Source of the DNA: a virus
Reading direction: 5' to 3' (one strand)
Virus genome (UHGV): UHGV-0212524
Length of the DNA stretch: 64,000 nt
The position numbers were made by a program, and so were the translations under genes. Below are positions 1 to 64,000 of the stretch, in pieces. The notes below the pieces were generated by a model, which saw only the letters and a list, made by a program, of their open reading frames with translations, was not told the origin of the DNA and did no database searches. Within the stretch, counting starts at the first letter, position 1, and the number at the start of each line of letters is the position of its first letter.

Positions 1-139
1 AAGTAGGTTCAAGGCACACATGAACGACTACGCCATGCGTGGTCTGATTACTGCCCCTGGACCACAGCCCAGCTGTGGGACTGTGAAGCGTAAAGCTTCG
101 TACAGTAACCTGCCGAGTTGGTGGTCGTAGGTGTAATAA

Positions 140-166
140 AAAGGGGTGCTGTCACACCCCTTTTTA
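140..166 (+). terminator. intrinsic terminator-like hairpin
   Basis: GGGGTG..CACCCC stem followed by TTTTT. Confidence 0.4.
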
Positions 167-249
167 CGCTTTAACTTTTCCAAAGAGAAGTTAAAGCAAG
201 GTACGCTGTTGGTGCAGCGTACCTTTTACAGCACCATTACGGAAACGTA

Positions 250-462
250 ATGGATTTCTTTAATCACCCTACAAAGAGGGCTTATACCATGAACAATGGT
301 TACTACTTTACTGACAAAATGCTTGCAGAACAATATGCAGCAAAAACCAATTTACAGCAACGTATCTACGAGTATAGTCAACTCGGTGCGAATAAACGAT
401 TAAAACCATCAACCAACCGTTTCACACAGATAATCACTGAAAAAAGGAGTGAACGCTACTAA
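250..462 (+). CDS. hypothetical small protein (70 aa)
   Basis: ORF flanked by hairpin/T-tract elements on both sides; no recognisable motifs. Confidence 0.4.
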   Translation: MDFFNHPTKRAYTMNNGYYFTDKMLAEQYAAKTNLQQRIYEYSQLGANKRLKPSTNRFTQIITEKRSERY

Positions 463-470
463 CTAATAAA

Positions 471-497
471 AGGGGGTGTGCTACCACCCCCTACTTA
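471..497. terminator. hairpin terminator, probably serving the minus-strand gene 598..2160 and/or the small + ORF
   Basis: GGGGGTG..CACCCCC stem with A/T-rich flank giving a U-tract on the minus strand. Confidence 0.4.
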
Positions 498-597
498 GTT
501 CAGTAGTTGACTTTCGTTCATAAATATTAGATGTCTTGTTTTTTTTTGCTTTTCGGGACGCATAAGGGGTCGTAGGGGGAGCCGAAGCTCCCCAGAC

Positions 598-2160
598 TCA
601 AAAGAGTTCGTCACCCATACCGCCTGTAAAGACGTTTATCGACGATGCAGTTACTGTTTCTTCTTTATCGCAATCCCATGGCAGAATGCCAACTTCACGG
701 AAAGGTATTACTGTATAATGGTAAGCTTCTTTAGTATCGATAATTGTACGGTGTTTACCACGTTGTACTTCTAAGTAACTATGCCCATTGACAACACGTT
801 TGTTAAAATACATCTCACCGTCAGCTTCGTTATCCAAGCTGGAGCAGTTATCGTAAAGACCGCGACCTGGCAAGTTCTTACAGAAACTTGCTGGGTCTAA
901 CGCTTTTAATTTTTTGCCTTCTGGTGAGATTTGGTGTGGTGCTAACAAGAAACCACGGTTACGTACTACCTGGATGTTTCGAGCGATACGATAAATTTCT
1001 TTAATGTCGCTACCGGCAATCCCGTTACCGTGACCTGCTTTACTGATAGTCCCGAAATAGTCTCCGCGAATCCCAGCTACATGATAACCTCGACGCTTTA
1101 AGTCCAGTATTAAGTCGTTTAAGTAGTGTATTTTAAAATCTGAGTTTGTGTGTTTCTGAAAGATGTACTCCCAACCGTTAGCCCGCATTTTACTACAGAG
1201 GTAGTCCGACATTTTTGTGTTGTGCAAAGCTTTCTCTTCGTCGGTAGCGTTTTCAGAAGCAACCATAACCGGCGCTTCACCTTCAAAATGACCGTAGAGC
1301 GCTTGGTACGCATACGCCAAGTTAACGTCCAGTTCGTTCTCTAAACTTAAATCGAGAATAACCGGCTGCAAATCCCCTTTAACGTTTTCCATTACTTTTT
1401 CAGGTGTATTGAATACCGGAATACTGATAGACAACAACAGACTAAAAAGTGATTTACAGTTAAAAGGCAGTGCAGGCATCAGCCAAAGTTCTTCGGTAAT
1501 CCCTTTGTTACAACCCAGCATCTGGTTAATGGCTTTCCATCCGGTACGTAAACCGTTACCCGCTGCTTTCTTACTGATTGAGTCGAACACATGTACGAAC
1601 GGTGCACGGTTATCCGTAATAAGCTCACCAACTAGTGAGGGAATCTTATTATGAGAGCGTTCACTGAACGTAGAGAGACTATCTCTGAGGTCGTTGAGCG
1701 CCGTTTGTAAATCAACGCGCGTTTCTGTTCCGTTCAGTGCGCCTAACGTACGACCTAATTTTTGTTTCAGTTGTACGCCTTGAATAGCTTGACGTAATTG
1801 GAAGTAGTATTGTGCTACTTGACGGTTAAGATGCTCGATGCGTGCTTCTGGTTCTTCTGGAATATCATCTTCCAGGAATTTGGTAATCGTATCGTATAGA
1901 GGACGTATTTGCGTAGTGGCCAACTTCAAACGTTTCATGACGTTTGTGTGGTCGTAAGGCATACCGCCGTCTATGATGGATGTGATGATATCCTTGATTT
2001 CGACGAGGGCGGCACGTTCGTCACCTTCCTCTACGTAATCAGGAAGCTTAGCCTCTAACAGCACTTTTCTTATGACCTCGTGATCCTTCTCAGGGTCGGT
2101 CAGCAGACTTTCAGTGTATAGTGTGGCTAATGCGGTTATCAACATCATTTTGTTATTCAT
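598..2160 (-). CDS. hypothetical protein (520 aa)
   Basis: long uninterrupted minus-strand ORF, only short ORFs in other frames; no motif recognised. Confidence 0.6.
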   Translation of the reverse strand: MNNKMMLITALATLYTESLLTDPEKDHEVIRKVLLEAKLPDYVEEGDERAALVEIKDIITSIIDGGMPYDHTNVMKRLKLATTQIRPLYDTITKFLEDDIPEEPEARIEHLNRQVAQYYFQLRQAIQGVQLKQKLGRTLGALNGTETRVDLQTALNDLRDSLSTFSERSHNKIPSLVGELITDNRAPFVHVFDSISKKAAGNGLRTGWKAINQMLGCNKGITEELWLMPALPFNCKSLFSLLLSISIPVFNTPEKVMENVKGDLQPVILDLSLENELDVNLAYAYQALYGHFEGEAPVMVASENATDEEKALHNTKMSDYLCSKMRANGWEYIFQKHTNSDFKIHYLNDLILDLKRRGYHVAGIRGDYFGTISKAGHGNGIAGSDIKEIYRIARNIQVVRNRGFLLAPHQISPEGKKLKALDPASFCKNLPGRGLYDNCSSLDNEADGEMYFNKRVVNGHSYLEVQRGKHRTIIDTKEAYHYTVIPFREVGILPWDCDKEETVTASSINVFTGGMGDELF

Positions 2161-2173
2161 GGAGCATCCTTAA

Positions 2174-2698
2174 ATGCAAATTCGTTTTAGTCCACCGTGG
2201 GAAGTTCAGCCTAACATAGATAAAGGCGCTGCCGTTAAAAGTGTAGAATTGCTCCAGGCAGGGTTCTTTAACTGGTTATATGACTGTCCGAATGGTTTCA
2301 GTTCTATCATTATACCTGAAGTAAGTCGTTCTGCTATTTATAAAGCGTTAATGGCTCCGCCTGTACTTCCAGGTAAATATTATGATCAGGTGTTACGTCT
2401 GGTCGAATCAGGCGAAAAGGTTTCCCTTGACGATTTATATGGGGAAACAATTCCTTGTCGCTTACGCTGGGTCTTTACCCAACGTGGTGATACGATTGTG
2501 GCGTCATTTGCAGAAGCGAAGTCCGGTTCGGGTTTTTCTTCGGGTGAAGACCACGCTGCGAAAAAGATGTTCTGCGCAGAACTTTTTAAATATATGCGTA
2601 CCAAGACTCGCGTCGTGGATGACTGCTTCAGTACCTCAACGCAGTTTGCCGCTAACGAAGTGCTGACGCAATTATACGCATGTCATTTATCTCATTAA
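2174..2698 (+). CDS. hypothetical protein (174 aa)
   Basis: ORF immediately upstream of the putative capsid gene; divergent from 598..2160 with only 13 bp between the start codons. Confidence 0.5.
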   Translation: MQIRFSPPWEVQPNIDKGAAVKSVELLQAGFFNWLYDCPNGFSSIIIPEVSRSAIYKALMAPPVLPGKYYDQVLRLVESGEKVSLDDLYGETIPCRLRWVFTQRGDTIVASFAEAKSGSGFSSGEDHAAKKMFCAELFKYMRTKTRVVDDCFSTSTQFAANEVLTQLYACHLSH

Positions 2699-2710
2699 GG
2701 TATTAAACAA

Positions 2711-4996
2711 ATGAAAGATACCCGAATCTCTAATTTAGAGAAACTCGTAGAAGCCGGTACTAGTCTGGCCCAAAACGTCATCGGCAACAACACCGCCAGC
2801 GAAATGTGGAATACGATTGTTGCAGGCGAGTCCGTACGTAGCAACGCAAAAGTATTTGGCGCTCTGCGTGACGAAGCATCACAGCACTATGCCAACGCTT
2901 TTGGCGGCAAGAAAATGTCTCATGCTGCGACTGTCGCCTCCGCAATGATTCTGGGCGCAGCTAACCACGGTAAAGACCTGCAAGAACGTGTTGCCCAGGA
3001 ATACGCTAAGCCGGAATTCCACAGCAAGTATAACCTGGATATTGGTATCCCTGGTGCGCAAGGTGGTGACTGGGGTCGTGAGCGCATGGTTGTTGCTCAG
3101 GAATACTATAGCAACAAAGACTACGACAAAAACCTGGGCCTGACCTGGACCCTGAACGTACGTGCTCTGGAAACTCAGTCCAAGTTTGCTGAAACACTGT
3201 TCCCGACCATTACCGTTGACACCAACGATGTTGGTATTACCGTACGTACTAAAGTGACTACCGTTTCTCGCGGTATCATGAACGCGCTGCTGAGCAAAGA
3301 CGTGGTTGAAGACCATCGTCGTCCGCTGCACAACGCACTGACTGACCACACCGTTCTCCAGGACGAAGCGATCAACATCGTTCCTTACGTAATGGAAACC
3401 GGTGAAAACCAGGAATACTTCGTAAGCGAAGAACTGGTTCCGAACGAAACCGTTCGCCTGGGTCGTGTACCTCCGTATCCGACTAACTACCTGAGCTTTG
3501 CAAACGACACGCTGAACCTGTTCCAGCTGTCTGCGCATCCGGGTATCGTTCAGGAAGGTTACGATGAAACTGATGAAATCGCACCGGGTTGTGCTCTGGG
3601 CAGCCTGCTGATTTCTGTACGTAAACCGACCGAAGAAGCGAGAGCGGGTAAATTCATCAAACTGCACGTTCGTGACATGCAGTTCGCAACCTTCCAGCGT
3701 CCTGCTGAAGGTGACGGCCGTGAACTGGTTCTGCAATTCCGTCGTACCGCGTTCTCTCTGAATGCGAAAACCACCGACTGGACTGGTGCAGCTATTCCGG
3801 CTCTGCAAGCACTGGGTCAGAACTCCTACACCCTGCGCTACGTTATCACCATCACCATGTCCCTGTTCACCAGCGGCCAGTTCGGTGGTAAAGTAGACAT
3901 TTCCGGCCACAAACTGGAAATCGAAGGTCTGTACGATGCAACTGGTAACAAAGTTGATACCAAGTCTGGCACCGGTAAAGTTATCCTGGACGGCCTGAAG
4001 CTCGAACTGATGGGCTGGCGCTTCGATGGTACTCGTACCAACGAAAACCGTCGTACCCAGGGTCTGCTGCTTGACCCAATTTGGGAACAGGAAAACTACA
4101 AACTGCAATACGGTTCTCCGATTCTGACCAAGTCTCCAGTTGGTGTTGAATACGACGACACTGAACGTCTGGACGACCTGATCTCTGCGGTGAACATCCG
4201 TAACGAACAGCTGGCGATTACTCAGACGCTGTCTTACACCGAAGCAGTACGTAACGCAGCCGCTGCGATGATCACTCCGTGGGACAAACCGGCCATCCGT
4301 GGTCTGGGCCGTCACTGGGTTGCTCCGTGGTTCAAAGAGTCTGACTACAAAGTCGATGAAGTTGTTCAGTCTCTGGATACCAAAGAAGCGCTGATCAACG
4401 CTCGTCAGGGTCTGTTGCAGCGTATCGGTAGCCAGGTAACTCAGGCTATCCAGGATTCTCGTTTCATTCCTGCACTGCGCCTGCTGACCGCTGATCCGGA
4501 CATTCTGCCGAAAGTTATTATCGCAACTGACGAACCGACTGCATCTATGCTGCTGCTGGTTCAGGGCGACCAACGTCTGCTGGGCGACCGTTATGAATAC
4601 GAAGTCGTTACCACCAACGATGACCGCTGGCGTATCTACAACGCAGCTGACGATTCCTGGACTCGTCGTCTGCAATGGTTCCTGAAAGTTCCGACTGCGG
4701 ACGATGGTTCCTACTGCGTACTGAACTGGGGTAACCACTTCTGGTCTCCGATCATGGTTACCAACATCAACATCCAGCGTAACGGTTCTACTTCTAAAGA
4801 ACTGGCTGTACAGCCGCGTAACGCGCATATCTGCCACTGCCCGATCACTGGTCTGATTTGGGTTAAAGGCATCACCAAACTGGTTGAAGAAAAACTGGCT
4901 TACAACGTTTCTGTAGAACAGAACGGTCAGAAACAAACCGAAGGTGGTGTAGCAGGTAATGTTGCTGGCGACGGTAAAGACAAAGCTGGTAAATAA
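2711..4996 (+). CDS. putative major capsid protein (761 aa), highly expressed structural gene
   Basis: extreme bias toward E. coli-optimal codons (CGT, CTG, GGT, AAC, ACC), strong terminator directly downstream; size matches the ~740-750 aa capsid proteins of phiKZ-like phages; a 905-aa acidic-tailed protein lies five genes downstream. Confidence 0.45.
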   Translation: MKDTRISNLEKLVEAGTSLAQNVIGNNTASEMWNTIVAGESVRSNAKVFGALRDEASQHYANAFGGKKMSHAATVASAMILGAANHGKDLQERVAQEYAKPEFHSKYNLDIGIPGAQGGDWGRERMVVAQEYYSNKDYDKNLGLTWTLNVRALETQSKFAETLFPTITVDTNDVGITVRTKVTTVSRGIMNALLSKDVVEDHRRPLHNALTDHTVLQDEAINIVPYVMETGENQEYFVSEELVPNETVRLGRVPPYPTNYLSFANDTLNLFQLSAHPGIVQEGYDETDEIAPGCALGSLLISVRKPTEEARAGKFIKLHVRDMQFATFQRPAEGDGRELVLQFRRTAFSLNAKTTDWTGAAIPALQALGQNSYTLRYVITITMSLFTSGQFGGKVDISGHKLEIEGLYDATGNKVDTKSGTGKVILDGLKLELMGWRFDGTRTNENRRTQGLLLDPIWEQENYKLQYGSPILTKSPVGVEYDDTERLDDLISAVNIRNEQLAITQTLSYTEAVRNAAAAMITPWDKPAIRGLGRHWVAPWFKESDYKVDEVVQSLDTKEALINARQGLLQRIGSQVTQAIQDSRFIPALRLLTADPDILPKVIIATDEPTASMLLLVQGDQRLLGDRYEYEVVTTNDDRWRIYNAADDSWTRRLQWFLKVPTADDGSYCVLNWGNHFWSPIMVTNINIQRNGSTSKELAVQPRNAHICHCPITGLIWVKGITKLVEEKLAYNVSVEQNGQKQTEGGVAGNVAGDGKDKAGK

Positions 4997-5011
4997 TACC
5001 GAATAAAAAGT

Positions 5012-5050
5012 GTCTAAGCCCTTCGGGGCTTAGACCTTTTATTTTTTTTT
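5012..5050 (+). terminator. rho-independent terminator
   Basis: GTCTAAGCCC-TTCG-GGGCTTAGAC hairpin followed by a long T-tract. Confidence 0.8.
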
Positions 5051-5066
5051 CTTTCTATTATTTTTT

Positions 5067-5089
5067 GGATAGATATTATCAATGGGAGA
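5067..5089 (+). promoter_or_regulatory. degenerate copy of the conserved promoter-like motif (GGATAGATATTATC..GGGAGA)
   Basis: matches the motif found at 26185, 30839, 46575 and 50194; sits after a terminator T-tract and upstream of gene 5179. Confidence 0.3.
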
Positions 5090-5178
5090 CTGTCAGTTGG
5101 TTTAAAGGAGACTTTATGGAAAAAATACATTTAAGACTAAAGATATGTACCATTATTAAAACTTAATCTGGCCCTTAC

Positions 5179-6189
5179 ATGAACCGTCTTGATATTGATG
5201 TGGTACCCAGTATTACTGACCGTTCGTTGTATCAAAGGTCAGGACTACAAAAACTCATCACTTTTGAGAATAATACTGGTGTGCCAATTTACGTCACTGA
5301 AACCAGTGGCGGTAGCTTTATTTTAACTCCGTCCAAAAGCCCGGCTGATGAGCATGGGGTTGTTGTTTATGTAACGTATCAATCGTTCGGAAATCTGGCT
5401 AACCTGAACGGCTTTGCAGAAGTCTTACCAGAAAAACAATTCACTAAATTTTGTGCAGATTTAAAGGAGAAAGGAGAGGTCACACTCCGATACGTGGTTG
5501 ACGATATCGGTGCTTTATTACGTGGGGACTTGGTTGTATTGAAGCAGCTAGGATTCGCTTTTTCAATTACACCAGTTCGATTAGAAAGTACGCCACCGAG
5601 CGTAAGACCAGGAGGTGAGAGAACTGAATTTACATTAGGTGTTATTGTTGTGCAGCGTTACGACGATCCCGAACTATATCGTTGGATTAGATTCTACGGA
5701 ACGCGCATGGAAGTACAACCGATACTATCACGGTATTACGAACCGGGTGTGTATATGGTAATCGGAGGTGGAGACAAAGTAGAAGGGAGCAGGATGATTC
5801 ACTTCGAGTTCGATGACTTATTGTCACCGTTCCGTGTTTTTAAAGATAAAGAAACAGCCACCGCGTTTCGATGGCAAGAAACGTTACCGGATATTCACGA
5901 GATAAAGGAAAAGCTGGAAAGTCAATACAGAGAAAAATTAGAAAGTTTGGATTCGGCAAAAGACAAACTGGAATTAGAACACAAAAAACAACTACAGAAT
6001 TTGGCTTTGGAAAAGGAGCGTTTGACTCTAGCGTATAAACAACAAGAACTAGAAGCAAAGTCTCGGGCAGAGGCACGAAAAGAATTCTACGAGACTCGTT
6101 CTTACATTCGTAAAGATGGGTCAGACCTATTTAAATCAGTCCCTGCGTATCTGGCGGCGGGTGTCGCATTTATAGGGATGCTAAAATAA
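5179..6189 (+). CDS. hypothetical protein, coiled-coil region plus C-terminal hydrophobic segment (336 aa)
   Basis: ORF; K/E/L-rich heptad-like region (KEKLESQYREKLESL...) and C-terminal AYLAAGVAFIGML. Confidence 0.55.
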   Translation: MNRLDIDVVPSITDRSLYQRSGLQKLITFENNTGVPIYVTETSGGSFILTPSKSPADEHGVVVYVTYQSFGNLANLNGFAEVLPEKQFTKFCADLKEKGEVTLRYVVDDIGALLRGDLVVLKQLGFAFSITPVRLESTPPSVRPGGERTEFTLGVIVVQRYDDPELYRWIRFYGTRMEVQPILSRYYEPGVYMVIGGGDKVEGSRMIHFEFDDLLSPFRVFKDKETATAFRWQETLPDIHEIKEKLESQYREKLESLDSAKDKLELEHKKQLQNLALEKERLTLAYKQQELEAKSRAEARKEFYETRSYIRKDGSDLFKSVPAYLAAGVAFIGMLK

Positions 6190-6199
6190 GGAGCGTGGC

Positions 6200-7975
6200 G
6201 TGTTTAAAGATGCAATCAGAAAGCTTAAAGAGGATGGCAAAATAGTACCCTTTAACCGAGCGATTGCGGAAGGTGTCGGTTATACACAGGCCAAAGACGG
6301 TATACACGAGCGTGTTCAGATTATCTTGAAACGTGAGCTGGATTATCATCCTGTTGATAATCCGCGTGTTCCTGAAGGGCTGGCTGTATTAGGTGTACGG
6401 TTAATGTCACCGTTTGAAACGTTCATCTATAAGCTGTCTCGTTCTGAGAGCAGCAGAATGGATAGACGTCGTGGTGTGATGTCCATTGCGAATACTGATG
6501 CGTATATGGTCATGTCAACATTCCGTATTCCAGGAGATTCTCGACCGATCTCAAGACCGATTAACTTACCCTTTATCCGTCGTGGTGGTTTAATGAACTA
6601 TTACGGTACGACGTATCACGTTGCACCGGTTATTCACCAGCCAGGTATCTGTCGCGAACACGGTGGGGTATTTGTTAACTTTGACTTTAAACGTAAAGCC
6701 TCGTTGAAATTCTGTAAGCAACCTGTCCGTGTGTTAGTCAACGGTAAAAAAGAGGAGCTATTCTTACCAGGAACCAAAAACCTGTTCAAAGCGAAGAACG
6801 CAACACATCCTGATACTGACGAGAAACCGTTAATGTATTGGTTGTTCGGACGTTACGGATTTAAAGAAGCGATTAAACGCTATACTGGTGTTGACGTAGA
6901 AATTTATCCATCGTTTAAGATCCCAGAACTCGATCTCAACGAGAAAGTTGTAATCAGTTCCGGTGAATCGAAATATAACCGTTCGATAATGTACGCGGTT
7001 GTCGTACCCGCAGAAGCATTGCCGAACGTGGATAAAGTTGGTTGGGATCAAAACGAGCATTTGTTGCTGGCCGCAATTGCTGCGTTCTTCAAAGCCGCTC
7101 ACTACTATTGCAGTAAACAATCCATTAAGAACGGTAACGTCACGCCGCTCCCGCCGCTGTTTACCGCAATTAACGAGTTAGCGATGGAAGACGATATTGC
7201 TAACCTGAACTCTGCTCCGATTTGGCGTGAGATTCTGGGAAGAAGTATCGTAGGACTGAAACCTTCCGATATTGAGTTAGCGCACAGTATGGCGAAACAC
7301 TATACTGAATGCGATCGCTACGTTAACTCAACGTTCCGTGCAGAACTGAAGATGACCGATCCTGACATTCCAGACGACATGGATATGTTTGATTTCTTCT
7401 GGTATGCAACGAAACTGATGGTACGTACCCGTTTGACTAAACAGGGTGACATTCCGTCGATGTACGGAAAACGTTTAACCGTAACTGACTACTTACTGTT
7501 AGGTGACCGTGGGTTTACACCAACGGTAGCGGCTATTCGTTTCCATCTGGGACAAACGGAGAATCGTTCGCCAGAATCCTGCGCGAATATGATTCGTAGC
7601 GCACTCAATAAAGAAATTGTCACGAGTCTGGTGTTGCGTAATATCACTGGTAACGGCGGTGTAAGTTATTTCAACGCATCAACAGAGTCCATGGTACTAG
7701 GAGTATCCACACACGCGATTAGTCAAACTGAAACGGAATCTAAACGTAACAGCAAAGGCGGTAAAACGGTTAACCTTAATGACCGTACGAAACACGCTTC
7801 TGCATCGCATCTGGAGTGCGGTAACGTTTATTACATTCCGAAATCGTCCCCGTTCAAATGGGGTATCCTTAACCCGTACATGAAAACTAGCCGTCAGTTA
7901 GTGATGGTTCGTAATCCAAAACTTGACGAGTTAATCCAAGCAACCGAAGAAGATATTGCGAAGATTGGCCGTTAA
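6200..7975 (+). CDS. hypothetical protein (591 aa)
   Basis: long ORF in operon context. Confidence 0.6.
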   Translation: MFKDAIRKLKEDGKIVPFNRAIAEGVGYTQAKDGIHERVQIILKRELDYHPVDNPRVPEGLAVLGVRLMSPFETFIYKLSRSESSRMDRRRGVMSIANTDAYMVMSTFRIPGDSRPISRPINLPFIRRGGLMNYYGTTYHVAPVIHQPGICREHGGVFVNFDFKRKASLKFCKQPVRVLVNGKKEELFLPGTKNLFKAKNATHPDTDEKPLMYWLFGRYGFKEAIKRYTGVDVEIYPSFKIPELDLNEKVVISSGESKYNRSIMYAVVVPAEALPNVDKVGWDQNEHLLLAAIAAFFKAAHYYCSKQSIKNGNVTPLPPLFTAINELAMEDDIANLNSAPIWREILGRSIVGLKPSDIELAHSMAKHYTECDRYVNSTFRAELKMTDPDIPDDMDMFDFFWYATKLMVRTRLTKQGDIPSMYGKRLTVTDYLLLGDRGFTPTVAAIRFHLGQTENRSPESCANMIRSALNKEIVTSLVLRNITGNGGVSYFNASTESMVLGVSTHAISQTETESKRNSKGGKTVNLNDRTKHASASHLECGNVYYIPKSSPFKWGILNPYMKTSRQLVMVRNPKLDELIQATEEDIAKIGR

Positions 7976-8014
7976 CCACGAAAGACGTATTAAGACCTAT
8001 TAGGAGAATTAAGA

Positions 8015-9625
8015 ATGGCAAGCTACAGCGAAACTCGTGAATTTATCTTGAAAGTTTTTATGGCTAAACAGGATCAGCTTTTGAACTATCTCGTCGACGC
8101 GATGAACGCGAAGGGGATAAAAGAAGATCCGTTTGTTAATGCAGCGTGTATTGTGGGTAACTGGTATCTGCAAAACCGTCGCCCTAGTGACCAAACTAAC
8201 GTTGCGGTTATCGAAACCTTTAAGGCAACGCTCTATAGCCGTCTGTTAGGTTTAGGTCTGACTCCGTTGCAGCCGGACATTCATAGCGCGTTAGAGAAAG
8301 CGTTTGTGCTGGCGAATCAGCTTGCAGAAGAAGCACGTCGTGCTGGGCAGGGTGGATTCGGTGTGCGTACTGAACCGGTTAACTTCGGTATTCAGAATTC
8401 GCAGAATGCGCAACCAACTGCACCGATTCAGGGTTCTTCTGTACCGATGGCCAGCTATACTCCGGCCGGTGTAACAGTGCAACCTGTACAATCCGCTCCG
8501 GTATTCGGTGGTACTCCGCAAACTCAACCGCAAACGCAAACACAGCCTGCTATTATTCAGCCGACTGTTCCGCAGGAAGTGATGAACAAAAGCAAGCCTG
8601 TGGATATGAATAAGGAAACGATGGATGATATCATTCAACGTGCTAACCGTCCTCACCATGACATTTTGCGGGTAGAAATTGTGGAAGACTATTTAGATCA
8701 CGAGCTGAAAGAAAAGATTCAGCAAAACGTTGTTTCGCCGAAAGAAGCTAACACACGCGTCAAGAATTCTGTGTATGCAGAACATCGTGACTGGGGTGAT
8801 AAGGTTAGTGAACTGGTTGAAGATAACGACAAACAATATTGCTCGTATGACGATGCGGGTATCATGGTGAAAGTCGAAAGCGAATACCGTCTGTATCCGA
8901 TGGCACAGACTGAAACTTCTGCGGTGTATCTCCAGGAGTTTTATAGTTCGGTTCGCCAGATTATCGACGATCTCGATACCGTACGTGATATTGACGATAT
9001 TGAAAAGCTGATGGAGCGTGTTTCTAATGACGTCTTCAGACTGCGTGACCTTGCACAACGTTTGTTAATGTACTTCCTCACCAAATCTGATGAGAATGAA
9101 ACGTATCGTAGCGAATGTTCAGCGTTTACTCGTCGTTTCATTGCAACATTAACCGTGCTGGTTCACAACGCCATCTCCGTGGCATCTGCTTACGGTAAAG
9201 ACGTTCCGGGTACGAAATTCGTACAGTTGGAATGCTGCCTGGATGACATGACCTACTTTAAAGAGACAGTGTATGGTCGTACCATCGGTGAAAATGGTGT
9301 GAGCAAGTCTGCGGATTATTTTCGTGAAATGTTCCTGCTGATCGCGCGTTCTCTGCGTAAGCTGCACATTCGTCTGACCTGCGATAATAAAGCTATTGAA
9401 CTGTCTCAGGTAACGTACACGATTTCTCTGCAAGCAGATTATCAATCCGCTAACGATCGCCATATCGTGGAAATCTCATCGTTTGGTAACAGCTTCGAAC
9501 CGATTGTTTCAATCTACGAAGTCATTAACCAGAAAGCACCAGAAGCGTTCATTAAACTTAAGACCCCGTCTCATGTTTATTCGCTGCTGAGCACAGGTGA
9601 CGTGACTGCACCAGTTCGTTATTAA
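8015..9625 (+). CDS. hypothetical protein with Q/P/T-rich low-complexity linker (536 aa)
   Basis: long ORF; internal PQTQPQTQTQP stretch. Confidence 0.6.
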   Translation: MASYSETREFILKVFMAKQDQLLNYLVDAMNAKGIKEDPFVNAACIVGNWYLQNRRPSDQTNVAVIETFKATLYSRLLGLGLTPLQPDIHSALEKAFVLANQLAEEARRAGQGGFGVRTEPVNFGIQNSQNAQPTAPIQGSSVPMASYTPAGVTVQPVQSAPVFGGTPQTQPQTQTQPAIIQPTVPQEVMNKSKPVDMNKETMDDIIQRANRPHHDILRVEIVEDYLDHELKEKIQQNVVSPKEANTRVKNSVYAEHRDWGDKVSELVEDNDKQYCSYDDAGIMVKVESEYRLYPMAQTETSAVYLQEFYSSVRQIIDDLDTVRDIDDIEKLMERVSNDVFRLRDLAQRLLMYFLTKSDENETYRSECSAFTRRFIATLTVLVHNAISVASAYGKDVPGTKFVQLECCLDDMTYFKETVYGRTIGENGVSKSADYFREMFLLIARSLRKLHIRLTCDNKAIELSQVTYTISLQADYQSANDRHIVEISSFGNSFEPIVSIYEVINQKAPEAFIKLKTPSHVYSLLSTGDVTAPVRY

Positions 9626-9663
9626 GTTTGGATTGGGGGTGGAAACATCCCCATTTTTAAGGA

Positions 9664-9918
9664 GTGCGTATGGCCGCTTATGTTGATTACAGTAAAGCCA
9701 AGATAGAGCTAAACGTAATTGATACCGTGGAGCGTTTAAAGCAACAACTTTCTTTGGAGTTATATCAACTTCGCGTCCGTATTCACGAGCGTGAACAACT
9801 TATTGAGAAACGTCCATTATTTATCGACGAGAAGCAGGTAAAACTTATCACTGCGGAGTTAGAAGTTATGACCGCAGAGAAACTGTTACTCGAAGAACGT
9901 ATCGCTGCTATTGGTTAA
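9664..9918 (+). CDS. hypothetical small coiled-coil protein (84 aa)
   Basis: ORF followed by terminator. Confidence 0.5.
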   Translation: MRMAAYVDYSKAKIELNVIDTVERLKQQLSLELYQLRVRIHEREQLIEKRPLFIDEKQVKLITAELEVMTAEKLLLEERIAAIG

Positions 9919-9927
9919 TCACCACAC

Positions 9928-9960
9928 AAGGAGAGCTTCGGCTCTCCTCCTTCTTTTTTA
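9928..9960 (+). terminator. rho-independent terminator
   Basis: GGAGAGC-TTCG-GCTCTCC hairpin plus T-tract. Confidence 0.75.
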
Positions 9961-10006
9961 TTCCCCAATTTATTATAGCCGCCCACTATAGTGAGGGAAT
10001 GAGGAA

Positions 10007-10306
10007 ATGATTAAATATGTTGTTATTAATGTAAACTACGAACGTAGTCCACGTTTTCGCTTCGAATTACCTGAAACCGAAGCAACCATGGAGTTTAATC
10101 GCTATTTATTAGAACACTCAAACACCAAAGTCAATCACGGTAGATACTGGCTTATCTACTATAATGCCCGTAACGAACTACTGAAAGCCGTTAAGAAATC
10201 AGGTCAGCCAGAACTGTTAGCGAAACTGATGGCGTACGATAACGATCCTTTAGCAATAGGAATTATGTTAGACCTTGCTATCAATAAAGACGAAATAGCA
10301 TGGTGA
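10007..10306 (+). CDS. hypothetical protein (99 aa)
   Basis: ORF between terminators. Confidence 0.5.
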   Translation: MIKYVVINVNYERSPRFRFELPETEATMEFNRYLLEHSNTKVNHGRYWLIYYNARNELLKAVKKSGQPELLAKLMAYDNDPLAIGIMLDLAINKDEIAW

Positions 10307-10365
10307 AAAAAGAAAGCTACCCCGACCCCAGAAGGGTCGGAGTAAGCTCGAATTATTTTTTTTGC
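10304..10365. terminator. bidirectional terminator between convergent genes
   Basis: CCGACCC-CAGAA-GGGTCGG hairpin with an A-tract upstream and T-tract downstream. Confidence 0.7.
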
Positions 10366-10368
10366 TAT

Positions 10369-13086
10369 TTAGAGAGTTTCATCGGTGTTGTCATCTGCGC
10401 CGGTATCCGTCTCGTCCGTGCCTTCAGTTGAAACGTCTTCTTCCGTCGTCGTATCGGTTTCCGTCGTTTCATCATCGGTCATGTCCAAGTCTTCATCACC
10501 GCCCAGATCGTCACCACCTAAGTCCTCATCGCCTCCTAAGCCACCATCGTCTTCAGTGCCGCCACCGAAGTCGCCGCCACCGCCGAAGTTATTGGCGTCT
10601 TCAGGATTCAGATCGGCTGCTTTTGCTAACGTCTGAACTTTACCTGTCGCACGTTTTGCTAACTGAATCAGCGTCTTCGATGCCGCTGCAATCTCATCAG
10701 AAATCATCTTGACGTTTTCACCACGTTTATCTTCATCGTAGATCAAATCAAACAGATCGGTTTCGATGCCCTGATTACGTAGCCAGTTGCGCGCGTAGAA
10801 GGTCTTAACCATCGTCTTGAGGTCATCAGGTGACATTTCAATACCTTCGTTCTGAAGCATATTAGCAATGTCATCCGTGACCACCAGATCTGCAAGTTTC
10901 TCGATAAATTCATAGCGTTTATCGAAGAGATCAGCTTGAGATGCTGTTGCAGAAGTATCAGGCGGTGGCAAGGTGACCTTCATACCGTTGATAAACTTCG
11001 CCATATACTCTGACGTTTGTTTTGTCATCTCTTCGCTAGATACATCCGGATTCTGCTCACGGATATACTCAACGATAATACGGATGAGTTCTGCTTGCAG
11101 TTTCGGTGAAGCTTGCAGACTGTTTGTAACGTAGCGCGTAAGCGGGGTTGAGAGGATTTCCTGTTTCTTCACAATCTGTTGAGTGACCAACAGCGATTTA
11201 GAATAAATCTGAGAAGCAAACTCCAGGTTCTCCGGGGTAAGTACAAGGTCAGGATCAACACACGCGATGTGACATGTACGGCGTAACAGGTTCTCGTCGA
11301 TTTGTTGATCAGGAACTTTATACTCCGGCGTGGTATCAGACACAGACACTTTGTGGCTGGCGTAGTAATCGTTACCCGTTACGTTAAAGGCAATCCCCGC
11401 GTTAGCCCCCATTGACCAGGCGTCGTTGATATCGCCCCACATCGGCAGGCGTCGATTGTAGGAATTAAGGATATCTGATTTAACTTGGTCAACGGTTTTT
11501 TGACCGTTTGCATCATCTGGTGACAGCTCAATGTCGTACTGCATGTGACGTGCCGAGTTCAGTACAGATGAGTTCATCGTTGCGAACAGCAGCGCCATCC
11601 TGACAGTAGAGATAATAAAGGAGCGCTCAGTAATAGAAACCCCGATACCATCTTCGTTAAAGTCGGTTGCAAAATAGCAAAGGTTATTAACCGGAATGTA
11701 AACCACCTGAGTATGACGTTTTGCGAGATGACGCGCTAACAGAATACGACCGAAAGTTTCGGTAATATTCATGCTGATTTCTGCGCCACCTAGTGCCTGA
11801 CTTAATGCGCGGGCAAATTCGTTTTCAGCGATTTCACCACAACGTGCACTTAAACGGTTGGCGATTTCCGGGGTAATACGAGAAGTGTTCCCTAAGCCCA
11901 GATTAGAACGGTTAATGATGCTGTCCGTCATCCCGTCGTTATTCAGGTAGTTCATAAAGTTCGCATCGCCGTACAGCGAGGAGCGAGCATTGATGAAGTT
12001 ACCCATGTCATCTACGATGGTCAGATAACCGATAGGGTTACGAACGTCATCGCCAATTACCAGTGGCAGCGTTGACTCTGCGGGCAGTAAACGTTCGATG
12101 TATTCGATTTTGTTATTCTCATCCATTGAGATAATAGGAATATCACCGTACGTTTGTGTTTTCGGTGTTGACTTATACGCCTCGTTTAAATCACCCAAGT
12201 TAATGAACCCTTTTTCAGCAGCGTCACGCTGACGGTCATCGAAAGATTGGTTAGGGTCGAACGGACTGCCACCGTTTGGTGTAGACGGCTTTTCATATGC
12301 GGCTTGCTCTAATTGCCCGTACAATCCCGTACGTGCGTTCTCATGCGCAATACGACGATACAAATCCGGTAGCATGGTAATGCGCGGGTTATCGGTAATC
12401 GTGATTTCCATCTGGAATTTATCCGAGAACATCGAATCGTGTTTACCGAAATCGATTTTCAACGTTTGAGGACCAGTAACGGCTCCGTGTAAACGGTTGA
12501 GAATTGATTCTACACCAACTCGCTGCCCTTCTTTCGGCGCATTAATAGGCCCGAGAATACCAAGCTGTTGTTCGAAGAACGCCGTTTGGGAACGACGAAC
12601 AGATTCAGTAGCGACCTTTGTATTCAGACCGAATAATTGGTCGAAGCCGGTATCCGAGATTATCATCACTGGACTTGCGCCTTTGGTTTTTAACGCATCG
12701 TAAATCCACTGATATAATTTCTTAGGTAGCTGACGAATGTTATCGTGATAATCACGGGTCGGTGTCAGTAGTGCGTTACGCAGATCAATGGGGATGTCCG
12801 CGATGTTGTCGTAAATCAACGTCGTGTTGATTAAGTCTTTTGTTGATAGCAGGCTCGAAGTTGCAATAGTAACGATTGTTTCGAGTTCAGGTAACGCATC
12901 AAAGATACGTTCCGCATTTTTGATAGTACGAATACGTGAACTCGCAATTGCCGTGAGTTCTTGACGTGTTGGCGTAGAACCACCCTCGCTACGCGTACCG
13001 CGTTGTTGCTGAGGTGCTGGGCCCGTAGTTTTACGAAGAATTGCAGCTACGGCGGGGTCGCCCGTTAATTTACTAATATCGTCCAT
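10369..13086 (-). CDS. large virion-associated protein candidate (possible portal), 905 aa, with acidic Gly/Asp/Thr-rich C-terminal tail
   Basis: long minus-strand ORF; C-terminal ~70 aa low-complexity acidic tail; position relative to putative capsid gene. Confidence 0.5.
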   Translation of the reverse strand: MDDISKLTGDPAVAAILRKTTGPAPQQQRGTRSEGGSTPTRQELTAIASSRIRTIKNAERIFDALPELETIVTIATSSLLSTKDLINTTLIYDNIADIPIDLRNALLTPTRDYHDNIRQLPKKLYQWIYDALKTKGASPVMIISDTGFDQLFGLNTKVATESVRRSQTAFFEQQLGILGPINAPKEGQRVGVESILNRLHGAVTGPQTLKIDFGKHDSMFSDKFQMEITITDNPRITMLPDLYRRIAHENARTGLYGQLEQAAYEKPSTPNGGSPFDPNQSFDDRQRDAAEKGFINLGDLNEAYKSTPKTQTYGDIPIISMDENNKIEYIERLLPAESTLPLVIGDDVRNPIGYLTIVDDMGNFINARSSLYGDANFMNYLNNDGMTDSIINRSNLGLGNTSRITPEIANRLSARCGEIAENEFARALSQALGGAEISMNITETFGRILLARHLAKRHTQVVYIPVNNLCYFATDFNEDGIGVSITERSFIISTVRMALLFATMNSSVLNSARHMQYDIELSPDDANGQKTVDQVKSDILNSYNRRLPMWGDINDAWSMGANAGIAFNVTGNDYYASHKVSVSDTTPEYKVPDQQIDENLLRRTCHIACVDPDLVLTPENLEFASQIYSKSLLVTQQIVKKQEILSTPLTRYVTNSLQASPKLQAELIRIIVEYIREQNPDVSSEEMTKQTSEYMAKFINGMKVTLPPPDTSATASQADLFDKRYEFIEKLADLVVTDDIANMLQNEGIEMSPDDLKTMVKTFYARNWLRNQGIETDLFDLIYDEDKRGENVKMISDEIAAASKTLIQLAKRATGKVQTLAKAADLNPEDANNFGGGGDFGGGTEDDGGLGGDEDLGGDDLGGDEDLDMTDDETTETDTTTEEDVSTEGTDETDTGADDNTDETL

Positions 13087-15281
13087 TGGGGTCTCCGATG
13101 CAGAGATTTAACATATTTCGTGAACAGAACATCGCGTTGGCGAAATCACTGATTATTAAATCAGAATCAATCGCACAACAGATGAATCTGGCAATAACCG
13201 AGAACGGCGGTTTCGTTTCCGATAACCGAAGTACGTGGCGATACTACCTGCATTTAGCAGGACAACGTCACGAATGGGATAAGCCCATTTACATAACGTC
13301 GCTCGACACGCAAGAGCAGATAGAATTAACGACAGCCAACCTGTCCCGTCATAAAAAGACCTCAAACGTATTTCGTTCGAACGGCGGGTACATTGAGGAG
13401 CTGATCAGAACGTATCCTGACTACGCGATTTATATCCGGGGTGTGTTTAATCCGGTGGATATAAACTACGCCATCCGTGTGGCTGACTGCTCTATCCTCT
13501 ATTACGACAGTTCATTAGTGGAGTCGCAAGAGACGTCACTGATGTCGAGATTGGAAGACAGAATAAGGGCAGCTCACGTTCGCTATATGTCAGAAGGGTG
13601 GAAAGTTCACAACGATGCGTTCGTGTTAGCATTCTACTGTATTCTGTATCCGCAGTTACCCGGCATCATCGGGTATATTCGTTCTTCTTTACAGCATACC
13701 ACGGAAACGCATTCGTTTTACGTGACAGAGTTCTTAGCATCACACCAAGAACTTCACGAGTTTATGCCGTATTTGACCCAGAAACAGAAATTCATTCTTT
13801 ATCGGAATATTCGTTACTGGGAACGTAACTCAGGGAAAGAGGAGATTTTCGACTGGCAGATTGATGCGCTACTGACAGGTTGGGGGATGCCTGCGGTTGG
13901 GTATAATGTTGCGCAGCAAATACACGAACCGAAGGATGATGACGATTCCACGTTAACGCCGTTACCGATCGGTTATCAGCAATCGCTTAACTATACGGAA
14001 AAGGACTCTGGTCGAGACCTTGACATTGTAACAACGACGGACATCATCCAGAAGGAAGTCGCGTTAGCGTACAATAACCCGGCGTACGAACCGGAGTATC
14101 AGGAAGACTTAGATACCCGTTTAAGTTTAACGCAATACCCTAACCTGAAAACCAAACTCATTGAAGTTACAGCAGTCGACCCAGAAGCGATTGAGCGCTT
14201 CGAGTATCTGCATAACCTCTTTAACGAATGGGTACATCTCGTCGCGAAAGGGAAATACAACATTTACCACGAGATTCTTAACCCAACAAACGGGGATACC
14301 TTAAAGCTTAGCTCAAAAGAGTTATTGGCGCTGTTCTTGTACGCGGCGTATAAAGGGTATTCTGACGTTGCGTTAGAAAAGATTCCTGTGTTCAACGTGT
14401 TCGGGGTGTTAATCAAACGCTGGGTTTCATTCGATGAAATGGAACAACATTTAATCCCGAGCTGGGAAAACCGTTTCGATGCGTTGATTAACTATTATAC
14501 CGATACGCACACAGAAGTCGTCGGAACGATTCTTAGTGCTGATGAACTTTACGACACGGTTAATGAAATCATTACCCAGAAACGACGTCGTTGGCGTTAT
14601 AGCCAAAACCGTCGGAAGATTCCTGACCGTGCAGCGGGTATGATGCTGTTTAACTACCATTACCGTGATTATCGTTGCGATTTAAAACTGAACTATCGTA
14701 ACTACGATGAGTTCTTTAAAACGTTTGGGTTAGACTATACGTTGGTTTCGGCGGAGACGTGGCAAGACATTGCTATTGACGCATTTAACACCGCAACTAA
14801 CCTGGAAACCCGCGCAACGATTTCACAGTCTGAGATTCAGCGTGCAATGGTACGACTGATGACGAAGTTGTCATCCTACACCGTACATTTTGCTGCACGA
14901 ATGGGGTCAGATTCTTACGACGTTATGGACCCGCTCTGTCCTATCTTAGGGGATATCCCTATGAGTGGGGAGGGGTCGATTACCATTATTGAACCCCTCT
15001 TAGGCGTACAGCAAGTTACGCGTCACCAGTATATGTCCACCGACACTGTGTTACCGGCAGCGCCTGTTATTAAAGAACTGTCGATGCCACAGCACATCAA
15101 ACTCAGGATGAACATTTACATGGGTATCCGAGTGAAAGTAACACAGCAGGTTGTGGTGGATATTAACGAGCCGACTACCGGGGTTGTTAAAGTGAAATCT
15201 TCGCTTGACGATTGGACGTTAAACGAACAGGTGAAAATTAACGATCTGGACGGCTTCACGCTTGACCAGCTACCTAAGTGA
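13086..15281 (+). CDS. hypothetical protein (731 aa)
   Basis: long ORF, divergent from 10369..13086; no Walker A motif found. Confidence 0.6.
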   Translation: MGSPMQRFNIFREQNIALAKSLIIKSESIAQQMNLAITENGGFVSDNRSTWRYYLHLAGQRHEWDKPIYITSLDTQEQIELTTANLSRHKKTSNVFRSNGGYIEELIRTYPDYAIYIRGVFNPVDINYAIRVADCSILYYDSSLVESQETSLMSRLEDRIRAAHVRYMSEGWKVHNDAFVLAFYCILYPQLPGIIGYIRSSLQHTTETHSFYVTEFLASHQELHEFMPYLTQKQKFILYRNIRYWERNSGKEEIFDWQIDALLTGWGMPAVGYNVAQQIHEPKDDDDSTLTPLPIGYQQSLNYTEKDSGRDLDIVTTTDIIQKEVALAYNNPAYEPEYQEDLDTRLSLTQYPNLKTKLIEVTAVDPEAIERFEYLHNLFNEWVHLVAKGKYNIYHEILNPTNGDTLKLSSKELLALFLYAAYKGYSDVALEKIPVFNVFGVLIKRWVSFDEMEQHLIPSWENRFDALINYYTDTHTEVVGTILSADELYDTVNEIITQKRRRWRYSQNRRKIPDRAAGMMLFNYHYRDYRCDLKLNYRNYDEFFKTFGLDYTLVSAETWQDIAIDAFNTATNLETRATISQSEIQRAMVRLMTKLSSYTVHFAARMGSDSYDVMDPLCPILGDIPMSGEGSITIIEPLLGVQQVTRHQYMSTDTVLPAAPVIKELSMPQHIKLRMNIYMGIRVKVTQQVVVDINEPTTGVVKVKSSLDDWTLNEQVKINDLDGFTLDQLPK

Positions 15282-15288
15282 GAAAACC

Positions 15289-15816
15289 ATGGCATATCGC
15301 GTCGACTTAACGAAAACTCCGAAACAAATTCTGGTAGATCGTATTAACTACGTTTTCGGGGTATCCTATACCACTGACAACATCGATTTTAACGATAAAG
15401 GTGTGCAACCACTGACGAAAGACGAAGCCCGTCGTTACGGACTGGAATCGAAAGTGGCGGCCGACTTTAAAAACGGTGTTACAGGGAACCAGGAATTCAT
15501 CTTAACCCGTGTTGACCTGGCAACGTTCTTAGCTGACGAACCGGTTACAGTACCGAAAGGCGAAGTAACCAGCAGCCAAGAACTGGCAGACTATATCGTT
15601 GCTCAGACCGGTATTGATTTGACCCAAGACGACATTATGATCGAGCCTATCAGTGAGGAACTCGATTCTTATGATGTTCGCTTAGTCCCGAATCACTTAT
15701 CTTTTAAAGGAACGATTCCGGTCGTATTTACTGACCCCACACCACGTACGTTGGCGTCTCTTGTGACGAAACTTGCGTTGGACGGGTTCCGCCCTGGAGA
15801 ATTAATCAATGTCTAA
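15289..15816 (+). CDS. hypothetical protein
   Basis: ORF; ATG at 15289 preferred over the upstream TTG at 15262, which would overlap the preceding gene. Confidence 0.5.
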   Translation: MAYRVDLTKTPKQILVDRINYVFGVSYTTDNIDFNDKGVQPLTKDEARRYGLESKVAADFKNGVTGNQEFILTRVDLATFLADEPVTVPKGEVTSSQELADYIVAQTGIDLTQDDIMIEPISEELDSYDVRLVPNHLSFKGTIPVVFTDPTPRTLASLVTKLALDGFRPGELINV

Positions 15817-16696
15817 TGTCAAAGTTTACGACGGTAAACTCTCGACGGTAACACTTAATGCGATGCGTCTGGCTACCGCATTAATTACCGGTGCCGATGT
15901 GCAATACCCACAGAAGTCCACACTGAATGAGTTTTATAAGCTCATGCAAACCCCAGTGCCGGATGGTAAAGCACGTCCCCATTTGCAGTACATGGCGATT
16001 GGTAACCGTGGCCACATGGTCGACACATCAGATGTTGTTGCTGATGTTGTTCCTGTAGCTAAAGAACCTATCGCGTCCGGGATGTTTTCACGCGTTCCGT
16101 TTGTCCTGCGTACTAAAGACAACGATTTGTCTGATGAGCAGCGTAAGAACTACGCTTTCCGTACTCTGGAAACCATCAACAAACGTGAGTATTGGGCGTA
16201 CTACTTAAAACGCATTGACATGCGTGCAGTAAAAACCACCGACTACGACATTAAGCGTGAGAACGGTGTTGAAACTGTAGAAGACTTTGTTTATACGGAT
16301 ACTGAACTGAACCCGGTACCGAAAGTGCTGCCGGATTACGATTACGACGATGACGGTACCGTTGCAATCCCTGATGGCCGTTATGTGGAGTCAGGTGCAG
16401 ACCTGGTTATCCCGTGGACGGACTTCGACGTTCAGGAGTACATGAACGTAACCAGCATTATGCGCGGTAGCCCTCGTAGTTCGATTATCTCTGAACTGGC
16501 ACTGTGCTCCGGTTTAGACCAGGTAACGTCTGGTGACTCTGCCACAGGTTCGAAGTTCAGCTACACTGAAGCTATCGGTGTACAAGCCCTGTATTACATT
16601 TCGATGTTTACTAACCTGGCGCAGACGAACGATAAACTGTCACTGACAATCCGTATCGGTCAACCTGCACCGTTCTTCTTAGGGACAGCGAATTAA
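15809..16696 (+). CDS. hypothetical protein (295 aa)
   Basis: ORF in operon. Confidence 0.55.
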   Translation: MSNVKVYDGKLSTVTLNAMRLATALITGADVQYPQKSTLNEFYKLMQTPVPDGKARPHLQYMAIGNRGHMVDTSDVVADVVPVAKEPIASGMFSRVPFVLRTKDNDLSDEQRKNYAFRTLETINKREYWAYYLKRIDMRAVKTTDYDIKRENGVETVEDFVYTDTELNPVPKVLPDYDYDDDGTVAIPDGRYVESGADLVIPWTDFDVQEYMNVTSIMRGSPRSSIISELALCSGLDQVTSGDSATGSKFSYTEAIGVQALYYISMFTNLAQTNDKLSLTIRIGQPAPFFLGTAN

Positions 16697-17340
16697 TGTT
16701 GATTCCTGAGCCGAGACTTCCCGATAAAATGGTCAGGATCGCGGCGATAGACCCCGGTACGAGCCATCTCGGGATGGCGGTGCTGGATTGGGAATATGGC
16801 AGCGACCAAGCCGAAGTGGTGTGGGCTGATACCATGCACGTATTAGACCCAACACATCCAAGTGCGTTTGCAGAGTGTGTCGGTAAACGCGACGATCGCT
16901 TAGTAAAACTCGAAGCGTGCTACCGTGAGTTTCTTCGGATTGCGCGTCCGACGTTTGTTGCAACAGAAACGCCGTTTATGCGGCGAGCAAAACTCTCCGC
17001 GTATGAGTCTGGCGTAGAGTTACAGCTGATGTTAAGACGAGCGTTATGGGACGTGTTTCCAGAGAAAGTCTTACACGGGTTCAATCCGATTATTGTAAAA
17101 TCATTCGTCGGTGTGGAAGCGAAAGGAACGGACAAAACAGATATGTTTCGTGCCGTAACGAAGTTGTATCGCGACCACGCGTTGTTTGATATTACAACGT
17201 TGGATGAGCACAGTATCGATGCCGTGGCGGTGGGGAATATCTTTGTCAGGGTAAACCTGTTAAACTTGAATAGTCTCCTACCGCCAAAACAAAAGTCTGC
17301 TAAGGCAGCAAAACGGCGGAGAAGACGTCGGAGGAAATAG
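16696..17340 (+). CDS. RuvC-like Holliday junction resolvase with poly-Arg C-terminus
   Basis: N-terminal RIAAIDPGTSHLGMAVLD resembles the RuvC catalytic Asp motif; ATETPF and LDEHSIDAVAVG match the later acidic motifs; C-terminal KRRRRRRRK. Confidence 0.6.
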   Translation: MLIPEPRLPDKMVRIAAIDPGTSHLGMAVLDWEYGSDQAEVVWADTMHVLDPTHPSAFAECVGKRDDRLVKLEACYREFLRIARPTFVATETPFMRRAKLSAYESGVELQLMLRRALWDVFPEKVLHGFNPIIVKSFVGVEAKGTDKTDMFRAVTKLYRDHALFDITTLDEHSIDAVAVGNIFVRVNLLNLNSLLPPKQKSAKAAKRRRRRRRK

Positions 17341-17342
17341 CG

Positions 17343-17921
17343 ATGTCGCAACCAACACAAGACGTGTCAGCCGCAATTCTTGACATTCTTATCCAAGCAG
17401 GAAACAGAAAGTTAAGTAAAGAGCAGTCCGAAGAACTGTCTAAGATTCTCAAAGACAACTTCGGTGACGACGTCTCTGTAGACGTAACGCGGTCAGGTAC
17501 AAAGATTCTGTCGGAGCTACGTCCAACGCTTCTTGAGAACATTGGAAAGATGGCGGAAAACTTTCAGCAGCAAGCCACAAATGCTGTAGAGAGTTTAGGT
17601 GACGAAGTAAGCAAAGAAACGATGTTGACGCTGTGGCCAAAACTTGCCGGTGCACAGAAGTTCATTATTGTTCTGCTTGCACTCGCCACTGTGGTCGTGA
17701 CAGGCTTCTTAGCGTACGACACGCATCAGAACTTTCCAAAAGACAGCATGGAAGTGTTGTTTGTATCCTTACTTCCGCTGTTTGGACTGGTAGTATTCGC
17801 AACGTGGCCGATTAAAACATTGGCTTACAAGTCGTTGGAGATTGCTACCAAAGTTGTCGAGAAGAAACTTGAGAAATCAGGTCAGGTCGTCGCGAAGACG
17901 GAAACAAAGACAACGAAATAA
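17343..17921 (+). CDS. hypothetical membrane protein (192 aa)
   Basis: two hydrophobic segments (FIIVLLALATVVVTGFLAY, LLPLFGLVVFATWPI). Confidence 0.55.
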   Translation: MSQPTQDVSAAILDILIQAGNRKLSKEQSEELSKILKDNFGDDVSVDVTRSGTKILSELRPTLLENIGKMAENFQQQATNAVESLGDEVSKETMLTLWPKLAGAQKFIIVLLALATVVVTGFLAYDTHQNFPKDSMEVLFVSLLPLFGLVVFATWPIKTLAYKSLEIATKVVEKKLEKSGQVVAKTETKTTK

Positions 17922-17926
17922 AACCA

Positions 17927-17967
17927 ACCTCTACCTTCGGGTAGAGGTTTTCTTCTTTTTATTTTAC
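17927..17967 (+). terminator. rho-independent terminator
   Basis: ACCTCTACC-TTCG-GGTAGAGGT hairpin plus T-tract. Confidence 0.8.
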
Positions 17968-18009
17968 AATTTTTGATCATACTGTGAGACTTGAACATGG
18001 AGACTTATC

Positions 18010-18663
18010 ATGGAACCACTACGTTTAATGACCAGAACGCTACTGATTCCTATCTGGGAATTGAAGCTTGCCCCGTTGTCCGCCTCTAATGGGGAGGTCA
18101 TCGATTTTATTAAAGACGAGGAATTTGTGCTGACGGCTTTCCAGGAGACGCTGCATCGTTATTATAATGCAGTACCTTTATCTGGCGGATTAGATTGCCC
18201 TGGTGTAGAAGGGAGTACGTCTGCGTTAATCGCAGAGTATTTAGAACAGAAAGGAATCGGGGTTGGGAAAGGTCGGGTTTATGTGGACGTCGATAAACTG
18301 AAGAGTTATCAGATTGAGCTGACGTTTCAGATAAGAAAATTACTCACCCGCTACGGCCTTTTCTCAATTAACTGTAAATTTGATGACGTACGGATGTTAG
18401 ACCACGGTTTTACCACCACCCTCAAAATTTGTCGCGGTAAAAGATTCGTACAGTTTGCTTGGTGGGTACCAGTATTGCGTGGTGAGAGAAAAACGGTGGA
18501 GGGGTTGTACGGCTGGGCGCTATGGAGCGAAGTTCCAGTAAATAAACTCGATGCGGTTATTCCAAAACACCGAAATGTTCCGCTTAGCAGTTTATTTACT
18601 TCCGGCGAGAACACTACGTGGGCTGAATTCGTTAATAACGTTATGTCAATTGGGGAACAATAA
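18010..18663 (+). CDS. hypothetical protein (217 aa)
   Basis: ORF. Confidence 0.55.
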   Translation: MEPLRLMTRTLLIPIWELKLAPLSASNGEVIDFIKDEEFVLTAFQETLHRYYNAVPLSGGLDCPGVEGSTSALIAEYLEQKGIGVGKGRVYVDVDKLKSYQIELTFQIRKLLTRYGLFSINCKFDDVRMLDHGFTTTLKICRGKRFVQFAWWVPVLRGERKTVEGLYGWALWSEVPVNKLDAVIPKHRNVPLSSLFTSGENTTWAEFVNNVMSIGEQ

Positions 18664-19139
18664 TGCAGCAGTTAGATATTACTGAAGACAAAATCTCCGC
18701 TAAATTTCCACAATTACGCGAATACATCAAGGACTTAAACTCGATACGCGAAACACCTGTTCGTATTACGTTAGCGATAGAAGACGACATTACGCACGGT
18801 ATCGCGATTTGGGAACCGGGCAATCTTATCTATCTGGTGGTAGCAGAAGGTTCTCGACGTTTCGGTGTGGGTTCGTTCTTATTGCAGTACGTTCAACTGA
18901 ATTCCGATCGTCAAATGGTGACGTGTCGTGTCCACCCTTCGAACATTGACGGCCTGTGTTTCTTTTCGAAAAAAGGCTACCAGATTGACCGTTGGTATAT
19001 CGCCAGCGACTCTCGTCGGTATTTTCGTATGACGAACGGTAACGTTGTTTCGTCATACGCCCCGCCGGAAGAAGGATATTTGGTGGATTTTATCGAAAAC
19101 ACGCCCATCTTTCTCTCTGTTGCGGATAAAATTTATTAA
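18663..19139 (+). CDS. possible GNAT-fold acetyltransferase (158 aa)
   Basis: RRFGVGSFLLQYV and FFSKKGYQ resemble the GNAT acetyl-CoA binding motifs; weak. Confidence 0.35.
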   Translation: MQQLDITEDKISAKFPQLREYIKDLNSIRETPVRITLAIEDDITHGIAIWEPGNLIYLVVAEGSRRFGVGSFLLQYVQLNSDRQMVTCRVHPSNIDGLCFFSKKGYQIDRWYIASDSRRYFRMTNGNVVSSYAPPEEGYLVDFIENTPIFLSVADKIY

Positions 19140-19155
19140 CCGTTGAGAGTCTAAA

Positions 19156-19632
19156 ATGATACGTGTCGAATATGAGACGCGGTGCTTAGAAGACAATCGA
19201 GCAAAAGCATTACGTTGTGTTGAAATCGTTCCCGAACACGAACTGGATATTCATGCTGGTAAGGTTCGGGGCGTTCCGGTTAAGATCGTACAACACAGCC
19301 ATTGTTCGCAATATAAAGAGAAAGCTGTCCCAGTAGTACGTTCCAGTAAACGAGAAGACTTTTCAGAACTCCGTAAGTGTTTTCAACGACACTACCGCCG
19401 GAGTAAATGGAAAGTGCTGGTGTTAATGTTAGTTGACGATTTCATTAAAGACCTGGTTTGGGAAGAAGTGCTTAAAGAGCGTGGTTTTCAACCCAAACCG
19501 TTCTCGTATCACTGGGAACGTTTCAAAAAGAAATACCACGAGTCATTGCGTTGGTCTCCGAACACACGGAATATGATGCCACGTTTAGAGTCAATGCCTT
19601 GGCTTCGTGTTTATCTCGATGAGGTAAACTGA
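19156..19632 (+). CDS. hypothetical protein (158 aa)
   Basis: ORF. Confidence 0.5.
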   Translation: MIRVEYETRCLEDNRAKALRCVEIVPEHELDIHAGKVRGVPVKIVQHSHCSQYKEKAVPVVRSSKREDFSELRKCFQRHYRRSKWKVLVLMLVDDFIKDLVWEEVLKERGFQPKPFSYHWERFKKKYHESLRWSPNTRNMMPRLESMPWLRVYLDEVN

Positions 19633-20021
19633 TGAAACGTTTTATTACCCCATTTCTAATGTTACTTTCGTTTTCTGTATTAGCGGATTTTAAACCTTAC
19701 GATATCAGTCGTTACGAACCCGCTGTCCCTGGCGATAAACCGGTTGTGTTTAAAGCAGATGACCAACCCGTCACTGTGGTTCAAAACGATGAGTTTGCGG
19801 TGGTGAATTACGGCAAAACGGACTTATGCCCTGCGGGTGGATTTTATCTGGTGAACATCAAACGTCGAACTTATCAGTTTGTTGATCCGGGTAGCTGCTC
19901 TGCAATGGTTAAGGTGACGTTAGAAACCGTACCTTATACGAATAAAAACATTAATATACAACGTTTAACCTTTTATGCGGGTGATGAAATCACAGCACGT
20001 TATCCGTTATACGGGTATTAG
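19632..20021 (+). CDS. secreted/periplasmic protein candidate with N-terminal signal peptide (129 aa)
   Basis: N-terminal MKRFITPFLMLLSFSVLADF signal-peptide-like segment. Confidence 0.5.
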   Translation: MKRFITPFLMLLSFSVLADFKPYDISRYEPAVPGDKPVVFKADDQPVTVVQNDEFAVVNYGKTDLCPAGGFYLVNIKRRTYQFVDPGSCSAMVKVTLETVPYTNKNINIQRLTFYAGDEITARYPLYGY

Positions 20022-20683
20022 TGATTAGCCCCCACGGAGTTCGTATGTCTTTTGTAATTGATTTCGACGTTGGCCACAGACAGAACTTACTTAATCTCGT
20101 TAGTTATTGTAACAGCGACAGTGTACGGAAAAAGCTTTCGGCTGAAAAGGTAGACGTTACGCTTGTCGGTGCCCCAACACCTGAAGGGCGCTATAAGGTA
20201 AAGTTAACGAACCGTAACGACATAAACGATGCGGTACTGATTACCTACACAAAGCTTCAACTGAACGACTTCCTTGAGATTCCTGCCAAGTATCTGGATT
20301 GGTTTGATTTCGAAAACGGTCAACCTAAGAACTACGATACGTGGGCAGCTTCCGCTAAAGTCGCCGTAGAGAAAATGTGCCAAGACCGAGGTATGGTGTT
20401 GTCGCGCGCTTGGGACACCGGTTCACAGTGTCACGTTGAGTTTGACGAGTCTATCGAACGCTATGTGGTTGTTTACGAGTGCGACTCTTTTATTTATAGT
20501 GCGAGAAACCGATTCATCTTACCTCTACACTTAGGGCAGGTGATTAACGACACGACATTAGACGGTCTTAATTACAATAACGAACTGAACAAGAAACCAT
20601 TGGCGGATTTGGACGGTGAGTTAGAAGTGTGGATGGGCCAGGCGTTGGTTGAGACAGTCGTCTTAAGCGGCCTGGAGATGTAA
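20021..20683 (+). CDS. hypothetical protein (220 aa)
   Basis: ORF followed by strong terminator. Confidence 0.55.
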   Translation: MISPHGVRMSFVIDFDVGHRQNLLNLVSYCNSDSVRKKLSAEKVDVTLVGAPTPEGRYKVKLTNRNDINDAVLITYTKLQLNDFLEIPAKYLDWFDFENGQPKNYDTWAASAKVAVEKMCQDRGMVLSRAWDTGSQCHVEFDESIERYVVVYECDSFIYSARNRFILPLHLGQVINDTTLDGLNYNNELNKKPLADLDGELEVWMGQALVETVVLSGLEM

Positions 20684-20693
20684 TAGTAACGGT

Positions 20694-20738
20694 GGGTAGA
20701 GAGAGCTTTCGGGCTCTCTCTACTTTTCTTTTTTTTCA
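20694..20738 (+). terminator. rho-independent terminator
   Basis: GGGTAGAGAGAGC-TTTCG-GGCTCTCTCTAC hairpin plus T-tract. Confidence 0.8.
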
Positions 20739-20753
20739 TTATCGACGGTCTTT

Positions 20754-21320
20754 ATGGAGGTGACCATGAAAGAATACAAAATCGCGATCATCGGGTCTCG
20801 AGAAACACCGGAAGACGTTATGCAGGAAATGTTAGACACGTTACGGGAAGGGTTTCGAATCTTACGAAAGAAAGGCTACACGATTACCACCCGTTCTGGA
20901 GGGTGTTATAAAGGCCCAGACCAACTTCAGTTCATGTTAGCACGCACCGAGGACGTTAAGAGCGTTTGTTACCTGCCGGATGAAAAGAAAATGTGGTTAG
21001 GGAAAATACACCCTAAGGTAGAGTTTCGTTATATCCCACAAGACGTGCAGTACCGAGCAGTTGTTGCTTCACTCCACCCAAACCCAGATAATCTCTCACC
21101 GATTGCCTGGGCGTTACACGGTCGTAATCTGAACATCATCGCAGGTGACCGCTTAGACGAACCGGTAGACGCAGTATATTACTTTAGCGACCACGACAAA
21201 CACGGGAACGCAAAAGGTGGCACCGCAATGGGTGTAAAATACGCGAAGTCAATCGATGTTCCTTGTTATTATCATACCGCCGATCGGGATAAGTGGTTGG
21301 AAAGTCTTCGTTTATTATGA
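20754..21320 (+). CDS. SLOG-type Rossmann-fold protein (DprA/YpsA-like) candidate
   Basis: KIAIIGSR near the N-terminus and TTRSGGCYKGPDQLQ resemble DprA/LOG/YpsA nucleotide-binding motifs. Confidence 0.35.
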   Translation: MEVTMKEYKIAIIGSRETPEDVMQEMLDTLREGFRILRKKGYTITTRSGGCYKGPDQLQFMLARTEDVKSVCYLPDEKKMWLGKIHPKVEFRYIPQDVQYRAVVASLHPNPDNLSPIAWALHGRNLNIIAGDRLDEPVDAVYYFSDHDKHGNAKGGTAMGVKYAKSIDVPCYYHTADRDKWLESLRLL

Positions 21321-21356
21321 ACTTGACTTTAACCGTTTTACAAAGGAAATCTTGAT

Positions 21357-22241
21357 ATGCGTCGTAGTTGGATTGGCCAACAGGTGGGACAGGAGTCTCG
21401 CGATCGCACCGACTCTTCTGCCTCGTATGGCCACCAGGTCTATTTGGAAATTATCGGTTTAGTGAACAACCGATTACACGATGCTAAGCGTGTCGTCACC
21501 GGCAAAATGAAAACGATGAAAGAAGACGCTGACCGATTAGAAGATCGGTTGAAAGACGTCAAAACGTTTTCTGCCAAAGTGGTTCCTGCGGGCACCTGGT
21601 GTGCGCGTGTGTGTTACGAAGACGTCCCTGATTTAAAAGAATGTCTTAAGTTAGTCGATTCCGTAAACGGGTTCGAGGCGGCTGCGAAGAAATTCCTGGT
21701 TGTGACTAACCCGATGGCTATCGGTCCTAAAGAAGTTCACCGTAAAGTTGAAGACGGGATGTTAAAAGAATTGAGCTACTCCAGTAGTTCAGCGATTCAT
21801 CGTGCGATGGGGTATATCCCTAATTTGATGGGCACGGAAGTTACTGCGTATCCGTTAGCAGGAAACGTCTACGTCGTTACGCAGGGTGAACTGGGTAAAA
21901 GTAAGACTACGTTCGGTATCGGTAACGGCGGGATGTATAAAGACACTATTGCCGCACTCACCGAGCGTGAATGTCACCAGGCATTAAAAGCGGTGCGTAA
22001 GATTGCAGACATCATGGAATCCCGCAACGCGAAAAACGGACTTTTTGGCTACAGCGGTATTTACCAAGAAGCTGAAAAGATTAAAGATAAAATGTACAAA
22101 GTCGATCGGGATGAAATCTCCGAGGTTAAACGCGCTTACAAAAACGTTATTAAGTTGGAAGACGCGGTGACCACTGCACTCGACCGAGTAGCGGATGGGT
22201 TGTTAGCCTGGGTGAAAGCGACGATCAAAGCAAACGAGTAA
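21357..22241 (+). CDS. hypothetical protein, paralog of 22248..23381
   Basis: C-terminal YKNVIKLEDAVTTALDRVADGLLAWV matches YKNALRLEDAFTTSLVRVAEGLLEWC in the next gene. Confidence 0.55.
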   Translation: MRRSWIGQQVGQESRDRTDSSASYGHQVYLEIIGLVNNRLHDAKRVVTGKMKTMKEDADRLEDRLKDVKTFSAKVVPAGTWCARVCYEDVPDLKECLKLVDSVNGFEAAAKKFLVVTNPMAIGPKEVHRKVEDGMLKELSYSSSSAIHRAMGYIPNLMGTEVTAYPLAGNVYVVTQGELGKSKTTFGIGNGGMYKDTIAALTERECHQALKAVRKIADIMESRNAKNGLFGYSGIYQEAEKIKDKMYKVDRDEISEVKRAYKNVIKLEDAVTTALDRVADGLLAWVKATIKANE

Positions 22242-22247
22242 ATTATC

Positions 22248-23381
22248 ATGTCAACGTTAGATAGCGACTTAGAAGTGCTTTGTGACGATTACGACCGACT
22301 CGTAGCGTTAGAATCCATTGGAGTAAAAGACAATTATCCGGCTATCGTTGCTATCCGTAAACGTTGGCTTTTGGATGATGTGGTTGTTGCGTCAGAGTCT
22401 GCGGCCATGATGCACCGTGCGCAGTTTTTGTCAGACACGGAACCTGATAAAGGGATAGGCAAAGCGGCTGCACGACTCACCGGACGTGCGGTTCGTGGCG
22501 TAAGTCGGGTAGCAGGGCGTGCTGCCAGTGCAGGTGCAAAAGCATCAGCGAATTTCGCAGGTAAACATTCCAAACAACTTGCTTTACGTTTTGTGGATTT
22601 TGCCGAAGTTGCGGGTAAAGAAGTCATTAAGGAATTAAAAGAAGCGACGTCTAAAGCAACGACCTTAGAGCGCAAACTGCAAAAGTTAAATGCTCGTCTA
22701 AGTTTAATCGGTGACAAAGACACCTTAAAACCGGTTGACTGCGACACGGGAAGCTGGACGACCAAAGTTTGTTTAGAAGACAAACCTAACGTAAAAGCGT
22801 GTATTGAGTTCAGTAAGAACCTGAACGCAATGGATGCGATGGTCAACGAGTATACCGTTAAAACGCGCACCATTATCGGTAAGAGCAAGAAAGTTACTGA
22901 GAGTGGCTTGGAGAAAGTAGGCCGCTCAACGAACTGGGCGATTAAACGTAGTGCAGGGTTGTTCGGTATTATCGATCCGTTTAAAACGGTGAAAGCGTAT
23001 CCGTGGCCAGGTAACGTGGTGGTCGTTGAACACGACAACGGTAAGATTGAGTGGGCGATTGCCCGTGATGGTGATTTTGGCCACACAATCAAATCTCTGA
23101 ACTTACACGAAATCGGTTCAGCTCTCGAAGCCGTTGAAAAAATTATCCGAGCTTTACGTCAGCGTGGTACGAAGCGACGTAGCGTTGGTTATACCGGTAT
23201 TTACGATGAAGTTCAGCGAATGAAAAAAGAGCTGAAGTCGTTAGACGGTCGTGAGTTACGCGATGCTACCGTTCGGTATAAGAACGCACTGCGTTTAGAA
23301 GATGCGTTTACTACCTCGTTAGTGCGTGTTGCGGAAGGCTTACTGGAATGGTGCAGGTTGTCGCTGATTGAGGTTAAATAA
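22248..23381 (+). CDS. hypothetical protein, paralog of 21357..22241
   Basis: shared C-terminal domain with the preceding gene. Confidence 0.55.
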   Translation: MSTLDSDLEVLCDDYDRLVALESIGVKDNYPAIVAIRKRWLLDDVVVASESAAMMHRAQFLSDTEPDKGIGKAAARLTGRAVRGVSRVAGRAASAGAKASANFAGKHSKQLALRFVDFAEVAGKEVIKELKEATSKATTLERKLQKLNARLSLIGDKDTLKPVDCDTGSWTTKVCLEDKPNVKACIEFSKNLNAMDAMVNEYTVKTRTIIGKSKKVTESGLEKVGRSTNWAIKRSAGLFGIIDPFKTVKAYPWPGNVVVVEHDNGKIEWAIARDGDFGHTIKSLNLHEIGSALEAVEKIIRALRQRGTKRRSVGYTGIYDEVQRMKKELKSLDGRELRDATVRYKNALRLEDAFTTSLVRVAEGLLEWCRLSLIEVK

Positions 23382-23848
23382 TGCGTATTACTATTATTCT
23401 CAAACCCGACAGTAAATACGGAAAGTTATACGGCGACCAGGTACTCAAACTGCACAACATGTTGTTCGCAGAAGAGAAAGTGCGTATTAGTCAGTTAACT
23501 GGACGTGACACGTTCAACCCCATCGAACGTTTAGAAGAGATTTGGCCTCAAGATTATCTCTGTGCGTGTGCGGTGGATGATAACGAACAGCTTCTGGGCT
23601 TTATGACGTTCTCATTGGGTTCTTGCTCAAAAGACACGTTCGTTTACATCGGGAATTACTATGTGGTTCCTGAAGCACGTTCTCAAGGGGTAGGGCGTGC
23701 GCTTATGGACAAAGTCCGTGAATACGGAAAGTCCAAAGGTTGTGGTTGGATGAGTCTGGATGTGTTAGACAACAACGTTAAAGCTATCTCCTTGTATGAG
23801 AAAATGGGATTCCGTACCGAATGCAGGGAAATGATAAAGGAAATCTAA
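23381..23848 (+). CDS. GNAT family N-acetyltransferase
   Basis: VVPEARSQGVGRALMDKV...ISLYEKMGF are typical GNAT acetyl-CoA binding motifs. Confidence 0.6.
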   Translation: MRITIILKPDSKYGKLYGDQVLKLHNMLFAEEKVRISQLTGRDTFNPIERLEEIWPQDYLCACAVDDNEQLLGFMTFSLGSCSKDTFVYIGNYYVVPEARSQGVGRALMDKVREYGKSKGCGWMSLDVLDNNVKAISLYEKMGFRTECREMIKEI

Positions 23849-23849
23849 A

Positions 23850-24482
23850 ATGGCTGCAAGATTCGTACCGTTTCACGACGGGTCTAGATATACTTTTGGT
23901 GTAGAGCGTTACGCTGTGGGTTTTCGTCCTGGTTGGAGAGTGGTGCGAATCGATAAAGCGTGTTGGTGTTTACCGACCGGCATTTTTGATTACTTTACAC
24001 CTGAAGCTTTAACGCGGTTTGTTTCTCTGGGTTCTCCCACGCAACGTGCTGCGTGGGAAAAGAATATTCGTTGCCGTTATTTGGGTAAAACACGAAACGC
24101 GACGGTACGTGGTGTTTATCACGTAGGGAGTCGTTGGTTACACGTTGAGCCAACACATCCCCGTTGTGCCGTCACGCCCTTTAACGGTGAATATCACGGT
24201 CAGGTGTATACCGGAATACATTTTGCATTCCCAGATAACCCTGACCTTAATTACTTTCTGGCTACCCCGAAAGACGTTACATTAGCCACGTTCTATAAAT
24301 ACCTTTTGTTCTATCCTGCCTACGTCGTTGCAGAATACGAACACAAAGCATTTCCTCTGCCTTATGGTAGAGACAGGAGATTAGCAGGATGTTCTATCGA
24401 GAACTTCAGCAATACACCGACGCTCTCCGAAAAGCGACCATTGATGCTCACAACAACCTCAGAGATGTCGTTAGCGTTATAG
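23850..24482 (+). CDS. hypothetical protein (210 aa)
   Basis: ORF. Confidence 0.5.
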   Translation: MAARFVPFHDGSRYTFGVERYAVGFRPGWRVVRIDKACWCLPTGIFDYFTPEALTRFVSLGSPTQRAAWEKNIRCRYLGKTRNATVRGVYHVGSRWLHVEPTHPRCAVTPFNGEYHGQVYTGIHFAFPDNPDLNYFLATPKDVTLATFYKYLLFYPAYVVAEYEHKAFPLPYGRDRRLAGCSIENFSNTPTLSEKRPLMLTTTSEMSLAL

Positions 24483-24760
24483 AACAGTGTTCGGATGTAT
24501 TGTATGCGGAAACGATTGAAACGCCAACCCGTGACGGTGTGAAATCGCTCCAGCTACACGTTTGTAGTAAACACGGCAGTTTGTCGTTAAACTTCCGTGT
24601 AGGTTTAGATTATTACATGGTTCGTAAGAGCTATTTAAGTTGTGACGGTGACCTCTATCCGGTTGTCTGGAACAACGATTATTCTAAGTTTGTTTATCCA
24701 CTTGAAGAACACCGACGCACGGTTTATGAATTTGTGAAAGCTGTTCTCGAGGGGTTCTAA
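24389..24760 (+). CDS. hypothetical protein (123 aa), overlaps preceding gene by 94 nt
   Basis: ORF with AGGAGA RBS about 8 nt upstream of the ATG. Confidence 0.4.
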   Translation: MFYRELQQYTDALRKATIDAHNNLRDVVSVIEQCSDVLYAETIETPTRDGVKSLQLHVCSKHGSLSLNFRVGLDYYMVRKSYLSCDGDLYPVVWNNDYSKFVYPLEEHRRTVYEFVKAVLEGF

Positions 24761-24770
24761 AGAGGGTATT

Positions 24771-25379
24771 GTGATGTCAGAGATGATTCTCGACTCATTA
24801 CTGCTGATTACGGTGGCGTATATCAACAAAACCGGTAAGCTACCAAAGCGTGGGGTGACGATTGAACGGGAGGGGTTTAAGCACCGCTACCCGTTAACGA
24901 AAGTTCTCGATTTGGCAGCGCGGTTAGCGAAGATGCGTAGACCGACGTCAGACGCAGCACCGAAGTACGTATTAGTGGTACTCCAACGTGCGATTTCTGA
25001 AGTCCGTCGTGCGCGTCGTCGTGCCTCGTTTCGCTTTTATCCAAACTCTACGCAACAGGTTGTGGGGGTCTATAACGAAATGGTTGTTGATTTACGTACC
25101 GAACACTGTAACGTTACAGGACTTGCGTATAACCGCCTCAAACGCATTCTGGACGACTCAGACGCGTTTACCACACCGCAAGAAGGCCAAGCGGCTTTAG
25201 CGCTTCTACGTGGCGCTGAGCTCGTTATTGTGGACACCGCAGTACAGGCCGCAAGAATGCAGCACTATCTTGCTAAGCAAGGGTTAGTTTTACTGTGTGT
25301 ACCGTCAGCACAGGCGGCTAATCTTACCGCACCGGAAACGTCAGAAGTGTGGAGTGGTCCGATTGTTGACCATCAATAA
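24771..25379 (+). CDS. hypothetical protein (202 aa)
   Basis: ORF followed by terminator. Confidence 0.5.
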   Translation: MMSEMILDSLLLITVAYINKTGKLPKRGVTIEREGFKHRYPLTKVLDLAARLAKMRRPTSDAAPKYVLVVLQRAISEVRRARRRASFRFYPNSTQQVVGVYNEMVVDLRTEHCNVTGLAYNRLKRILDDSDAFTTPQEGQAALALLRGAELVIVDTAVQAARMQHYLAKQGLVLLCVPSAQAANLTAPETSEVWSGPIVDHQ

Positions 25380-25385
25380 AACCTT

Positions 25386-25421
25386 ACCCCTACCAATCGG
25401 TAGGGGCGGGTTTCTTTTTTA
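25386..25421 (+). terminator. rho-independent terminator
   Basis: CCCCTACC-AATCG-GTAGGGG hairpin plus T-tract. Confidence 0.75.
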
Positions 25422-25517
25422 TCCTAAAATTTATTACAACCAATAGCTATTATGTGAACGCCGGTATGGAATAAAGAAGTATCGGTTTAAATTTTTGTGC
25501 GTAAAGGTAAAACGATA

Positions 25518-26141
25518 ATGCTTAAGACAGTGTCTATTGATGGCCCTGACTTTTCTGGGAAATCGACGTTGTGCAAAATAGTAAAAGGTATGCTGGAATC
25601 TGCGGGGTTAAAGGTCTGCATCCGTAATCACCCTACGACGGAGACCGAGGCGGGTATCCGTGCACGCAGTTTAGTCATTCAGTCCGCAGCAAAAGCAAAA
25701 ATTGCCGAAGCGATGTGCGACGATTTCCTTCACACGTTAGACCATGTTGTTGACGATTACGATGTTGTTATTTTCGACAGGTTCTGTCCCTCTACAGTCG
25801 TTTACCAGGGCGTCGACGGTAAAGACGAAGTTTTCCGACGTAAGCTAACGCGTCATTTCCACGCACCAGATTTGTACGTTTGGACAGATGTGGATTACGA
25901 CGGCGCAGTAGCACGCTTTAAGAAACGGGTAGAAGAACAAGGTAAGAATTGGGACGATGAAGTCCTTACCGTTAAGTATTTAAAAGATAACCAAAGCTGG
26001 GAAGCGTTACGTGACCACTACCGCTTTGCCCACCACATCCTCACTGAAGGTGGTTGTCTGCACCATTTATTACCCGTGAAGCAAGACGACGATTACCGGT
26101 TAAAAGCGGCTGAAATCGTTGCTTGTATTTTAGAGAATTAA
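25518..26141 (+). CDS. P-loop nucleotide kinase (thymidylate/dNMP kinase-like)
   Basis: SIDGPDFSGKST resembles the Tmk P-loop IEGxxGAGKST; ATG at 25518 with AAAGG RBS preferred over GTG at 25497. Confidence 0.5.
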   Translation: MLKTVSIDGPDFSGKSTLCKIVKGMLESAGLKVCIRNHPTTETEAGIRARSLVIQSAAKAKIAEAMCDDFLHTLDHVVDDYDVVIFDRFCPSTVVYQGVDGKDEVFRRKLTRHFHAPDLYVWTDVDYDGAVARFKKRVEEQGKNWDDEVLTVKYLKDNQSWEALRDHYRFAHHILTEGGCLHHLLPVKQDDDYRLKAAEIVACILEN

Positions 26142-26147
26142 TCACAT

Positions 26148-26184
26148 ACCCCTACCTTCGGGTAGGGGGTTATTTAATTTTTTC
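26148..26184 (+). terminator. rho-independent terminator
   Basis: CCCCTACC-TTCG-GGTAGGGGG hairpin plus T-tract; same hairpin family as 25386. Confidence 0.8.
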
Positions 26185-26209
26185 TCAGATAGATATTACC
26201 TTAGTGAGA
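26185..26209 (+). promoter_or_regulatory. conserved promoter-like motif TCAGATAGATATTACCTTAGTGAGA
   Basis: near-identical to copies at 46575 and 50194; follows a terminator and precedes gene 26260; followed by an inverted repeat. Confidence 0.45.
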
Positions 26210-26259
26210 TTACATCGTAATCTCTTTACGACTTGTTCTACAGATGAGGATTAAATATC

Positions 26260-26943
26260 ATGGCACCGAGAACTAAGAAAACTGAAGTTAAAGAAACTGT
26301 AGAAAAACCGATTGATACTAAGGAAGCAGAAGTTAAACAGGGTGGGCCTAGCAAGAAGCTTGCGCTTATGCCGCCCGCCACAGAAATACACGGGGATAAA
26401 ATCTTAAGTTACACTCCGCGTGCGAGTTTAACGATCGATATTTACCATTACCCGGTATTCGACCTGTACACGCTTGTCTGTCGACTCGACGATGAGGTAC
26501 TGGCAGTCGTGCCAGGTATCCACAAAGAAAAACTGCTTACGGGTTCAGTCATTAGCGAGATTTTCCTGCGCCTGATGTTTAAATCAGACGATAAGATGAT
26601 CAGCCAGATTGCTAGTAAATTGACTGACTTCTTTGTTGAGGCTTCAACGTGGTTAGGCTTTCACCCAACGGCTTATTTCGTTTTCGACACCAAAATGTTG
26701 TATGCTGAAATGGGCGATAGTGTTAAGTATCCTATCTTGCTTAATGAAGAAGTCGTTCCGTTTTCCCTTACCAGTCCTAACAAACATCTTCGCTTTCATC
26801 CGGCGTTAGAAAACCTGATTGAATACAATCGGTTGGAAAAATATTACGCTTATCATCGCATGTTCTTTGAACTTCTGCGTGATAAATTAAGAGGCAAAGT
26901 TCCAGATTCTAGTGCAGCATTCACTAGTTCTAAGCTTTGGTAG
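26260..26943 (+). CDS. hypothetical protein (227 aa)
   Basis: ORF between terminators. Confidence 0.55.
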   Translation: MAPRTKKTEVKETVEKPIDTKEAEVKQGGPSKKLALMPPATEIHGDKILSYTPRASLTIDIYHYPVFDLYTLVCRLDDEVLAVVPGIHKEKLLTGSVISEIFLRLMFKSDDKMISQIASKLTDFFVEASTWLGFHPTAYFVFDTKMLYAEMGDSVKYPILLNEEVVPFSLTSPNKHLRFHPALENLIEYNRLEKYYAYHRMFFELLRDKLRGKVPDSSAAFTSSKLW

Positions 26944-26954
26944 TTTGTAACAAA

Positions 26955-26984
26955 CAGGGAGCTTCGGCTCCCTTTTTCTTTTTA
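26955..26984 (+). terminator. rho-independent terminator
   Basis: AGGGAGC-TTCG-GCTCCCT hairpin plus T-tract. Confidence 0.8.
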
Positions 26985-27029
26985 CAACTTTTTCTTTTGT
27001 TGTGAGGAAAGCCGATAAGGAGTATTAAA

Positions 27030-28016
27030 ATGGTATATCGTAAAACGATAGAAAGAACCTCTTCTGATTTAACCGTAGGACGCTTAACCCGTAGAGATAT
27101 TCGCAATCCTCAGCTTCAGGCATGTTTAACGGGGCCTAACGGTGCGGCGATTCGTGAAGCACTGTGCAATACTGAGCTGAATACGTTCTCTTTACAAAAA
27201 GGAAAAACAATCCAAGGGTTTATCATCACAAAACACATTTACGGTGACCCAACGTTACACTGCTTGTATATGCATGAAATTGTACCTGGGTGTTTGAACA
27301 AACTGAGCCTTCTATTGGTACTTGACTATACTGGGTTTACGTACCTTAACCGAATTGCCAGAGGTGTGGAAGAAATTGCTGAGCTTAACGATTTAGGGTT
27401 TAGACATACCCACACAGCATATCGTTTAGGTACGCGTAAGCTACTGGATGTCACTTTACCGACGAACGTGAAGAACGTCTCCGGCGACTTCTATAAAGAC
27501 TTAACCAGAGCACAACGTGAACAGCTCATGACGTTGTTTGGCACTAGCGTTGTTGAAAACATCAATGCTGACCCTGTGACGCGTTCTCGACAAATAATGC
27601 CGCAAGTTGAAACGCTGGTGGAGTTAGTGCGTCACGTCAATCACTACACTTACGTTTGGATGGACGGTAACGACATTGTGGGTGTGGTGCAAGTTAAATC
27701 ACGCAATCTTAGCGAGTGCGAACTAAAAGCCATTGCGGTAAGTGAATCACACCGGGGCCGTGGGATTGGGCGTGCGTTGTTGTACCGTGCTTTACAGATT
27801 GCATCGACAACAGCAGCACCATTAGAAATAGGGTGTTACAATAACAACCCAGCATTTAGACACCTGGCTGTAGATTTGTTTAAATTCCGTCCCTACGAGT
27901 ACGAATTTGTTTTAGTGCGCGACGACGATGTCGTCAGTTGGGAGCGTCGGAAAAACCGCGTCGAGTTAGTGTTAGGCGACGAAATGTCATCGTTACAAGG
28001 CGGAATTAATGCATAA
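27030..28016 (+). CDS. protein with C-terminal GNAT acetyltransferase-like domain (328 aa)
   Basis: C-terminal IAVSESHRGRGIGRALLYRALQIA matches the GNAT acetyl-CoA binding motif. Confidence 0.5.
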   Translation: MVYRKTIERTSSDLTVGRLTRRDIRNPQLQACLTGPNGAAIREALCNTELNTFSLQKGKTIQGFIITKHIYGDPTLHCLYMHEIVPGCLNKLSLLLVLDYTGFTYLNRIARGVEEIAELNDLGFRHTHTAYRLGTRKLLDVTLPTNVKNVSGDFYKDLTRAQREQLMTLFGTSVVENINADPVTRSRQIMPQVETLVELVRHVNHYTYVWMDGNDIVGVVQVKSRNLSECELKAIAVSESHRGRGIGRALLYRALQIASTTAAPLEIGCYNNNPAFRHLAVDLFKFRPYEYEFVLVRDDDVVSWERRKNRVELVLGDEMSSLQGGINA

Positions 28017-28824
28017 ACCAATTATAAAGTGGATGGGTGGCAAATCGCGGATTATCGACACCTTATTACAAGTCTTACCTGAACGTACAACATTCGTTGA
28101 ACCGTTTGTTGGTGCAGGGTCGGTGTTTTTGAACACACGTTATAAACGTTACATTCTTGCTGACTCTAACCCTGACTTAATTCAGTTGCTGAACGTGGCG
28201 AAAGACCAACCTGAAGAACTTATCTTAAAGTCGAAACCGCTATTCGAAGACGGTAACGATTGTATTAAGTATATGGAGAGACGAGAACTGTTTAATCGCG
28301 AAACGGATATGGCTCCGTTAGACCGTGCTGCAATGTTTCTGTATTTAATGCGTCACGGTTTTAACGGGATGTGTCGTTACAACGGCAGCGGTGGTTTTAA
28401 CGTTCCGTTTGGTCGCTATCCTAACGGTGTGTATTACCCGTTAGAAGAGATTCGTGGTTGGGCTAAACGTTGTCAAGAACCGGAATACTTAGAAATTGTT
28501 TGTGAAGATTTCCGAACAGTTTTAGAGCGTACACCGGAAGACAGCGTGATTTACGCAGACCCACCTTATATACCGCTCTCAGAGACCGCTAAACACGCCC
28601 AATACCATCGGAAGGAGTTTTCCCAGGCTGACCATCGAGAACTCGCCAGAGCGCTGTTTAAGCAGGTTGAGAAGGGGAATAGCGTTGTGTTGTCCAATGC
28701 AGATACGTTACTAACGCGTGAGATTTATTACGGGTTCGAATGGCGTTCTGTAGAAGTAGGGCGATACATGGGTGCGTCAGGTGCTGCTCGTAAAACGGTA
28801 ACGGAATTGTTAGGAGTGCTCTAA
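28009..28824 (+). CDS. dam: DNA adenine methyltransferase (Dam family, GATC-type N6-adenine MTase)
   Basis: KWMGGK N-terminus, FVEPFVGAGSVFLNT SAM-binding motif, YADPPY catalytic DPPY motif and LSNADTLLTREIY; collinear with E. coli Dam. Confidence 0.85.
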   Translation: MHKPIIKWMGGKSRIIDTLLQVLPERTTFVEPFVGAGSVFLNTRYKRYILADSNPDLIQLLNVAKDQPEELILKSKPLFEDGNDCIKYMERRELFNRETDMAPLDRAAMFLYLMRHGFNGMCRYNGSGGFNVPFGRYPNGVYYPLEEIRGWAKRCQEPEYLEIVCEDFRTVLERTPEDSVIYADPPYIPLSETAKHAQYHRKEFSQADHRELARALFKQVEKGNSVVLSNADTLLTREIYYGFEWRSVEVGRYMGASGAARKTVTELLGVL

Positions 28825-29597
28825 TGCGTATAGTGGATATCCACGATTATCGTAATGACCATTTAGCGATTGGTGTAGAAGGTAAAATGGTTTCGTTAAC
28901 CCGTGTACGCAAAGGGTTAATGGAAAAGGAAATCATTCGGGAATCTGAAGACCCTACCTTTATCATCCTTTCGAATACTAACCAATTACAGGGCATCTTT
29001 TCAGGGCGTGCAGACGGTAAGATTTTCTATATGTCCGCAATCGTTGTGTTTGCGAAGAAGAACATCAACTTCGCCCAACTCAAACGTCTGTTAAACGTGA
29101 AGATGTTTGACGTTACCTACCCTGCTAATGACCTAAAACGTCGTGATCAGTTAATGACGTTTTTGGGTATGCAACCAACGTCTATCGATTATGACCTTAC
29201 GATTACTGAGAAGCCAGAAGTACGTACTGACTTACCTGACGTGGTCGACGTTGAATCCCTAACGTTAGAAGAGACGTTTACGATTCCTAAGGTTGTTAAT
29301 GTCAGCCTCGACACGCACTGTTTAGGGTTGTTAGCCGTAGGTGCGGCAGAAGGGCTGTGTTGTCGTAAAGACGGTAAGGTTGAAGGTATCTTAGTCTATT
29401 CGAAAATCAATGAAAAGACGTTTGCCACCGAAGGTTTTTTCTATAACGACTGTACTTACGGAAACGCACTGCTAACCACGTATTTCCGTATTGCTTATCT
29501 GAAAGGCGCAACTGTTCGCCTCACGTTTCCATACACAGCCCCACCGTCTATGGGTGGAGTTGAGGTAGAACCATTAACCGGCCACTTTATCTTTTAA
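28824..29597 (+). CDS. hypothetical protein (257 aa)
   Basis: ORF. Confidence 0.55.
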   Translation: MRIVDIHDYRNDHLAIGVEGKMVSLTRVRKGLMEKEIIRESEDPTFIILSNTNQLQGIFSGRADGKIFYMSAIVVFAKKNINFAQLKRLLNVKMFDVTYPANDLKRRDQLMTFLGMQPTSIDYDLTITEKPEVRTDLPDVVDVESLTLEETFTIPKVVNVSLDTHCLGLLAVGAAEGLCCRKDGKVEGILVYSKINEKTFATEGFFYNDCTYGNALLTTYFRIAYLKGATVRLTFPYTAPPSMGGVEVEPLTGHFIF

Positions 29598-29606
29598 GGA
29601 TGATGA

Positions 29607-29834
29607 ATGGAAATCAAACGTATTGTAACCAAAAACAAACAGATTGTTTACGTCGCAGGTGATAACGAATTCTCGGCGGTAATCAACAGCGAAAATGCGC
29701 TCATTATCGGTTATCCGGGTAAAGTTATTACGCGCAGTCACCAACGTGTGATTGACAAACTTATCGCAAAAGCGAAAGCGCGTGACGGTGTTGGTTCAGT
29801 ACAAACCCACACGGGGTTAACGCTGGCCCTCTAG
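29607..29834 (+). CDS. hypothetical small protein (75 aa)
   Basis: ORF. Confidence 0.45.
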   Translation: MEIKRIVTKNKQIVYVAGDNEFSAVINSENALIIGYPGKVITRSHQRVIDKLIAKAKARDGVGSVQTHTGLTLAL

Positions 29835-29873
29835 TCAGCAGGTAATATGACCTCTTAACTGGAGACTTTAATA

Positions 29874-30380
29874 ATGAGTGAGACTCTGGATTTTAATCAG
29901 CTCGAACAACACGATTTCGACCTCGGTGTTCGTGATATCGATGCTGATTATGAAACACGTTGTAAAGAGCTGTTTAACCGTTACGGTCAGCTCATCACCG
30001 GTGCCTCTGACGACACCGAATTCAGTTTAGATGAGTTTGAAAAAGCTCTGTCGTGTTTTATCACTGACTGTCTGGCGAAGAAAGCGTTGCTGGTCGAACT
30101 GAACTTAGACTCCGTCGAACCTACTGATGCCCATGCTGTGTTGAAAGAATCCATCATCCCAACTGATGAGATTATGGACACTGTCGCAGGTATTCGTGGT
30201 ACGTTTGAAACTGCCGTAGAAGAGTACACGGAACAGCTTCGTGAATCAGGACTGACGTTGTGTGCGCCAGCAGGTGAGCCATTACCGTCCGACGAAGAAA
30301 CTGAAGAAGCGCGTAGTCGCTTAGCGCGTTATGTCATTACGTCTATCTTGGTAGATGATCGCGAAGAGAATCTGCTGTAA
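29874..30380 (+). CDS. highly acidic protein (168 aa), DNA-mimic/anti-restriction candidate
   Basis: about 40 Asp/Glu versus about 14 Lys/Arg by manual count; lies 3' of the Dam gene. Confidence 0.5.
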   Translation: MSETLDFNQLEQHDFDLGVRDIDADYETRCKELFNRYGQLITGASDDTEFSLDEFEKALSCFITDCLAKKALLVELNLDSVEPTDAHAVLKESIIPTDEIMDTVAGIRGTFETAVEEYTEQLRESGLTLCAPAGEPLPSDEETEEARSRLARYVITSILVDDREENLL

Positions 30381-30385
30381 GCTGC

Positions 30386-30424
30386 CCCTCTCTCCGTTTG
30401 GAGAGAGGGTGTATTTATTTTACG
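30386..30424 (+). terminator. rho-independent terminator
   Basis: CCCCTCTCTCC-GTTT-GGAGAGAGGG hairpin plus T-rich tract. Confidence 0.8.
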
Positions 30425-30461
30425 CGTATAGCCGTAGTTATGCACAAGTAAACAAAATTAA

Positions 30462-30794
30462 TTGAGGAACAATCTGATGTGGTTAAGTGCTATTCACCGT
30501 GATTTGCCAAAACGTGACGTGTCGTTTACTGTTGATGACGCACCGATCGCGGTAGGCGTCGCGAAATTCGAAAGAATCGAAGAAGGGCAGTTTGTTGTAA
30601 TGGATGGCAACGACAACGAATTTATGTTGTATCATCCAGAAGTGGATACCTCTGAAATTTGTGACGGTGTTCTTTTGTTGTCCTGGCAAAAACCTGAAAC
30701 CAAAGAATGGATGTGGTGTGTTGCTAAACCGACGAATGAAGCCGGAACCGCATACGTGTTTGGGGAAATTTATGTCGAACCAGAACCACACTAA
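30462..30794 (+). CDS. hypothetical protein (110 aa)
   Basis: ORF. Confidence 0.5.
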   Translation: MRNNLMWLSAIHRDLPKRDVSFTVDDAPIAVGVAKFERIEEGQFVVMDGNDNEFMLYHPEVDTSEICDGVLLLSWQKPETKEWMWCVAKPTNEAGTAYVFGEIYVEPEPH

Positions 30795-30838
30795 TTTCGA
30801 TATAACTTCAGCATTGTGTTGTTAATGGTCTAAAAAAT

Positions 30839-30880
30839 TTAAGATATATTTCATCTATGTGAGAATTCTCACTTAACTAA
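30839..30880 (+). promoter_or_regulatory. promoter-like motif variant (TAAGATATATTTCATCTATGTGAGAATTCTCAC)
   Basis: shares GATATAT..TGTGAGA plus palindrome plus CTTAACTAA with the 50194 copy; upstream of gene 30896. Confidence 0.35.
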
Positions 30881-30895
30881 ATGGAGTAATCTAAA

Positions 30896-31165
30896 ATGGC
30901 TAAGATTTACATTGTTGAGAAACGTGCGGGTAATGTTCTTTCCTATTACGAAGAAGGTAAACCTGAAAAAGTTAAAACACTCAAACTCGACGGGTATGAA
31001 GTGAAGAGTTTACGCAAGGGTGTGAAGATTACCTTTAAAGGTCTGGTTCGCGCAGGTAACTTACACATTGTTAAGGCCGATGGTACGATGGCTGCGTTAG
31101 CACCTGTCAGTGCTGCGAAAACGACAGCCGGTCGTGGCTGCTACGGTAGCAGTCGTAAGATTTAA
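30896..31165 (+). CDS. hypothetical protein (89 aa)
   Basis: ORF followed by terminator. Confidence 0.5.
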   Translation: MAKIYIVEKRAGNVLSYYEEGKPEKVKTLKLDGYEVKSLRKGVKITFKGLVRAGNLHIVKADGTMAALAPVSAAKTTAGRGCYGSSRKI

Positions 31166-31171
31166 GCAGTG

Positions 31172-31210
31172 CCCCTCTCTCCTAATGGAGAGAGGGTACT
31201 TTTATTTTTC
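31172..31210 (+). terminator. rho-independent terminator
   Basis: CCCCTCTCTCC-TAAT-GGAGAGAGGG hairpin plus T-tract; near-identical stem to 30386. Confidence 0.8.
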
Positions 31211-31223
31211 TTCGAGGTGTGTG

Positions 31224-31712
31224 ATGACAACGGTATTAGTAACAAAGGATTACATTTTAGCTGATCGGTTGGTTGATTACGGCGGCACAGTTAAAGAGCT
31301 TCCTAAATTACACAAATACAAAAACAAATTCGTTGTTTACACTGGGGAACGTGTATTGGACTCGGATCTCTGGAAAACGACGATAATGTCCGGAGCAGAA
31401 AAATATTTGATCGAAGAAAAGCGAACTAAGGTTGAAGAGATATTTAAAGATCTTATCGAAAAAGAACAACTTTTCGATCAGGTTATCATTTTTACAGCTA
31501 AGGAAACACACTGGCTCGGGCTGCTAGAGGGTAAATTTGAATCTCGTGTACTGAATAAAAACACGGTTTGGGCAACGGGTTCGGGTCAAGGTTTTGCTCG
31601 AGCAGCATGGGCAACAGGTATAACCGAAAAGAATATCATTCCCTTAGTAGGTTCGATTGATACAGCTTCATCACAAACGTACGACTTATTTTACAGGAAG
31701 CACTTACGATGA
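31224..31712 (+). CDS. HslV/proteasome-like Ntn-hydrolase candidate (162 aa)
   Basis: Met-Thr-Thr N-terminus (MTTVLVTKDYILADRLV) and ATGSGQGFARAAWA resemble the HslV N-terminal Thr nucleophile and GSGG motif; start placed after the terminator. Confidence 0.4.
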   Translation: MTTVLVTKDYILADRLVDYGGTVKELPKLHKYKNKFVVYTGERVLDSDLWKTTIMSGAEKYLIEEKRTKVEEIFKDLIEKEQLFDQVIIFTAKETHWLGLLEGKFESRVLNKNTVWATGSGQGFARAAWATGITEKNIIPLVGSIDTASSQTYDLFYRKHLR

Positions 31713-32230
31713 AGATAAACGCTGTCTTAATTGGCGATGAAATTTTCGTTAATACAAAAACACAATATCTGTATTACGAAGGTATTACTGTAGTAGACGA
31801 CTATTACAGTAAATACGGTTGGTGGATTCCGACTCCTAACTCTTTACGATTAGAAGAAGCATTAACTGCTGAAGAGAATAAACTGGAAGATGACTGGACT
31901 TATATCAGTTCCGTAATTGACGTCAGTGGTCGAATTAAAGACGTCTACTGGGCTAAAGAGTCAGGGTGGCGTGTTACGCTACACCAATCTACACCAGTAA
32001 GATTGTTGTACGACCACTCGGATAGTTCAGAGTTAGCGTTTACCATTGAGACGCTCTCGGTACGTAAAGATTTGGATAACGTGGGTAAAGGGAAGTGGTC
32101 TATTGAACGCGTAGAGGAGATTCTCGGCCACTTTAAAGCCAACAACAAATTTAAACGTTGGTGTACATTACCTGAGTTAGTAGAAGAGTTGAAAAAGCGG
32201 GATTGCAAGCCGCTACCTTTTAACCCGTAG
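31709..32230 (+). CDS. hypothetical protein (173 aa)
   Basis: ORF. Confidence 0.5.
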   Translation: MKINAVLIGDEIFVNTKTQYLYYEGITVVDDYYSKYGWWIPTPNSLRLEEALTAEENKLEDDWTYISSVIDVSGRIKDVYWAKESGWRVTLHQSTPVRLLYDHSDSSELAFTIETLSVRKDLDNVGKGKWSIERVEEILGHFKANNKFKRWCTLPELVEELKKRDCKPLPFNP

Positions 32231-32276
32231 TCTTTTTTACAACTGCGGCTATTTTAATGATTAGGAGAATATAGAG

Positions 32277-32672
32277 ATGACCGCAATATTAGGTATAATG
32301 TCAAGAAAAGCTGATGTCATTGAGACATTTATTGACCAATATAACAACTCACCGTATACGCGTCTTAGATTGCGTATACCCCAGAATAGCACAGAATGGG
32401 TTCGTTGGTTTAGGATTTGGGATAAAACAATAAGTAAAATTGATCCGTTATTTAGAATTAGGGTTGAACCTGCTTATTGGATTGTAATGGAAATTTCGCT
32501 ACTACGTATTATCGAAAAACGTCCTATTGACACCATGACGATGTTTGGGAAAGATACGTATAAAATGTTGACCAACGGTTTTGTAGGTAATGGAGAACAC
32601 ACCTTGTATCAGGCAATGCTGGAAATGTGTTTGTTCGATTTAGTTACTTACGAATTGGGGATTTCAAAATGA
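32277..32672 (+). CDS. hypothetical protein (131 aa)
   Basis: ORF. Confidence 0.5.
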   Translation: MTAILGIMSRKADVIETFIDQYNNSPYTRLRLRIPQNSTEWVRWFRIWDKTISKIDPLFRIRVEPAYWIVMEISLLRIIEKRPIDTMTMFGKDTYKMLTNGFVGNGEHTLYQAMLEMCLFDLVTYELGISK

Positions 32673-33133
32673 ATTGCTTCGAATCTAAAGAAATTGTTGA
32701 GTTGTTTAAACAGCGTGAGAAAACCACTTTCCGTGACTTGTACGATTCCGATTACCGTCCTCTGTTTGCGGTATTGCTGAAACTGGATAAAGAACCCGAA
32801 ATTGCATTAGCAGAAGTTCAACATCACCACATCAGTTTCGTATTAACTGAAAACAAGGAACGTTGGGTAGATGACATACTGGGTCGTATTGCGCTTTTGG
32901 AAACACCACATCGTTGGGAAGTGGTTATTCAGAAATCGCTGTTCCCACGGGAAGATATTTTCAACAATTATCGTCCGAAACAGTATTACAACCACGACGG
33001 GTCGCCAAAACGTGCTTTCCTGGCACCGCAACACTTCGTAACCTACGTAACGTTGCGTTATAAAGACACCGTGGTGCCGTTTGACACCTACCTGGAAATG
33101 CGTGAGATAATTTTAGGGAAGAGTCCGTCATGA
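32669..33133 (+). CDS. hypothetical protein
   Basis: ORF; ATGA start/stop overlap with preceding gene. Confidence 0.5.
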   Translation: MNCFESKEIVELFKQREKTTFRDLYDSDYRPLFAVLLKLDKEPEIALAEVQHHHISFVLTENKERWVDDILGRIALLETPHRWEVVIQKSLFPREDIFNNYRPKQYYNHDGSPKRAFLAPQHFVTYVTLRYKDTVVPFDTYLEMREIILGKSPS

Positions 33134-33612
33134 TTCAATTTTCTGTTGGCGCAGAAAGACTGGCGTCGTTTAAAGAACGTGCTCAGTCTGCAATCAAAAA
33201 CGGTTACATTGAGAAAGGTGTTCGTGATACCTGTAAACTAATCAACGACCATCCGCACCTGGCGACAATGTGGAGCTGTGAAGGTCACGGTATGTATTCT
33301 AAGTCACCTGGAAATCTGCATATCGTTTTTGCAACAGACGCTATTGGAAGTCAGATTCCAATGCAGGTTATGACCGAACTTGCAAAATCAGATTTACCGA
33401 ATTTCTGGAATCTTAGTTTGTGTCGTCTTTATATACCAGACGCATACACGGATTTGGTATATCTTGAACCTGACTATGGATTAAATACCGATGACACGTC
33501 TTACTGGTCTTGGAAAATCGGATACATGTGCTTGATTAATCGGCCTGTATTAATTGAAGCACGTCAAGCTCTTTACAAAGCATTTCACACAGTATTAGTT
33601 GAGAATAAATAA
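33130..33612 (+). CDS. hypothetical protein (160 aa)
   Basis: ORF with ATGA overlap. Confidence 0.5.
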   Translation: MIQFSVGAERLASFKERAQSAIKNGYIEKGVRDTCKLINDHPHLATMWSCEGHGMYSKSPGNLHIVFATDAIGSQIPMQVMTELAKSDLPNFWNLSLCRLYIPDAYTDLVYLEPDYGLNTDDTSYWSWKIGYMCLINRPVLIEARQALYKAFHTVLVENK

Positions 33613-34304
33613 TGGCTACCAAACAAAAGAAACCTCGTAACAAAAAGTATAACCCGAAAGCGGCTGCTAACCGTACTGCGCACACCATTGCTGAAAATGC
33701 GCTAAACCGTATTACTTTCGTCGGTAGCTCTATTCGTCCTATTGGTCCGTACGCAGGTCGTGGTTTCCAGTTCACAACGTCACCGCGTATGCGCATGGCA
33801 GCGACTGATATGTTAATCGGTGGTTTGTTTGACGAACCACGTAACTGGAAACTCTGGGTTGCGCATCTGTACGAAACAGATAATGGTGTACAAGCAGAAA
33901 CCGTCGTGGCCACGCTTGACGACTACACGTTAAGTGACTTCTGTCAGCACGGCGACAAAATCATCAAGTCGCTACGTGAGACAGAAGAAAACTACTTCGG
34001 CTATGCTTTCGTTGCTGCGCCTAATGAACGCTATGATTTCGACCAGGGAGAAGAACGCTTACTGGAAAACTTCATGCATTCTGGACTATTAGACAAATCC
34101 TTACACTTACCTGAAGAGGAACTGATGGTTTCGCGTAAGGATATGGTAACGTTGCTGTTAGCCGACCGTGGTCGTTTTGATATCACCGAGCCACATGTAC
34201 GTAAAGTACAGAAACTCGTGGATAAAGTAGACGAAACTGACCTGGACACTAATGAAGTCGCAACACGTATTCAAAGTGTAGTAAACCAGATTGAGGATTA
34301 CTAA
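33612..34304 (+). CDS. hypothetical protein with basic N-terminus (230 aa)
   Basis: ORF; N-terminal KQKKPRNKKYNPK. Confidence 0.5.
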   Translation: MATKQKKPRNKKYNPKAAANRTAHTIAENALNRITFVGSSIRPIGPYAGRGFQFTTSPRMRMAATDMLIGGLFDEPRNWKLWVAHLYETDNGVQAETVVATLDDYTLSDFCQHGDKIIKSLRETEENYFGYAFVAAPNERYDFDQGEERLLENFMHSGLLDKSLHLPEEELMVSRKDMVTLLLADRGRFDITEPHVRKVQKLVDKVDETDLDTNEVATRIQSVVNQIEDY

Positions 34305-34306
34305 AC

Positions 34307-34837
34307 GTGATAGCACGACTTGTGGGTTGGTTTAAGCAATGTCGTGCAAAGGCGGTCGAATGGCCGCCTATTACGCATGACGAGAAAGTGGCTCTTTTTT
34401 TGAGATATAACAAAGACTTGAAGAGATTAGGTGGATTAATGCGCTTAACGGAACGTCAGGTTTTTGCTAAGATTTCGAGCAGCGAGTTGCGTAAAGAAGT
34501 AATTCCACACCTATCCTTTTTAGGGCAGGTTTATGCAATGACGACAGAGGAATTTTTATCAACCCAAGGTAGCGAACGGCCACATATTCGGTTTTCCGTC
34601 GTAGGTGAACCTGATACGGTAGGTGAAATCGATTTTAAGATGCTGTATCGCAGAATAAAAGATGATGGGTTTATACATGTTAAACGATTATCAGAAACTT
34701 CTGTGGTGATTTATCATCGCACTGATCAGGATTTGTTAGGGTGTGTTATAAGGCTAACAAATTTACGTAGTTTTTACGTTGATTTACTTACAGACTTTTA
34801 TCCGGAACCTTGGTGTTTTATAGATGAAAATAAATGA
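34307..34837 (+). CDS. hypothetical protein (176 aa)
   Basis: ORF. Confidence 0.5.
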   Translation: MIARLVGWFKQCRAKAVEWPPITHDEKVALFLRYNKDLKRLGGLMRLTERQVFAKISSSELRKEVIPHLSFLGQVYAMTTEEFLSTQGSERPHIRFSVVGEPDTVGEIDFKMLYRRIKDDGFIHVKRLSETSVVIYHRTDQDLLGCVIRLTNLRSFYVDLLTDFYPEPWCFIDENK

Positions 34838-35036
34838 CGGATATATCATTTCAGCAATCGTTTCAACTGCGTTGATTGTAGCGATGTTGATGTTCTACGT
34901 TAAGACGTCTGACGAATCACGTAGAGACTCCCTTTATCGTGAATGTATGTCAGGCACTACTGTAGATAATCCACGCTACGCTGAATTAGTAATGGCGTGT
35001 ACGGAATACGCTAATCGAATGGGAGGAGGGAAATGA
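34824..35036 (+). CDS. small membrane protein (70 aa)
   Basis: hydrophobic segment ISAIVSTALIVAMLMFYV. Confidence 0.45.
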   Translation: MKINDGYIISAIVSTALIVAMLMFYVKTSDESRRDSLYRECMSGTTVDNPRYAELVMACTEYANRMGGGK

Positions 35037-35230
35037 AAATTTGGTTGCCGATTCTAGTTTTTATCGTTATTGCAGGGGCACTCGCAAGTGCTGAGTTAGA
35101 TAGCCGTACTTTAGAAACGAAACGTGAATTGTACCAGGACTGTATAAAGGATTATACACCGGGTACAGAGCTTCATGCACAAGCTGTAAAAAGTTGTGCG
35201 TTGATGGCTGAATCGCAGACTCGCTCCTAA
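35033..35230 (+). CDS. small secreted/membrane protein (65 aa)
   Basis: N-terminal MKIWLPILVFIVIAGALASA. Confidence 0.45.
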   Translation: MKIWLPILVFIVIAGALASAELDSRTLETKRELYQDCIKDYTPGTELHAQAVKSCALMAESQTRS

Positions 35231-35604
35231 TGCGTATCTGGACGCTACAACTCGCTAAGTGGCGGTTAGCTAAGCAGAAAGGATTTCACGCGGTGGATAT
35301 CACCGTGAAGTCAGGTCGAAAGGAACTCGCCCCCGACTGGGATTTCCTAATGGCGTATAAATCTTCTGTCAAGGACGCTGCCGCTGAACGTGAGTACACG
35401 ATAAAGTATTTGTACAAACTCGAACGACTGTTAGATACTGATGCCGAAGTTTTAGTGTCGTTACTCAGACACGATGACTTGGTTTTGATGTGTTATTGTC
35501 CCGCAGGTAAGTTTTGTCATCGACACTTACTGGCGAACAAACTTCAAGAAGTGGGAATGATGTTTGGTATCGACGTTGTGTTGTGTGGAGAATTAACCGA
35601 ATAA
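35230..35604 (+). CDS. DUF488-like protein candidate (124 aa)
   Basis: CYCPAGKFCHRHLLA motif resembles the CxC...CHR signature I associate with DUF488/YeaO-like proteins; from memory only. Confidence 0.3.
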   Translation: MRIWTLQLAKWRLAKQKGFHAVDITVKSGRKELAPDWDFLMAYKSSVKDAAAEREYTIKYLYKLERLLDTDAEVLVSLLRHDDLVLMCYCPAGKFCHRHLLANKLQEVGMMFGIDVVLCGELTE

Positions 35605-35669
35605 AAAATTCTATCGAAATCTTCCGGAAAAATCACTAATCATTCTTGATTTTTAACTACAGAATAGTC

Positions 35670-35716
35670 TCCTACCGCCCGATTCTATGGGCGGTAGGTG
35701 TTTTATTTTTTTTTGA
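35670..35716 (+). terminator. rho-independent terminator
   Basis: CCTACCGCCC..GGGCGGTAGG hairpin followed by a long T-tract. Confidence 0.8.
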
Positions 35717-35730
35717 TCTCGGAGGGTTAA

Positions 35731-36294
35731 GTGGCCACACCATACGTACCTGATTTGAGTCTGACCTCAGCAGAGCTAGTGGTCGCTTTAATCAATCACG
35801 ATAATGGGTTACAGCTTACGCTAAACGAAATACGTATTAGCGGGACCGTAACAAACTCATCTCCAACAACTTCGCGTCGTAACACCATTACCGAAATCAG
35901 TAAAATCAGAAAACCAGATGGTGCGTCTGTTGTGGTTTATTACGACAGACTCGACGCAGATGAAGTATTAACGTATGAACCCATTCTGATTTCGTTAGAC
36001 GGTACTGAAGACAACGTTCGTGACATTCTTAGTGTTGTAAATGAATTCTGCGGAACGAACTTACAACCCGAGGATTTACGTGCTTCAGATATCACTTTAG
36101 GTAACGATCCCATTTCCGTTAACGTTGCCGACGATTCTCCTGCGTGGATGAACGCGTTTATGGTGACGTTGTTTGATACAACCGAACGGGCATTAGCAAA
36201 CGAAGAAGATGCAATCTTCTGTATTGGTGACAATGCCGTTCTTACATTCGAGGTTACAGATGGCGACAGCACTGAAGAAGACGAGACTCCATGA
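35731..36294 (+). CDS. paralog-family protein (187 aa), first gene of the tail-fibre module
   Basis: GTG start with GGAGGG RBS; shares PDLSLTS...YYxRL...CGxNLQPxDL with 45858..46370. Confidence 0.55.
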   Translation: MATPYVPDLSLTSAELVVALINHDNGLQLTLNEIRISGTVTNSSPTTSRRNTITEISKIRKPDGASVVVYYDRLDADEVLTYEPILISLDGTEDNVRDILSVVNEFCGTNLQPEDLRASDITLGNDPISVNVADDSPAWMNAFMVTLFDTTERALANEEDAIFCIGDNAVLTFEVTDGDSTEEDETP

Positions 36295-36721
36295 GCTCGA
36301 AAGCTACGCAGGCACACCGCAGGGCGGGGTACTGCTGTATAGCAAAGACAATAAAGAATATAAAATTGATGTTGATAAGTTAGCCCCGGTTGCGACAGTC
36401 ACCACGGTTAACGGTTCGAATAATGCCGCCACGTTGGATTTCAATACCAGCACTGACATTATTCTGGTGTTAAACGATCCCACTACTACGGTGACGTTCG
36501 CAGCCCTTACTAACGTTGCGGAAAATACCCGTTTCGAAGTAATGCTAACGTTTAAGCAGGGAACAGGGGCGAATAAAGTAACCTGGCCTGAAAACGTTAA
36601 GTGGCCTCACGGTGCAAAACCGGTTTTATCCTACACGGCAAATGCGGAAGACACTCTGTCGCTTTATACCCTTGACGGGGGTGCCACTTGGAAAGGTTCT
36701 CTTCTTGCAGCGGGTTACTAA
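36260..36721 (+). CDS. small protein with tail-fibre-like N-terminal domain
   Basis: MATALKKTRLHELESYAG..GVLLYSKDNKEYK resembles the N-terminus of the 1488-aa fibre (MAKAVKKIRLHDLRPYTG..GVLLFSKDEKDYK); internal ATG chosen. Confidence 0.5.
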   Translation: MATALKKTRLHELESYAGTPQGGVLLYSKDNKEYKIDVDKLAPVATVTTVNGSNNAATLDFNTSTDIILVLNDPTTTVTFAALTNVAENTRFEVMLTFKQGTGANKVTWPENVKWPHGAKPVLSYTANAEDTLSLYTLDGGATWKGSLLAAGY

Positions 36722-39700
36722 ATGAGAAAACATTTTCAGCGTCACGCGATTAGCTACGCGTTATCGTTAGCTTACGGTCACCAATCCTTCGTTACCCGGA
36801 ATACGGGAACGACTAACGACGCACATATCGATCATTACATTCAAAACGAAGAAGGTGTTCTGTCGAATAACCGTCATTTCATCGCTGATACCATGGCGGA
36901 ATACCAACCGAACGGTGACGCAACGACCGAGGGTCAGTCGTTACACATTATCGGTTATTGCCACATGTATATCGCAACAAAAGACGAAAGATGGTTAGAT
37001 GCTGCGAAACACGCCTGGGATGCGTACAACACGTACTTCTACGCCGGACAGCCTATTCCGACAACACCCCAGCGTCGGATTTGTAACTGGTTAGTAAACG
37101 GGAAAGAACCGGTATTAGCACACTATCCTATTCACCCTACGGAACCTACCAACGGCGGGTATAAATGTGTTCCTGTAAGGTTTACAAATGGCCAATGTAA
37201 GATACCGCACGGTGCACCTTTCTGGGGAGAGTATTTGGATATCTGTACGTTTGCATATCGTGGCCACCCTGCCTGGGCCGCGATTAACGCAGATGTACAG
37301 ATTATCAAGGAAGACAAAGAAGGGTCGATTAATTGGGAAGACGTTTTAACTCACGTTATTACTAATCCTGATAAGCCTTACGAAAGCACAGCTTGGGTCG
37401 ATTGGCCAACACTGCTAAATAATACTACAGGTTACACCCCGCTTTGGGGCGGCTCTGCAACAAAAGCTCCTAAACACGACGTTGACTGGATAATTGCCTG
37501 GACGGGTAACAAAATCCAGGATGGTGAAATTATTGAGACGGGATTAGCAGACGCTGATAAAGGTACCGTACAGTTAAAAGACACACAGTTAAACGGTGTC
37601 TATTTAATTAACTACGCGGTAAAACTTCCTGTCGAACACGGCGGTTACGAATTTAAACGTAATGAGCCGTGGCACAACCGTCCGGTCCACACACCGTTCT
37701 TAGGGTCGAAAAACCAATACGGTAACGCCGCTGATGCTGAACTGTGGTTTATCGACGCCTGTTATTTGCTGTGGCGAATCACAGGTGAAGAGAAATACAA
37801 ACAAGCATTAGACTGTGCTTTCTACACCGCACATGAGTACACGTATATTGATGCGACAGATAAATTCTTCCGTCGTTCTACCGCTGCGGATACACCGTTT
37901 ACTGACGGTATTTCGTACGATTTCGATTACCCAGATACCGTAAGTGCCACCTACGGCCGTGATGAGAATGGAGACATTACCATCCACGTGCCTGAAGCGG
38001 CGCAGCACTTTATGGAGCAAAAAGCGGTTAGGTTCAGGATTAACAAAGACTCTAAACTACGTGTCACGTACGGTGGAGTTTGTAAGAATGGCGATCCTGT
38101 CTACTGTAAAGTGATGGTGAACATTAACCCTGCGAAAGCTGATACCGAGGAGGTAAACTGGTACGGTTTAACCTTACCTCGGTCTACGGTAAATACCGTT
38201 AAACAGTACGATGTTGACTTAGGCCAACTTTCCCGTATTACCACCCCAGAAGGGGGAGACTACCTGATAGCTGAAGCCCGTGCGTGTTCGGACTACGGTG
38301 GTTGTACGTGGGAAGAACGTTTTGAGGATAGCATTTACGATGGTCGCGCGGGTACCGTGGTAGAAGCGGAATTTCCTGATGACAGTGCCGGGTTTATTAT
38401 CGGGTTTTGGTTAACCGCTGAAGAGAAGGTAAAACCCGTTTCTATTGTTTACCGTGCAGACGCAGATTTTAACTTGCGTTTAGTCGACAGTGATAACTGG
38501 CTTTGGTGGTGGATGTTACCCAACACAAACAACGAATGGCGTCAGGTAACGTTGAATCCGGATGAAGCCACACTTTCCGGTTATCAGCCAGACCACACAG
38601 ACGCTGACCCTAAACCTTCAGCACCGAATTTCGATAAGGTGGATCAGGTCACGATTCTTCCTGACTCCACAGTTGACCATGCACACTTTGCTTACTATTG
38701 TGTTAACGATGTCCCACCGGTCTTTAATAAAGACGATGGTTATATTTTAACCTTCCGTATTGCCTTACGCGGTGGTGCAGAGTTTGATGCAAAGGTGGGT
38801 GATTGTACGATTGTAGATTACCGATTGGATTCGTTAGCGTACTGTCCGGGTACGATACCGTTCACGAACAGCTACTTAGAAGGTTCAGAACAGTTAGGTG
38901 CTTGGCACGGGATGCCTTATCCAGGTTATCAGTATCCGTTTATGTACAGTATCCACAAAGACGACCGGTATAAGTTGTGGTTAGATAACCAGATTCAATT
39001 CCTGCACGATTCGCAGTTGGCTTACCAACAGCAAATTGGGGAATTAGGACCTGGTTGCGCAGCTTATATCTGGAACCGTTGGGACAACTACAGCTACGGA
39101 GAAGCGGATACCTGGACGACGTTCCATTGGGGTGATGACCATCCTTGGGCAGGGTATCAGCCTCGCGCGTTTCATGCTGCGTGTCGGTGTTGGTACGAAC
39201 TGAAACTGCGAGGTAAAGACGTTCCCGAGGCGTTAACAACCTATATTGACAACTGGGTGAATTGGCTAGGTGGGTTTGTGGATCGGTTTAACGGCCACAC
39301 TCCTAACGAGTTCCCTACAGCACCGGATAAAGCTGTTTGGGTGGAAAACGACTTCACCGCACATATGTGTGGGTTGTGGTTAGCAGGGTGTTGCTGGGCA
39401 TTACTCGCCGGTGCAACGAATCCGAACTACGAAAAAGTGGTTAATGCGGCAATTAAGGAGTTAGGTGAAGGGTTTACGATTACCTCAATTCCGAATAAGC
39501 CGATTAATGGAGCGTGGTCTCCAGCCGCTCGAGAGTCTTCTGATAACGGAATGGCTTATGGGTTCTACACTGGAGAAGTGCTACGTGCGTTAGGTCTCTA
39601 CGTTACTTATAAAACCTACGGACCCAACGCTAATATTTATCGTGACTTAGCGATTACTGACCACAGTCAAGCGGTCTTAGACGTTACGTTAACGATAGAA

Positions 39701-39727
39701 GATGTTCCATTAAAACCGGAGCAATAA
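36722..39727 (+). CDS. large tail-associated protein (1001 aa), possible tailspike/enzymatic fibre component
   Basis: long ORF inside the fibre module, Trp/Tyr-rich; function not recognisable from sequence. Confidence 0.55.
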   Translation: MRKHFQRHAISYALSLAYGHQSFVTRNTGTTNDAHIDHYIQNEEGVLSNNRHFIADTMAEYQPNGDATTEGQSLHIIGYCHMYIATKDERWLDAAKHAWDAYNTYFYAGQPIPTTPQRRICNWLVNGKEPVLAHYPIHPTEPTNGGYKCVPVRFTNGQCKIPHGAPFWGEYLDICTFAYRGHPAWAAINADVQIIKEDKEGSINWEDVLTHVITNPDKPYESTAWVDWPTLLNNTTGYTPLWGGSATKAPKHDVDWIIAWTGNKIQDGEIIETGLADADKGTVQLKDTQLNGVYLINYAVKLPVEHGGYEFKRNEPWHNRPVHTPFLGSKNQYGNAADAELWFIDACYLLWRITGEEKYKQALDCAFYTAHEYTYIDATDKFFRRSTAADTPFTDGISYDFDYPDTVSATYGRDENGDITIHVPEAAQHFMEQKAVRFRINKDSKLRVTYGGVCKNGDPVYCKVMVNINPAKADTEEVNWYGLTLPRSTVNTVKQYDVDLGQLSRITTPEGGDYLIAEARACSDYGGCTWEERFEDSIYDGRAGTVVEAEFPDDSAGFIIGFWLTAEEKVKPVSIVYRADADFNLRLVDSDNWLWWWMLPNTNNEWRQVTLNPDEATLSGYQPDHTDADPKPSAPNFDKVDQVTILPDSTVDHAHFAYYCVNDVPPVFNKDDGYILTFRIALRGGAEFDAKVGDCTIVDYRLDSLAYCPGTIPFTNSYLEGSEQLGAWHGMPYPGYQYPFMYSIHKDDRYKLWLDNQIQFLHDSQLAYQQQIGELGPGCAAYIWNRWDNYSYGEADTWTTFHWGDDHPWAGYQPRAFHAACRCWYELKLRGKDVPEALTTYIDNWVNWLGGFVDRFNGHTPNEFPTAPDKAVWVENDFTAHMCGLWLAGCCWALLAGATNPNYEKVVNAAIKELGEGFTITSIPNKPINGAWSPAARESSDNGMAYGFYTGEVLRALGLYVTYKTYGPNANIYRDLAITDHSQAVLDVTLTIEDVPLKPEQ

Positions 39728-39747
39728 TAACCCGCTTATAAAAATGT

Positions 39748-39780
39748 TGGGGGAGGTGCTTTACCTCCCCCAGATCTTTT
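39748..39780 (+). terminator. rho-independent terminator
   Basis: GGGGGAGGT-GCTTT-ACCTCCCCC hairpin plus T-tract. Confidence 0.75.
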
Positions 39781-39805
39781 AGCTCCCGATAGAGAATTAA
39801 ATATC

Positions 39806-42800
39806 ATGGCTAAAGCGGTAAAGAAAATTCGTTTACACGATTTACGTCCATACACCGGGGATATAGGTGAAGGTGTTTTACTTTTTTCCAAGGATGAGAA
39901 AGATTATAAGTTACCTGTCCGTGAGATCGTTGCAGATATTGACACCGTACGTAATGCGGTGTCTGATGCACAAACAGCAGCAACACAATCACAAGAAGCT
40001 GCAACTCAGGCTACACAAGCAAAGAATTTAGCAGAAACAGCAAAACAACAAACTGACACCGTTGCGGCTACAGTTGCTCAACAAGCGCAAACTGTAACCG
40101 AAAAAGCAACTGAAGTCGGTACAAAACACACTGAAGTGTTAGCCGCGAAAACGGCGGTAGATACCCAGGTTGTGTCCGTTAATGAGAAAGCGCAAGCGGT
40201 AGCGGCAAGCGAGGCCAACGTCACACAAGCGGTGACTACCGTTACGAAGAAAGCAGAAACTGTTGCCACACAAGCCGGTCAAGTCGAACAGTCGCTTACG
40301 GCAGTTAACGAAGCTGTCGCGTCGGTAGAGTCGTCAAAAGCCGCTGTAGAAGCTACAGCAACGCAAGTTACCACAGACAAAGAAACCGCAGAGAATGCGG
40401 CAACGCGTTCTGAGGCAGCGGCTAAGCGTGCAGAAGAAATCGCTGCAAAAGGTAACGTTGATGCAACAACGACCAGTAAAGGTATCGTTAGACTTAATAA
40501 TACCTTAAGCAGTGACTCTGTTACTGAAGCGGCTACGCCGTCAACGGTTAAGCAGTTAAATGAAGATTTGCAGTTAAAAGCAAACCGTCACAACCCAACT
40601 TTTACCGGTGTGGTAAAAGCACCAACACCTGCTTCGGATTCTAACGACACGAGCGTCTCAACGACCGCATGGGTACGGCAAGCGATTGCTGAATTAGTGG
40701 ACTCTTCACCCGAGACGTTAGATACGTTATCAGAAATTGCAGCTGCGTTAGGAAACGATCCTAACTTTGCGACAACGATGACGAACCAACTCGCGGGTAA
40801 ACAGCCGTTAAGTCCGTTACTGACAGCGATTGCCGCAGTCACCACCGCTGCAAACAAACTCCCTTACTTTACCGGTAGTAATCAGGTAGGGTTAGCGGAT
40901 TTCACCTCGACTGCGCGTGATTTGTTAGCGAAAGGGTCGACGGCAGATATCATTAACTTCCTGGGTTTGAAAACCACTGTTGATAAAGCTGCGGGTGCTA
41001 TGCAACGCAGTTCTAACGGTGCCGATATTCCAGATAAAGTCACCTTCGCGAAGAACATCGGGTTGTCAGCAGAGACGTATTTGAAGTTTAATGGGGAAAT
41101 GGCAGTAGATGCGGATATCAACACCTTCGGCCCAGTCGAAGCGTTTATGGGTGTCTGGTCTAAAGCCACGTCTACGAATGCAACAATTGCAAAGAACTTC
41201 CCGGAAGACGATGCAGTTGGTTACTTAGAGGTATTCAAAGCAGGTAACTACAGCGGAAGCCAACGTTTTACCATACGTAACGGTAACGTCTATACTCGTC
41301 GTTTAACAGGAACCTGGAACGGTACTAACGGCCCTTGGTCGCCCTGGAGAATGACAACTACCGCGAACCGTCCGCTCTCCACCACTATTGACCTTAACAC
41401 TTTAGGTGGTGTTGAACACATGGGTCAGTGGCGTAACTCCAGTTCTTCTCTTGCGACGTTCGATCGTCATTATCCCGAAGAAGGTGGTAATGCTCAAGGT
41501 GTATTAGAAGTAATGGAAGGTGGTCTCTACGGACGTATGCAACGTTACACCACTCGTCGTGGTACGATGTATGTCCGTGGGTTGACTGCGACTTGGGATG
41601 CGTCTAATCCACAGTGGGAAGATTGGATTCAAGTTGGGTATCAGGTAGACGGTGCCTACTATAAGGGTAGCTTTAATGACTTAACTAAACCTGGTCGTTT
41701 TAGTGTTACCGGTGAGGCTACTGACGGTCCGTTAACAGACTCTGCTGGCGCAACCTTGTTAGGTGTTTGCGAAGTTACCTTACGCTTAGACGGTTCAGGC
41801 GTTGAACAAAATTATACCACATACGGTACAGGCGCAACTACGAAAGGTCGCAAGTTCCAACGAATTCGTACAGGAAACGCCTGGAGCGAATGGCGAGAGA
41901 TTTTCACATCCTATTCACTCCCGTTGGCTTTAGGGATCGGTGGGGTTGCTGCCAAGGTCGATCCGTTAGACTGGCAAACCTTCGATTTCGTTCCTGGCCA
42001 GATGATAAGTACACCGTTGAATACCATGAAAAACATTCCTGCGGGAATGGATTGGGGTGTTATTGACGGTAACTTGGTCAGTATTCTCGTAGGGGCGTCA
42101 GAGGACACCGGTACTGGTCGGAGTATGTTGGTCTGGCGCGGTACAGTGTCTACTGCTAACTATCGCTTCTTTGCAGTACGTATCGCTGGCGAGAAGGGTA
42201 GCCGTACGATTACGCCACGACAGATGCCTGTGTTGAACGCAGCCCACACTTGGGCAGAGAAACAGACCTTTGCAAAAGGGTTAGCAGGTGAGTTAACCGG
42301 CAATGCTTCAACCGCCACTAAGCTCCAGACTGCGCGTAGAATTGGCGGGGTCGCTTTCGACGGCAGCGGCGACGTTAACCTCCCAGGTGTTAACCAACAA
42401 GGTAATCAAAACACCACAGGTAACGCCGCGACAGCCACTAAACTTCAAACCGCCAGAAATATTAACGGTGTGAAATTCGATGGCTCTGGAGACATCAATA
42501 TCAACACCTTGGTAGGTCGTGGACGGGTTACCGCTCTGACCGGGTCGAACAAGGGTACACCTGGTATCCAGATGTACGAAGTTTACAATAACGGTTATCC
42601 AACCGCCTATGGTAACTTGCTGCACTTAGGTGGTGCTAATGCGCTAGGCGAAGGTGAGTTGTTAATTGGTTGGTCGGGCACGAGTGGTGCACACGCACCC
42701 GTTTATATTCGTAGTCGACGCGATACGGCTGATGCGCCGTGGTCAGATTGGGCACAAGTTTATACTGCCCGTGACAGTATTCCTGGTGTAAATACCACCG

Positions 42801-44272
42801 GTAATCAGGATACTACTGGCAATGCCGCTACCGCGACGAAACTGAAAACCGCTCGCAGAATCGGCGGCGTTACCTTTGACGGTACTGGGGATATCAATTT
42901 ACCGGGGGTTAACCAGCAAGGCAACCAGAATACGACAGGTAATGCAGCGACCGCTACTAAGTTACAAACAGCACGTAAGATCGGCGGTGTTAACTTTGAC
43001 GGTTCGCAAGACATTAGTCTGCCCGGTGTAAACCAGACGGGTAATCAGTCGACTACCGGAAACGCAGCCACGGCAACAAAGTTGCAGACAGCGCGTACCA
43101 TTAACGGTATCGCATTTGACGGTACTAGAAATATATCGTTAGGGCCTGCCGATATAGGTTGTCCGGCTTCGCCCACTGGTTGGTTGGAGACTGGTAAAGA
43201 CGGCGGCGCAATAACTACAGCACAGCTAGTGACGTTATTGCAAAATAACGGCGCGTTTACCACAAAATCATGGGTTGCTCGCTGTGCATGGGCTTATGCT
43301 GCTAGTGCGTCCATACCGAACAGCGAGACGGGTTGTGGTGTTATTCCGTTAGCTGGGGCTGTTATAGAAGTGATTAGTAACAGCGCAAACAACTACACGA
43401 TCCGTATAACGACCCCCACAACGACGAGCGTCGGCGGCGCACTCACTAATGCGGAGTTTATCTACGTAAATAACGGTGATGCTTACTCACCAGGTTGGCG
43501 TCGCGCTTACAATACGAAAAACAAGCCAACTGCTGCGGATGTTGGGGCGTTGCCATTATCTGGCGGTCAATTGAATGGTGTGCTGACGCTGCAAAATGTG
43601 AGTCAGCCTCTCAAGACGCCGGGTGGCGGCATTCTGGCAAATGATGGAAATTTATACATCAATAAGTCAGGATTTGCAGGCTGGATTGATGCGCTGTTTT
43701 TGAAGAACAGCGGCGGTACTGTCACTGGCGATTTAACGGTTAACGGTAAACTGGTTACGAAGTATGCTGATTTCCGAATCGCTTACGGTAGCTGCGGTTT
43801 CATTTTACGTAATGATGGTGCCAATACCTATTTCTTAGTAACCGACTCCGGACAAGCCGCAACGGGTTCCTGGAACGGACTACGTCCGTTGTATTTTAAT
43901 AACTCTAACGGTCAAGTAACCTTTGGTCATAACATTTCTAGCAACGGTAACGGTTCGTTTAACGACGTACAGATTCGTTCTGACCGTCGCAACAAACGTA
44001 ATCTGGTGAAGCTGGATAAGGCTTTGGATCGGTTAGAAGCGCTTACCGGCTATCTGTACGAGGTTCAACATCCAGACGACGGTTGGAACACTTCGGTAGG
44101 TCTAATTGCTCAAGACGCATTAGAAGCGTTACCTGAACTTGTGTCTGAGGATGATGATGCCATTTCAGGCGAAAAACGTTTACGTCTAAACTACAATGGC
44201 GTTATTGCGCTGTTAGTAGAGGGTATGAAAGCGTTGCGTCAAGAGGTTAACGAAATTAAAGGAAGATCCTAA
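39806..44272 (+). CDS. long tail fibre protein (1488 aa) with phage tail-fibre repeats and C-terminal S74-type intramolecular chaperone domain
   Basis: Ala/Thr/Gln-rich N-terminal shaft; five or six copies of GNAATATKLQTARxIGGVxFDGSGDINL; C-terminal SDRRNKRNLVKLDKALDRLEALTGYLYE...NYNGVIALLVEGMKALRQEV typical of auto-cleaving chaperone domains (T5 pb1 / K1F endosialidase type). Confidence 0.85.
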   Translation: MAKAVKKIRLHDLRPYTGDIGEGVLLFSKDEKDYKLPVREIVADIDTVRNAVSDAQTAATQSQEAATQATQAKNLAETAKQQTDTVAATVAQQAQTVTEKATEVGTKHTEVLAAKTAVDTQVVSVNEKAQAVAASEANVTQAVTTVTKKAETVATQAGQVEQSLTAVNEAVASVESSKAAVEATATQVTTDKETAENAATRSEAAAKRAEEIAAKGNVDATTTSKGIVRLNNTLSSDSVTEAATPSTVKQLNEDLQLKANRHNPTFTGVVKAPTPASDSNDTSVSTTAWVRQAIAELVDSSPETLDTLSEIAAALGNDPNFATTMTNQLAGKQPLSPLLTAIAAVTTAANKLPYFTGSNQVGLADFTSTARDLLAKGSTADIINFLGLKTTVDKAAGAMQRSSNGADIPDKVTFAKNIGLSAETYLKFNGEMAVDADINTFGPVEAFMGVWSKATSTNATIAKNFPEDDAVGYLEVFKAGNYSGSQRFTIRNGNVYTRRLTGTWNGTNGPWSPWRMTTTANRPLSTTIDLNTLGGVEHMGQWRNSSSSLATFDRHYPEEGGNAQGVLEVMEGGLYGRMQRYTTRRGTMYVRGLTATWDASNPQWEDWIQVGYQVDGAYYKGSFNDLTKPGRFSVTGEATDGPLTDSAGATLLGVCEVTLRLDGSGVEQNYTTYGTGATTKGRKFQRIRTGNAWSEWREIFTSYSLPLALGIGGVAAKVDPLDWQTFDFVPGQMISTPLNTMKNIPAGMDWGVIDGNLVSILVGASEDTGTGRSMLVWRGTVSTANYRFFAVRIAGEKGSRTITPRQMPVLNAAHTWAEKQTFAKGLAGELTGNASTATKLQTARRIGGVAFDGSGDVNLPGVNQQGNQNTTGNAATATKLQTARNINGVKFDGSGDININTLVGRGRVTALTGSNKGTPGIQMYEVYNNGYPTAYGNLLHLGGANALGEGELLIGWSGTSGAHAPVYIRSRRDTADAPWSDWAQVYTARDSIPGVNTTGNQDTTGNAATATKLKTARRIGGVTFDGTGDINLPGVNQQGNQNTTGNAATATKLQTARKIGGVNFDGSQDISLPGVNQTGNQSTTGNAATATKLQTARTINGIAFDGTRNISLGPADIGCPASPTGWLETGKDGGAITTAQLVTLLQNNGAFTTKSWVARCAWAYAASASIPNSETGCGVIPLAGAVIEVISNSANNYTIRITTPTTTSVGGALTNAEFIYVNNGDAYSPGWRRAYNTKNKPTAADVGALPLSGGQLNGVLTLQNVSQPLKTPGGGILANDGNLYINKSGFAGWIDALFLKNSGGTVTGDLTVNGKLVTKYADFRIAYGSCGFILRNDGANTYFLVTDSGQAATGSWNGLRPLYFNNSNGQVTFGHNISSNGNGSFNDVQIRSDRRNKRNLVKLDKALDRLEALTGYLYEVQHPDDGWNTSVGLIAQDALEALPELVSEDDDAISGEKRLRLNYNGVIALLVEGMKALRQEVNEIKGRS
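42298..43140 (+). repeat. in-frame ~120-nt tandem repeats encoding the tail-fibre repeat units (two clusters)
   Basis: repeated DNA and peptide units inside the fibre gene; they also generate antisense ORFs on the minus strand. Confidence 0.8.
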
Positions 44273-45054
44273 TGGCAGTTGTCGGCGTAGGTGGTTGGAT
44301 TGGTTCTTCAGCAAAAGCTGAAACTGGTAACGATTGGATGTCTGGCGCGATGCGCACACTTGGTGTGCCGGTTCCAGGCTGGATGTCGCAATTGGCGGGA
44401 AAATCAAAAGAGGTTCAGTATTCGATCGGGGCTAATCACAATTACAATAAAGATACGCTTATTAACTATTTACGTTCTATAGGCTCTAATGCTGTCGTTG
44501 TGACCATTACAGGGGATTTAGTGTCTTATAGTAGCGGGGTTCCTTGTTTAGAATTCCCTAGCAATCTTCCAAATTCGTATATTACACTCATCATCAATCC
44601 TGGGGTTACAGTATACGGCAGAGGAGGCAACGGCGGTTCTAACTCACCAGGCGGTGCAGGTGGAACCGCAATACAGAACGGAATAGGAAACAGACTGCGT
44701 ATAACCAACCGTGGCGCTATTGCCGGAGGCGGTGGCGGCGGTGGCGGCGGTAACAGGGGTAGACTAATATTTGGTGGTGGCGGTGGTCGCCCATTCGGTG
44801 CTGGTGGGTCTTCCTCACATATGAGTTCCGGTGCAGCTGCTGGTACTATTTCCGCTCCTGGTAGAGGATCTGTTGGTGAGGGGTCTCTTAGTGCATATAC
44901 AGGCGGTTCGGGTGGTAATGTCGGTGCTGCTGGAGGAAGATGTAATACTCATGGTAACGGTACAGAATATAACGGCGGAGCCGCTGGTGCAGCCGTTAGA
45001 GGTAATGCGCCAAGATGGGACGCAGTAGGTGCAATATATGGTTCACGTGTTTAA
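44272..45054 (+). CDS. glycine-rich protein (260 aa), adhesin/fibre-tip candidate
   Basis: ATGA-type overlap with the fibre gene; poly-Gly runs (GGGGGGGGGN, FGGGGGRPFGAGG); N-terminus shared with 45115..45618. Confidence 0.5.
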   Translation: MAVVGVGGWIGSSAKAETGNDWMSGAMRTLGVPVPGWMSQLAGKSKEVQYSIGANHNYNKDTLINYLRSIGSNAVVVTITGDLVSYSSGVPCLEFPSNLPNSYITLIINPGVTVYGRGGNGGSNSPGGAGGTAIQNGIGNRLRITNRGAIAGGGGGGGGGNRGRLIFGGGGGRPFGAGGSSSHMSSGAAAGTISAPGRGSVGEGSLSAYTGGSGGNVGAAGGRCNTHGNGTEYNGGAAGAAVRGNAPRWDAVGAIYGSRV

Positions 45055-45114
45055 TTTGAAAAAGTATGGGGATACTCACTCCCCTCCTCACACCTTTCAA
45101 AAGGATAGGGTATA

Positions 45115-45618
45115 ATGGGGGTAGCATCTGGATGGGTCGGTTCTTCGGCCAAGAACGAAACGGGCGAACAATGGATGAGTGCTGCTGGTAGTAAATTAGG
45201 ATTGGGTAGACCTTTTATGATGAGTCAAATGGTGGGCCGATCTCTTGGCTGTAAAATCGCAACTGCTGCATATAGCGATTCAATGGCTAAATTTTGGGGT
45301 GCGGTGGGACCAAACTGGCCGTTAGCGCAGAAAAATAAAGGGACTATTCAGAATCCTGGTAGCTGCGGCGTAGGCACACTTATTGGTATCCAACTACTAT
45401 TGATCACATTGGCTGCTGATGCAAAACCAAGTTTAGCGGTCTATTTACAAGGTGGGAGAGCTTCTAACATCACCGTAAATCTAGGCGGCAACACTTGTAC
45501 GGTAGCCTATCAGCAGGTTATTAATGGTCAACATTATTACTGGACCTCTAACATTAGCACTGCTTTCCAAAACGTGATGAAATCAACCGGCACATTAAGA
45601 GATTTGAAGATTAGTTAA
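45115..45618 (+). CDS. hypothetical protein sharing an N-terminal domain with the Gly-rich protein
   Basis: MGVASGWVGSSAKNETGEQWMS versus MAVVGVGGWIGSSAKAETGNDWMS. Confidence 0.5.
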   Translation: MGVASGWVGSSAKNETGEQWMSAAGSKLGLGRPFMMSQMVGRSLGCKIATAAYSDSMAKFWGAVGPNWPLAQKNKGTIQNPGSCGVGTLIGIQLLLITLAADAKPSLAVYLQGGRASNITVNLGGNTCTVAYQQVINGQHYYWTSNISTAFQNVMKSTGTLRDLKIS

Positions 45619-45648
45619 TAATTTTCAAGCGAATGTGCTTGAAAACGT

Positions 45649-45895
45649 AATCGGGGGGGGGGGTGAAATGTTTTTAGCCACCATTTTATGTCTCCCCAAG
45701 CATAGGAGGTAACCATACGTGGAACATTTCACGCCTGTTTGGGCGTTAACTTAAGTAAAAAACGATCACTCGAATCTGCTATAAAAAGCAATCGGGGGGT
45801 GGTGAAATGTTTATAGACAACTTTTTATGTCTCTCCAATCATAGGAGGTAACCATACGTGGAACAATTCACGCCTGATTTGTCGTTAACTTCACT
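45649..45895 (+). repeat. tandem duplication (~105 bp units, ~139 bp period) of the promoter/RBS/first codons of gene 45858
   Basis: copy 1 at ~45649-45752 and copy 2 at ~45789-45895 share AATCGGGGGG..GTGAAATGTTT..TTTTATGTCTC..CATAGGAGGTAACCATACGTGGAACA.TTCACGCCTG; copy 1 retains a GTG-initiated 11-codon remnant ORF (45719..45754). Confidence 0.7.
45653..45663 (+). repeat. G11 homopolymeric tract
   Basis: eleven consecutive G in copy 1 of the duplicated upstream region; copy 2 has GGGGGGTGG. Confidence 0.8.
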
Positions 45896-46370
45896 TAACA
45901 TGGTTATTTCACTGGTTAACCATGACCTCCAGCTCGACCTGCAAGAGAACGAGGTTGAAGTCAGCGACGTAAAGACCAGTAACGAAATGGATCGTGACAC
46001 CACTGCTGTTGTAAAGATAAAACGTCCTGGTAACAGAACGTTACAAATCTATTACAACCGTTTAACCGCAGAGCGGTGGTTAAACCAGCAACCTATTCTG
46101 GTAAAGGTTTCCGGTAATGGTTTTACCGCACACGATCTAATCGACGGAATTAACGCGGCTTGCGGTTGTAATTTACAACCCGACGATCTTACCGACGAAT
46201 CATTTACCGTAGGGAAAGACGCTGTAACGTTACAGGTTTCACCCAACTCGTTAGGTTATAAAGGCCAATTCTCCGTTCTGGTTTTCGGTAACGACGAAGA
46301 AGCCGCTGTAGTAAAAGACAACGATTTAATCGTTACCGCAGATAATCGCGTCTTAACCTTTGGTGGTTAA
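45858..46370 (+). CDS. paralog-family protein (170 aa), paralog of 35731..36294
   Basis: GTG start with TAGGAGGT RBS; conserved PDLSLTS, YYNRL and CGCNLQPDDL motifs. Confidence 0.55.
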   Translation: MEQFTPDLSLTSLNMVISLVNHDLQLDLQENEVEVSDVKTSNEMDRDTTAVVKIKRPGNRTLQIYYNRLTAERWLNQQPILVKVSGNGFTAHDLIDGINAACGCNLQPDDLTDESFTVGKDAVTLQVSPNSLGYKGQFSVLVFGNDEEAAVVKDNDLIVTADNRVLTFGG

Positions 46371-46528
46371 TAGTGGCTGAACTGGTAGGAAAGGTACGCA
46401 TTCGCGAGCTACCGACACTTTCAGAAGACATCACTGGTGTGGTGGTGTTAGCGTCTATTGCCTGTTAAGATCGTTATTACGCATCTTACAGGGACAACGC
46501 TTTCTCAGAACGGAATGAAATAAATATT

Positions 46529-46576
46529 AGGTAGTAGGGGCTAAGCCCCTACTACCTTTCTTTTTTATTTTTTCTC
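46529..46576 (+). terminator. rho-independent terminator
   Basis: AGGTAGTAGGGG-CTAA-GCCCCTACTACCT hairpin plus T-tract. Confidence 0.8.
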
Positions 46577-46599
46577 AGATATATATTACCTAGGGGAGA
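46575..46599 (+). promoter_or_regulatory. conserved promoter-like motif TCAGATATATATTACCTAGGGGAGA
   Basis: contains TATATTAC; directly after a terminator T-tract; followed by an inverted repeat (GAGAGCGAA..TTCGCTCT). Confidence 0.45.
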
Positions 46600-46744
46600 G
46601 CGAAATTTACATTCGCTCTATTAGTTATAGCCGAAAGGAGGATTAGTTCTATCACCCGTATTATCTGTTCTGGTGAATTGGGTGAAGATAAAAAATCGTG
46701 TTTGATAAATTAGTTGAAGACTACGTTAAGAAAGAGGGACAATT

Positions 46745-47188
46745 ATGAAACCAAATACTACTAACGGCATTATGTTACTTTGTGATTCTGAAACGTTAGC
46801 AAATCGTATTCGTGGTTTGATGCAAGTACGTTGGCAGCAAAAGGTTTGCGTGGACTATGCTGCACCGTTTGTTCACGTTACCTGGCTACCAGAAGCTAAC
46901 GATTTTAAAGAGAGTATAACCACGAGAAGAATTAAAGATTGGTTAATGGCAATCATTAACAAACGGATTACCGTTATCAATTTCCAGTTGTTCGGTAGTA
47001 AAGAAGAACACGATACCTTAAAACGCTGTTTAAGGGGATTGGATCTTGCCTTTTCTGTTCGTGGAAACTGTTACACAGCGTTCTTCATCGGTTCTCTTGA
47101 GTTATTTCAGGGAACATTAAACATTCAACTAAAAGAAGATTACGGGATCGTAAATAAGATTGATTTCGAATTCCCAGCAATGATTTAA
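46745..47188 (+). CDS. hypothetical protein (147 aa)
   Basis: ORF with AAGAAAGAGGG RBS region. Confidence 0.55.
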   Translation: MKPNTTNGIMLLCDSETLANRIRGLMQVRWQQKVCVDYAAPFVHVTWLPEANDFKESITTRRIKDWLMAIINKRITVINFQLFGSKEEHDTLKRCLRGLDLAFSVRGNCYTAFFIGSLELFQGTLNIQLKEDYGIVNKIDFEFPAMI

Positions 47189-47199
47189 GGAGGAGTAGC

Positions 47200-48042
47200 A
47201 TGTTTCAGTTCGAACTCACCGAAGAAGAAAAGGTTATCAACAAGTTTAAAATTTCCCCTATCCCTACTGAGGATCAAATTAAAGAAATCACTGAGCTACA
47301 AAACACGTACACGTTTTACTATAAAGTTAAATCAGAAGCGTTTAACATTTTCTGGGTAGAAGGCGAGGTCGATTTCCCTAACAAGCTCATTAGTGCGGTT
47401 ATGGATATTTTAGTACGGGCTGTTGAGACGCCTAAAGATCCAGAAATTCCGGATCAAATGACTTGTAGGCTAAAAGACAAGCCAACTGCGAAAGACGTCG
47501 CTTACTTCACAGACGAGATTCCACTTACCCCCAAACAGGCAGGTAAAATCGGTTCGATATTATACCTTTTTTACAACGACAAATTCACTTATCTGGTTGA
47601 AAACAACGTGCTTAAAGTGAACTATGAAGGTGCTACTTATCGCGCTTTTTTAAATAACCTATTGAATGACATAGAGAAAGAAAATATTCTGCTATTTACA
47701 GTTGAGGATATTAGCGAGGCCGATGCTGCCGAGTTTATTCGCGCAGTGAAAGATGAACACGAACACCATCTATTTATAATTTATCAAAGCAAATATCTTG
47801 AAGGTAACCTGAATCTCTTGATCCCAAACAAACCATGGGTTCTTAAAGTTCTGGAACCCCTTGCGCAGAAAATTAAGAGAGATGGTGAATATTTTAAACA
47901 CGTTCTCAAGAAATACGAAAAAGAAATCAGCGAACGACTTTCACGCCACTTTTTTGGACAGCTAGAAGCTCACGTTGGCGAATACGCCCAGCTGTTTGAT
48001 AGATTTTGTAACGAGATGAGAGAAGTTCGGAATCTTAAATAA
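47200..48042 (+). CDS. hypothetical protein (280 aa) with EADxFIR-type module
   Basis: ILLFTVEDISEADAAEFIRAVKDEHEHH resembles modules repeated in 52001..53167. Confidence 0.55.
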   Translation: MFQFELTEEEKVINKFKISPIPTEDQIKEITELQNTYTFYYKVKSEAFNIFWVEGEVDFPNKLISAVMDILVRAVETPKDPEIPDQMTCRLKDKPTAKDVAYFTDEIPLTPKQAGKIGSILYLFYNDKFTYLVENNVLKVNYEGATYRAFLNNLLNDIEKENILLFTVEDISEADAAEFIRAVKDEHEHHLFIIYQSKYLEGNLNLLIPNKPWVLKVLEPLAQKIKRDGEYFKHVLKKYEKEISERLSRHFFGQLEAHVGEYAQLFDRFCNEMREVRNLK

Positions 48043-48084
48043 CGAAGGCTTAATTACCCCACTATTTACCTAAAGGAGCATTAA

Positions 48085-48600
48085 ATGTCTGTAACAATCA
48101 ACATGAATCTTTATACCAAACGTGAACGTCAAATCTTGGCTAATCAGCCAGGTGTTACTACGATTGACGGTAAACCTATCGACCCATTAAAAGTCGTTGT
48201 CGCACACAACTGTTTCGAGAAAGACTGGGACATCATGTATTTCCGTTGCCGTTCTGTCGCCAACGCACTTACCCAGCTCTCGAATTATCATCCTGGCCCA
48301 GTATTAAAAGACTGGGTTTGGTTAGTCCCTAAAACACCTTCAGCGATTGAGTATCCGTCGGGTATGGTCTATATTCGTCCTGTCGCTTATCCAGAACGTT
48401 TAAAAGAATATCTGGAGGTTATCTGGGACCGACCTCGTAAAGAGCTGGTGACGATTATCCGTTTACTTCAAATGTGCGATATCCCCAATGTTTCGAATCT
48501 GAAACTTACGTCTCGCGATATTAACCAGGCTTACTGGGAACTAGAGTGGACAGAACCGAAATTCGAAAACACTAACCGTATTTTCTTGCACCGGGGGTAA
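48085..48600 (+). CDS. hypothetical protein (171 aa)
   Basis: ORF. Confidence 0.55.
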   Translation: MSVTINMNLYTKRERQILANQPGVTTIDGKPIDPLKVVVAHNCFEKDWDIMYFRCRSVANALTQLSNYHPGPVLKDWVWLVPKTPSAIEYPSGMVYIRPVAYPERLKEYLEVIWDRPRKELVTIIRLLQMCDIPNVSNLKLTSRDINQAYWELEWTEPKFENTNRIFLHRG

Positions 48601-48602
48601 AA

Positions 48603-48884
48603 ATGTTAGATTGGTTGTTGGGTTTAATTAACTCACGTCAACAGGAGCTTTATAAAGAAAACACGCGGTTACGGCAGCAGCTTAGTAACAATCGTCAAAC
48701 CAAACGACAGTTAATTCGGATGGTAAAACAACAGGCGCGCTGTATACGCGATATCGATTATCAGTATCACCGTCTGAATACCTTAGACCCAACAACAAAA
48801 GCTTTAGGCAGTACGATTGGACACGCACGGAAAGTCAGTCACGACGCGTTAGTTCGAATCGACACAATAGAAGAGAAGCTGTGA
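48603..48884 (+). CDS. hypothetical protein (93 aa)
   Basis: ORF followed by a perfect palindrome. Confidence 0.5.
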   Translation: MLDWLLGLINSRQQELYKENTRLRQQLSNNRQTKRQLIRMVKQQARCIRDIDYQYHRLNTLDPTTKALGSTIGHARKVSHDALVRIDTIEEKL

Positions 48885-48926
48885 TATAACCCCTCTCAGG
48901 AATTCCTGAGAGGGTGGAGTAACAAT

Positions 48927-49301
48927 ATGTCATTACTGTTATACAAATTCAGATGTTGGCTAGACACCTCGTTTAAAACCTGGGCTTGTGGTGAGAATGT
49001 CAGAACGATCGTTAAAGCAACAGACTGGTATACCGAAATTGTGGTACTCCCTGACGGTAAACTAATTAATGTTCAGGTACGCAATATCACCGTCAGGATA
49101 GGTCGTAAAGGCGGTGCTATTTTTCTTCCCGAACTCTATCTGGTTTCTGCATTGGAACTGAAAGCAGGACCGATGTTATTTGGTCGAACAGCGCAACACT
49201 ATTTCGATACGCTTATTAAACTTAGTAATAGTGTAAAGAAATTAGGTGAGTCGGTCCATAGATTTATTAAAGAAACTGAACGAACTACGGTGGAGATTTA
49301 A
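48927..49301 (+). CDS. hypothetical protein (124 aa)
   Basis: ORF. Confidence 0.5.
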   Translation: MSLLLYKFRCWLDTSFKTWACGENVRTIVKATDWYTEIVVLPDGKLINVQVRNITVRIGRKGGAIFLPELYLVSALELKAGPMLFGRTAQHYFDTLIKLSNSVKKLGESVHRFIKETERTTVEI

Positions 49302-49304
49302 AAG

Positions 49305-49613
49305 ATGGAAAGTAAAATCACGAACACATCAGCACCTGAGAACATTGTCAACTATATTCTCAGTGGCGGATTGTTAGAAGACAATAAAGAAACGTGCGAT
49401 AAACTCGTTTCTCAACTACTGCCGATTCGTTCAGAATACTGCGAAGTCGTTATCTTGGGTTCTGAGTATTGCGTACGTTCTTACTGTCGTCGTTTCGAAG
49501 CCTTACGTGTTCCACGTACGTTAGGTGGCGTGATACTCTTAGTCTCTAACTTTCACAATGCACACGTTCGTGTTGCAACCTGGATTGCTAACGGTGGTAA
49601 CAATGGTTTTTAA
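49305..49613 (+). CDS. hypothetical protein (102 aa)
   Basis: ORF. Confidence 0.5.
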   Translation: MESKITNTSAPENIVNYILSGGLLEDNKETCDKLVSQLLPIRSEYCEVVILGSEYCVRSYCRRFEALRVPRTLGGVILLVSNFHNAHVRVATWIANGGNNGF

Positions 49614-49911
49614 ATTGTTAGGTTTCGGAAAATGCAAAGAGTGTGCAAAGCACGAAGAATATATCAAGTTATTAGAAGAAACAGTTGAAACGCAAAAAGA
49701 ACTTATCTCTGAATACCGCGCGAAAACCGGTTCAGTGGAATATCTGACCATCCTTGTTTGTGCTATTGCTGAATTGGGTTGTGAGGGAAAATTACCTAAA
49801 GAAGAGATATTAAAATTATTAAAAGAAAAAACAGAGTTCTACCGTAAAGAAATTGATGATTATAAACGTGAAGTTATAAGAGCGAATTGGGAGGTTATTA
49901 ATGAAGCGTGA
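49603..49911 (+). CDS. hypothetical protein (102 aa, internal ATG start)
   Basis: ATG at 49603 with GGTGG RBS; CxxC near N-terminus (GKCKEC). Confidence 0.45.
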   Translation: MVFKLLGFGKCKECAKHEEYIKLLEETVETQKELISEYRAKTGSVEYLTILVCAIAELGCEGKLPKEEILKLLKEKTEFYRKEIDDYKREVIRANWEVINEA

Positions 49912-50182
49912 AACGGTTGTATTTCGTAGTAATGGTGATGTGGTTTTGTATCGTGGTAAGAAACGTATTCGTACGTTAGAATACCGAGAAGCAAAACGTT
50001 TTGTTGAAGAGTGTGCATGGTTAATGCATTACGAAGGGAACTATCGTGCTATCTTAGAAGCACCGCGTTTAGAACGTGCGGTTGCACAGATGGCGATAGG
50101 TAATCCTAAGAACTGTTACCTGGCACGTAAGCCAAAATACCTACAGCGGCTTTCGTTAGGTAGCTTTATTGCGGGGTTTTAA
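49901..50182 (+). CDS. hypothetical protein (93 aa)
   Basis: ORF. Confidence 0.5.
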   Translation: MKRETVVFRSNGDVVLYRGKKRIRTLEYREAKRFVEECAWLMHYEGNYRAILEAPRLERAVAQMAIGNPKNCYLARKPKYLQRLSLGSFIAGF

Positions 50183-50193
50183 TAAAAATAATT

Positions 50194-50218
50194 TCAGATA
50201 TATATTACCTAGGTGAGA
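50194..50218 (+). promoter_or_regulatory. conserved promoter-like motif TCAGATATATATTACCTAGGTGAGA
   Basis: contains TATATTAC; followed by inverted repeat GTGAGAG..CTCTCAC and CTTAACTAAA; upstream of gene 50265. Confidence 0.45.
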
Positions 50219-50264
50219 GTTCAGCTACTCTCACTTAACTAAAACCATTTTAGGAGCATATACC

Positions 50265-50759
50265 ATGAACTTCACTAGACTTGATTACACTAACGAATTA
50301 GTTGACAAAGAAAAATACAAATTCACCGTTGACTTGGGTTACGGATTACTGGACGTAGAAAAAGATGTTCTGCACAAAGAATTCCGTGAGCAGTTCGGTG
50401 CTTTGTTCTGCGCAGGTTTCCGCAGAAACACTATTGATATCGGTTACAGCGCAACAGCGTATACCGATGAAGAAATGTTTAAGCTGGTAACACAGATTAT
50501 CGGAACGCGTGGAGCTAATCGTCTTAATTATTCCAACGAACTTGTTTCGAAAGAGCATTACAAGTTCACCGTTAGACTACCTGCACACCTCACAGAAGAA
50601 GATAAGAACATCCTCTACAAAGCCCTCCAAACCGAATTCGGTAAATCGCTCAAAGTAGGGTTCCGTAGTCGTAGTATCGATATCGGAATTAGTGTGGATG
50701 TGTGTAGTGACGATGACCTTTACGAATTAGTTTCGGAAGTTATCGGAAAACATCTCTAA
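50265..50759 (+). CDS. hypothetical protein made of two tandem ~80-aa repeats (164 aa)
   Basis: LDYTNELVDKEKYKFTV...GFRRNTIDIGYS...FKLVTQIIG repeated as LNYSNELVSKEHYKFTV...GFRSRSIDIGIS...YELVSEVIG. Confidence 0.55.
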   Translation: MNFTRLDYTNELVDKEKYKFTVDLGYGLLDVEKDVLHKEFREQFGALFCAGFRRNTIDIGYSATAYTDEEMFKLVTQIIGTRGANRLNYSNELVSKEHYKFTVRLPAHLTEEDKNILYKALQTEFGKSLKVGFRSRSIDIGISVDVCSDDDLYELVSEVIGKHL

Positions 50760-50805
50760 ACCTAAATTAACACTTCGACTTGTAAATCTAAAAGGAAAAA
50801 TAAAA

Positions 50806-51570
50806 ATGAAAACTATCGAATTCAAAAACAGCAACGTACGCGAGCAAGGACACATTATCACGAGCTTCCTGAAAAATTCTACACCGCATTTAGCTTATCA
50901 ATTCTACGGGAACGAACTTAAGATTGCCGGTTTTGATGAAGTTGAATTAAATAGGGCAAACGAATTCATTACCGACGTTATTGCCGACGAAGCTACCTGT
51001 TTAGTTCTGAACTTTGTTAAACCTGGAGAAGACATAAAGTCTGCCGAGAAGTTATTTATGGCAGTTTCTGAGAAACTATACGGTATCGTTGAGGTTGATA
51101 GCAATAACTATATTGTTTATTTTAAGCATTCTCCAAAGAAAAACCTCACTAAACTCAGAGAGTTTTTTGAACACAACCCTTCATACTGCGTAGATCTTTA
51201 CACCCTCGCTTACGACGGAAAAGTACATCCTAACAACCTTATTCGTTATGACTATATTCCGCATGTACCGGGAAGATTCGAGGCTACGGAATGGTTCTTA
51301 TTACACAAAGATCGGATTGCTTATTACAATTACGAAGAGATCAAAGGAATTGTAGACAAAATCAATGACGACTACTTACAAACTCGCGAAATGTTTTGCG
51401 TGACTGTAAGAGCTAACGGATTAACTTCGTTCACTTGTGACAACCGCGTCGGTCGTCGCGTCTACGATCTGCTAATAAAGGAACTCGACAAACTTACTCC
51501 GGTAAAAGTTGGTGTTAACTATTTAAATTGGATAAAGGCAGGATTAATTGATGAAAACCCTAAATTCTGA
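50806..51570 (+). CDS. hypothetical protein (254 aa)
   Basis: ORF. Confidence 0.55.
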   Translation: MKTIEFKNSNVREQGHIITSFLKNSTPHLAYQFYGNELKIAGFDEVELNRANEFITDVIADEATCLVLNFVKPGEDIKSAEKLFMAVSEKLYGIVEVDSNNYIVYFKHSPKKNLTKLREFFEHNPSYCVDLYTLAYDGKVHPNNLIRYDYIPHVPGRFEATEWFLLHKDRIAYYNYEEIKGIVDKINDDYLQTREMFCVTVRANGLTSFTCDNRVGRRVYDLLIKELDKLTPVKVGVNYLNWIKAGLIDENPKF

Positions 51571-51979
51571 TTTGCGTGATTACATTCGTAAATACCCAGC
51601 CAGTATTCCGGTACTGGCTTCACTCTCTTTATCGGGTATGGACCTTAATACCTTAACGGTAGAAAAATTCCACGAAGTGGTGAAGTCGTCGTATCAAATT
51701 GTTACCGATATGTCAGTGCGGAAACGTGCTGACTACCCAGACGGCGATTTCGGTACAGAGATGTTCACAGACTACGCAGTTGCGTATCTGATGGGACGTC
51801 ACTTTATCGATAAACTCAATACGGCTGTAGAAGGAGAAACAGTCACGGAAATTGTTAATGCTTGGCAGCAACGTATTGTGAGTGACGCTTACTGTCGTCA
51901 AGCCTTAAAGAAAATGTCGGCGGTAGCATTAACCAATGACCAACGTGCTTTAGAGTTCCTTAAGCACAACTACGAATAA
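51548..51979 (+). CDS. hypothetical protein (143 aa), paralog of 53237..53668
   Basis: LNSDLRDYIRKYPASIPVLASL versus LKDDIRNYIRNNPIALGVLAGF; identical length. Confidence 0.5.
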   Translation: MMKTLNSDLRDYIRKYPASIPVLASLSLSGMDLNTLTVEKFHEVVKSSYQIVTDMSVRKRADYPDGDFGTEMFTDYAVAYLMGRHFIDKLNTAVEGETVTEIVNAWQQRIVSDAYCRQALKKMSAVALTNDQRALEFLKHNYE

Positions 51980-52000
51980 TTTACCAAAAGGAAAAGTACC

Positions 52001-53167
52001 ATGTTTAATATTGAGATTACACCGCTCGTTAAAACTGAAATCCGTCCGGTTCCTGAAGCACAGTTACTCGATCAACTTTATCGTATATTCCTGGATAAAG
52101 GTGTGCATTTCCGTGTAGAACAAGTCAACGATGAAAGCATCGTGTTCTACTGGACTCACAGCAACGATTACCTTTGCGACACTATCGCGGTGGAAATCGG
52201 TGAGTTGCTCAACCCGGTAGAAACAACCGAGACAGAGCAACCGAAAGTCGAAGAGCAGCAGAAAGACGAACCGCACGTCCTCTGGTACGAAGGCGAAAAG
52301 ATTAAGGATATTAAAGAGGCGTTAGAGACCTTCTATCCCGATGATTTAGGCATTTACTGGGATAACAGCAAACTCGTCGTTCGATTGAAGAATGACGATC
52401 GTAACCTCATGGAAGAAGTACGTTCTGTCGCTGAGCTGATCGATAACGACACCGTTCGACTTATTTCGTTTCAAGGTATCGGAAAAGGTGAAGCGGACGA
52501 ATTCATGCGTATAGTTGTTCACGAACACAAGGAGAAAATTCGCCAGTCTAATTATGCTGGCGATACTCTAACTGTGCTTGTTGATAATGACCCTGTTGTT
52601 ATTAATCAACTGAACATCTGTATGCGTAAGTTAACAAAGAAAATTTTTCTTAACCAACTCGAAGAAGGGGAGCAACCGCGTGAAGAGTCCGATGTGTTGA
52701 AAGCCTTTACATACACTGGTCCAGATGCCGAAGCGATTAATGACACTTTGACAGCATTCTATTCTACCAAGGTAGAGACCAAACTCGAGGGCGAAAAACT
52801 CACCTTTAAATGGAAATGGTGGAACATTGCTTTTGAAGAAGAAATTCATAGTCTCATTAATGAGATTGTTGACAACCGTCTACGTCTTCTAACAATCACT
52901 ACTATTGGGAAAGAAGATGCCGATACGTTTATGCGTGATATCACTCGTTGGTTTCCTGAGAAAGTCCGTCAGTGGACTTACAAAAACGATACACTTACCA
53001 TTCTACTCAACTATGAACCCGGTATTATTGGAAAGTTAAAAACTCATCTGCGTGACTTGTGGTCAGTTCGTTTTCTTAATAATAACGAGCACTTACTCGA
53101 CGCGTACTTTAGAGAAATATCTTCTGGCGTAGGTTGCAACTGCCCTAACTGTCAGAAGCATCGCTAA
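52001..53167 (+). CDS. hypothetical protein with internal repeated modules and C-terminal CxC..CxxC motif (388 aa)
   Basis: modules RLISFQGIGKGEADEFMRIVVHEHKEKIRQ and RLLTITTIGKEDADTFMRDITRWFPEKVRQ; C-terminal GVGCNCPNCQKH. Confidence 0.55.
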   Translation: MFNIEITPLVKTEIRPVPEAQLLDQLYRIFLDKGVHFRVEQVNDESIVFYWTHSNDYLCDTIAVEIGELLNPVETTETEQPKVEEQQKDEPHVLWYEGEKIKDIKEALETFYPDDLGIYWDNSKLVVRLKNDDRNLMEEVRSVAELIDNDTVRLISFQGIGKGEADEFMRIVVHEHKEKIRQSNYAGDTLTVLVDNDPVVINQLNICMRKLTKKIFLNQLEEGEQPREESDVLKAFTYTGPDAEAINDTLTAFYSTKVETKLEGEKLTFKWKWWNIAFEEEIHSLINEIVDNRLRLLTITTIGKEDADTFMRDITRWFPEKVRQWTYKNDTLTILLNYEPGIIGKLKTHLRDLWSVRFLNNNEHLLDAYFREISSGVGCNCPNCQKHR

Positions 53168-53184
53168 TTAACTAAAATCGTCCA

Positions 53185-53218
53185 AGGGGTGGTAAACCAC
53201 CCCTCTATTATTGTATTT
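53185..53218 (+). terminator. rho-independent terminator
   Basis: AGGGGTGG-TAAA-CCACCCCT hairpin followed by a T-rich tract. Confidence 0.7.
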
Positions 53219-53236
53219 ACCTAAAGGAGCATTAAA

Positions 53237-53668
53237 ATGTTTTTCGTATTAAAAGATGATATCCGTAACTACATTCGCAACAACCCGATTGCCCTGGGCG
53301 TTTTAGCAGGTTTCTGTCGTCCAAATACTGATTTCGATTTAGTTAAGTTAGAAGAATATCAGGAAATTGTGAATACTAACTACATGCACATCTGTAGCTG
53401 GGGTAAACGTCCTCGTGAAGAGTATCCCGCAGGTGAATTAGGCGACTCTATGCATCGTGACCAGAATCTGATGCACGAATTCGTTGAATACACACTGGAA
53501 AATCTTAACTATCCGCTTTTAGTCGACACTGTACCAGAAATGGTTGACGAGTGGTTAAGTCGTGTTTACAACGACCCTACTGCCAGCACTCTACTGAGTC
53601 AGATGTCGCAAACTTCTCGTGATATCGACACCCGGACCCTGATGTACCTAGCACACAACGTTCGCTAA
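53237..53668 (+). CDS. hypothetical protein (143 aa), paralog of 51548..51979
   Basis: shared N-terminal motif and length. Confidence 0.5.
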   Translation: MFFVLKDDIRNYIRNNPIALGVLAGFCRPNTDFDLVKLEEYQEIVNTNYMHICSWGKRPREEYPAGELGDSMHRDQNLMHEFVEYTLENLNYPLLVDTVPEMVDEWLSRVYNDPTASTLLSQMSQTSRDIDTRTLMYLAHNVR

Positions 53669-53674
53669 CCTCTC

Positions 53675-53735
53675 TCCGCTATAGGCTTCGGTCTATAGCG
53701 GAATTAATTTTCTTTCCCTTTTCTTTTTTGTTATT
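53675..53735 (+). terminator. rho-independent terminator
   Basis: CCGCTATAG-GCTTCGGT-CTATAGCGG hairpin plus extended T-rich tract. Confidence 0.75.
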
Positions 53736-53834
53736 TTGACGCTACTTTACTTACACCCTACCCGACTATTCCTATGCTGGCTGAGGGATGTAAAACGACC
53801 TCTTAAACCTTTTTACTTACTGTGAGTTAACGCG

Positions 53835-54683
53835 ATGTCTCTTACGTCAAAACAGAAACTGCTAAAACTCATCAACACTGAAAACAATATTAGTCCACCG
53901 TTGACTTTCAGTGATGTTGATATCGGAGAACCTACCGGTACTGGGGTTGATACCCAGGTGGTTCTGACCTCTAAACTCAAAGGCGATGAGTCTACTACTT
54001 TAACAGTGACTTACCACCGTCGTAATTTACCTGACTACTTAACCGGTGAGTTGGTATTCGGTAACGACAGTGTGGTAACCGCATCAGATTTGCTTAATGC
54101 GATCAACGCAAAATACAGCCTAAATATTTTACCCTCGGATATCGTTGACGCAAAAGTTGAAGGCGAAACCCATCAGCTTACCGCTAACGAGAAATCTTAC
54201 GAGTGGTGCGGTGTAGTAACGCTTACGCTGCATGATCCTATTGACCTGACTGAACTTTTACCAGTTACTCAATTAGAGAATCTGGTAGAGTATCCGTCCA
54301 CTAAGAAAGGTAACGCTGCGGTTTATTCACACCCGATTGATTTCACCGCAGAAAAAGATTACCTTGACCCGATTACTATCAACGACACCGTAGACTTGGT
54401 AGAGTTAGCCTCTAAACTGGATGGCGTCGTTGATGAGAAATGGGTAAGTGTACCTAAGAACGCGGCTAACAACCTGTACGGTGCTAAAGTTATTTACGAT
54501 GGTCCAACCGCAGGTTACGAAGGCGCAAATACGAAGTTCACTCGTGTGTTGGTGCTAACGCTCAGCCCGCTGTGTTCTAACCTGACCGGTAACCTGTTAA
54601 TTCACTTTAACGGTACCGATCGTCCGAAGTCGAAGATTGAATTAGCACAGACTAATCCGGTCTTACCGGGATTCTTAGATTAA
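53835..54683 (+). CDS. paralog-family protein (282 aa), probable virion protein
   Basis: TTLTVTYHRRNL and SDLLNAINAKYSLNILPSDI motifs shared with 54697, 35731, 45858. Confidence 0.55.
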   Translation: MSLTSKQKLLKLINTENNISPPLTFSDVDIGEPTGTGVDTQVVLTSKLKGDESTTLTVTYHRRNLPDYLTGELVFGNDSVVTASDLLNAINAKYSLNILPSDIVDAKVEGETHQLTANEKSYEWCGVVTLTLHDPIDLTELLPVTQLENLVEYPSTKKGNAAVYSHPIDFTAEKDYLDPITINDTVDLVELASKLDGVVDEKWVSVPKNAANNLYGAKVIYDGPTAGYEGANTKFTRVLVLTLSPLCSNLTGNLLIHFNGTDRPKSKIELAQTNPVLPGFLD

Positions 54684-54696
54684 GAGGATTACAGTA

Positions 54697-55176
54697 ATGA
54701 CCAATCAAGAAACTATCTTCGACCTTATTAAAAAGGCTAACCCGGACGCTGAGTTCGACACCACCAAAGTCACGCTGGGCGATCCGGTTGTGACCACCGG
54801 TACTTACAATACCGAAATCACAGTTGCGTCAATTAAGAATCTCGGTTACACTAACGAACAAACGTTCCAGTATAACCGCATTGACGCAGGTTTGTATTTC
54901 CTGAACGTATTACCGAAACTGTTGGTAGAATCTGCAACGACTACCGCTGACTTACTGCCCGTCATTAACGAGCAGTACAGCCTAACCCTTACAGAAGACG
55001 ACGTGTGGGTAGAACAGGTTGGTGAGTTACCGTTGGACGGTAGCGCAATCGAACACGGTATTTTCTTCCGTCCTGAGTGTCTGACTTGGGTCGGCGGTTT
55101 TACGGTGCGTGTTGCACGTAAACCGGCTGTTGAAACACCGCCAGCTAAGCCATCACGCGCTAAGAAGAAAAAATAA
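54697..55176 (+). CDS. paralog-family protein (159 aa) with basic C-terminal tail
   Basis: TFQYNRIDAG and ADLLPVINEQYSLTLTEDDV motifs; C-terminal SRAKKKK. Confidence 0.55.
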   Translation: MTNQETIFDLIKKANPDAEFDTTKVTLGDPVVTTGTYNTEITVASIKNLGYTNEQTFQYNRIDAGLYFLNVLPKLLVESATTTADLLPVINEQYSLTLTEDDVWVEQVGELPLDGSAIEHGIFFRPECLTWVGGFTVRVARKPAVETPPAKPSRAKKKK

Positions 55177-55179
55177 TTA

Positions 55180-55217
55180 CAGGGTGGGGGTAATCCCCAC
55201 CCTCTTTTCTTTTTTGT
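55180..55217 (+). terminator. rho-independent terminator
   Basis: AGGGTGGGG-GTAAT-CCCCACCCT hairpin plus T-tract. Confidence 0.8.
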
Positions 55218-55239
55218 GTAAAAGAGGAGTTAAACGAAA

Positions 55240-55830
55240 ATGGCTGAACGTTGGTCTAAAGAAGGTATCATTGAATCCAAAACCGATTTGGAAGGCGGGT
55301 ACGTCAACGACCCTGACGACTTAGGTGCAGAAACGAACCACGGTATCACGGTAACGACTGCACGTGAGTACGGTTACACAGGGAAGATGAAAGACCTTAC
55401 CCGTGCACAAGCATTCGATATCTACGATCGCGGTTGGTGGAAGAAGCTCAAACTTGATGAGATTTTCGCTATCTCACCGTTACTCGCGGACCGGATGTTT
55501 GATTTTGGTATTAACGCAGGTCGTGCCAACTGCGTGAAATCGCTACAGCGTATTCTCAACGTGTTGAACAACGAAGGTAAACTCTACGCGGACATCGATA
55601 CCGACGGCGGTATGGGGCCTAAAACGCTGGGCGCGTTGAACGCGTACCTGAAATATCGTAAAGATGAAGGGCTAAGCATTTTAATCTTTGCGTTAATCTC
55701 GCACCAAGTAACTTACTACACGGAAATCTCCGAAAAACGTAAGAGAAACGAGAAATACACCTACGGTTGGTACGGCCGCGTCTTCAGAGAAATGGCAGAT
55801 TATGCGGTAAAAGCGGGGTTAGTAAAATGA
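55240..55830 (+). CDS. endolysin, GH108-type muramidase with C-terminal peptidoglycan-binding domain
   Basis: N-terminal EGGYVNDPDDLGAETNHGIT matches the GH108 signature (EGGY..DP.D..G.T..GIT); C-terminal DTDGGMGPKTLGALNAYL resembles PG_binding_3; strong AAGAGGAG RBS. Confidence 0.7.
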   Translation: MAERWSKEGIIESKTDLEGGYVNDPDDLGAETNHGITVTTAREYGYTGKMKDLTRAQAFDIYDRGWWKKLKLDEIFAISPLLADRMFDFGINAGRANCVKSLQRILNVLNNEGKLYADIDTDGGMGPKTLGALNAYLKYRKDEGLSILIFALISHQVTYYTEISEKRKRNEKYTYGWYGRVFREMADYAVKAGLVK

Positions 55831-55931
55831 ACTGGTTTGCTAAACTCTTAGCGTTATTGTGGAAAGCGTTAACGTCTGGACGGAAACGTAAAGACGAAAA
55901 ACGTGGACAAGAGTTCTTCTGGTTTTTGTAA
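55827..55931 (+). CDS. small ORF (34 aa) overlapping the endolysin stop (ATGA); amphipathic/basic peptide, lysis-accessory candidate
   Basis: MNWFAKLLALLWKALTSGRKRKDEKRGQEFFWFL; not in the supplied ORF track because it is under 60 aa; speculative. Confidence 0.25.
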   Translation: MNWFAKLLALLWKALTSGRKRKDEKRGQEFFWFL

Positions 55932-55937
55932 GGAAAG

Positions 55938-56612
55938 GTGTGGGTAATGGAAAAGCTTCAATATAAACGTTTAGATAATAAGTGGTTTGTATTAACGGAG
56001 GATTACCATTATCCGTTTACGTTACGTGAGATTTATCACGACCACGTACACTTAGACCGTGCGGTTTATTTAACCGGTGTATTACCTGACACGCAACTGT
56101 GGTTAACCGCTCCGAAAGGGTTCGTTACCGATTTAGCGTCAATTCCTGAACACTTACAGGGAATTTTCCATCCTGACGGACCGTGGGCACCTGCGGCCTG
56201 CATTCACGACTTACTCTATCAAAAATGTAACACGGAGCGTAGCTATCCCATGACACCGGGTGGTAACGTTTCGCGTATTATCGATAAAGAGTTCTCTGAC
56301 TTAACATTCCTGCGTATTATGCAGTCGTTGGAAATCTCGCCGTATATCTGCCAAACATTTTATAAAGCCGTGGCGGGGTTCGGTTGGGATGCTTACGTAG
56401 ACCCTAACGCGAAGCCGTCTTATACCACTAACGATTACCGTACGTTAGATTACAATCGAAACTATTTGTTCGTTCGTGAGTTTAAGGAGCCTGCTATTCC
56501 TGACCACGAACGTGTTGATATCACCACAGGTTGTCCCGTTAATGTCAAATACTTGAACATCAAACGGGCTTTTCTGTCTGGGAGGGAAGATGTTTCATCC
56601 AAATCCGAGTAA
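55938..56612 (+). CDS. DUF1353-like phage protein candidate (224 aa)
   Basis: GFVTDLASIPEHL and AACIHDLLYQ resemble the TD.AS.P / HD.LY motifs I associate with DUF1353; from memory only. Confidence 0.35.
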   Translation: MWVMEKLQYKRLDNKWFVLTEDYHYPFTLREIYHDHVHLDRAVYLTGVLPDTQLWLTAPKGFVTDLASIPEHLQGIFHPDGPWAPAACIHDLLYQKCNTERSYPMTPGGNVSRIIDKEFSDLTFLRIMQSLEISPYICQTFYKAVAGFGWDAYVDPNAKPSYTTNDYRTLDYNRNYLFVREFKEPAIPDHERVDITTGCPVNVKYLNIKRAFLSGREDVSSKSE

Positions 56613-57105
56613 CTTTAAACTCAAAGAGTTAGTACCACAATCGTACATCGCCAAATACGGTGATTCTGCAATTCGGTTTATGAACCCGTTGTTAATGATT
56701 TCGCTACAACAGATTCGTAACCGTTTCGGCAGAATGGTGATTAACTCGTCTGCTGCGCAACAGCGTGGCCTAAGAACCTTAGACTTTTTCATCAACCAAG
56801 AAAAGCCTAAGGGTGGTAACTATAAACAACGTGCGTTACAACTCTACTCTGATTCAGGGAGTCAGCACAAGTTCGGTAATGCATTTGACGCAACACTGTT
56901 AGACTCAACGGTAAAACAAGTCCACGACTATATCGCCGCTAATCCTGACGAATTTCCGTTCATTCACTTTATCGAATGCGACATCAGTTGGTTACATATC
57001 GACGTTCGTAACCAACCGAATATCACGTTCTGGTCACCGAATCGCGGTACTGTGAAAGTCGTGAAACAAAGCCCTATCGATTGGAGCGCCTTAGTTAAAA
57101 TCTAA
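56590..57105 (+). CDS. peptidase M15-like (hedgehog/DD-peptidase fold) zinc peptidase, likely second cell-wall hydrolase
   Basis: SQHKFGNAFDAT fits the HxxGxAxD zinc-binding motif and WLHIDVR the distal His/Asp motif. Confidence 0.5.
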   Translation: MFHPNPSNFKLKELVPQSYIAKYGDSAIRFMNPLLMISLQQIRNRFGRMVINSSAAQQRGLRTLDFFINQEKPKGGNYKQRALQLYSDSGSQHKFGNAFDATLLDSTVKQVHDYIAANPDEFPFIHFIECDISWLHIDVRNQPNITFWSPNRGTVKVVKQSPIDWSALVKI

Positions 57106-57189
57106 GCGCATAATCCTTAACTTAGGGTGATTGTACATTATTTTGTATAAACTGTCTTAGAACGCATTCTAGAGCGTTTTACGGACAAA

Positions 57190-57230
57190 ATAAGCCTACC
57201 CTCCTGCTAAGCAGGAGGGTATTTATTATT
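57190..57230. terminator. bidirectional terminator between convergent genes
   Basis: ACCCTCCTGC-TAA-GCAGGAGGGT hairpin with A/T-rich flanks on both sides. Confidence 0.75.
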
Positions 57231-57705
57231 CTACCGGGTGCAACATAGTGCCGGTATCCGGAATGCTGCCTTCGTGACATCTGAAGAACGTTACACCTTT
57301 ACCTTCACCCGTTTTGTAGTTGACGGTAGAATACGCAAACGTTGGGGTTTTCGACAGTAACCCGTTTACACGGTAATAGCGCTCACCGGTAACAACGTTT
57401 AAGTTACCGTCCACCTTGCCTAACAGGTCTTTATAAAGTTGCGGAGATTCAATTTTACCTTCGTCCCATGTAGCGACCCAATTCGCCCCTGTATCCATGA
57501 CTAACACCGAAAGGGGCATCAGTTTTAGGCTAGACGGTACCGGTTTAAAATCGTCGAATTCTTGAGAAGCAGCTGTACAGGTGTAAATGACCATATCGTG
57601 TTGGTCAACAGGTACGGTGGAGAACTGACCTTCTGCGTTCGGCTGAATAGCACAACTTGCCAATGTCATTACAAAAGCAACGACCACGAGAATGCGTTTT
57701 AGCAT
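57226..57705 (-). CDS. lipoprotein (about 160 aa) on the opposite strand; superinfection-exclusion or lysis-associated candidate
   Basis: N-terminal MLKRILVVVAFVMTLASC with lipobox-like LASC; AAGGGTGAG RBS before the ATG at 57705; flanked by terminator and a divergent promoter region. Confidence 0.55.
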   Translation of the reverse strand: MLKRILVVVAFVMTLASCAIQPNAEGQFSTVPVDQHDMVIYTCTAASQEFDDFKPVPSSLKLMPLSVLVMDTGANWVATWDEGKIESPQLYKDLLGKVDGNLNVVTGERYYRVNGLLSKTPTFAYSTVNYKTGEGKGVTFFRCHEGSIPDTGTMLHPVE

Positions 57706-57843
57706 AATCTCACCCTTATTAAAATTAAGAAAAATTAATTTTTTCAGGTTAGCGCCTACTGCCAACCGTCATATCTATATTTTAGGAAATGTCTAAAATA
57801 ACATTCTTATGCAATCCACCCCTACCACTTACGAGGTAAAAAG

Positions 57844-58380
57844 ATGGCTAAAACCTTCAAACTGCAGTTCGTCGAAGCTGTAATTGCTAAAAACCCAGGA
57901 ACCGCTTCTAATCTGACGGTTGATGATGTCGATTTTGGTGCTGTCGAAGCGCACAGCGGTACCGGTGGTCGTAACACCAAAATTACGCTGACCGCCAAGG
58001 CAGAAAGCCAGAACTTCAAAGGCGAGAAAGAATTCCACTACATTCGTCTGGCTTCTCAAGACCTGATCGGTGCCAAAGCTTACGAAAAAGCCGGTAGCCT
58101 CGATCTGGAAAACTCTGCCATTGTAACCAAACTGAACGAAGAAATGGTTACTAAAGGTTATGTCGATGACTATTTCGCTGAAAGCGAACTGACCATTGAG
58201 AAAACTGACGGGGATAGTGGTGCTAAAGTTTACACTGTCAAAGTAAACGATGCACACATTAAATTCCTGGCTGGTACTATTGCCACCTTCACTTATTCCA
58301 ACCCAGCTCCTGAGAAGGTAGCGCTGAGCGGTCTGGAAGGTGAACTTGATGGCTTCACTGCACCGGGTGTCGGTGGCTAA
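57844..58380 (+). CDS. paralog-family protein (178 aa), probably abundant virion protein
   Basis: optimal-codon bias; NTKITLTAKAESQNFKGEKEFHYIRL and C-terminal ELDGFTA shared with 58450..58980. Confidence 0.6.
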   Translation: MAKTFKLQFVEAVIAKNPGTASNLTVDDVDFGAVEAHSGTGGRNTKITLTAKAESQNFKGEKEFHYIRLASQDLIGAKAYEKAGSLDLENSAIVTKLNEEMVTKGYVDDYFAESELTIEKTDGDSGAKVYTVKVNDAHIKFLAGTIATFTYSNPAPEKVALSGLEGELDGFTAPGVGG

Positions 58381-58388
58381 GTAAGTTA

Positions 58389-58420
58389 AATCGGGGGGGG
58401 TGACCTCCCCCGATATTTCT
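58389..58420 (+). terminator. terminator hairpin containing a G8 run
   Basis: ATCGGGGGGGG-TGACC-TCCCCCGAT hairpin. Confidence 0.6.
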
Positions 58421-58449
58421 CTAACTTGTTCTATTAAGGACCTAAGATA

Positions 58450-58980
58450 ATGGCCGCTACTAACCAGATGATGTTGGTCGCGCTTTATAATGCTGCTAAC
58501 GCTGAGCTACCGCATCAGATTACAGATAAAGAAGTGTCCTTTGGTCTCCCTACTGCGCTGGAAGGCGAAAGTAAGAATACCAAAGTTACCATGACCGCAC
58601 TACCGGGTTCTGAGAATTTCAAAGGCGAAATCGAACTGCATTACGATCGTCTGGAGCCGGGTGTTGTAGGACGGATTGAACTAACTGACGATCTGTCTCG
58701 TTGGGTTCAAGAAAATGAACTCCGCGCTTGGTTACAGCTATACATCAACAAAGTAAAACCTGACGACGCTATCGCGCCAGGTGACGTTGTGTACAGCACC
58801 GAAGACCAGAAAGACGAACATGAAAACGTCACTCTGCGTACCGTGACATGCACCGTTACTGAACAGAACCTCCGTTATAAACCGGGTGTAATGGCAACTT
58901 TCGTAATTACACCGAAGGTAGTCGATAATCGTATTGACCTGGCCACCACCGACGGTGAATTGGACGGTTTTACTGCTTAA
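58450..58980 (+). CDS. paralog-family protein (176 aa), paralog of 57844..58380
   Basis: NTKVTMTALPGSENFKGEIELHYDRL and C-terminal ELDGFTA. Confidence 0.6.
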   Translation: MAATNQMMLVALYNAANAELPHQITDKEVSFGLPTALEGESKNTKVTMTALPGSENFKGEIELHYDRLEPGVVGRIELTDDLSRWVQENELRAWLQLYINKVKPDDAIAPGDVVYSTEDQKDEHENVTLRTVTCTVTEQNLRYKPGVMATFVITPKVVDNRIDLATTDGELDGFTA

Positions 58981-59000
58981 CCGCTAAGTCAACTACTATA

Positions 59001-59052
59001 ACAAAAAATAATAAGTTTACCTACCTCCTTTACGGAGGTAGGTATTTTTTAT
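59001..59052. terminator. bidirectional terminator marking the boundary of the reverse-strand island
   Basis: TACCTACCTCC-TTTAC-GGAGGTAGGTA hairpin with A-tract upstream and T-tract downstream. Confidence 0.8.
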
Positions 59053-59723
59053 TCTAATCCCATTTCCAGCGCAAGTGCACGGATCGTGTCGTAGTCACGC
59101 TGTTCGGCGTACTGACGAATTTCACTTTTCTGGGCAGACATCGCGTTGTGTAGCTGTTGGTCACGTTTCACAATAGCCGCCATTAACGCTTTACATTGCT
59201 CCAGCGTAAACGGTTCTATACGTGTATTCGACGTGTCCAGCCAATAATCCGGTGCAGTTTCAGACTGGATATATTGACCCAGCATCTGACGAGAGGTTTC
59301 ATCCGCTTGGAAATGATGGCCGTCAACTTCGATATAACCGTGACGCTGGTCTTCGTATCGGTGTTCAATTTCCAACATGATTTTCTGGATATCTAAATAG
59401 ATATAGCGAGACGTCGAGCGCATATTCGAACGAATCTCGTCCAGGTTAATCTCCAGAACGTCAGTAATGAATTCTTTTGCTTTGTTCAGTGTAAACTTCG
59501 CCTCAATAGGAGACATTTCGTAAGTTTGCATCTGAGCTAAAGCTTCTTCATCACTCATCCCTTCAATCAACTTATAGTGCAGTAATGCACAGAACCCCGT
59601 ACGACCACGGTCTTCGTTACCTACACGTTCCATGTAGTTACCGTGGCGGTCAATTGGCAGATCGTGCGCGAAATAACGCGCCCGAATCTCTTCTTTCGTT
59701 AAGCTTTTGTTAGAAGCAGACAT
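59049..59723 (-). CDS. hypothetical protein (224 aa), last gene of the radical-SAM island
   Basis: minus-strand ORF co-oriented with the radical SAM genes. Confidence 0.5.
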   Translation of the reverse strand: MSASNKSLTKEEIRARYFAHDLPIDRHGNYMERVGNEDRGRTGFCALLHYKLIEGMSDEEALAQMQTYEMSPIEAKFTLNKAKEFITDVLEINLDEIRSNMRSTSRYIYLDIQKIMLEIEHRYEDQRHGYIEVDGHHFQADETSRQMLGQYIQSETAPDYWLDTSNTRIEPFTLEQCKALMAAIVKRDQQLHNAMSAQKSEIRQYAEQRDYDTIRALALEMGLE

Positions 59724-60265
59724 TCTTCTTCTCCAACCATACCTAATTCTTGCAGCAAGCCAAAATCAACCAACTGGAAGGTTTCAGAGAGATCGTTTGA
59801 CCACACCACGTTTGCAATGTCGCGTTCTTCATCCGTTAACTGTGGTAACACATTTTCGTTGAACGTCTGATGCTCTACGTAATAAGCATCGTAGATAGAC
59901 GTAGAACGCAAGCAACGGATTGGCAGACGCGGGAAAGACACCGCTAATGCAGCAATAGATGCGCTACTCGGATTCTCCGCAGAATAACGAAGCAATTCGA
60001 TCTTGTGGCGTGGGTAATCCAGTACGCGTTGTTCGAAACCCGGATTACGTTTTTCGATTTCCACAACGGACTCATGGCCTGTCTCTGTACAGTAAACGGG
60101 AATCATCACGTTTAGCCCGTACTTAATCAACAGAGGTTTAATCTCATCTGTAAAGTCTTCACCAGGGATAATGGCGTGAACGTTATAGAGTTTGTGTTTG
60201 CGCAGAAAACGCTCAACCAGGTGGAGTTTACGCTTCGTAAAATTGTGGATCAGAATTGATTTCAT
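59699..60265 (-). CDS. hypothetical protein (about 188 aa)
   Basis: minus-strand ORF; ATG at 60265 preferred (GAGG RBS) over 60289. Confidence 0.5.
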   Translation of the reverse strand: MKSILIHNFTKRKLHLVERFLRKHKLYNVHAIIPGEDFTDEIKPLLIKYGLNVMIPVYCTETGHESVVEIEKRNPGFEQRVLDYPRHKIELLRYSAENPSSASIAALAVSFPRLPIRCLRSTSIYDAYYVEHQTFNENVLPQLTDEERDIANVVWSNDLSETFQLVDFGLLQELGMVGEEECLLLTKA

Positions 60266-61562
60266 TATTTGCCTCAGTAGGTTGTGCATTTAACGCACGT
60301 TTAGCTTGCTCACGCTCACGCGTACATTTCGGACAGTAACAAACAGACGAATCGTGCAGTGACGATGCGTGGACGGTGCCTGTACGTTGACGCCAGTATT
60401 CTGCCGCCATCAGTTTTGCGGTCGTCCAACCACATTGACGTCGTTCAGCGTGGTACGCCTTACGGTCTTCCAGTGTCCCTTCACCGTTTTCGTAGGAAGC
60501 AGCTGCACAGCTCCCACAACCGTGTTTCATCGGACAACCTAAGCACGTTTCAGGATAGTTGGTGTATTGCGTCTGAATCTCTTCCAGCAGTTTCCCGCCG
60601 TCTAAGCTAACAAACTCACGACCGACTAACTCAAACACCGCAGAGCGTGACGTTACCGTTGACATGAATCGGTTACAACCATACACCTTACGGTCAAAAC
60701 CTAAACAAGTCATAAACGTCAACGTCCCACAGAACGGACGTAAACGTTCAGGGTTATAACGGTGCGTGTCGTCGTACAGCAGTTTATCACGCCAATCTGG
60801 GTCCCAAATCTGACGGAAATCCAGACCTTCAGGAATGATGTGGGACAACACGTTACGTGGATTGGTGTGCAGCCCTTTCTCAATCCAATAATCCATCACC
60901 TCGATCATCTGCAACGCAATATCCGTTGCCATGCTCCGTGGAAGGATATCTTCGTACGTCACGTTACCCGAAATCGTACCACCACCCGCAATATCGATTA
61001 ACGACTTCATACTCGCCGCGTAATGCGGGAGGGTTTCGGTTGTAAAGGTTGCCTTGATACCCAGTTCAGCAATACCCACTTCTTTTAAGTAGTTATAGCC
61101 ACGAACAGCGGCTTCGTAAGAACCCTGACGCGTCGTGGTAAAGATACGATAACGGTCATGGACTTCTGGCAGCCCGTCGATAGACACACCGATGGAGAGT
61201 TTGTCTTTCCAACGCTCGACGATCTCACGGTTTAACGGACGGTCTAACAACGTCCCGTTCGTGGAGATACTGAACATATACGGTCGATTATGCTCCTTAC
61301 ACAACTGTTCTGCGGTTTCAAACGCCGCTAACAGCAGTTTCGGTTGCATAAAAGGTTCGCCGCCGATGATATCAATAATGACGTCGATGTTCGGAATATC
61401 TTTATCACGCTCAAAACAGGCGTGTAAGAAATCCACGATATCCGCCGCTTTGTTATTACGCGGATACTTACGTTCGTAACAATACTCACAGTCTAAGTTA
61501 CAAGACAGGTTCGTTACCACCTGGTAAGTACGTTGTGAACGTGGTGCTTCATTATTGCTCAT
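60228..61562 (-). CDS. radical SAM enzyme with C-terminal SPASM-like Cys cluster (444 aa), peptide maturase candidate (ScfB/anSME-like)
   Basis: N-terminal CNLDCEYC (CxxxCxxC), IIGGEPFMQ (GGEP), C-terminal TCLGCPMKHGCGSC plus further Cys (QCGW, VCYCPKC). Confidence 0.8.
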   Translation of the reverse strand: MSNNEAPRSQRTYQVVTNLSCNLDCEYCYERKYPRNNKAADIVDFLHACFERDKDIPNIDVIIDIIGGEPFMQPKLLLAAFETAEQLCKEHNRPYMFSISTNGTLLDRPLNREIVERWKDKLSIGVSIDGLPEVHDRYRIFTTTRQGSYEAAVRGYNYLKEVGIAELGIKATFTTETLPHYAASMKSLIDIAGGGTISGNVTYEDILPRSMATDIALQMIEVMDYWIEKGLHTNPRNVLSHIIPEGLDFRQIWDPDWRDKLLYDDTHRYNPERLRPFCGTLTFMTCLGFDRKVYGCNRFMSTVTSRSAVFELVGREFVSLDGGKLLEEIQTQYTNYPETCLGCPMKHGCGSCAAASYENGEGTLEDRKAYHAERRQCGWTTAKLMAAEYWRQRTGTVHASSLHDSSVCYCPKCTREREQAKRALNAQPTEANNEINSDPQFYEA

Positions 61563-62469
61563 CTTTGCTTATCCTTTTACGCTCTGCATAAATCACGCGT
61601 TTAATGTACTCGTAAGCACCTACCCCGATAGAGCAAGCAAGCTGATTGCACCCACCGTTTAAGATAGCCGGTGCATTCTGAAGCTGATGTTCTGTTCCAT
61701 CTGCGTTCAAATACAACTCTTCGCTACAGACATTACACTCGTTTTCGAAAATCTTGCTGACAGACACGCCGCACGATTCTCCGGTTTGGACGTTCAGCCG
61801 TTCCATATTCTCCTGAATCTTTAAATAACCATAAACGAAGTTCATGATGTGATCGGGAGACAACGGTTTTGGCATTTGGGCATCAAACATCAGAGAAAAC
61901 GCACGGGGACGATAGTGGTACATCGCACGATGTAAATCCACAATATCTTCATACCAGCGCTTATCGGCTAACTGGTCACGCGTAATCACAGCCCAGGTTT
62001 GGAAGTTATCGAGTTCGTATAACGCTTCCAGTGCTTCGTGGCTATCCTCTTCAATAAAGCGCATAAAAGGGCGCTCAGAACGTTTGTAGCCATCAATTGA
62101 TACAAACACATGCTCAAAGTCTTTTAGCAGCGTAAGATGCGATTTACGCAGTTTTAAGCCGTTGGTATACAAGTGATGCTCAAGGTGCGGATGAGACACT
62201 TTCAGTTCGTTAACGAAATCCTCAATCTTACGTTGGACGAGTAGCGGTTCACCACCCGTCCAATGTATTTCCTTAATAGCTGGATTCTCTTGTAGTAATT
62301 CCAGGATACGTTCGCGTTGAAAAGCACGAGACGAATCTTCACGATTCATGTAGTAGGCTCCACCGCAGAAACTACAGTCTAGGTTACACTTAGACGTCGT
62401 AACTACGGACAATATAGTGGGTTTATCGTACAACTTCGTCGAGATCCTGGATTCCACATTGTCTATCAT
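61552..62469 (-). CDS. second radical SAM enzyme (305 aa) with C-terminal auxiliary Cys cluster
   Basis: KCNLDCSFCGG (CxxxCxxC), IHWTGGEPLLV (GGEP), C-terminal CGVSVS..ECNVCSE..GGCNQLACSIG. Confidence 0.75.
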   Translation of the reverse strand: MIDNVESRISTKLYDKPTILSVVTTSKCNLDCSFCGGAYYMNREDSSRAFQRERILELLQENPAIKEIHWTGGEPLLVQRKIEDFVNELKVSHPHLEHHLYTNGLKLRKSHLTLLKDFEHVFVSIDGYKRSERPFMRFIEEDSHEALEALYELDNFQTWAVITRDQLADKRWYEDIVDLHRAMYHYRPRAFSLMFDAQMPKPLSPDHIMNFVYGYLKIQENMERLNVQTGESCGVSVSKIFENECNVCSEELYLNADGTEHQLQNAPAILNGGCNQLACSIGVGAYEYIKRVIYAERKRISKDEQ

Positions 62470-62489
62470 TGCAGGTTGCTCCAGTATTT

Positions 62490-63377
62490 TTAAATATAAT
62501 CGATGGCGAATAAAGGATCTTCGTCGAAGTTAACACCGGGTTTTAAAATCAGTGGCGAATTATACGCTTCCAGTAAACGGTTAAGTTCGTTGTAGCGGCT
62601 ATTCATCCGTTTGAGGTCTTCTAAGGTCACAACACGGTCAAGCATCGGCTTAACTGCTTCGGCTTCTTCGTCAGTCAGTTTAACTTTCGACAGCAAGAAG
62701 CTGACGAGTTTGGAAATGTCCGCTTCGGTAGCTGGGCTCTGACCAAAACGTACCTGAACCATATGCTGCATCCACGGTTTACGAATGCGTTTCGTAATCA
62801 CGTGTTCGTCAGTGATGGCTTTCCAAACCGAACGTTCACGAATCCATTCGAACTTATAGCTGTACGCCATTAAGTCGGCCAGATGCGTAATTCCGAGTTC
62901 TTGATAGCCTTCAATATCGATATACGGTTCCGTATCAAAATACTCTTTGGTATCTTTTTCAACCAACGCGTAATAGTTAGGGAACGCACCCAGGTAGTCT
63001 GGACTCCACCAACGACGGGCCATTGGTTTAGCATCGAGTTCTTCAAACGGTGTGAACATAAGTTCTAAGTCAACTGTATTATTTAACACACCGTCGCTAA
63101 AGAAATATTTACCGTCGATAAGTTTACCGCGTTGTGAGTTGTCACCGGTAAAGACAACGATGCTTTCGCCAACCATATCACGAATTTTGAACGTATTCTC
63201 AACCGTAAAGTTGTCACGATTAGCGATATGACGACCACGCACTTTCGGCCATTCCCCAGGAATCATGGCAATTAAGCGTACATCATCAGCAAGATGGTGA
63301 CGTACCGAATCAGGGGAAGAGATGTGAAGTGGATGATTGAACGTTGTCGTATATGCAAGATGTAGATCGTTCTTCAT
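62490..63377 (-). CDS. hypothetical protein (295 aa) between the precursor genes and the radical SAM genes
   Basis: minus-strand ORF in the island; no recognisable motif. Confidence 0.55.
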   Translation of the reverse strand: MKNDLHLAYTTTFNHPLHISSPDSVRHHLADDVRLIAMIPGEWPKVRGRHIANRDNFTVENTFKIRDMVGESIVVFTGDNSQRGKLIDGKYFFSDGVLNNTVDLELMFTPFEELDAKPMARRWWSPDYLGAFPNYYALVEKDTKEYFDTEPYIDIEGYQELGITHLADLMAYSYKFEWIRERSVWKAITDEHVITKRIRKPWMQHMVQVRFGQSPATEADISKLVSFLLSKVKLTDEEAEAVKPMLDRVVTLEDLKRMNSRYNELNRLLEAYNSPLILKPGVNFDEDPLFAIDYI

Positions 63378-63498
63378 TGATTACTCCAATTATTTCACGG
63401 GTAGTATCTTTAGCGTCTAGCTCAGACCCAACATAAACAGCAGCTTTGTTATCAAGGATGGTTTCGAAGGGCTTGGTATGGAACCACCACCAGAAGAC

Positions 63499-63708
63499 TT
63501 ACCTGCCTCCCCCTGCACCTTTACTACAGCTACCACTGCACGCCCAGCTACAACTCCCATTACAGTTATAGTGAGTTAACGGTAATCCTGCCAAGTTATT
63601 CGTTGAGGACACCGTACCCTGATTAGCAATATAGTTATTCGCATCTGTGGTTTTAATGTAGCCTTCAACCTGACCGATTCTGTCTCGAATATTTTTGAGG
63701 GAAATCAC
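63499..63708 (-). CDS. Cys-rich small ORF (69 aa), RiPP precursor candidate
   Basis: GTG start with strong GGAGGT RBS; 46-aa Cys-free leader then C-terminal core HYNCNGSCSWACSGSCSKGAGGGR with C-x3-C spacing. Confidence 0.5.
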   Translation of the reverse strand: MISLKNIRDRIGQVEGYIKTTDANNYIANQGTVSSTNNLAGLPLTHYNCNGSCSWACSGSCSKGAGGGR

Positions 63709-63718
63709 TTCTCACCTC

Positions 63719-64000
63719 CTATCGTCCTGTGCACGACGAGCAGCCACCGGTACAGCTACTGGAGCACGATGCTGTACAGCCGCCCGTACAAGTGCCCGAG
63801 CACGCATTAGCGCACCCACCCGAACAACTCCCCGAACACCCTGAACAGCTACTTGAACACCCTGACGTACAGTTTGCAGAGCATGAAGAACCGCAACCAC
63901 CAGACGCGTTCCCTGTACAGCCACCAGAGCAACTCGAGCAGGTAAAGGAACACGTGCCCGCACAGTCATAATGCGCACGATTCCGACCACCGAACAGGTC
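63719..64000 (-). CDS. Cys-rich repetitive ORF (5' end beyond the window), second precursor candidate
   Basis: hand translation of the minus strand gives ..DLFGGRNRAHYDCAGTCSFTCSSCSGGCTGNASGGCGSSCSANCTSGCSSSCSGCSGSCSGGCANACSGTCTGGCTASCSSSCTGGCSSCTGR-stop; shares HY(N/D)CxGxCS(W/F)xCS and GR-stop with the 69-aa ORF; frame absent from the supplied ORF track. Confidence 0.45.
   Translation of the reverse strand, partial: DLFGGRNRAHYDCAGTCSFTCSSCSGGCTGNASGGCGSSCSANCTSGCSSSCSGCSGSCSGGCANACSGTCTGGCTASCSSSCTGGCSSCTGR

Follow-up and report, generated by a model that had tools for sequence, protein, structure and literature searches.

The region under study is the final 5 kb (positions 59,001-64,000) of the window, the whole stretch of 64,000 nucleotides analyzed here from the virus genome UHGV-0212524. 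The window comes from an SPN3US-like (Seoulvirus-type) jumbo phage, i.e. a giant Salmonella phage type, and the gene island at its end is the 3' part of the tail-fibre gene block. All ORFs listed in an earlier note on this DNA lie on the minus strand where it had placed them, which upholds its co-oriented unit with two radical SAM genes and small Cys-rich ORFs (Table 1). The conserved order in the jumbo clade is gp168-like, gp167-like, pepA/pepB/pepC, the 295-aa protein, the smaller radical SAM enzyme, the radical SAM/SPASM enzyme, a protein of ~190 aa and a DUF4376 protein. The module comes after tail genes, the homologues of SPN3US gp168 and gp167, and all genera examined have it embedded in a tail-gene block. 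In SPN3US, gp168 is, like gp131 of phiKZ, a tail protein, and gp167 is in the virion table of the same paper, though without a count in a column that is also blank for the tail proteins gp168-170 (PMC5105663). The gp167 homologue of this phage has a long coiled coil. A conserved terminator-like hairpin occurs between the gp167 homologue and pepA. At the other edge, where a bidirectional terminator had been claimed, we found a hairpin that looks like one by its sequence and appears to close the module. A sigma-70 promoter scan recovered 9 sites, no excess over the 11.4 expected by chance, a comparison that is not meaningful for a phage encoding its own RNA polymerases.

Table 1. Features of the minus-strand island, in window coordinates
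Feature	Position	Strand	Details
Hairpin	59018-59044		Between convergent genes; 11-bp stem, T-runs on both strands
DUF4376 protein, 224 aa	59049-59723	minus	Pfam DUF4376 5.8e-11; last gene of the co-oriented overlapping string
Protein with predicted radical-SAM-like fold, cluster-less, 188 aa	59699-60265	minus	Start at the second Met, as in homologues
Radical SAM/SPASM maturase, 444 aa	60228-61562	minus	Pfam Radical_SAM 4.7e-14; lacks an N-terminal RRE
Radical SAM enzyme, 305 aa	61552-62469	minus	Pfam Radical_SAM 8.3e-15; motif CNLDCSFC
Accessory protein, 295 aa	62490-63377	minus	SPN3US gp165 homologue
pepC, 69 aa, short paralogue	63499-63708	minus	GTG start, AGGAGG Shine-Dalgarno; 4 Cys
pepB, C-terminal 93 residues and stop	63719..64000 (stop 63719-63721)	minus	20 Cys in CxxxC repeats; truncated by the window end

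pepA, pepB and pepC are three small paralogues that share a conserved N-terminal region of ~50 residues that ends in a junction of the form ..NxADLxGG...hYxCxGxCSWxCS. After this junction pepA and pepB continue as ~20 Cys-x-x-x repeats of Cys, Ser, Gly and Thr; neither core contains Asp or Glu, and the 78-residue core of pepB is made of C, S, G, T, A, N and a single F, with nothing else. Full-length pepB has 131 aa in near-identical phages (its orthologue at locus L014 spans 7073-7468) and pepB matches phrog_6085 at 3.5e-24, while pepA, the third and larger paralogue with 21 Cys, lies just outside the window. pepC has the N-terminal region and the junction (HYNCNGSCSW) in common with its paralogues, matches phrog_6085 at 1.6e-25 and has orthologues in all genera examined. 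Two tandem Cys-rich ORFs had been described here: this holds for pepB, whereas pepC has just 4 Cys. On TIGR04114, an 18-residue Cys-rich repeat model with a cut-off of 20 bits, the pepB fragment of the window scores 20.9 bits, pepA of SPN3US 19.6 and pepA of L014 19.5; full-length L014 pepB gave no match at E <= 0.001.

All three paralogues are found in Seoulvirus, Erskinevirus, Machinavirus, Wellingtonvirus and Derbicusvirus. Across these five genera the Cys count is fixed at 21 in pepA and ranges from 20 to 23 in pepB, with 21 and 20 invariant Cys columns, respectively; every pairwise codon difference at these columns is confined to the third position (145/145 in pepA, 190/190 in pepB). Conserved to this degree at the codon level in five genera, the Cys frame is shown to be the coding one and not a product of chance. 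The doubt raised earlier as to whether it is translated is thereby answered, by the purely synonymous Cys-codon changes together with a Shine-Dalgarno sequence proper to each of the three genes. Many GenBank records annotate the Cys frame wrongly, and in SPN3US pepA, pepB and pepC are unannotated or mis-framed.

The 444-aa protein belongs to the Radical_SAM family (PF04055, 53.3 bits against a cut-off of 29.5), and the CxxxCxxC cysteines of its motif CNLDCEYC (C21/C25/C28) are conserved in homologues. The SPASM domain is defined by a C-terminal motif of 7-8 Cys, Cx9-15Gx4C ... Cx2Cx5Cx3C ... C, which binds two auxiliary 4Fe-4S clusters. The 444-aa protein carries an 8-Cys pattern of this kind (CLGFDRKVYGC ... 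Cx2Cx5Cx2C ... C), with x2 in place of x3 at the last spacing; across 16 homologues C296, C340, C343, C349, C352 and C377 never vary, and the conservation of C278 and C286 is at least 90%. The Pfam SPASM model was not reported for it at E <= 0.1. In a profile search its closest solved structure is CteB (5wgg; E 4.6e-36), followed by anSME, and the CteB alignment, which begins at CteB residue 104, covers both the radical SAM core and the SPASM region. Its best-scoring family is the CXXX-repeat maturase TIGR04115 (124.8 bits, 5.6e-36; cut-off 350) and the second-best the PapB model NF047865 (110.8 bits, 7.5e-32; cut-off 340), and it falls short of the curated cut-offs of every named family. Judged by its sequence score on TIGR04115 relative to the cut-off, the 444-aa maturase belongs to a sister clade of the CXXX-repeat maturases. 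It occurs in 71 phage records, over at least 80% of its length in 63 of them. The CteB homology and the two nearest families bear out the proposal of a radical SAM/SPASM enzyme adjoining Cys-rich substrates; the SCIFF/ScfB identity suggested alongside it has to be given up, as the protein reaches 55.5 bits on TIGR03974 (cut-off 425) and no Cys-rich ORF matches the six-Cys-in-45 precursor model TIGR03973 at E <= 1.

The 305-aa protein is likewise a Radical_SAM family member (55.8 bits against 29.5) whose CNLDCSFC motif is conserved in homologues, and its gene overlaps the next by 11 nt. Three conserved C-terminal Cys possibly hold an auxiliary cluster. Its best NCBIfam matches are the tungsten-cofactor maturase, MoaA and HxsC, all far under their cut-offs. 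Anaerobic RNR activase, QueE, MoaA, viperin, SCIFF and ScfB, tried as identities for the enzymes, all score far under the curated cut-offs, which disposes of the concern that the radical SAM proteins might be RNR activase or QueE. The 295-aa accessory protein has a new fold and travels with the radical SAM enzymes. The 188-aa protein (196 aa if the same ORF is read as 59699-60289) is specific to the jumbo-phage clade, and its predicted fold resembles a radical SAM core devoid of CxxxCxxC. The 224-aa protein matches phrog_8169 and, more weakly, the tail/tail-fibre PHROGs 2837 and 1807; its DUF4376 domain is common to phage tail and tail-fibre protein families. Pfam and NCBIfam searches returned no family for the 295-aa or the 196-aa protein, and DUF4376 alone for the 224-aa protein.

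Beyond the jumbo clade the linkage of repeat and enzyme is strong: of 80 IMG/VR loci with a maturase relative, 73 have a co-oriented Cys-repeat ORF no more than 2.5 kb away, and the density of such ORFs in this interval is 0.204 per kb against 0.005 per kb elsewhere (40-fold enrichment). Distant relatives of the module are located among the tail genes of prophages and phages. There the Cys repeat forms the C-terminal tail of genuine tail-fibre proteins, and the accessory protein comes next, in most cases together with the two radical SAM enzymes. A P2-like prophage of Campylobacter pinnipediorum encodes a tail fibre (Pfam Phage_tail_fib; PHROG tail-fibre hits to 1e-55) with a terminal CxxxC tail; after it come the gene of a 250-aa protein, a pair of radical SAM genes and DUF1353, with the sheath and tube genes beyond them. 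In a Deferribacter prophage an HxH-repeat fibre ends in 'KATNADQLGGQAGSYYRCSDCSWTCSSSC...', the same junction as in pepB; behind it lie the gene of an accessory homologue (BLASTP 6e-12) and two genes for radical SAM enzymes. In the IMG/VR loci L024, L026 and L027 a Cys-tailed tail fibre and an accessory homologue adjoin the maturase, and the fibre C-termini match phrog_6085, the pepA/pepB/pepC family itself; two separate radical SAM genes are present in L027, a single 686-aa one in L026, and only one was detected in L024. DUF1353 proteins, labelled 'tail assembly chaperone' in RefSeq, are nearby in several loci. At locus L019 the accessory protein and both enzymes adjoin a T7-type tail-fibre-like gene; a Cys-repeat ORF was looked for at that locus and not found.

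The canonical CXXX-repeat system, consisting of the target TIGR04114 and the maturase TIGR04115, is defined bioinformatically, and we know of no published chemistry for it; the families were reportedly first described by Haft and Basu in 2011. It resembles the module of the window in that: 1) it gives the 444-aa enzyme its highest family score and its substrate has the same Cys-x-x-x periodicity; 2) its maturase begins directly at the radical SAM core, without an RRE; and 3) its viral neighbours are mostly tail and baseplate genes. Two viral-contig maturases score 455 bits (L039, a true member) and 308 bits (L029, just short) on TIGR04115, each adjoining Cys-repeat proteins, and among the neighbours of such canonical loci (455 or 308 bits where tested) nearly all annotated families in the 25 commonest are tail-fibre, tail and baseplate PHROGs. 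The window clade differs in that it adds an accessory protein of 250-295 aa and, in most cases, a second radical SAM enzyme, both lacking from the canonical viral loci, and its substrates carry a distinct junction motif and take the form of fibre C-termini or, here, of three short stand-alone proteins. PapB/freyrasin (NF047865) shows well how a periodic Cys repeat could be processed iteratively, since PapB converts the repeated C-x3-D motifs of its substrate into a series of small thioether rings; however, the pepA and pepB cores lack the Asp or Glu acceptor of a C-x3-D/E motif, the maturase here has no RRE, and the setting is a phage structural gene block. CteB/SCIFF (TIGR03974; PDB 5wgg, 5why) provides the nearest solved structure, of an enzyme that forms thioethers on a Cys-rich substrate, but the substrates here are not SCIFF-like, and the N-terminal RRE-containing region of CteB is missing from the 444-aa enzyme, as is seen from the residue at which their alignment starts. 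Finally, HxsB/HxsC (TIGR03978, TIGR03977) likewise pair a SPASM enzyme and a smaller radical SAM enzyme with an adjoining short-period repeat substrate; the 444-aa protein matches HxsB at 7.5e-21 (74 bits, cut-off 370) and the 305-aa protein HxsC at 1.3e-12 (47 bits, cut-off 268), although the repeat is His-x-Ser there and Cys-x-x-x here.

What is observed is which genes are present and conserved, their order, the frame that codes, the families of the enzymes, and repeats fused to fibres in other phages. The best reading, which we consider moderately probable, is as follows: the module carries out radical-SAM cross-linking of tail-fibre tip proteins, with both the chemistry and the location in the virion being conjectural parts of it. 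pepA, pepB and pepC would be the targets of this protein-modification system. The 444-aa enzyme, which we infer to be their partner, would use 5'-deoxyadenosyl radical chemistry to form covalent cross-links from the repeat cysteines, with intramolecular thioethers (sactionine or ranthionine type) as their most probable form; SPASM enzymes also yield C-C cross-links, formylglycine and other products. The 305-aa enzyme would assist the maturase, and the 295-aa protein would present the substrate in place of the missing RRE. The product would be a redox-insensitive, protease-resistant Cys-ladder domain, formed in the reducing cytoplasm where disulfides cannot form. Modified in this way, the three proteins would stay whole, without leader removal or export, and be built into the tail fibres or added onto them as distal tips. 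Such a placement would agree with the related phages, whose fibre protein itself has this Cys-repeat module as its C-terminal tail. A 'crosslinked virion component', among the products considered in the earlier note, is the best fit to the tail-gene block and the Cys repeats fused to fibres elsewhere.

Several observations pull against the fibre-tip assignment. The virion mass spectrometry table of SPN3US (Table S4) contains gp155, gp160 and gp167-171, and none of gp161-166 (PMC5105663). The three small proteins could not have been matched in these data because they are unannotated or mis-framed in SPN3US, and the K/R-free cross-linked cores of pepA and pepB would evade tryptic analysis; the leader of SPN3US pepA has the tryptic peptides VQIVEANMATGPR, IDAQVASK and AHNAADR. 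Further, a phmmer search with pepC against 1.84 billion representatives found no fibre homology in its N-terminal 50 residues, returning small pepC-like proteins and otherwise just spurious matches to leucine-rich repeats ('GMPLTHLxC'), and the hairpin upstream of pepA splits it from the gp167 homologue. Separate small proteins (69-131 aa) with a leader-like N-terminus, as in the jumbo clade, are also the architecture of RiPP precursors. Hence the three could be leader-core precursors, with a conserved ~50-residue 'leader' and a Cys-rich core, whose cross-linked product is released by lysis or host-protease cleavage as a toxin, signal or anti-competitor peptide. The position of the maturase within the SPASM peptide-maturase group and the gap at gp161-166 in the proteome table accord with such a free peptide, yet we hold it to be unlikely. 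A classical RiPP cluster is marked by a leader-binding domain such as the RRE, a leader peptidase and/or an exporter; the maturase lacks an RRE, and no RRE, leader peptidase or exporter/transporter was recognisable in the module with Pfam and NCBIfam. The location of the module within a tail-gene block in all genera examined, the presence of this repeat and junction as covalent parts of tail-fibre proteins in other phages, and the tail and baseplate neighbours of related viral loci also speak against this proposal, which the earlier note had favoured.

Less likely again is that the cross-linked Cys-repeat proteins or the whole module act only while the tail fibres are assembled, for instance by templating or chaperoning the gp167 and gp168 fibres, and are absent from the particle. 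In P2-like phages a fibre assembly chaperone gene normally lies between the tail-fibre and sheath genes, which is where the module of the Campylobacter prophage is found, and the DUF1353 neighbours and the same proteomic gap point in this direction too. However, a fibre-fused repeat would need to be cleaved to be absent from virions, with no protease evident, and 20-21 Cys so strictly conserved would suggest that the final structure is a defined one. The least probable of the readings that we weighed has the repeats bind metal or form disulfides, in the style of metallothioneins or Cys-rich beta-helices, while the enzymes act on another tail protein, a sugar or a nucleotide. It draws on the cofactor-type best matches of the 305-aa enzyme (tungsten-cofactor maturase, MoaA, QueE), albeit all under cut-offs, and on the C, S, G, T composition of the cores, which we take to be like that of metal-binding or Cys-ladder proteins. 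Against it stand the local enrichment of co-oriented Cys-repeat genes beside this maturase clade, the nearest families and nearest solved structure, all of them peptide maturases for Cys-rich peptides, and the NCBIfam names, which pair TIGR04114 as target with TIGR04115 as maturase.

Returning to cross-linked fibre tips, we tentatively suggest, with less assurance than for the module itself, that RiPP-type radical SAM chemistry might act on the phages' own structural proteins more widely, giving a thioether-stapled 'cysteine ladder' at distal fibre tips either fused to the fibre as its C-terminal tail (P2-like, lambda-like and gut phages) or as three stand-alone tip proteins (SPN3US-like jumbo phages). 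If so, the phages would possess a class of virion or receptor-binding domain, cross-linked by enzymes, that has not been recognised before, and the databases' orphan 'CXXX-repeat' radical SAM systems would largely be phage tail modules rather than natural-product clusters. We found no paper describing this phage radical SAM/Cys-repeat module in a literature search. For RiPP enzymology it would supply a biological role and a tractable model for the CXXX-repeat maturases and their sister clade, with iterative processing of ~20 repeats on a protein-sized substrate and a new accessory protein replacing the RRE. For phage biology it would introduce an enzymatic covalent cross-linking step in tail-fibre maturation, explain the stability of a Cys-rich domain in the reducing cytoplasm, and point to a hitherto unassigned fibre-tip component possibly relevant to host range, particle stability in the gut and the engineering of receptor-binding proteins. 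An amber-mutant genetic system exists for SPN3US, and the annotation of three conserved genes is corrected here in the SPN3US-like jumbo phage genomes examined.

The 5-kb region under study shows ~74% DNA identity to Salmonella phage SPN3US, Erwinia phage pEa_SNUABM_29 and their relatives, and a protein 100% identical to its 444-aa radical SAM enzyme occurs in Salmonella enterica assemblies (contigs <=226 kb), which together indicate that the source is an SPN3US-like jumbo phage. No match in the phage collection exceeded ~74% nucleotide identity over most of the module length. By SPN3US numbering the island comprises genes 161-166. Every ORF listed in the earlier note was recovered, and both radical SAM enzymes that it named score above the Pfam Radical_SAM threshold. 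Overlaps of 11-38 nt join the four consecutive genes from the DUF4376 gene to that of the 305-aa enzyme, as in a translationally coupled operon.

Features of the island and of compared loci, with positions where available
Feature	Sequence	Coordinates (strand)	Remarks
DUF7941 paralogues	window	57844-58380 and 58450-58980 (+)	tandem
Hairpin	window	59018-59044	11-bp stem; between island and convergent plus-strand genes, closing the block
DUF4376 gene	window	59049-59723 (-)	last module gene
Next overlapping gene	window	59699-60265 (-)	
444-aa maturase (SPASM)	window	60228-61562 (-)	
305-aa radical SAM enzyme	window	61552-62469 (-)	
295-aa accessory protein	window	62490-63377 (-)	
pepC	compared genomes		68-69 aa; 2-4 Cys
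pepB	compared genomes		130-142 aa; 20-23 Cys
pepA	compared genomes		127-130 aa; 21 Cys in every case
pepC 3' end with poly-G run, and spacer	window	63378-63520	
pepC 3' end with poly-G run, and spacer	L013-L015	~7690-8185	
Stem-loop and T-run	L014	~6606-6670	just past window end; alignment A1 columns 15-70
pep genes unannotated or mis-called	SPN3US (L001)	10216-11332	gp166
pep genes unannotated or mis-called	other records (L004-L007, L002)		CR5 CR5_157; Kwan gp183, gp184; pEa_SNUABM_29 00267, 00268; phiEaH2 gp087, gp088
Fibre-like gene, accessory homologue, two radical SAM genes	L019 (GCA_964490815.1 contig)	1291-7436	
Fibre-like gene	L020	112-1392	
Fibre-like gene	L021	2604-4955	
CxxxC-repeat example	L055	4982-6550	
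CxxxC-repeat example	L039	5921-6592	

We compared the Cys-repeat genes in seven genomes of five genera, namely the Seoulvirus-type window phage, SPN3US and pEa_SNUABM_29, together with phiEaH2 (Erskinevirus), Machina (Machinavirus), Kwan (Wellingtonvirus) and CR5 (Derbicusvirus), and found three tandem paralogues, pepA, pepB and pepC, at the same site, each with its own Shine-Dalgarno sequence. The two tandem Cys-rich ORFs first reported are real genes, but their number is three, and pepC has few cysteines. Three near-identical phages (L013-L015) reach past the window end and carry, immediately outside it, the complete pepB of 131 aa and a pepA of 130 aa, after homologues of the virion/tail genes 167 and 168. 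The pepB fragment within the window (93 residues, 20 Cys) has Cys-Cys spacings of 3 residues (fifteen times), 2 residues (three times) and 7 residues (once), and its 78-residue core is composed only of C, S, G, T, A and N plus one F. The Cys columns are invariant across orthologues (21 in pepA, 20 in pepB); codon differences in these alignments fall mostly at third positions, and at Cys columns all pairwise differences (145/145 in pepA, 190/190 in pepB) are TGT/TGC changes. This pattern shows that selection acts on the Cys frame. Most GenBank records lack the pep genes or assign them a different frame or the opposite strand, Machina (gp175-177) alone being correct among those compared, which is probably why they escaped notice. 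In SPN3US (L001) the correct pepA is at 10878-11276 and pepB at 10463-10864, and pepC is a 68-aa ORF.

The 444-aa enzyme contains the CxxxCxxC motif, and eight C-terminal cysteines, invariant or >=90% conserved among 16 homologues (identity down to 27%), form the SPASM-like pattern that had been proposed for it. Its best NCBIfam match is TIGR04115, the CXXX-repeat-target maturase (124.8 bits against a cut-off of 350), and PapB gives 110.8 bits against 340; the SCIFF maturase model scores only 55.5 against 425, so that a SCIFF identity does not hold. A family profile search found CteB, a thioether synthase, to be the closest solved structure (E 4.6e-36), with anSME next. Since only CteB residues from 104 onwards are aligned, the maturase lacks the N-terminal RRE. 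TIGR04114, the model of the CXXX target repeat, just reaches its cut-off of 20 with the window pepB fragment (20.9) and stays just under it with pepA (19.5-19.6). In the 305-aa enzyme, which fits none of the named NCBIfam subfamilies, the radical SAM motif is accompanied by three conserved C-terminal cysteines. A SPASM enzyme is coupled with a smaller radical SAM partner in HxsB/HxsC too, and the weak best NCBIfam matches of the island enzymes agree with this likeness. In some contigs the two enzymes are apparently fused (P0102, 634 aa with two Radical_SAM matches), and the 686-aa protein of L026 is probably such a fusion.

A scan of IMG/VR yielded 210 maturase relatives, and 80 loci were retained. 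In 73 of these the maturase has a Cys-repeat ORF no more than 2.5 kb away, co-oriented without exception (63 upstream, 10 downstream), at a density of 0.204 per kb close to the maturase versus 0.005 per kb across the remainder of the loci; the 64-kb window contains only one ORF of the scanned type. Among the more distant loci (22-28% identity) TIGR04115 scores of 455 and 308 bits mark canonical or near-canonical CXXX-family members; in their substrates an N-domain of ~105 residues is conserved, and the number of Cys reaches 126. Loci L028-L101, many of them from one metagenome, encode CxxxC-repeat proteins of 125-830 aa next to maturases reaching or nearing the TIGR04115 cut-off. We surveyed 117 neighbouring genes in 24 CXXX-type loci, and of the 25 commonest neighbour PHROGs the annotated ones are nearly all tail-fibre, tail-collar-fibre, tail, baseplate or virion structural. 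Given this flanking by tail-fibre and baseplate genes, the CXXX-repeat systems of the databases may largely be phage tail modules.

In all the jumbo genera the module is directly downstream of, and co-oriented with, homologues of SPN3US gp168, a tail protein akin to phiKZ gp131 of the baseplate periphery (PMC5105663), and gp167, whose homologue is rich in coiled coil; the DUF4376 protein has weak matches to tail and tail-fibre PHROGs. Distant maturase relatives (31-40% identity) occur in prophage and phage tail modules, not in natural-product clusters. A P2-like prophage of Campylobacter pinnipediorum has the order baseplate W, J and I, a 384-aa tail fibre with the C-terminal stretch ...FDGSEDIYITMGCNGCSGSCSGSCSSGCTACSGCSGSCSGK..., a 250-aa protein, rSAM-SPASM, rSAM, DUF1353, sheath and tube. 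In a Deferribacter abyssi prophage, the fibre (302 aa, HxH repeats, 29 Cys) ends in KATNADQLGGQAGSYYRCSDCSWTCSSSCTGSC... and precedes a 250-aa protein, rSAM and rSAM-SPASM. The fibre junction KATNxADxLxGGxxxxhYxCxxxCSWTCSS is common to pepB and pepC and recurs in the IMG/VR locus L027. The 250-aa proteins are homologous to the 295-aa accessory protein (BLASTP 6e-12 and 0.002), and further homologues adjoin the maturase in L019, L024, L026 and L027. Many 'tail fiber protein' PHROGs (1e-27 to 1e-55) are matched by the Cys-tailed proteins encoded in L017, L024 and L026, and a few tail and tail-fibre ones, more weakly (about 1e-6 to 1e-10), by the L027 protein; the C-termini of L026, L027 and L016 match phrog_6085, the family of pepA, pepB and pepC.

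In locus L019 an accessory homologue and the genes of the two radical SAM enzymes accompany a T7-type tail-fibre-like gene; a search for a Cys-repeat ORF there found none, which points to a different substrate or to an overlooked short ORF. In L020 and L021 a SPASM-type maturase immediately follows fibre-like proteins with canonical AxKLxxxRxI...FDGSxNIxI repeats and Cys/Asp-rich C-terminal tails (GGCSDCSDCSDYCSDDHC and GCSCDANCNCDTYCGCDTYCWSDCSCD), a variant that recalls PapB substrates.

We lean towards the island being a protein-modification (cross-linking) system for tail-fibre structural proteins, a reading that draws on: 1) the adjacency of enzymes and substrates; 2) the kinship to thioether-forming SPASM maturases; 3) the fusion of the repeats to fibre C-termini elsewhere; 4) the constant tail-gene context; and 5) the absence of a recognisable RRE, peptidase or exporter among the module genes. 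Aided by the second radical SAM enzyme and the accessory protein, the SPASM enzyme would turn the periodic cysteines of pepA, pepB and pepC into covalent cross-links, probably thioethers, and the resulting rigid, redox-insensitive domain would act as a fibre tip. A plausible rationale is that tails assemble in a reducing cytoplasm, which would keep disulfide-stabilised Cys-rich folds from forming but would permit thioethers.

Our preference is only moderate because the chemistry is inferred from sequence, gp161-166 are not listed in the SPN3US virion mass-spectrometry table (PMC5105663), and no fibre homology is detectable for the first 50 residues of the pep proteins in jumbo phages. The true pep ORFs were missing from the SPN3US annotation, and their cores are almost without K and R. 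That the pep products are a free RiPP, as the earlier note had proposed, agrees with the maturase kinship and is unlikely in a tail-gene setting that offers no recognisable peptidase or exporter. Still less probable is a role of the Cys-repeat system in assembly outside the virion, to which the unlisted proteins would conform and the fibre fusions would not. We give least credence to the Cys repeats not being the substrate of the enzymes, given how closely the two are associated across the IMG/VR loci.

The pairing of a radical SAM/SPASM maturase with a Cys-rich repeat target is already a known kind, and CXXX families are present in NCBIfam; we know of no described chemistry or biology for them. 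Our literature searches found nothing on the pep substrates, the sister clade with the accessory protein or the embedding in tail-fibre modules, and on this ground three things appear to be new: 1) the conserved set of three substrates, wrongly annotated for the most part, in SPN3US-like jumbo phages; 2) a maturase sister clade marked by a novel accessory protein, usually plus a second radical SAM enzyme; and 3) the consistent placing of maturase systems within tail-fibre modules of phages, the repeat being joined to fibres.

The length of the poly-G run at the pepC 3' end varies among near-identical phages and alters the C-terminal residues (...KGAGGGR versus ...KGAGGGGGGK). Insertions also differ from phage to phage in the spacer that separates pepC from the 295-aa gene, which measures ~0.1 kb in the window and ~0.5 kb in L013 and L014, where an extra ORF is called at 129-169 aa, and is of different sequence in L015. 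Between the gp167-like gene and pepA, a stem-loop and T-run are both present in 6/6 full-length genomes aligned, with differing stem sequences, and could be a terminator or attenuator separating pepA/B/C expression from the upstream tail genes. Both DUF7941 paralogues end in GELDGFTA, and their positional counterpart in SPN3US is gp160, a protein abundant in the virion and counted in each of the four Table S4 columns, including one blank for tail proteins (PMC5105663), which suggests a head-associated protein encoded amid tail and lysis genes.

Follow-up and report, generated by a model that had tools for sequence, protein, structure and literature searches.

The far end of a 64,000-nt stretch of viral DNA (UHGV virus genome UHGV-0212524, which we call the window) carries the last part of an array of three genes, A-B-C, from a giant SPN3US-like (jumbo) bacteriophage; gene A and the start of gene B lie beyond position 64000. 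The genes encode paralogous cysteine-rich proteins and are followed on the same strand by two radical-SAM genes. Our main reading, to which we give a probability of roughly 65%, is that a radical-SAM maturase acts on A, B, and C and would turn them into thioether ladders, and that they belong to a divergent jumbo-phage version of the CXXX-repeat system; the product most likely acts late, and a role at the virion tail is our leading guess.

The A-B-C array and its reading frame

The window is ~73% identical in nucleotide sequence to SPN3US and to Erwinia phage pEa_SNUABM_29. The array and the genes downstream of it comprise the following features:

63719..64000, minus strand: 3' part of gene B, its last 93 codons plus TAG; the start is beyond the window
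63714..63720, minus strand: Shine-Dalgarno sequence AGGAGGT of gene C, read from the sequence
63499..63708, minus strand: gene C, the 69-aa paralog, with a GTG start, from the ORF list
62490..63377, minus strand: 295-aa conserved partner, homolog of SPN3US gp165, phrog_8030
61552..62469, minus strand: radical-SAM enzyme of 305 aa, homolog of SPN3US gp164 (Pfam Radical_SAM, 8e-15)
60228..61562, minus strand: radical-SAM/SPASM enzyme of 444 aa, homolog of SPN3US gp163
59699..60265, minus strand: 188-aa protein, homolog of SPN3US gp162, phrog_7988, whose ORF overlaps the end of that for the SPASM enzyme
59049..59723, minus strand: DUF4376 protein of 224 aa, homolog of SPN3US gp161 (Pfam DUF4376, 5.8e-11)

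A sequence-only reading of the window had described two tandem Cys-rich ORFs on the minus strand at 63499-64000, and translation confirmed them. The product of gene C is MISLKNIRDRIGQVEGYIKTTDANNYIANQGTVSSTNNLAGLPLTHYNCNGSCSWACSGSCSKGAGGGR, in which a Cys-free leader of the type also found in A and B is followed by HYNCNGSCSWACSGSCSKGAGGGR; the four Cys have CxxxC spacing, and the minimal core that contains them is CNGSCSWACSGSC. The strong ribosome-binding site noticed in that reading is AGGAGGT at 63720-63714, 5 nt before the GTG and overlapping the stop codon of B (63719-63721). In minus-strand frame 1 from 64000, B reads DLFGGRNRAHYDCAGTCSFTC...CSSCTGR*, and the HYxCxGxCS[F/W] onset and the GR-stop ending that B and C were said to share are real. 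The earlier count of about 30 Cys in B was an overestimate: we counted 20 in the 93 residues within the window.

Gene B runs off the window, as had been noted, and its remainder was recovered from contig L003, whose sequence over this region matches the window at 97% identity, with 16 differences in 502 nt. The full gene lies at L003:9595-9990 and begins with an ATG preceded by GGGGGAAG. No stop interrupts the frame just beyond the window or anywhere within the 131 aa, which comprise a leader of ~50 aa and an 81-aa core; full-length B also has 20 Cys, all of them in the core. L003 further revealed that there are three paralogs and not two, with gene A (130 aa, 21 Cys) directly upstream of B. 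A conserved hairpin, which may be a terminator or part of a promoter, lies upstream of A. Two Logan contigs encode a protein identical at every residue to the 69-aa C. All three proteins match phrog_6085 (annotated as function unknown) with E values of 1e-25 to 1e-42 (B, 1.6e-42; C, 1.6e-25). Judged from their sequences, A, B, and C are paralogs that each consist of a Cys-free leader of ~45-50 aa and a core made up of C-[S/T]-G-[S/G/T] units. A tRNA and Rfam scan of the window gave no matches.

The gene order virion protein, A, B, C, 295-aa protein, radical-SAM enzyme, radical-SAM/SPASM enzyme, ~190-aa protein, and DUF4376 protein is kept in Seoulvirus, Erskinevirus, Machinavirus, and Derbicusvirus. 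By tblastn, the leader of B was found in 55-73 phage records, all from this jumbo-phage group and including Cronobacter phage CR5. With E values up to 10, the matches listed for the leader (60 of 73) were exclusively at orthologous jumbo-phage positions, and a suspected resemblance of the leader motif NNADxFGG..HY to tail-fibre repeats is thus unsupported. Gene C has orthologs in all four genera and differs from its close relatives by 24 synonymous and 0 non-synonymous changes; the Derbicusvirus copy retains only 2 Cys, which counts against our main reading.

The sequence-only reading had also remarked that the region is GC-rich and open in three frames. Both are borne out: GC is 0.57 at 63750-63999 versus 0.42-0.47 nearby, and the same DNA carries, besides the Cys frame, a 92-aa Arg/Val frame (63712..63990, minus strand) and an 80-aa P/E/Q frame (63729..63971, plus strand) that is antisense to the Cys frame. 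It is these other two frames that have been deposited in GenBank. There, SPN3US gp166 is the Arg/Val frame over B, with A and C unannotated, and several Erwinia phage records carry antisense P/E/Q-rich ORFs in place of the Cys frame; PHROGs holds the correct Cys-frame family, phrog_6085.

We consider it extremely improbable that the Arg/Val or the antisense P/E/Q frame is the real gene and the Cys frame is untranslated. In a comparison with two close relatives, 58 codon differences are synonymous and 2 non-synonymous when read in the Cys frame; the Arg/Val frame gives 0 and 60, and the antisense frame that shares third positions with the Cys frame gives 50 and 10. A wider comparison covered eight phages from the four genera, in which synonymous sites are near saturation (pS 0.73-0.77). 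In these, the pN/pS of the Cys frame is 0.27-0.34, the frame is free of stops, and A and B each keep 20 invariant Cys columns; the Arg/Val frame has a pN/pS of 1.3-1.6 and 14-24 stops, none of them within the cores; and the antisense wobble-sharing frame has a pN/pS of 0.37-0.43 and 11-27 stops. The low antisense pN/pS could be read in favour of that frame, but it is an expected echo, because its third positions are shared with the true frame. Only in the Cys frame is there a conserved start preceded, in most orthologous genes, by a purine-rich stretch resembling a Shine-Dalgarno sequence. As judged from substitution patterns, stops, and conserved starts, the Cys frame, first picked from the paralogy of the ORFs alone, is the one that encodes A, B, and C; the Arg/Val and antisense frames are rejected as genes on account of their substitutions and stops.

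The annotation affects how the virion proteome is to be read. Upstream of A are homologs of the SPN3US virion protein gp167 and of gp168-170, described as "baseplate/tail fiber candidates" (PMC5694885). The SPN3US virion proteome lists gp167-gp173 and does not list gp162-gp166 (PMC5694885, Suppl. Table 1), an absence that counts against our main reading. The Cys-frame ORFs were probably not searchable in it, because the GenBank annotation of SPN3US leaves A and C blank and gives B in another frame. Absence from the virion proteome thus says little about A, B, and C, which were unannotated in the Cys frame and whose cores lack tryptic sites, while the absence of gp162-gp166 fits the enzymes being non-structural.

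Repeat cores and the radical-SAM genes downstream

In the 64-kb window, read in all six frames, B alone has C-x2-3 runs of at least four units, and 2000 shuffles of 63499-64000 never produced one of at least five; the repeats exceed what chance would give. TRF sees one weak 21-nt repeat of 2.4 copies in the DNA. The periodicity therefore resides at the protein level, and recent DNA slippage was rejected as the origin of the repeat. The only curated family matched above noise is TIGR04114, an 18-residue CXXX repeat with a cut-off of 20 bits, and the scores lie on both sides of that value: A scores 20.5, B of Phobos 25.6, A of SPN3US 19.8, and B of the window 17.6. The window's B thus falls below the cut-off and C has no match, which counts against our main reading. 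Matches of the target proteins to TIGR04117 are noise only (E 0.09-0.8).

The spacing of the cysteines resembles that of 90 other viral CXXX proteins. A spacing of four residues accounts for 82% of Cys-Cys intervals in jumbo-phage A and B and for 72% in the other viral proteins, and a spacing of three for 17% and 24%; the preferred unit, C-[S/T]-G-[S/G/T], is common to both sets. The jumbo-phage cores are 26% Cys with small neighbouring residues, have almost no Asp or Glu, and are without Lys or Arg for tryptic cleavage.

Such a composition could also suit uncross-linked cores that bind metal or Fe-S clusters as a metallothionein-like protein, a cluster or sulfur reservoir serving the radical-SAM enzymes, or a metal-stapled fibre. 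Metallothioneins are likewise small and ~25% Cys with small or polar residues in between, and three proteins with a radical-SAM fold that need Fe-S clusters are encoded alongside. The C-x-C motif that marks metallothioneins, however, has a frequency of 0% in the jumbo-phage cores, where four- and three-residue spacings prevail, and A, B, and C have a ~50-aa Cys-free leader and a radical-SAM maturase that metallothioneins do not. They match none of the Pfam and NCBIfam metallothionein families, and the metallothionein-like comparison proposed from the sequence alone did not hold up. We regard metal binding as quite unlikely, also in view of the nearest characterised relatives of the neighbouring SPASM enzyme, PapB and CteB, which act on Cys-containing peptides.

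That enzyme is part of a co-oriented string of genes from C to the DUF4376 gene, several of which overlap at their ends; no more than ~2 kb separates the end of C (63499) from the start of the SPASM gene (61562), which has the same orientation. The 444-aa protein has TIGR04115, "radical SAM peptide maturase, CXXX-repeat target family", as its best NCBIfam match (E 5.6e-36; 124.8 bits, with a cut-off of 350), followed by the PapB ranthipeptide maturase (7.5e-32, also below the curated cut-off). For comparison, the bona fide enzymes of the viral loci L012 and L011 score 381.8 and 316.7 bits for TIGR04115. The alignment of the 444-aa enzyme with bona fide TIGR04115 members runs end to end at 22-25% identity, and all three Cys-cluster motifs, including CxxxCxxC and every SPASM Cys, are conserved. 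The SPASM region has two auxiliary [4Fe-4S] motifs, with the invariant C279 and C297 (alignment positions) and CxxCx5CxxC...C. Its closest solved structure is CteB (5WGG), a SCIFF thioether maturase. We presume that the 444-aa enzyme is what matures A, B, and C.

The other genes of the string are less readily placed. The 305-aa radical-SAM enzyme has the motif CNLDCSFC and three invariant C-terminal Cys (C245, C248, and C274) that possibly form an auxiliary cluster, and its NCBIfam matches are generic, to no specific family. The 295-aa protein gave a confident structure model for which no fold relative was found, and the 188-aa protein has a predicted fold like a radical-SAM core without the CxxxCxxC motif. 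The DUF4376 gene is the last of the string, and its position is conserved in all relatives; whether its product is part of the system is uncertain. We recognised no RRE (PqqD-like), protease, or exporter in the cluster, which counts against our main reading; nor was an immunity gene recognised. A Pfam search for an RRE found nothing in the jumbo-phage partners or in the small partner proteins of other phages, and the radical-SAM motif of the 444-aa enzyme starts at residue 21, too close to the N terminus to accommodate one. A defence or anti-defence system was considered and rejected, as PADLOC gives only generic viperin-like matches to the radical-SAM core.

The interpretation reached from the sequence alone, RiPP-like Cys-rich precursors, is supported by the two radical-SAM genes 1-2 kb downstream, one of them with a SPASM domain. 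Its details need adjusting. The context is RiPP-like, but A and B, at ~130 aa and 20-21 Cys, are not short peptide precursors. The suggested likeness to ranthipeptides agrees with PapB being among the best matches, while that to SCIFF did not stand, and the precise family is TIGR04114/TIGR04115. A SCIFF precursor has ~45 aa and six C-terminal Cys, and CteB carries an RRE at its N terminus; the phage precursors, in contrast, have 69-131 aa and 4-21 Cys, and the 444-aa enzyme scores 55.5 bits against the SCIFF maturase family TIGR03974 (cut-off 425).

CXXX-repeat modules in other viruses and in bacteria

The precomputed Pfam tag of A's distant homologs is PF27846 (tSAM_targ_Cxxx_rpt); these homologs lie directly after a tail-fibre-like protein in myovirus-type tail modules, with the order tape-measure chaperone, tape measure, sheath initiator, and baseplate wedge. 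In L011 and L012, the PF27846 homolog is followed by a TIGR04115-type enzyme. Scanning IMG/VR with an alignment of such enzymes confirmed them on at least 234 viral contigs. Of the best 80 of these loci, 79 have an adjacent CXXX-run ORF, defined as a same-strand ORF with at least five consecutive C-x2-3 units within ~2 kb of the enzyme; these ORFs encode 130-560 aa with 17-126 Cys. In bacterial species-representative genomes, only about the top 16 loci, from Clostridia/Oscillospirales and Margulisbacteria, are true relatives, and 13 of the 16 have CXXX ORFs, with up to 122 Cys. As a negative control, 64 more distant SPASM loci included ~4 with a CXXX ORF. The pairing in 79 of the best 80 viral loci points to a relation of enzyme and substrate and argues against cores that merely bind metal.

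The jumbo-phage array shares with this CXXX-repeat system (TIGR04114/PF27846, TIGR04115, and TIGR04117 paralogs) the tandem Ser/Thr/Gly-rich C-x-x-x units, the spacing statistics, a target gene that adjoins a co-oriented SPASM radical-SAM enzyme, and the tail-region context in phages. It departs from the system in several respects. The enzyme reaches 124.8 of the 350 bits of the CXXX-repeat maturase cut-off, at the low identity given above. The targets have 69-131 aa, and their ~50-aa leader is unrelated to the ~105-aa N-domain of the other proteins, for which we derived the motif F..LKARVKAEM.RR..GSL..Y in viruses; hhalign of the jumbo-phage leaders with this N-domain gave a probability of 0.65%, i.e., no homology was detected. 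The enzyme's score and this missing leader homology count against our main reading. There are three tandem paralogous targets, and the ~100-aa small partner gene usual in the CXXX-repeat system is missing; instead, the jumbo phages have a second radical-SAM enzyme, the 295-aa protein, and the radical-SAM-fold protein without the cluster motif. Because it falls short of the maturase cut-off, lacks the N-domain and the small partner, and has additional genes, the jumbo-phage system is, on these sequence comparisons, a divergent version of the CXXX-repeat/radical-SAM pair.

Full-text literature searches turned up no experimental study of the CXXX-repeat system, which is defined bioinformatically, and nothing about these phage genes or about radical-SAM peptides of phages. 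The terms "radical SAM", "RiPP", "cysteine-rich", and "thioether" are all absent from a 2026 review of jumbo phages.

A PHROG census of the neighbours at 43 dereplicated viral loci showed that the annotated upstream families are almost all tail, baseplate, or tail-fibre families (the exception is a peptide deformylase) and that the downstream families are mostly endolysins. The module therefore sits at the junction of tail-fibre and lysis genes, a position that fits a last fibre component and a cargo slot alike. The slot between tail-fibre and endolysin genes is a classic position for cargo genes.

The products may accordingly be diffusible, non-structural RiPPs, i.e., bacteriocin-like, signalling, or host-manipulating cargo ("moron") genes whose products are released at lysis, a reading that we think unlikely. 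A leader-plus-core layout and a radical-SAM/SPASM maturase are hallmarks of RiPP clusters, the module of other phages lies between tail-fibre genes and endolysins, and gp162-gp166 are not among the SPN3US virion proteins (PMC5694885). Cores of warfare peptides diversify fast, however, whereas the phrog_6085 proteins of the four genera are constant in length and in 20 Cys columns, and related targets are protein-sized, with up to 370-670 aa and 60-126 Cys. No protease, exporter, or immunity gene was recognised, and the gene block examined showed neither an integrase nor a repressor. SPN3US is a virulent phage, so the logic of lysogenic conversion would not apply.

Proposed maturation, role, and significance

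In our main reading, A, B, and C would be modified by the enzymes whose genes come directly after them in the same orientation, namely by the SPASM maturase, which is related to the CXXX-repeat family and to PapB and CteB, and possibly also by the second radical-SAM enzyme. Each Cys thiol would be held at an auxiliary Fe-S cluster of the maturase while a 5'-deoxyadenosyl radical takes a hydrogen atom from a nearby residue, and a thioether would then be closed, one unit after another. A floppy Gly/Ser/Cys-rich chain would thereby become a ladder of small, reduction-proof rings.

We propose this chemistry by analogy with PapB (PMC12373016) and CteB. In both PapA/PapB (freyrasin) and CteA/CteB, the maturase is likewise a SPASM radical-SAM enzyme. 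PapA carries repeated C-x-x-x-X units, each of which is made into a small thioether ring, and PapB, whose auxiliary cluster binds the Cys, forms six thioethers within repeated CXXXD motifs (PMC12373016). PapB requires an Asp or Glu acceptor (PMC12373016), whereas the phage cores have essentially none; the acceptor must therefore differ from that of PapB, which counts against our main reading.

The product would most likely be active late in infection, and our leading guess, first among the possible roles yet held with low absolute confidence, is that it acts on or with the tail apparatus of the virion. The number and positions of the Cys are fixed across genera, which suggests a scaffold-like product and not a fast-evolving toxin, as do the protein-sized relatives, the lack of a recognised protease, exporter, or immunity gene, and the location among virion genes. 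A bolder form of this idea, which we put forward tentatively and think rather doubtful, is that CXXX-repeat proteins are tail-fibre or baseplate parts that radical-SAM enzymes turn into thioether-laddered, reduction-proof rods, of which the SPN3US-like system would be a three-chain miniature. We found no report of radical-SAM modification of a virion protein.

Three conserved genes of a well-studied model family of jumbo phages, SPN3US and the Erwinia "Agrican-like" phages, with matches in 73 GenBank records, have thus been annotated in wrong frames or not at all, and because of this they have probably been invisible to proteomics and genetics. The orphan CXXX-repeat radical-SAM system is now tied to phages, on at least 234 viral contigs and usually after tail-fibre or baseplate genes, and phages of E. 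coli and Salmonella offer a tractable setting for proteins with 20-126 Cys. If the thioether ladders are real, they would be a new type of scaffold for peptide engineering, and if the proteins are virion parts, they would represent a new kind of virion chemistry. Both the chemistry and the role are directly testable with available phages.

Annotation of the Cys-rich genes

Across the genes of the three paralogous Cys-rich proteins A, B, and C, the GenBank records of four loci show ORFs in the wrong frames:
L002 (SPN3US, NC_027402), 8238-9267, mis-annotated span
L001, 7412-8434, mis-annotated span
L006, 5700-6437, mis-annotated span
L007, 5589-6410, mis-annotated span

In the SPN3US record B is covered by gp166/ACQ60_gp100, an ORF in the Arg/Val frame, and neither A nor C is annotated. 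For pEa_SNUABM_29, Huxley, and Phobos, the ORFs deposited across A and/or B are antisense.

A hairpin upstream of gene A

On the contig that is 97% identical to the window and extends past its end, gene A is preceded by a strong hairpin:
L003:9137-9180, hairpin followed by a U-run, just past the window's end, between the gp167-like virion gene and A

This hairpin is kept in five phages (L003 and the equivalents in L001, L002, L005, and L007; z -3.2 to -5.6), with stem sequences that differ among them and UAUG in every loop. It may serve as a terminator, or as terminator and promoter element in one.

Other Cys repeats and RNA genes

Outside the Cys-rich genes, the window has a single run of three or more C-x2-3 units, at 22580-22612 (+). 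This stretch, CFTFCGFCRSC, is short, hydrophobic, and unrelated, and was taken as a chance match. Neither tRNA genes nor Rfam families at gathering threshold were found across window positions 1-64000.

Among CXXX-repeat genes elsewhere, two overlapping frames share one gene in a metagenomic myovirus-like contig:
L011:5994-7066, split CXXX-repeat gene
L010:9492-10169, sister contig

The split reflects either a frameshift or a misassembly; in the sister contig, which encodes an identical CXXX-repeat protein, radical-SAM genes are absent within 10 kb. The extremes of the family include a protein of 522 aa with 126 Cys (L068:5994-7562) and Margulisbacteria/Termititenax proteins (L105-L108) of about 670 aa with 112-122 Cys, and viral contig L038 carries two CXXX genes in tandem and a second radical-SAM/CXXX pair (5630-7534, 13474-15810).

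Gene C in Derbicusvirus

Gene C is also encoded by the Derbicusvirus phages Phobos and EarlPhillipIV:
L007:6409-6618, gene C
L008:6409-6618, gene C

These proteins retain the leader, and their Cys are down to two (CNGSCSWSSSGG...); C therefore does not share the constraint on A and B.
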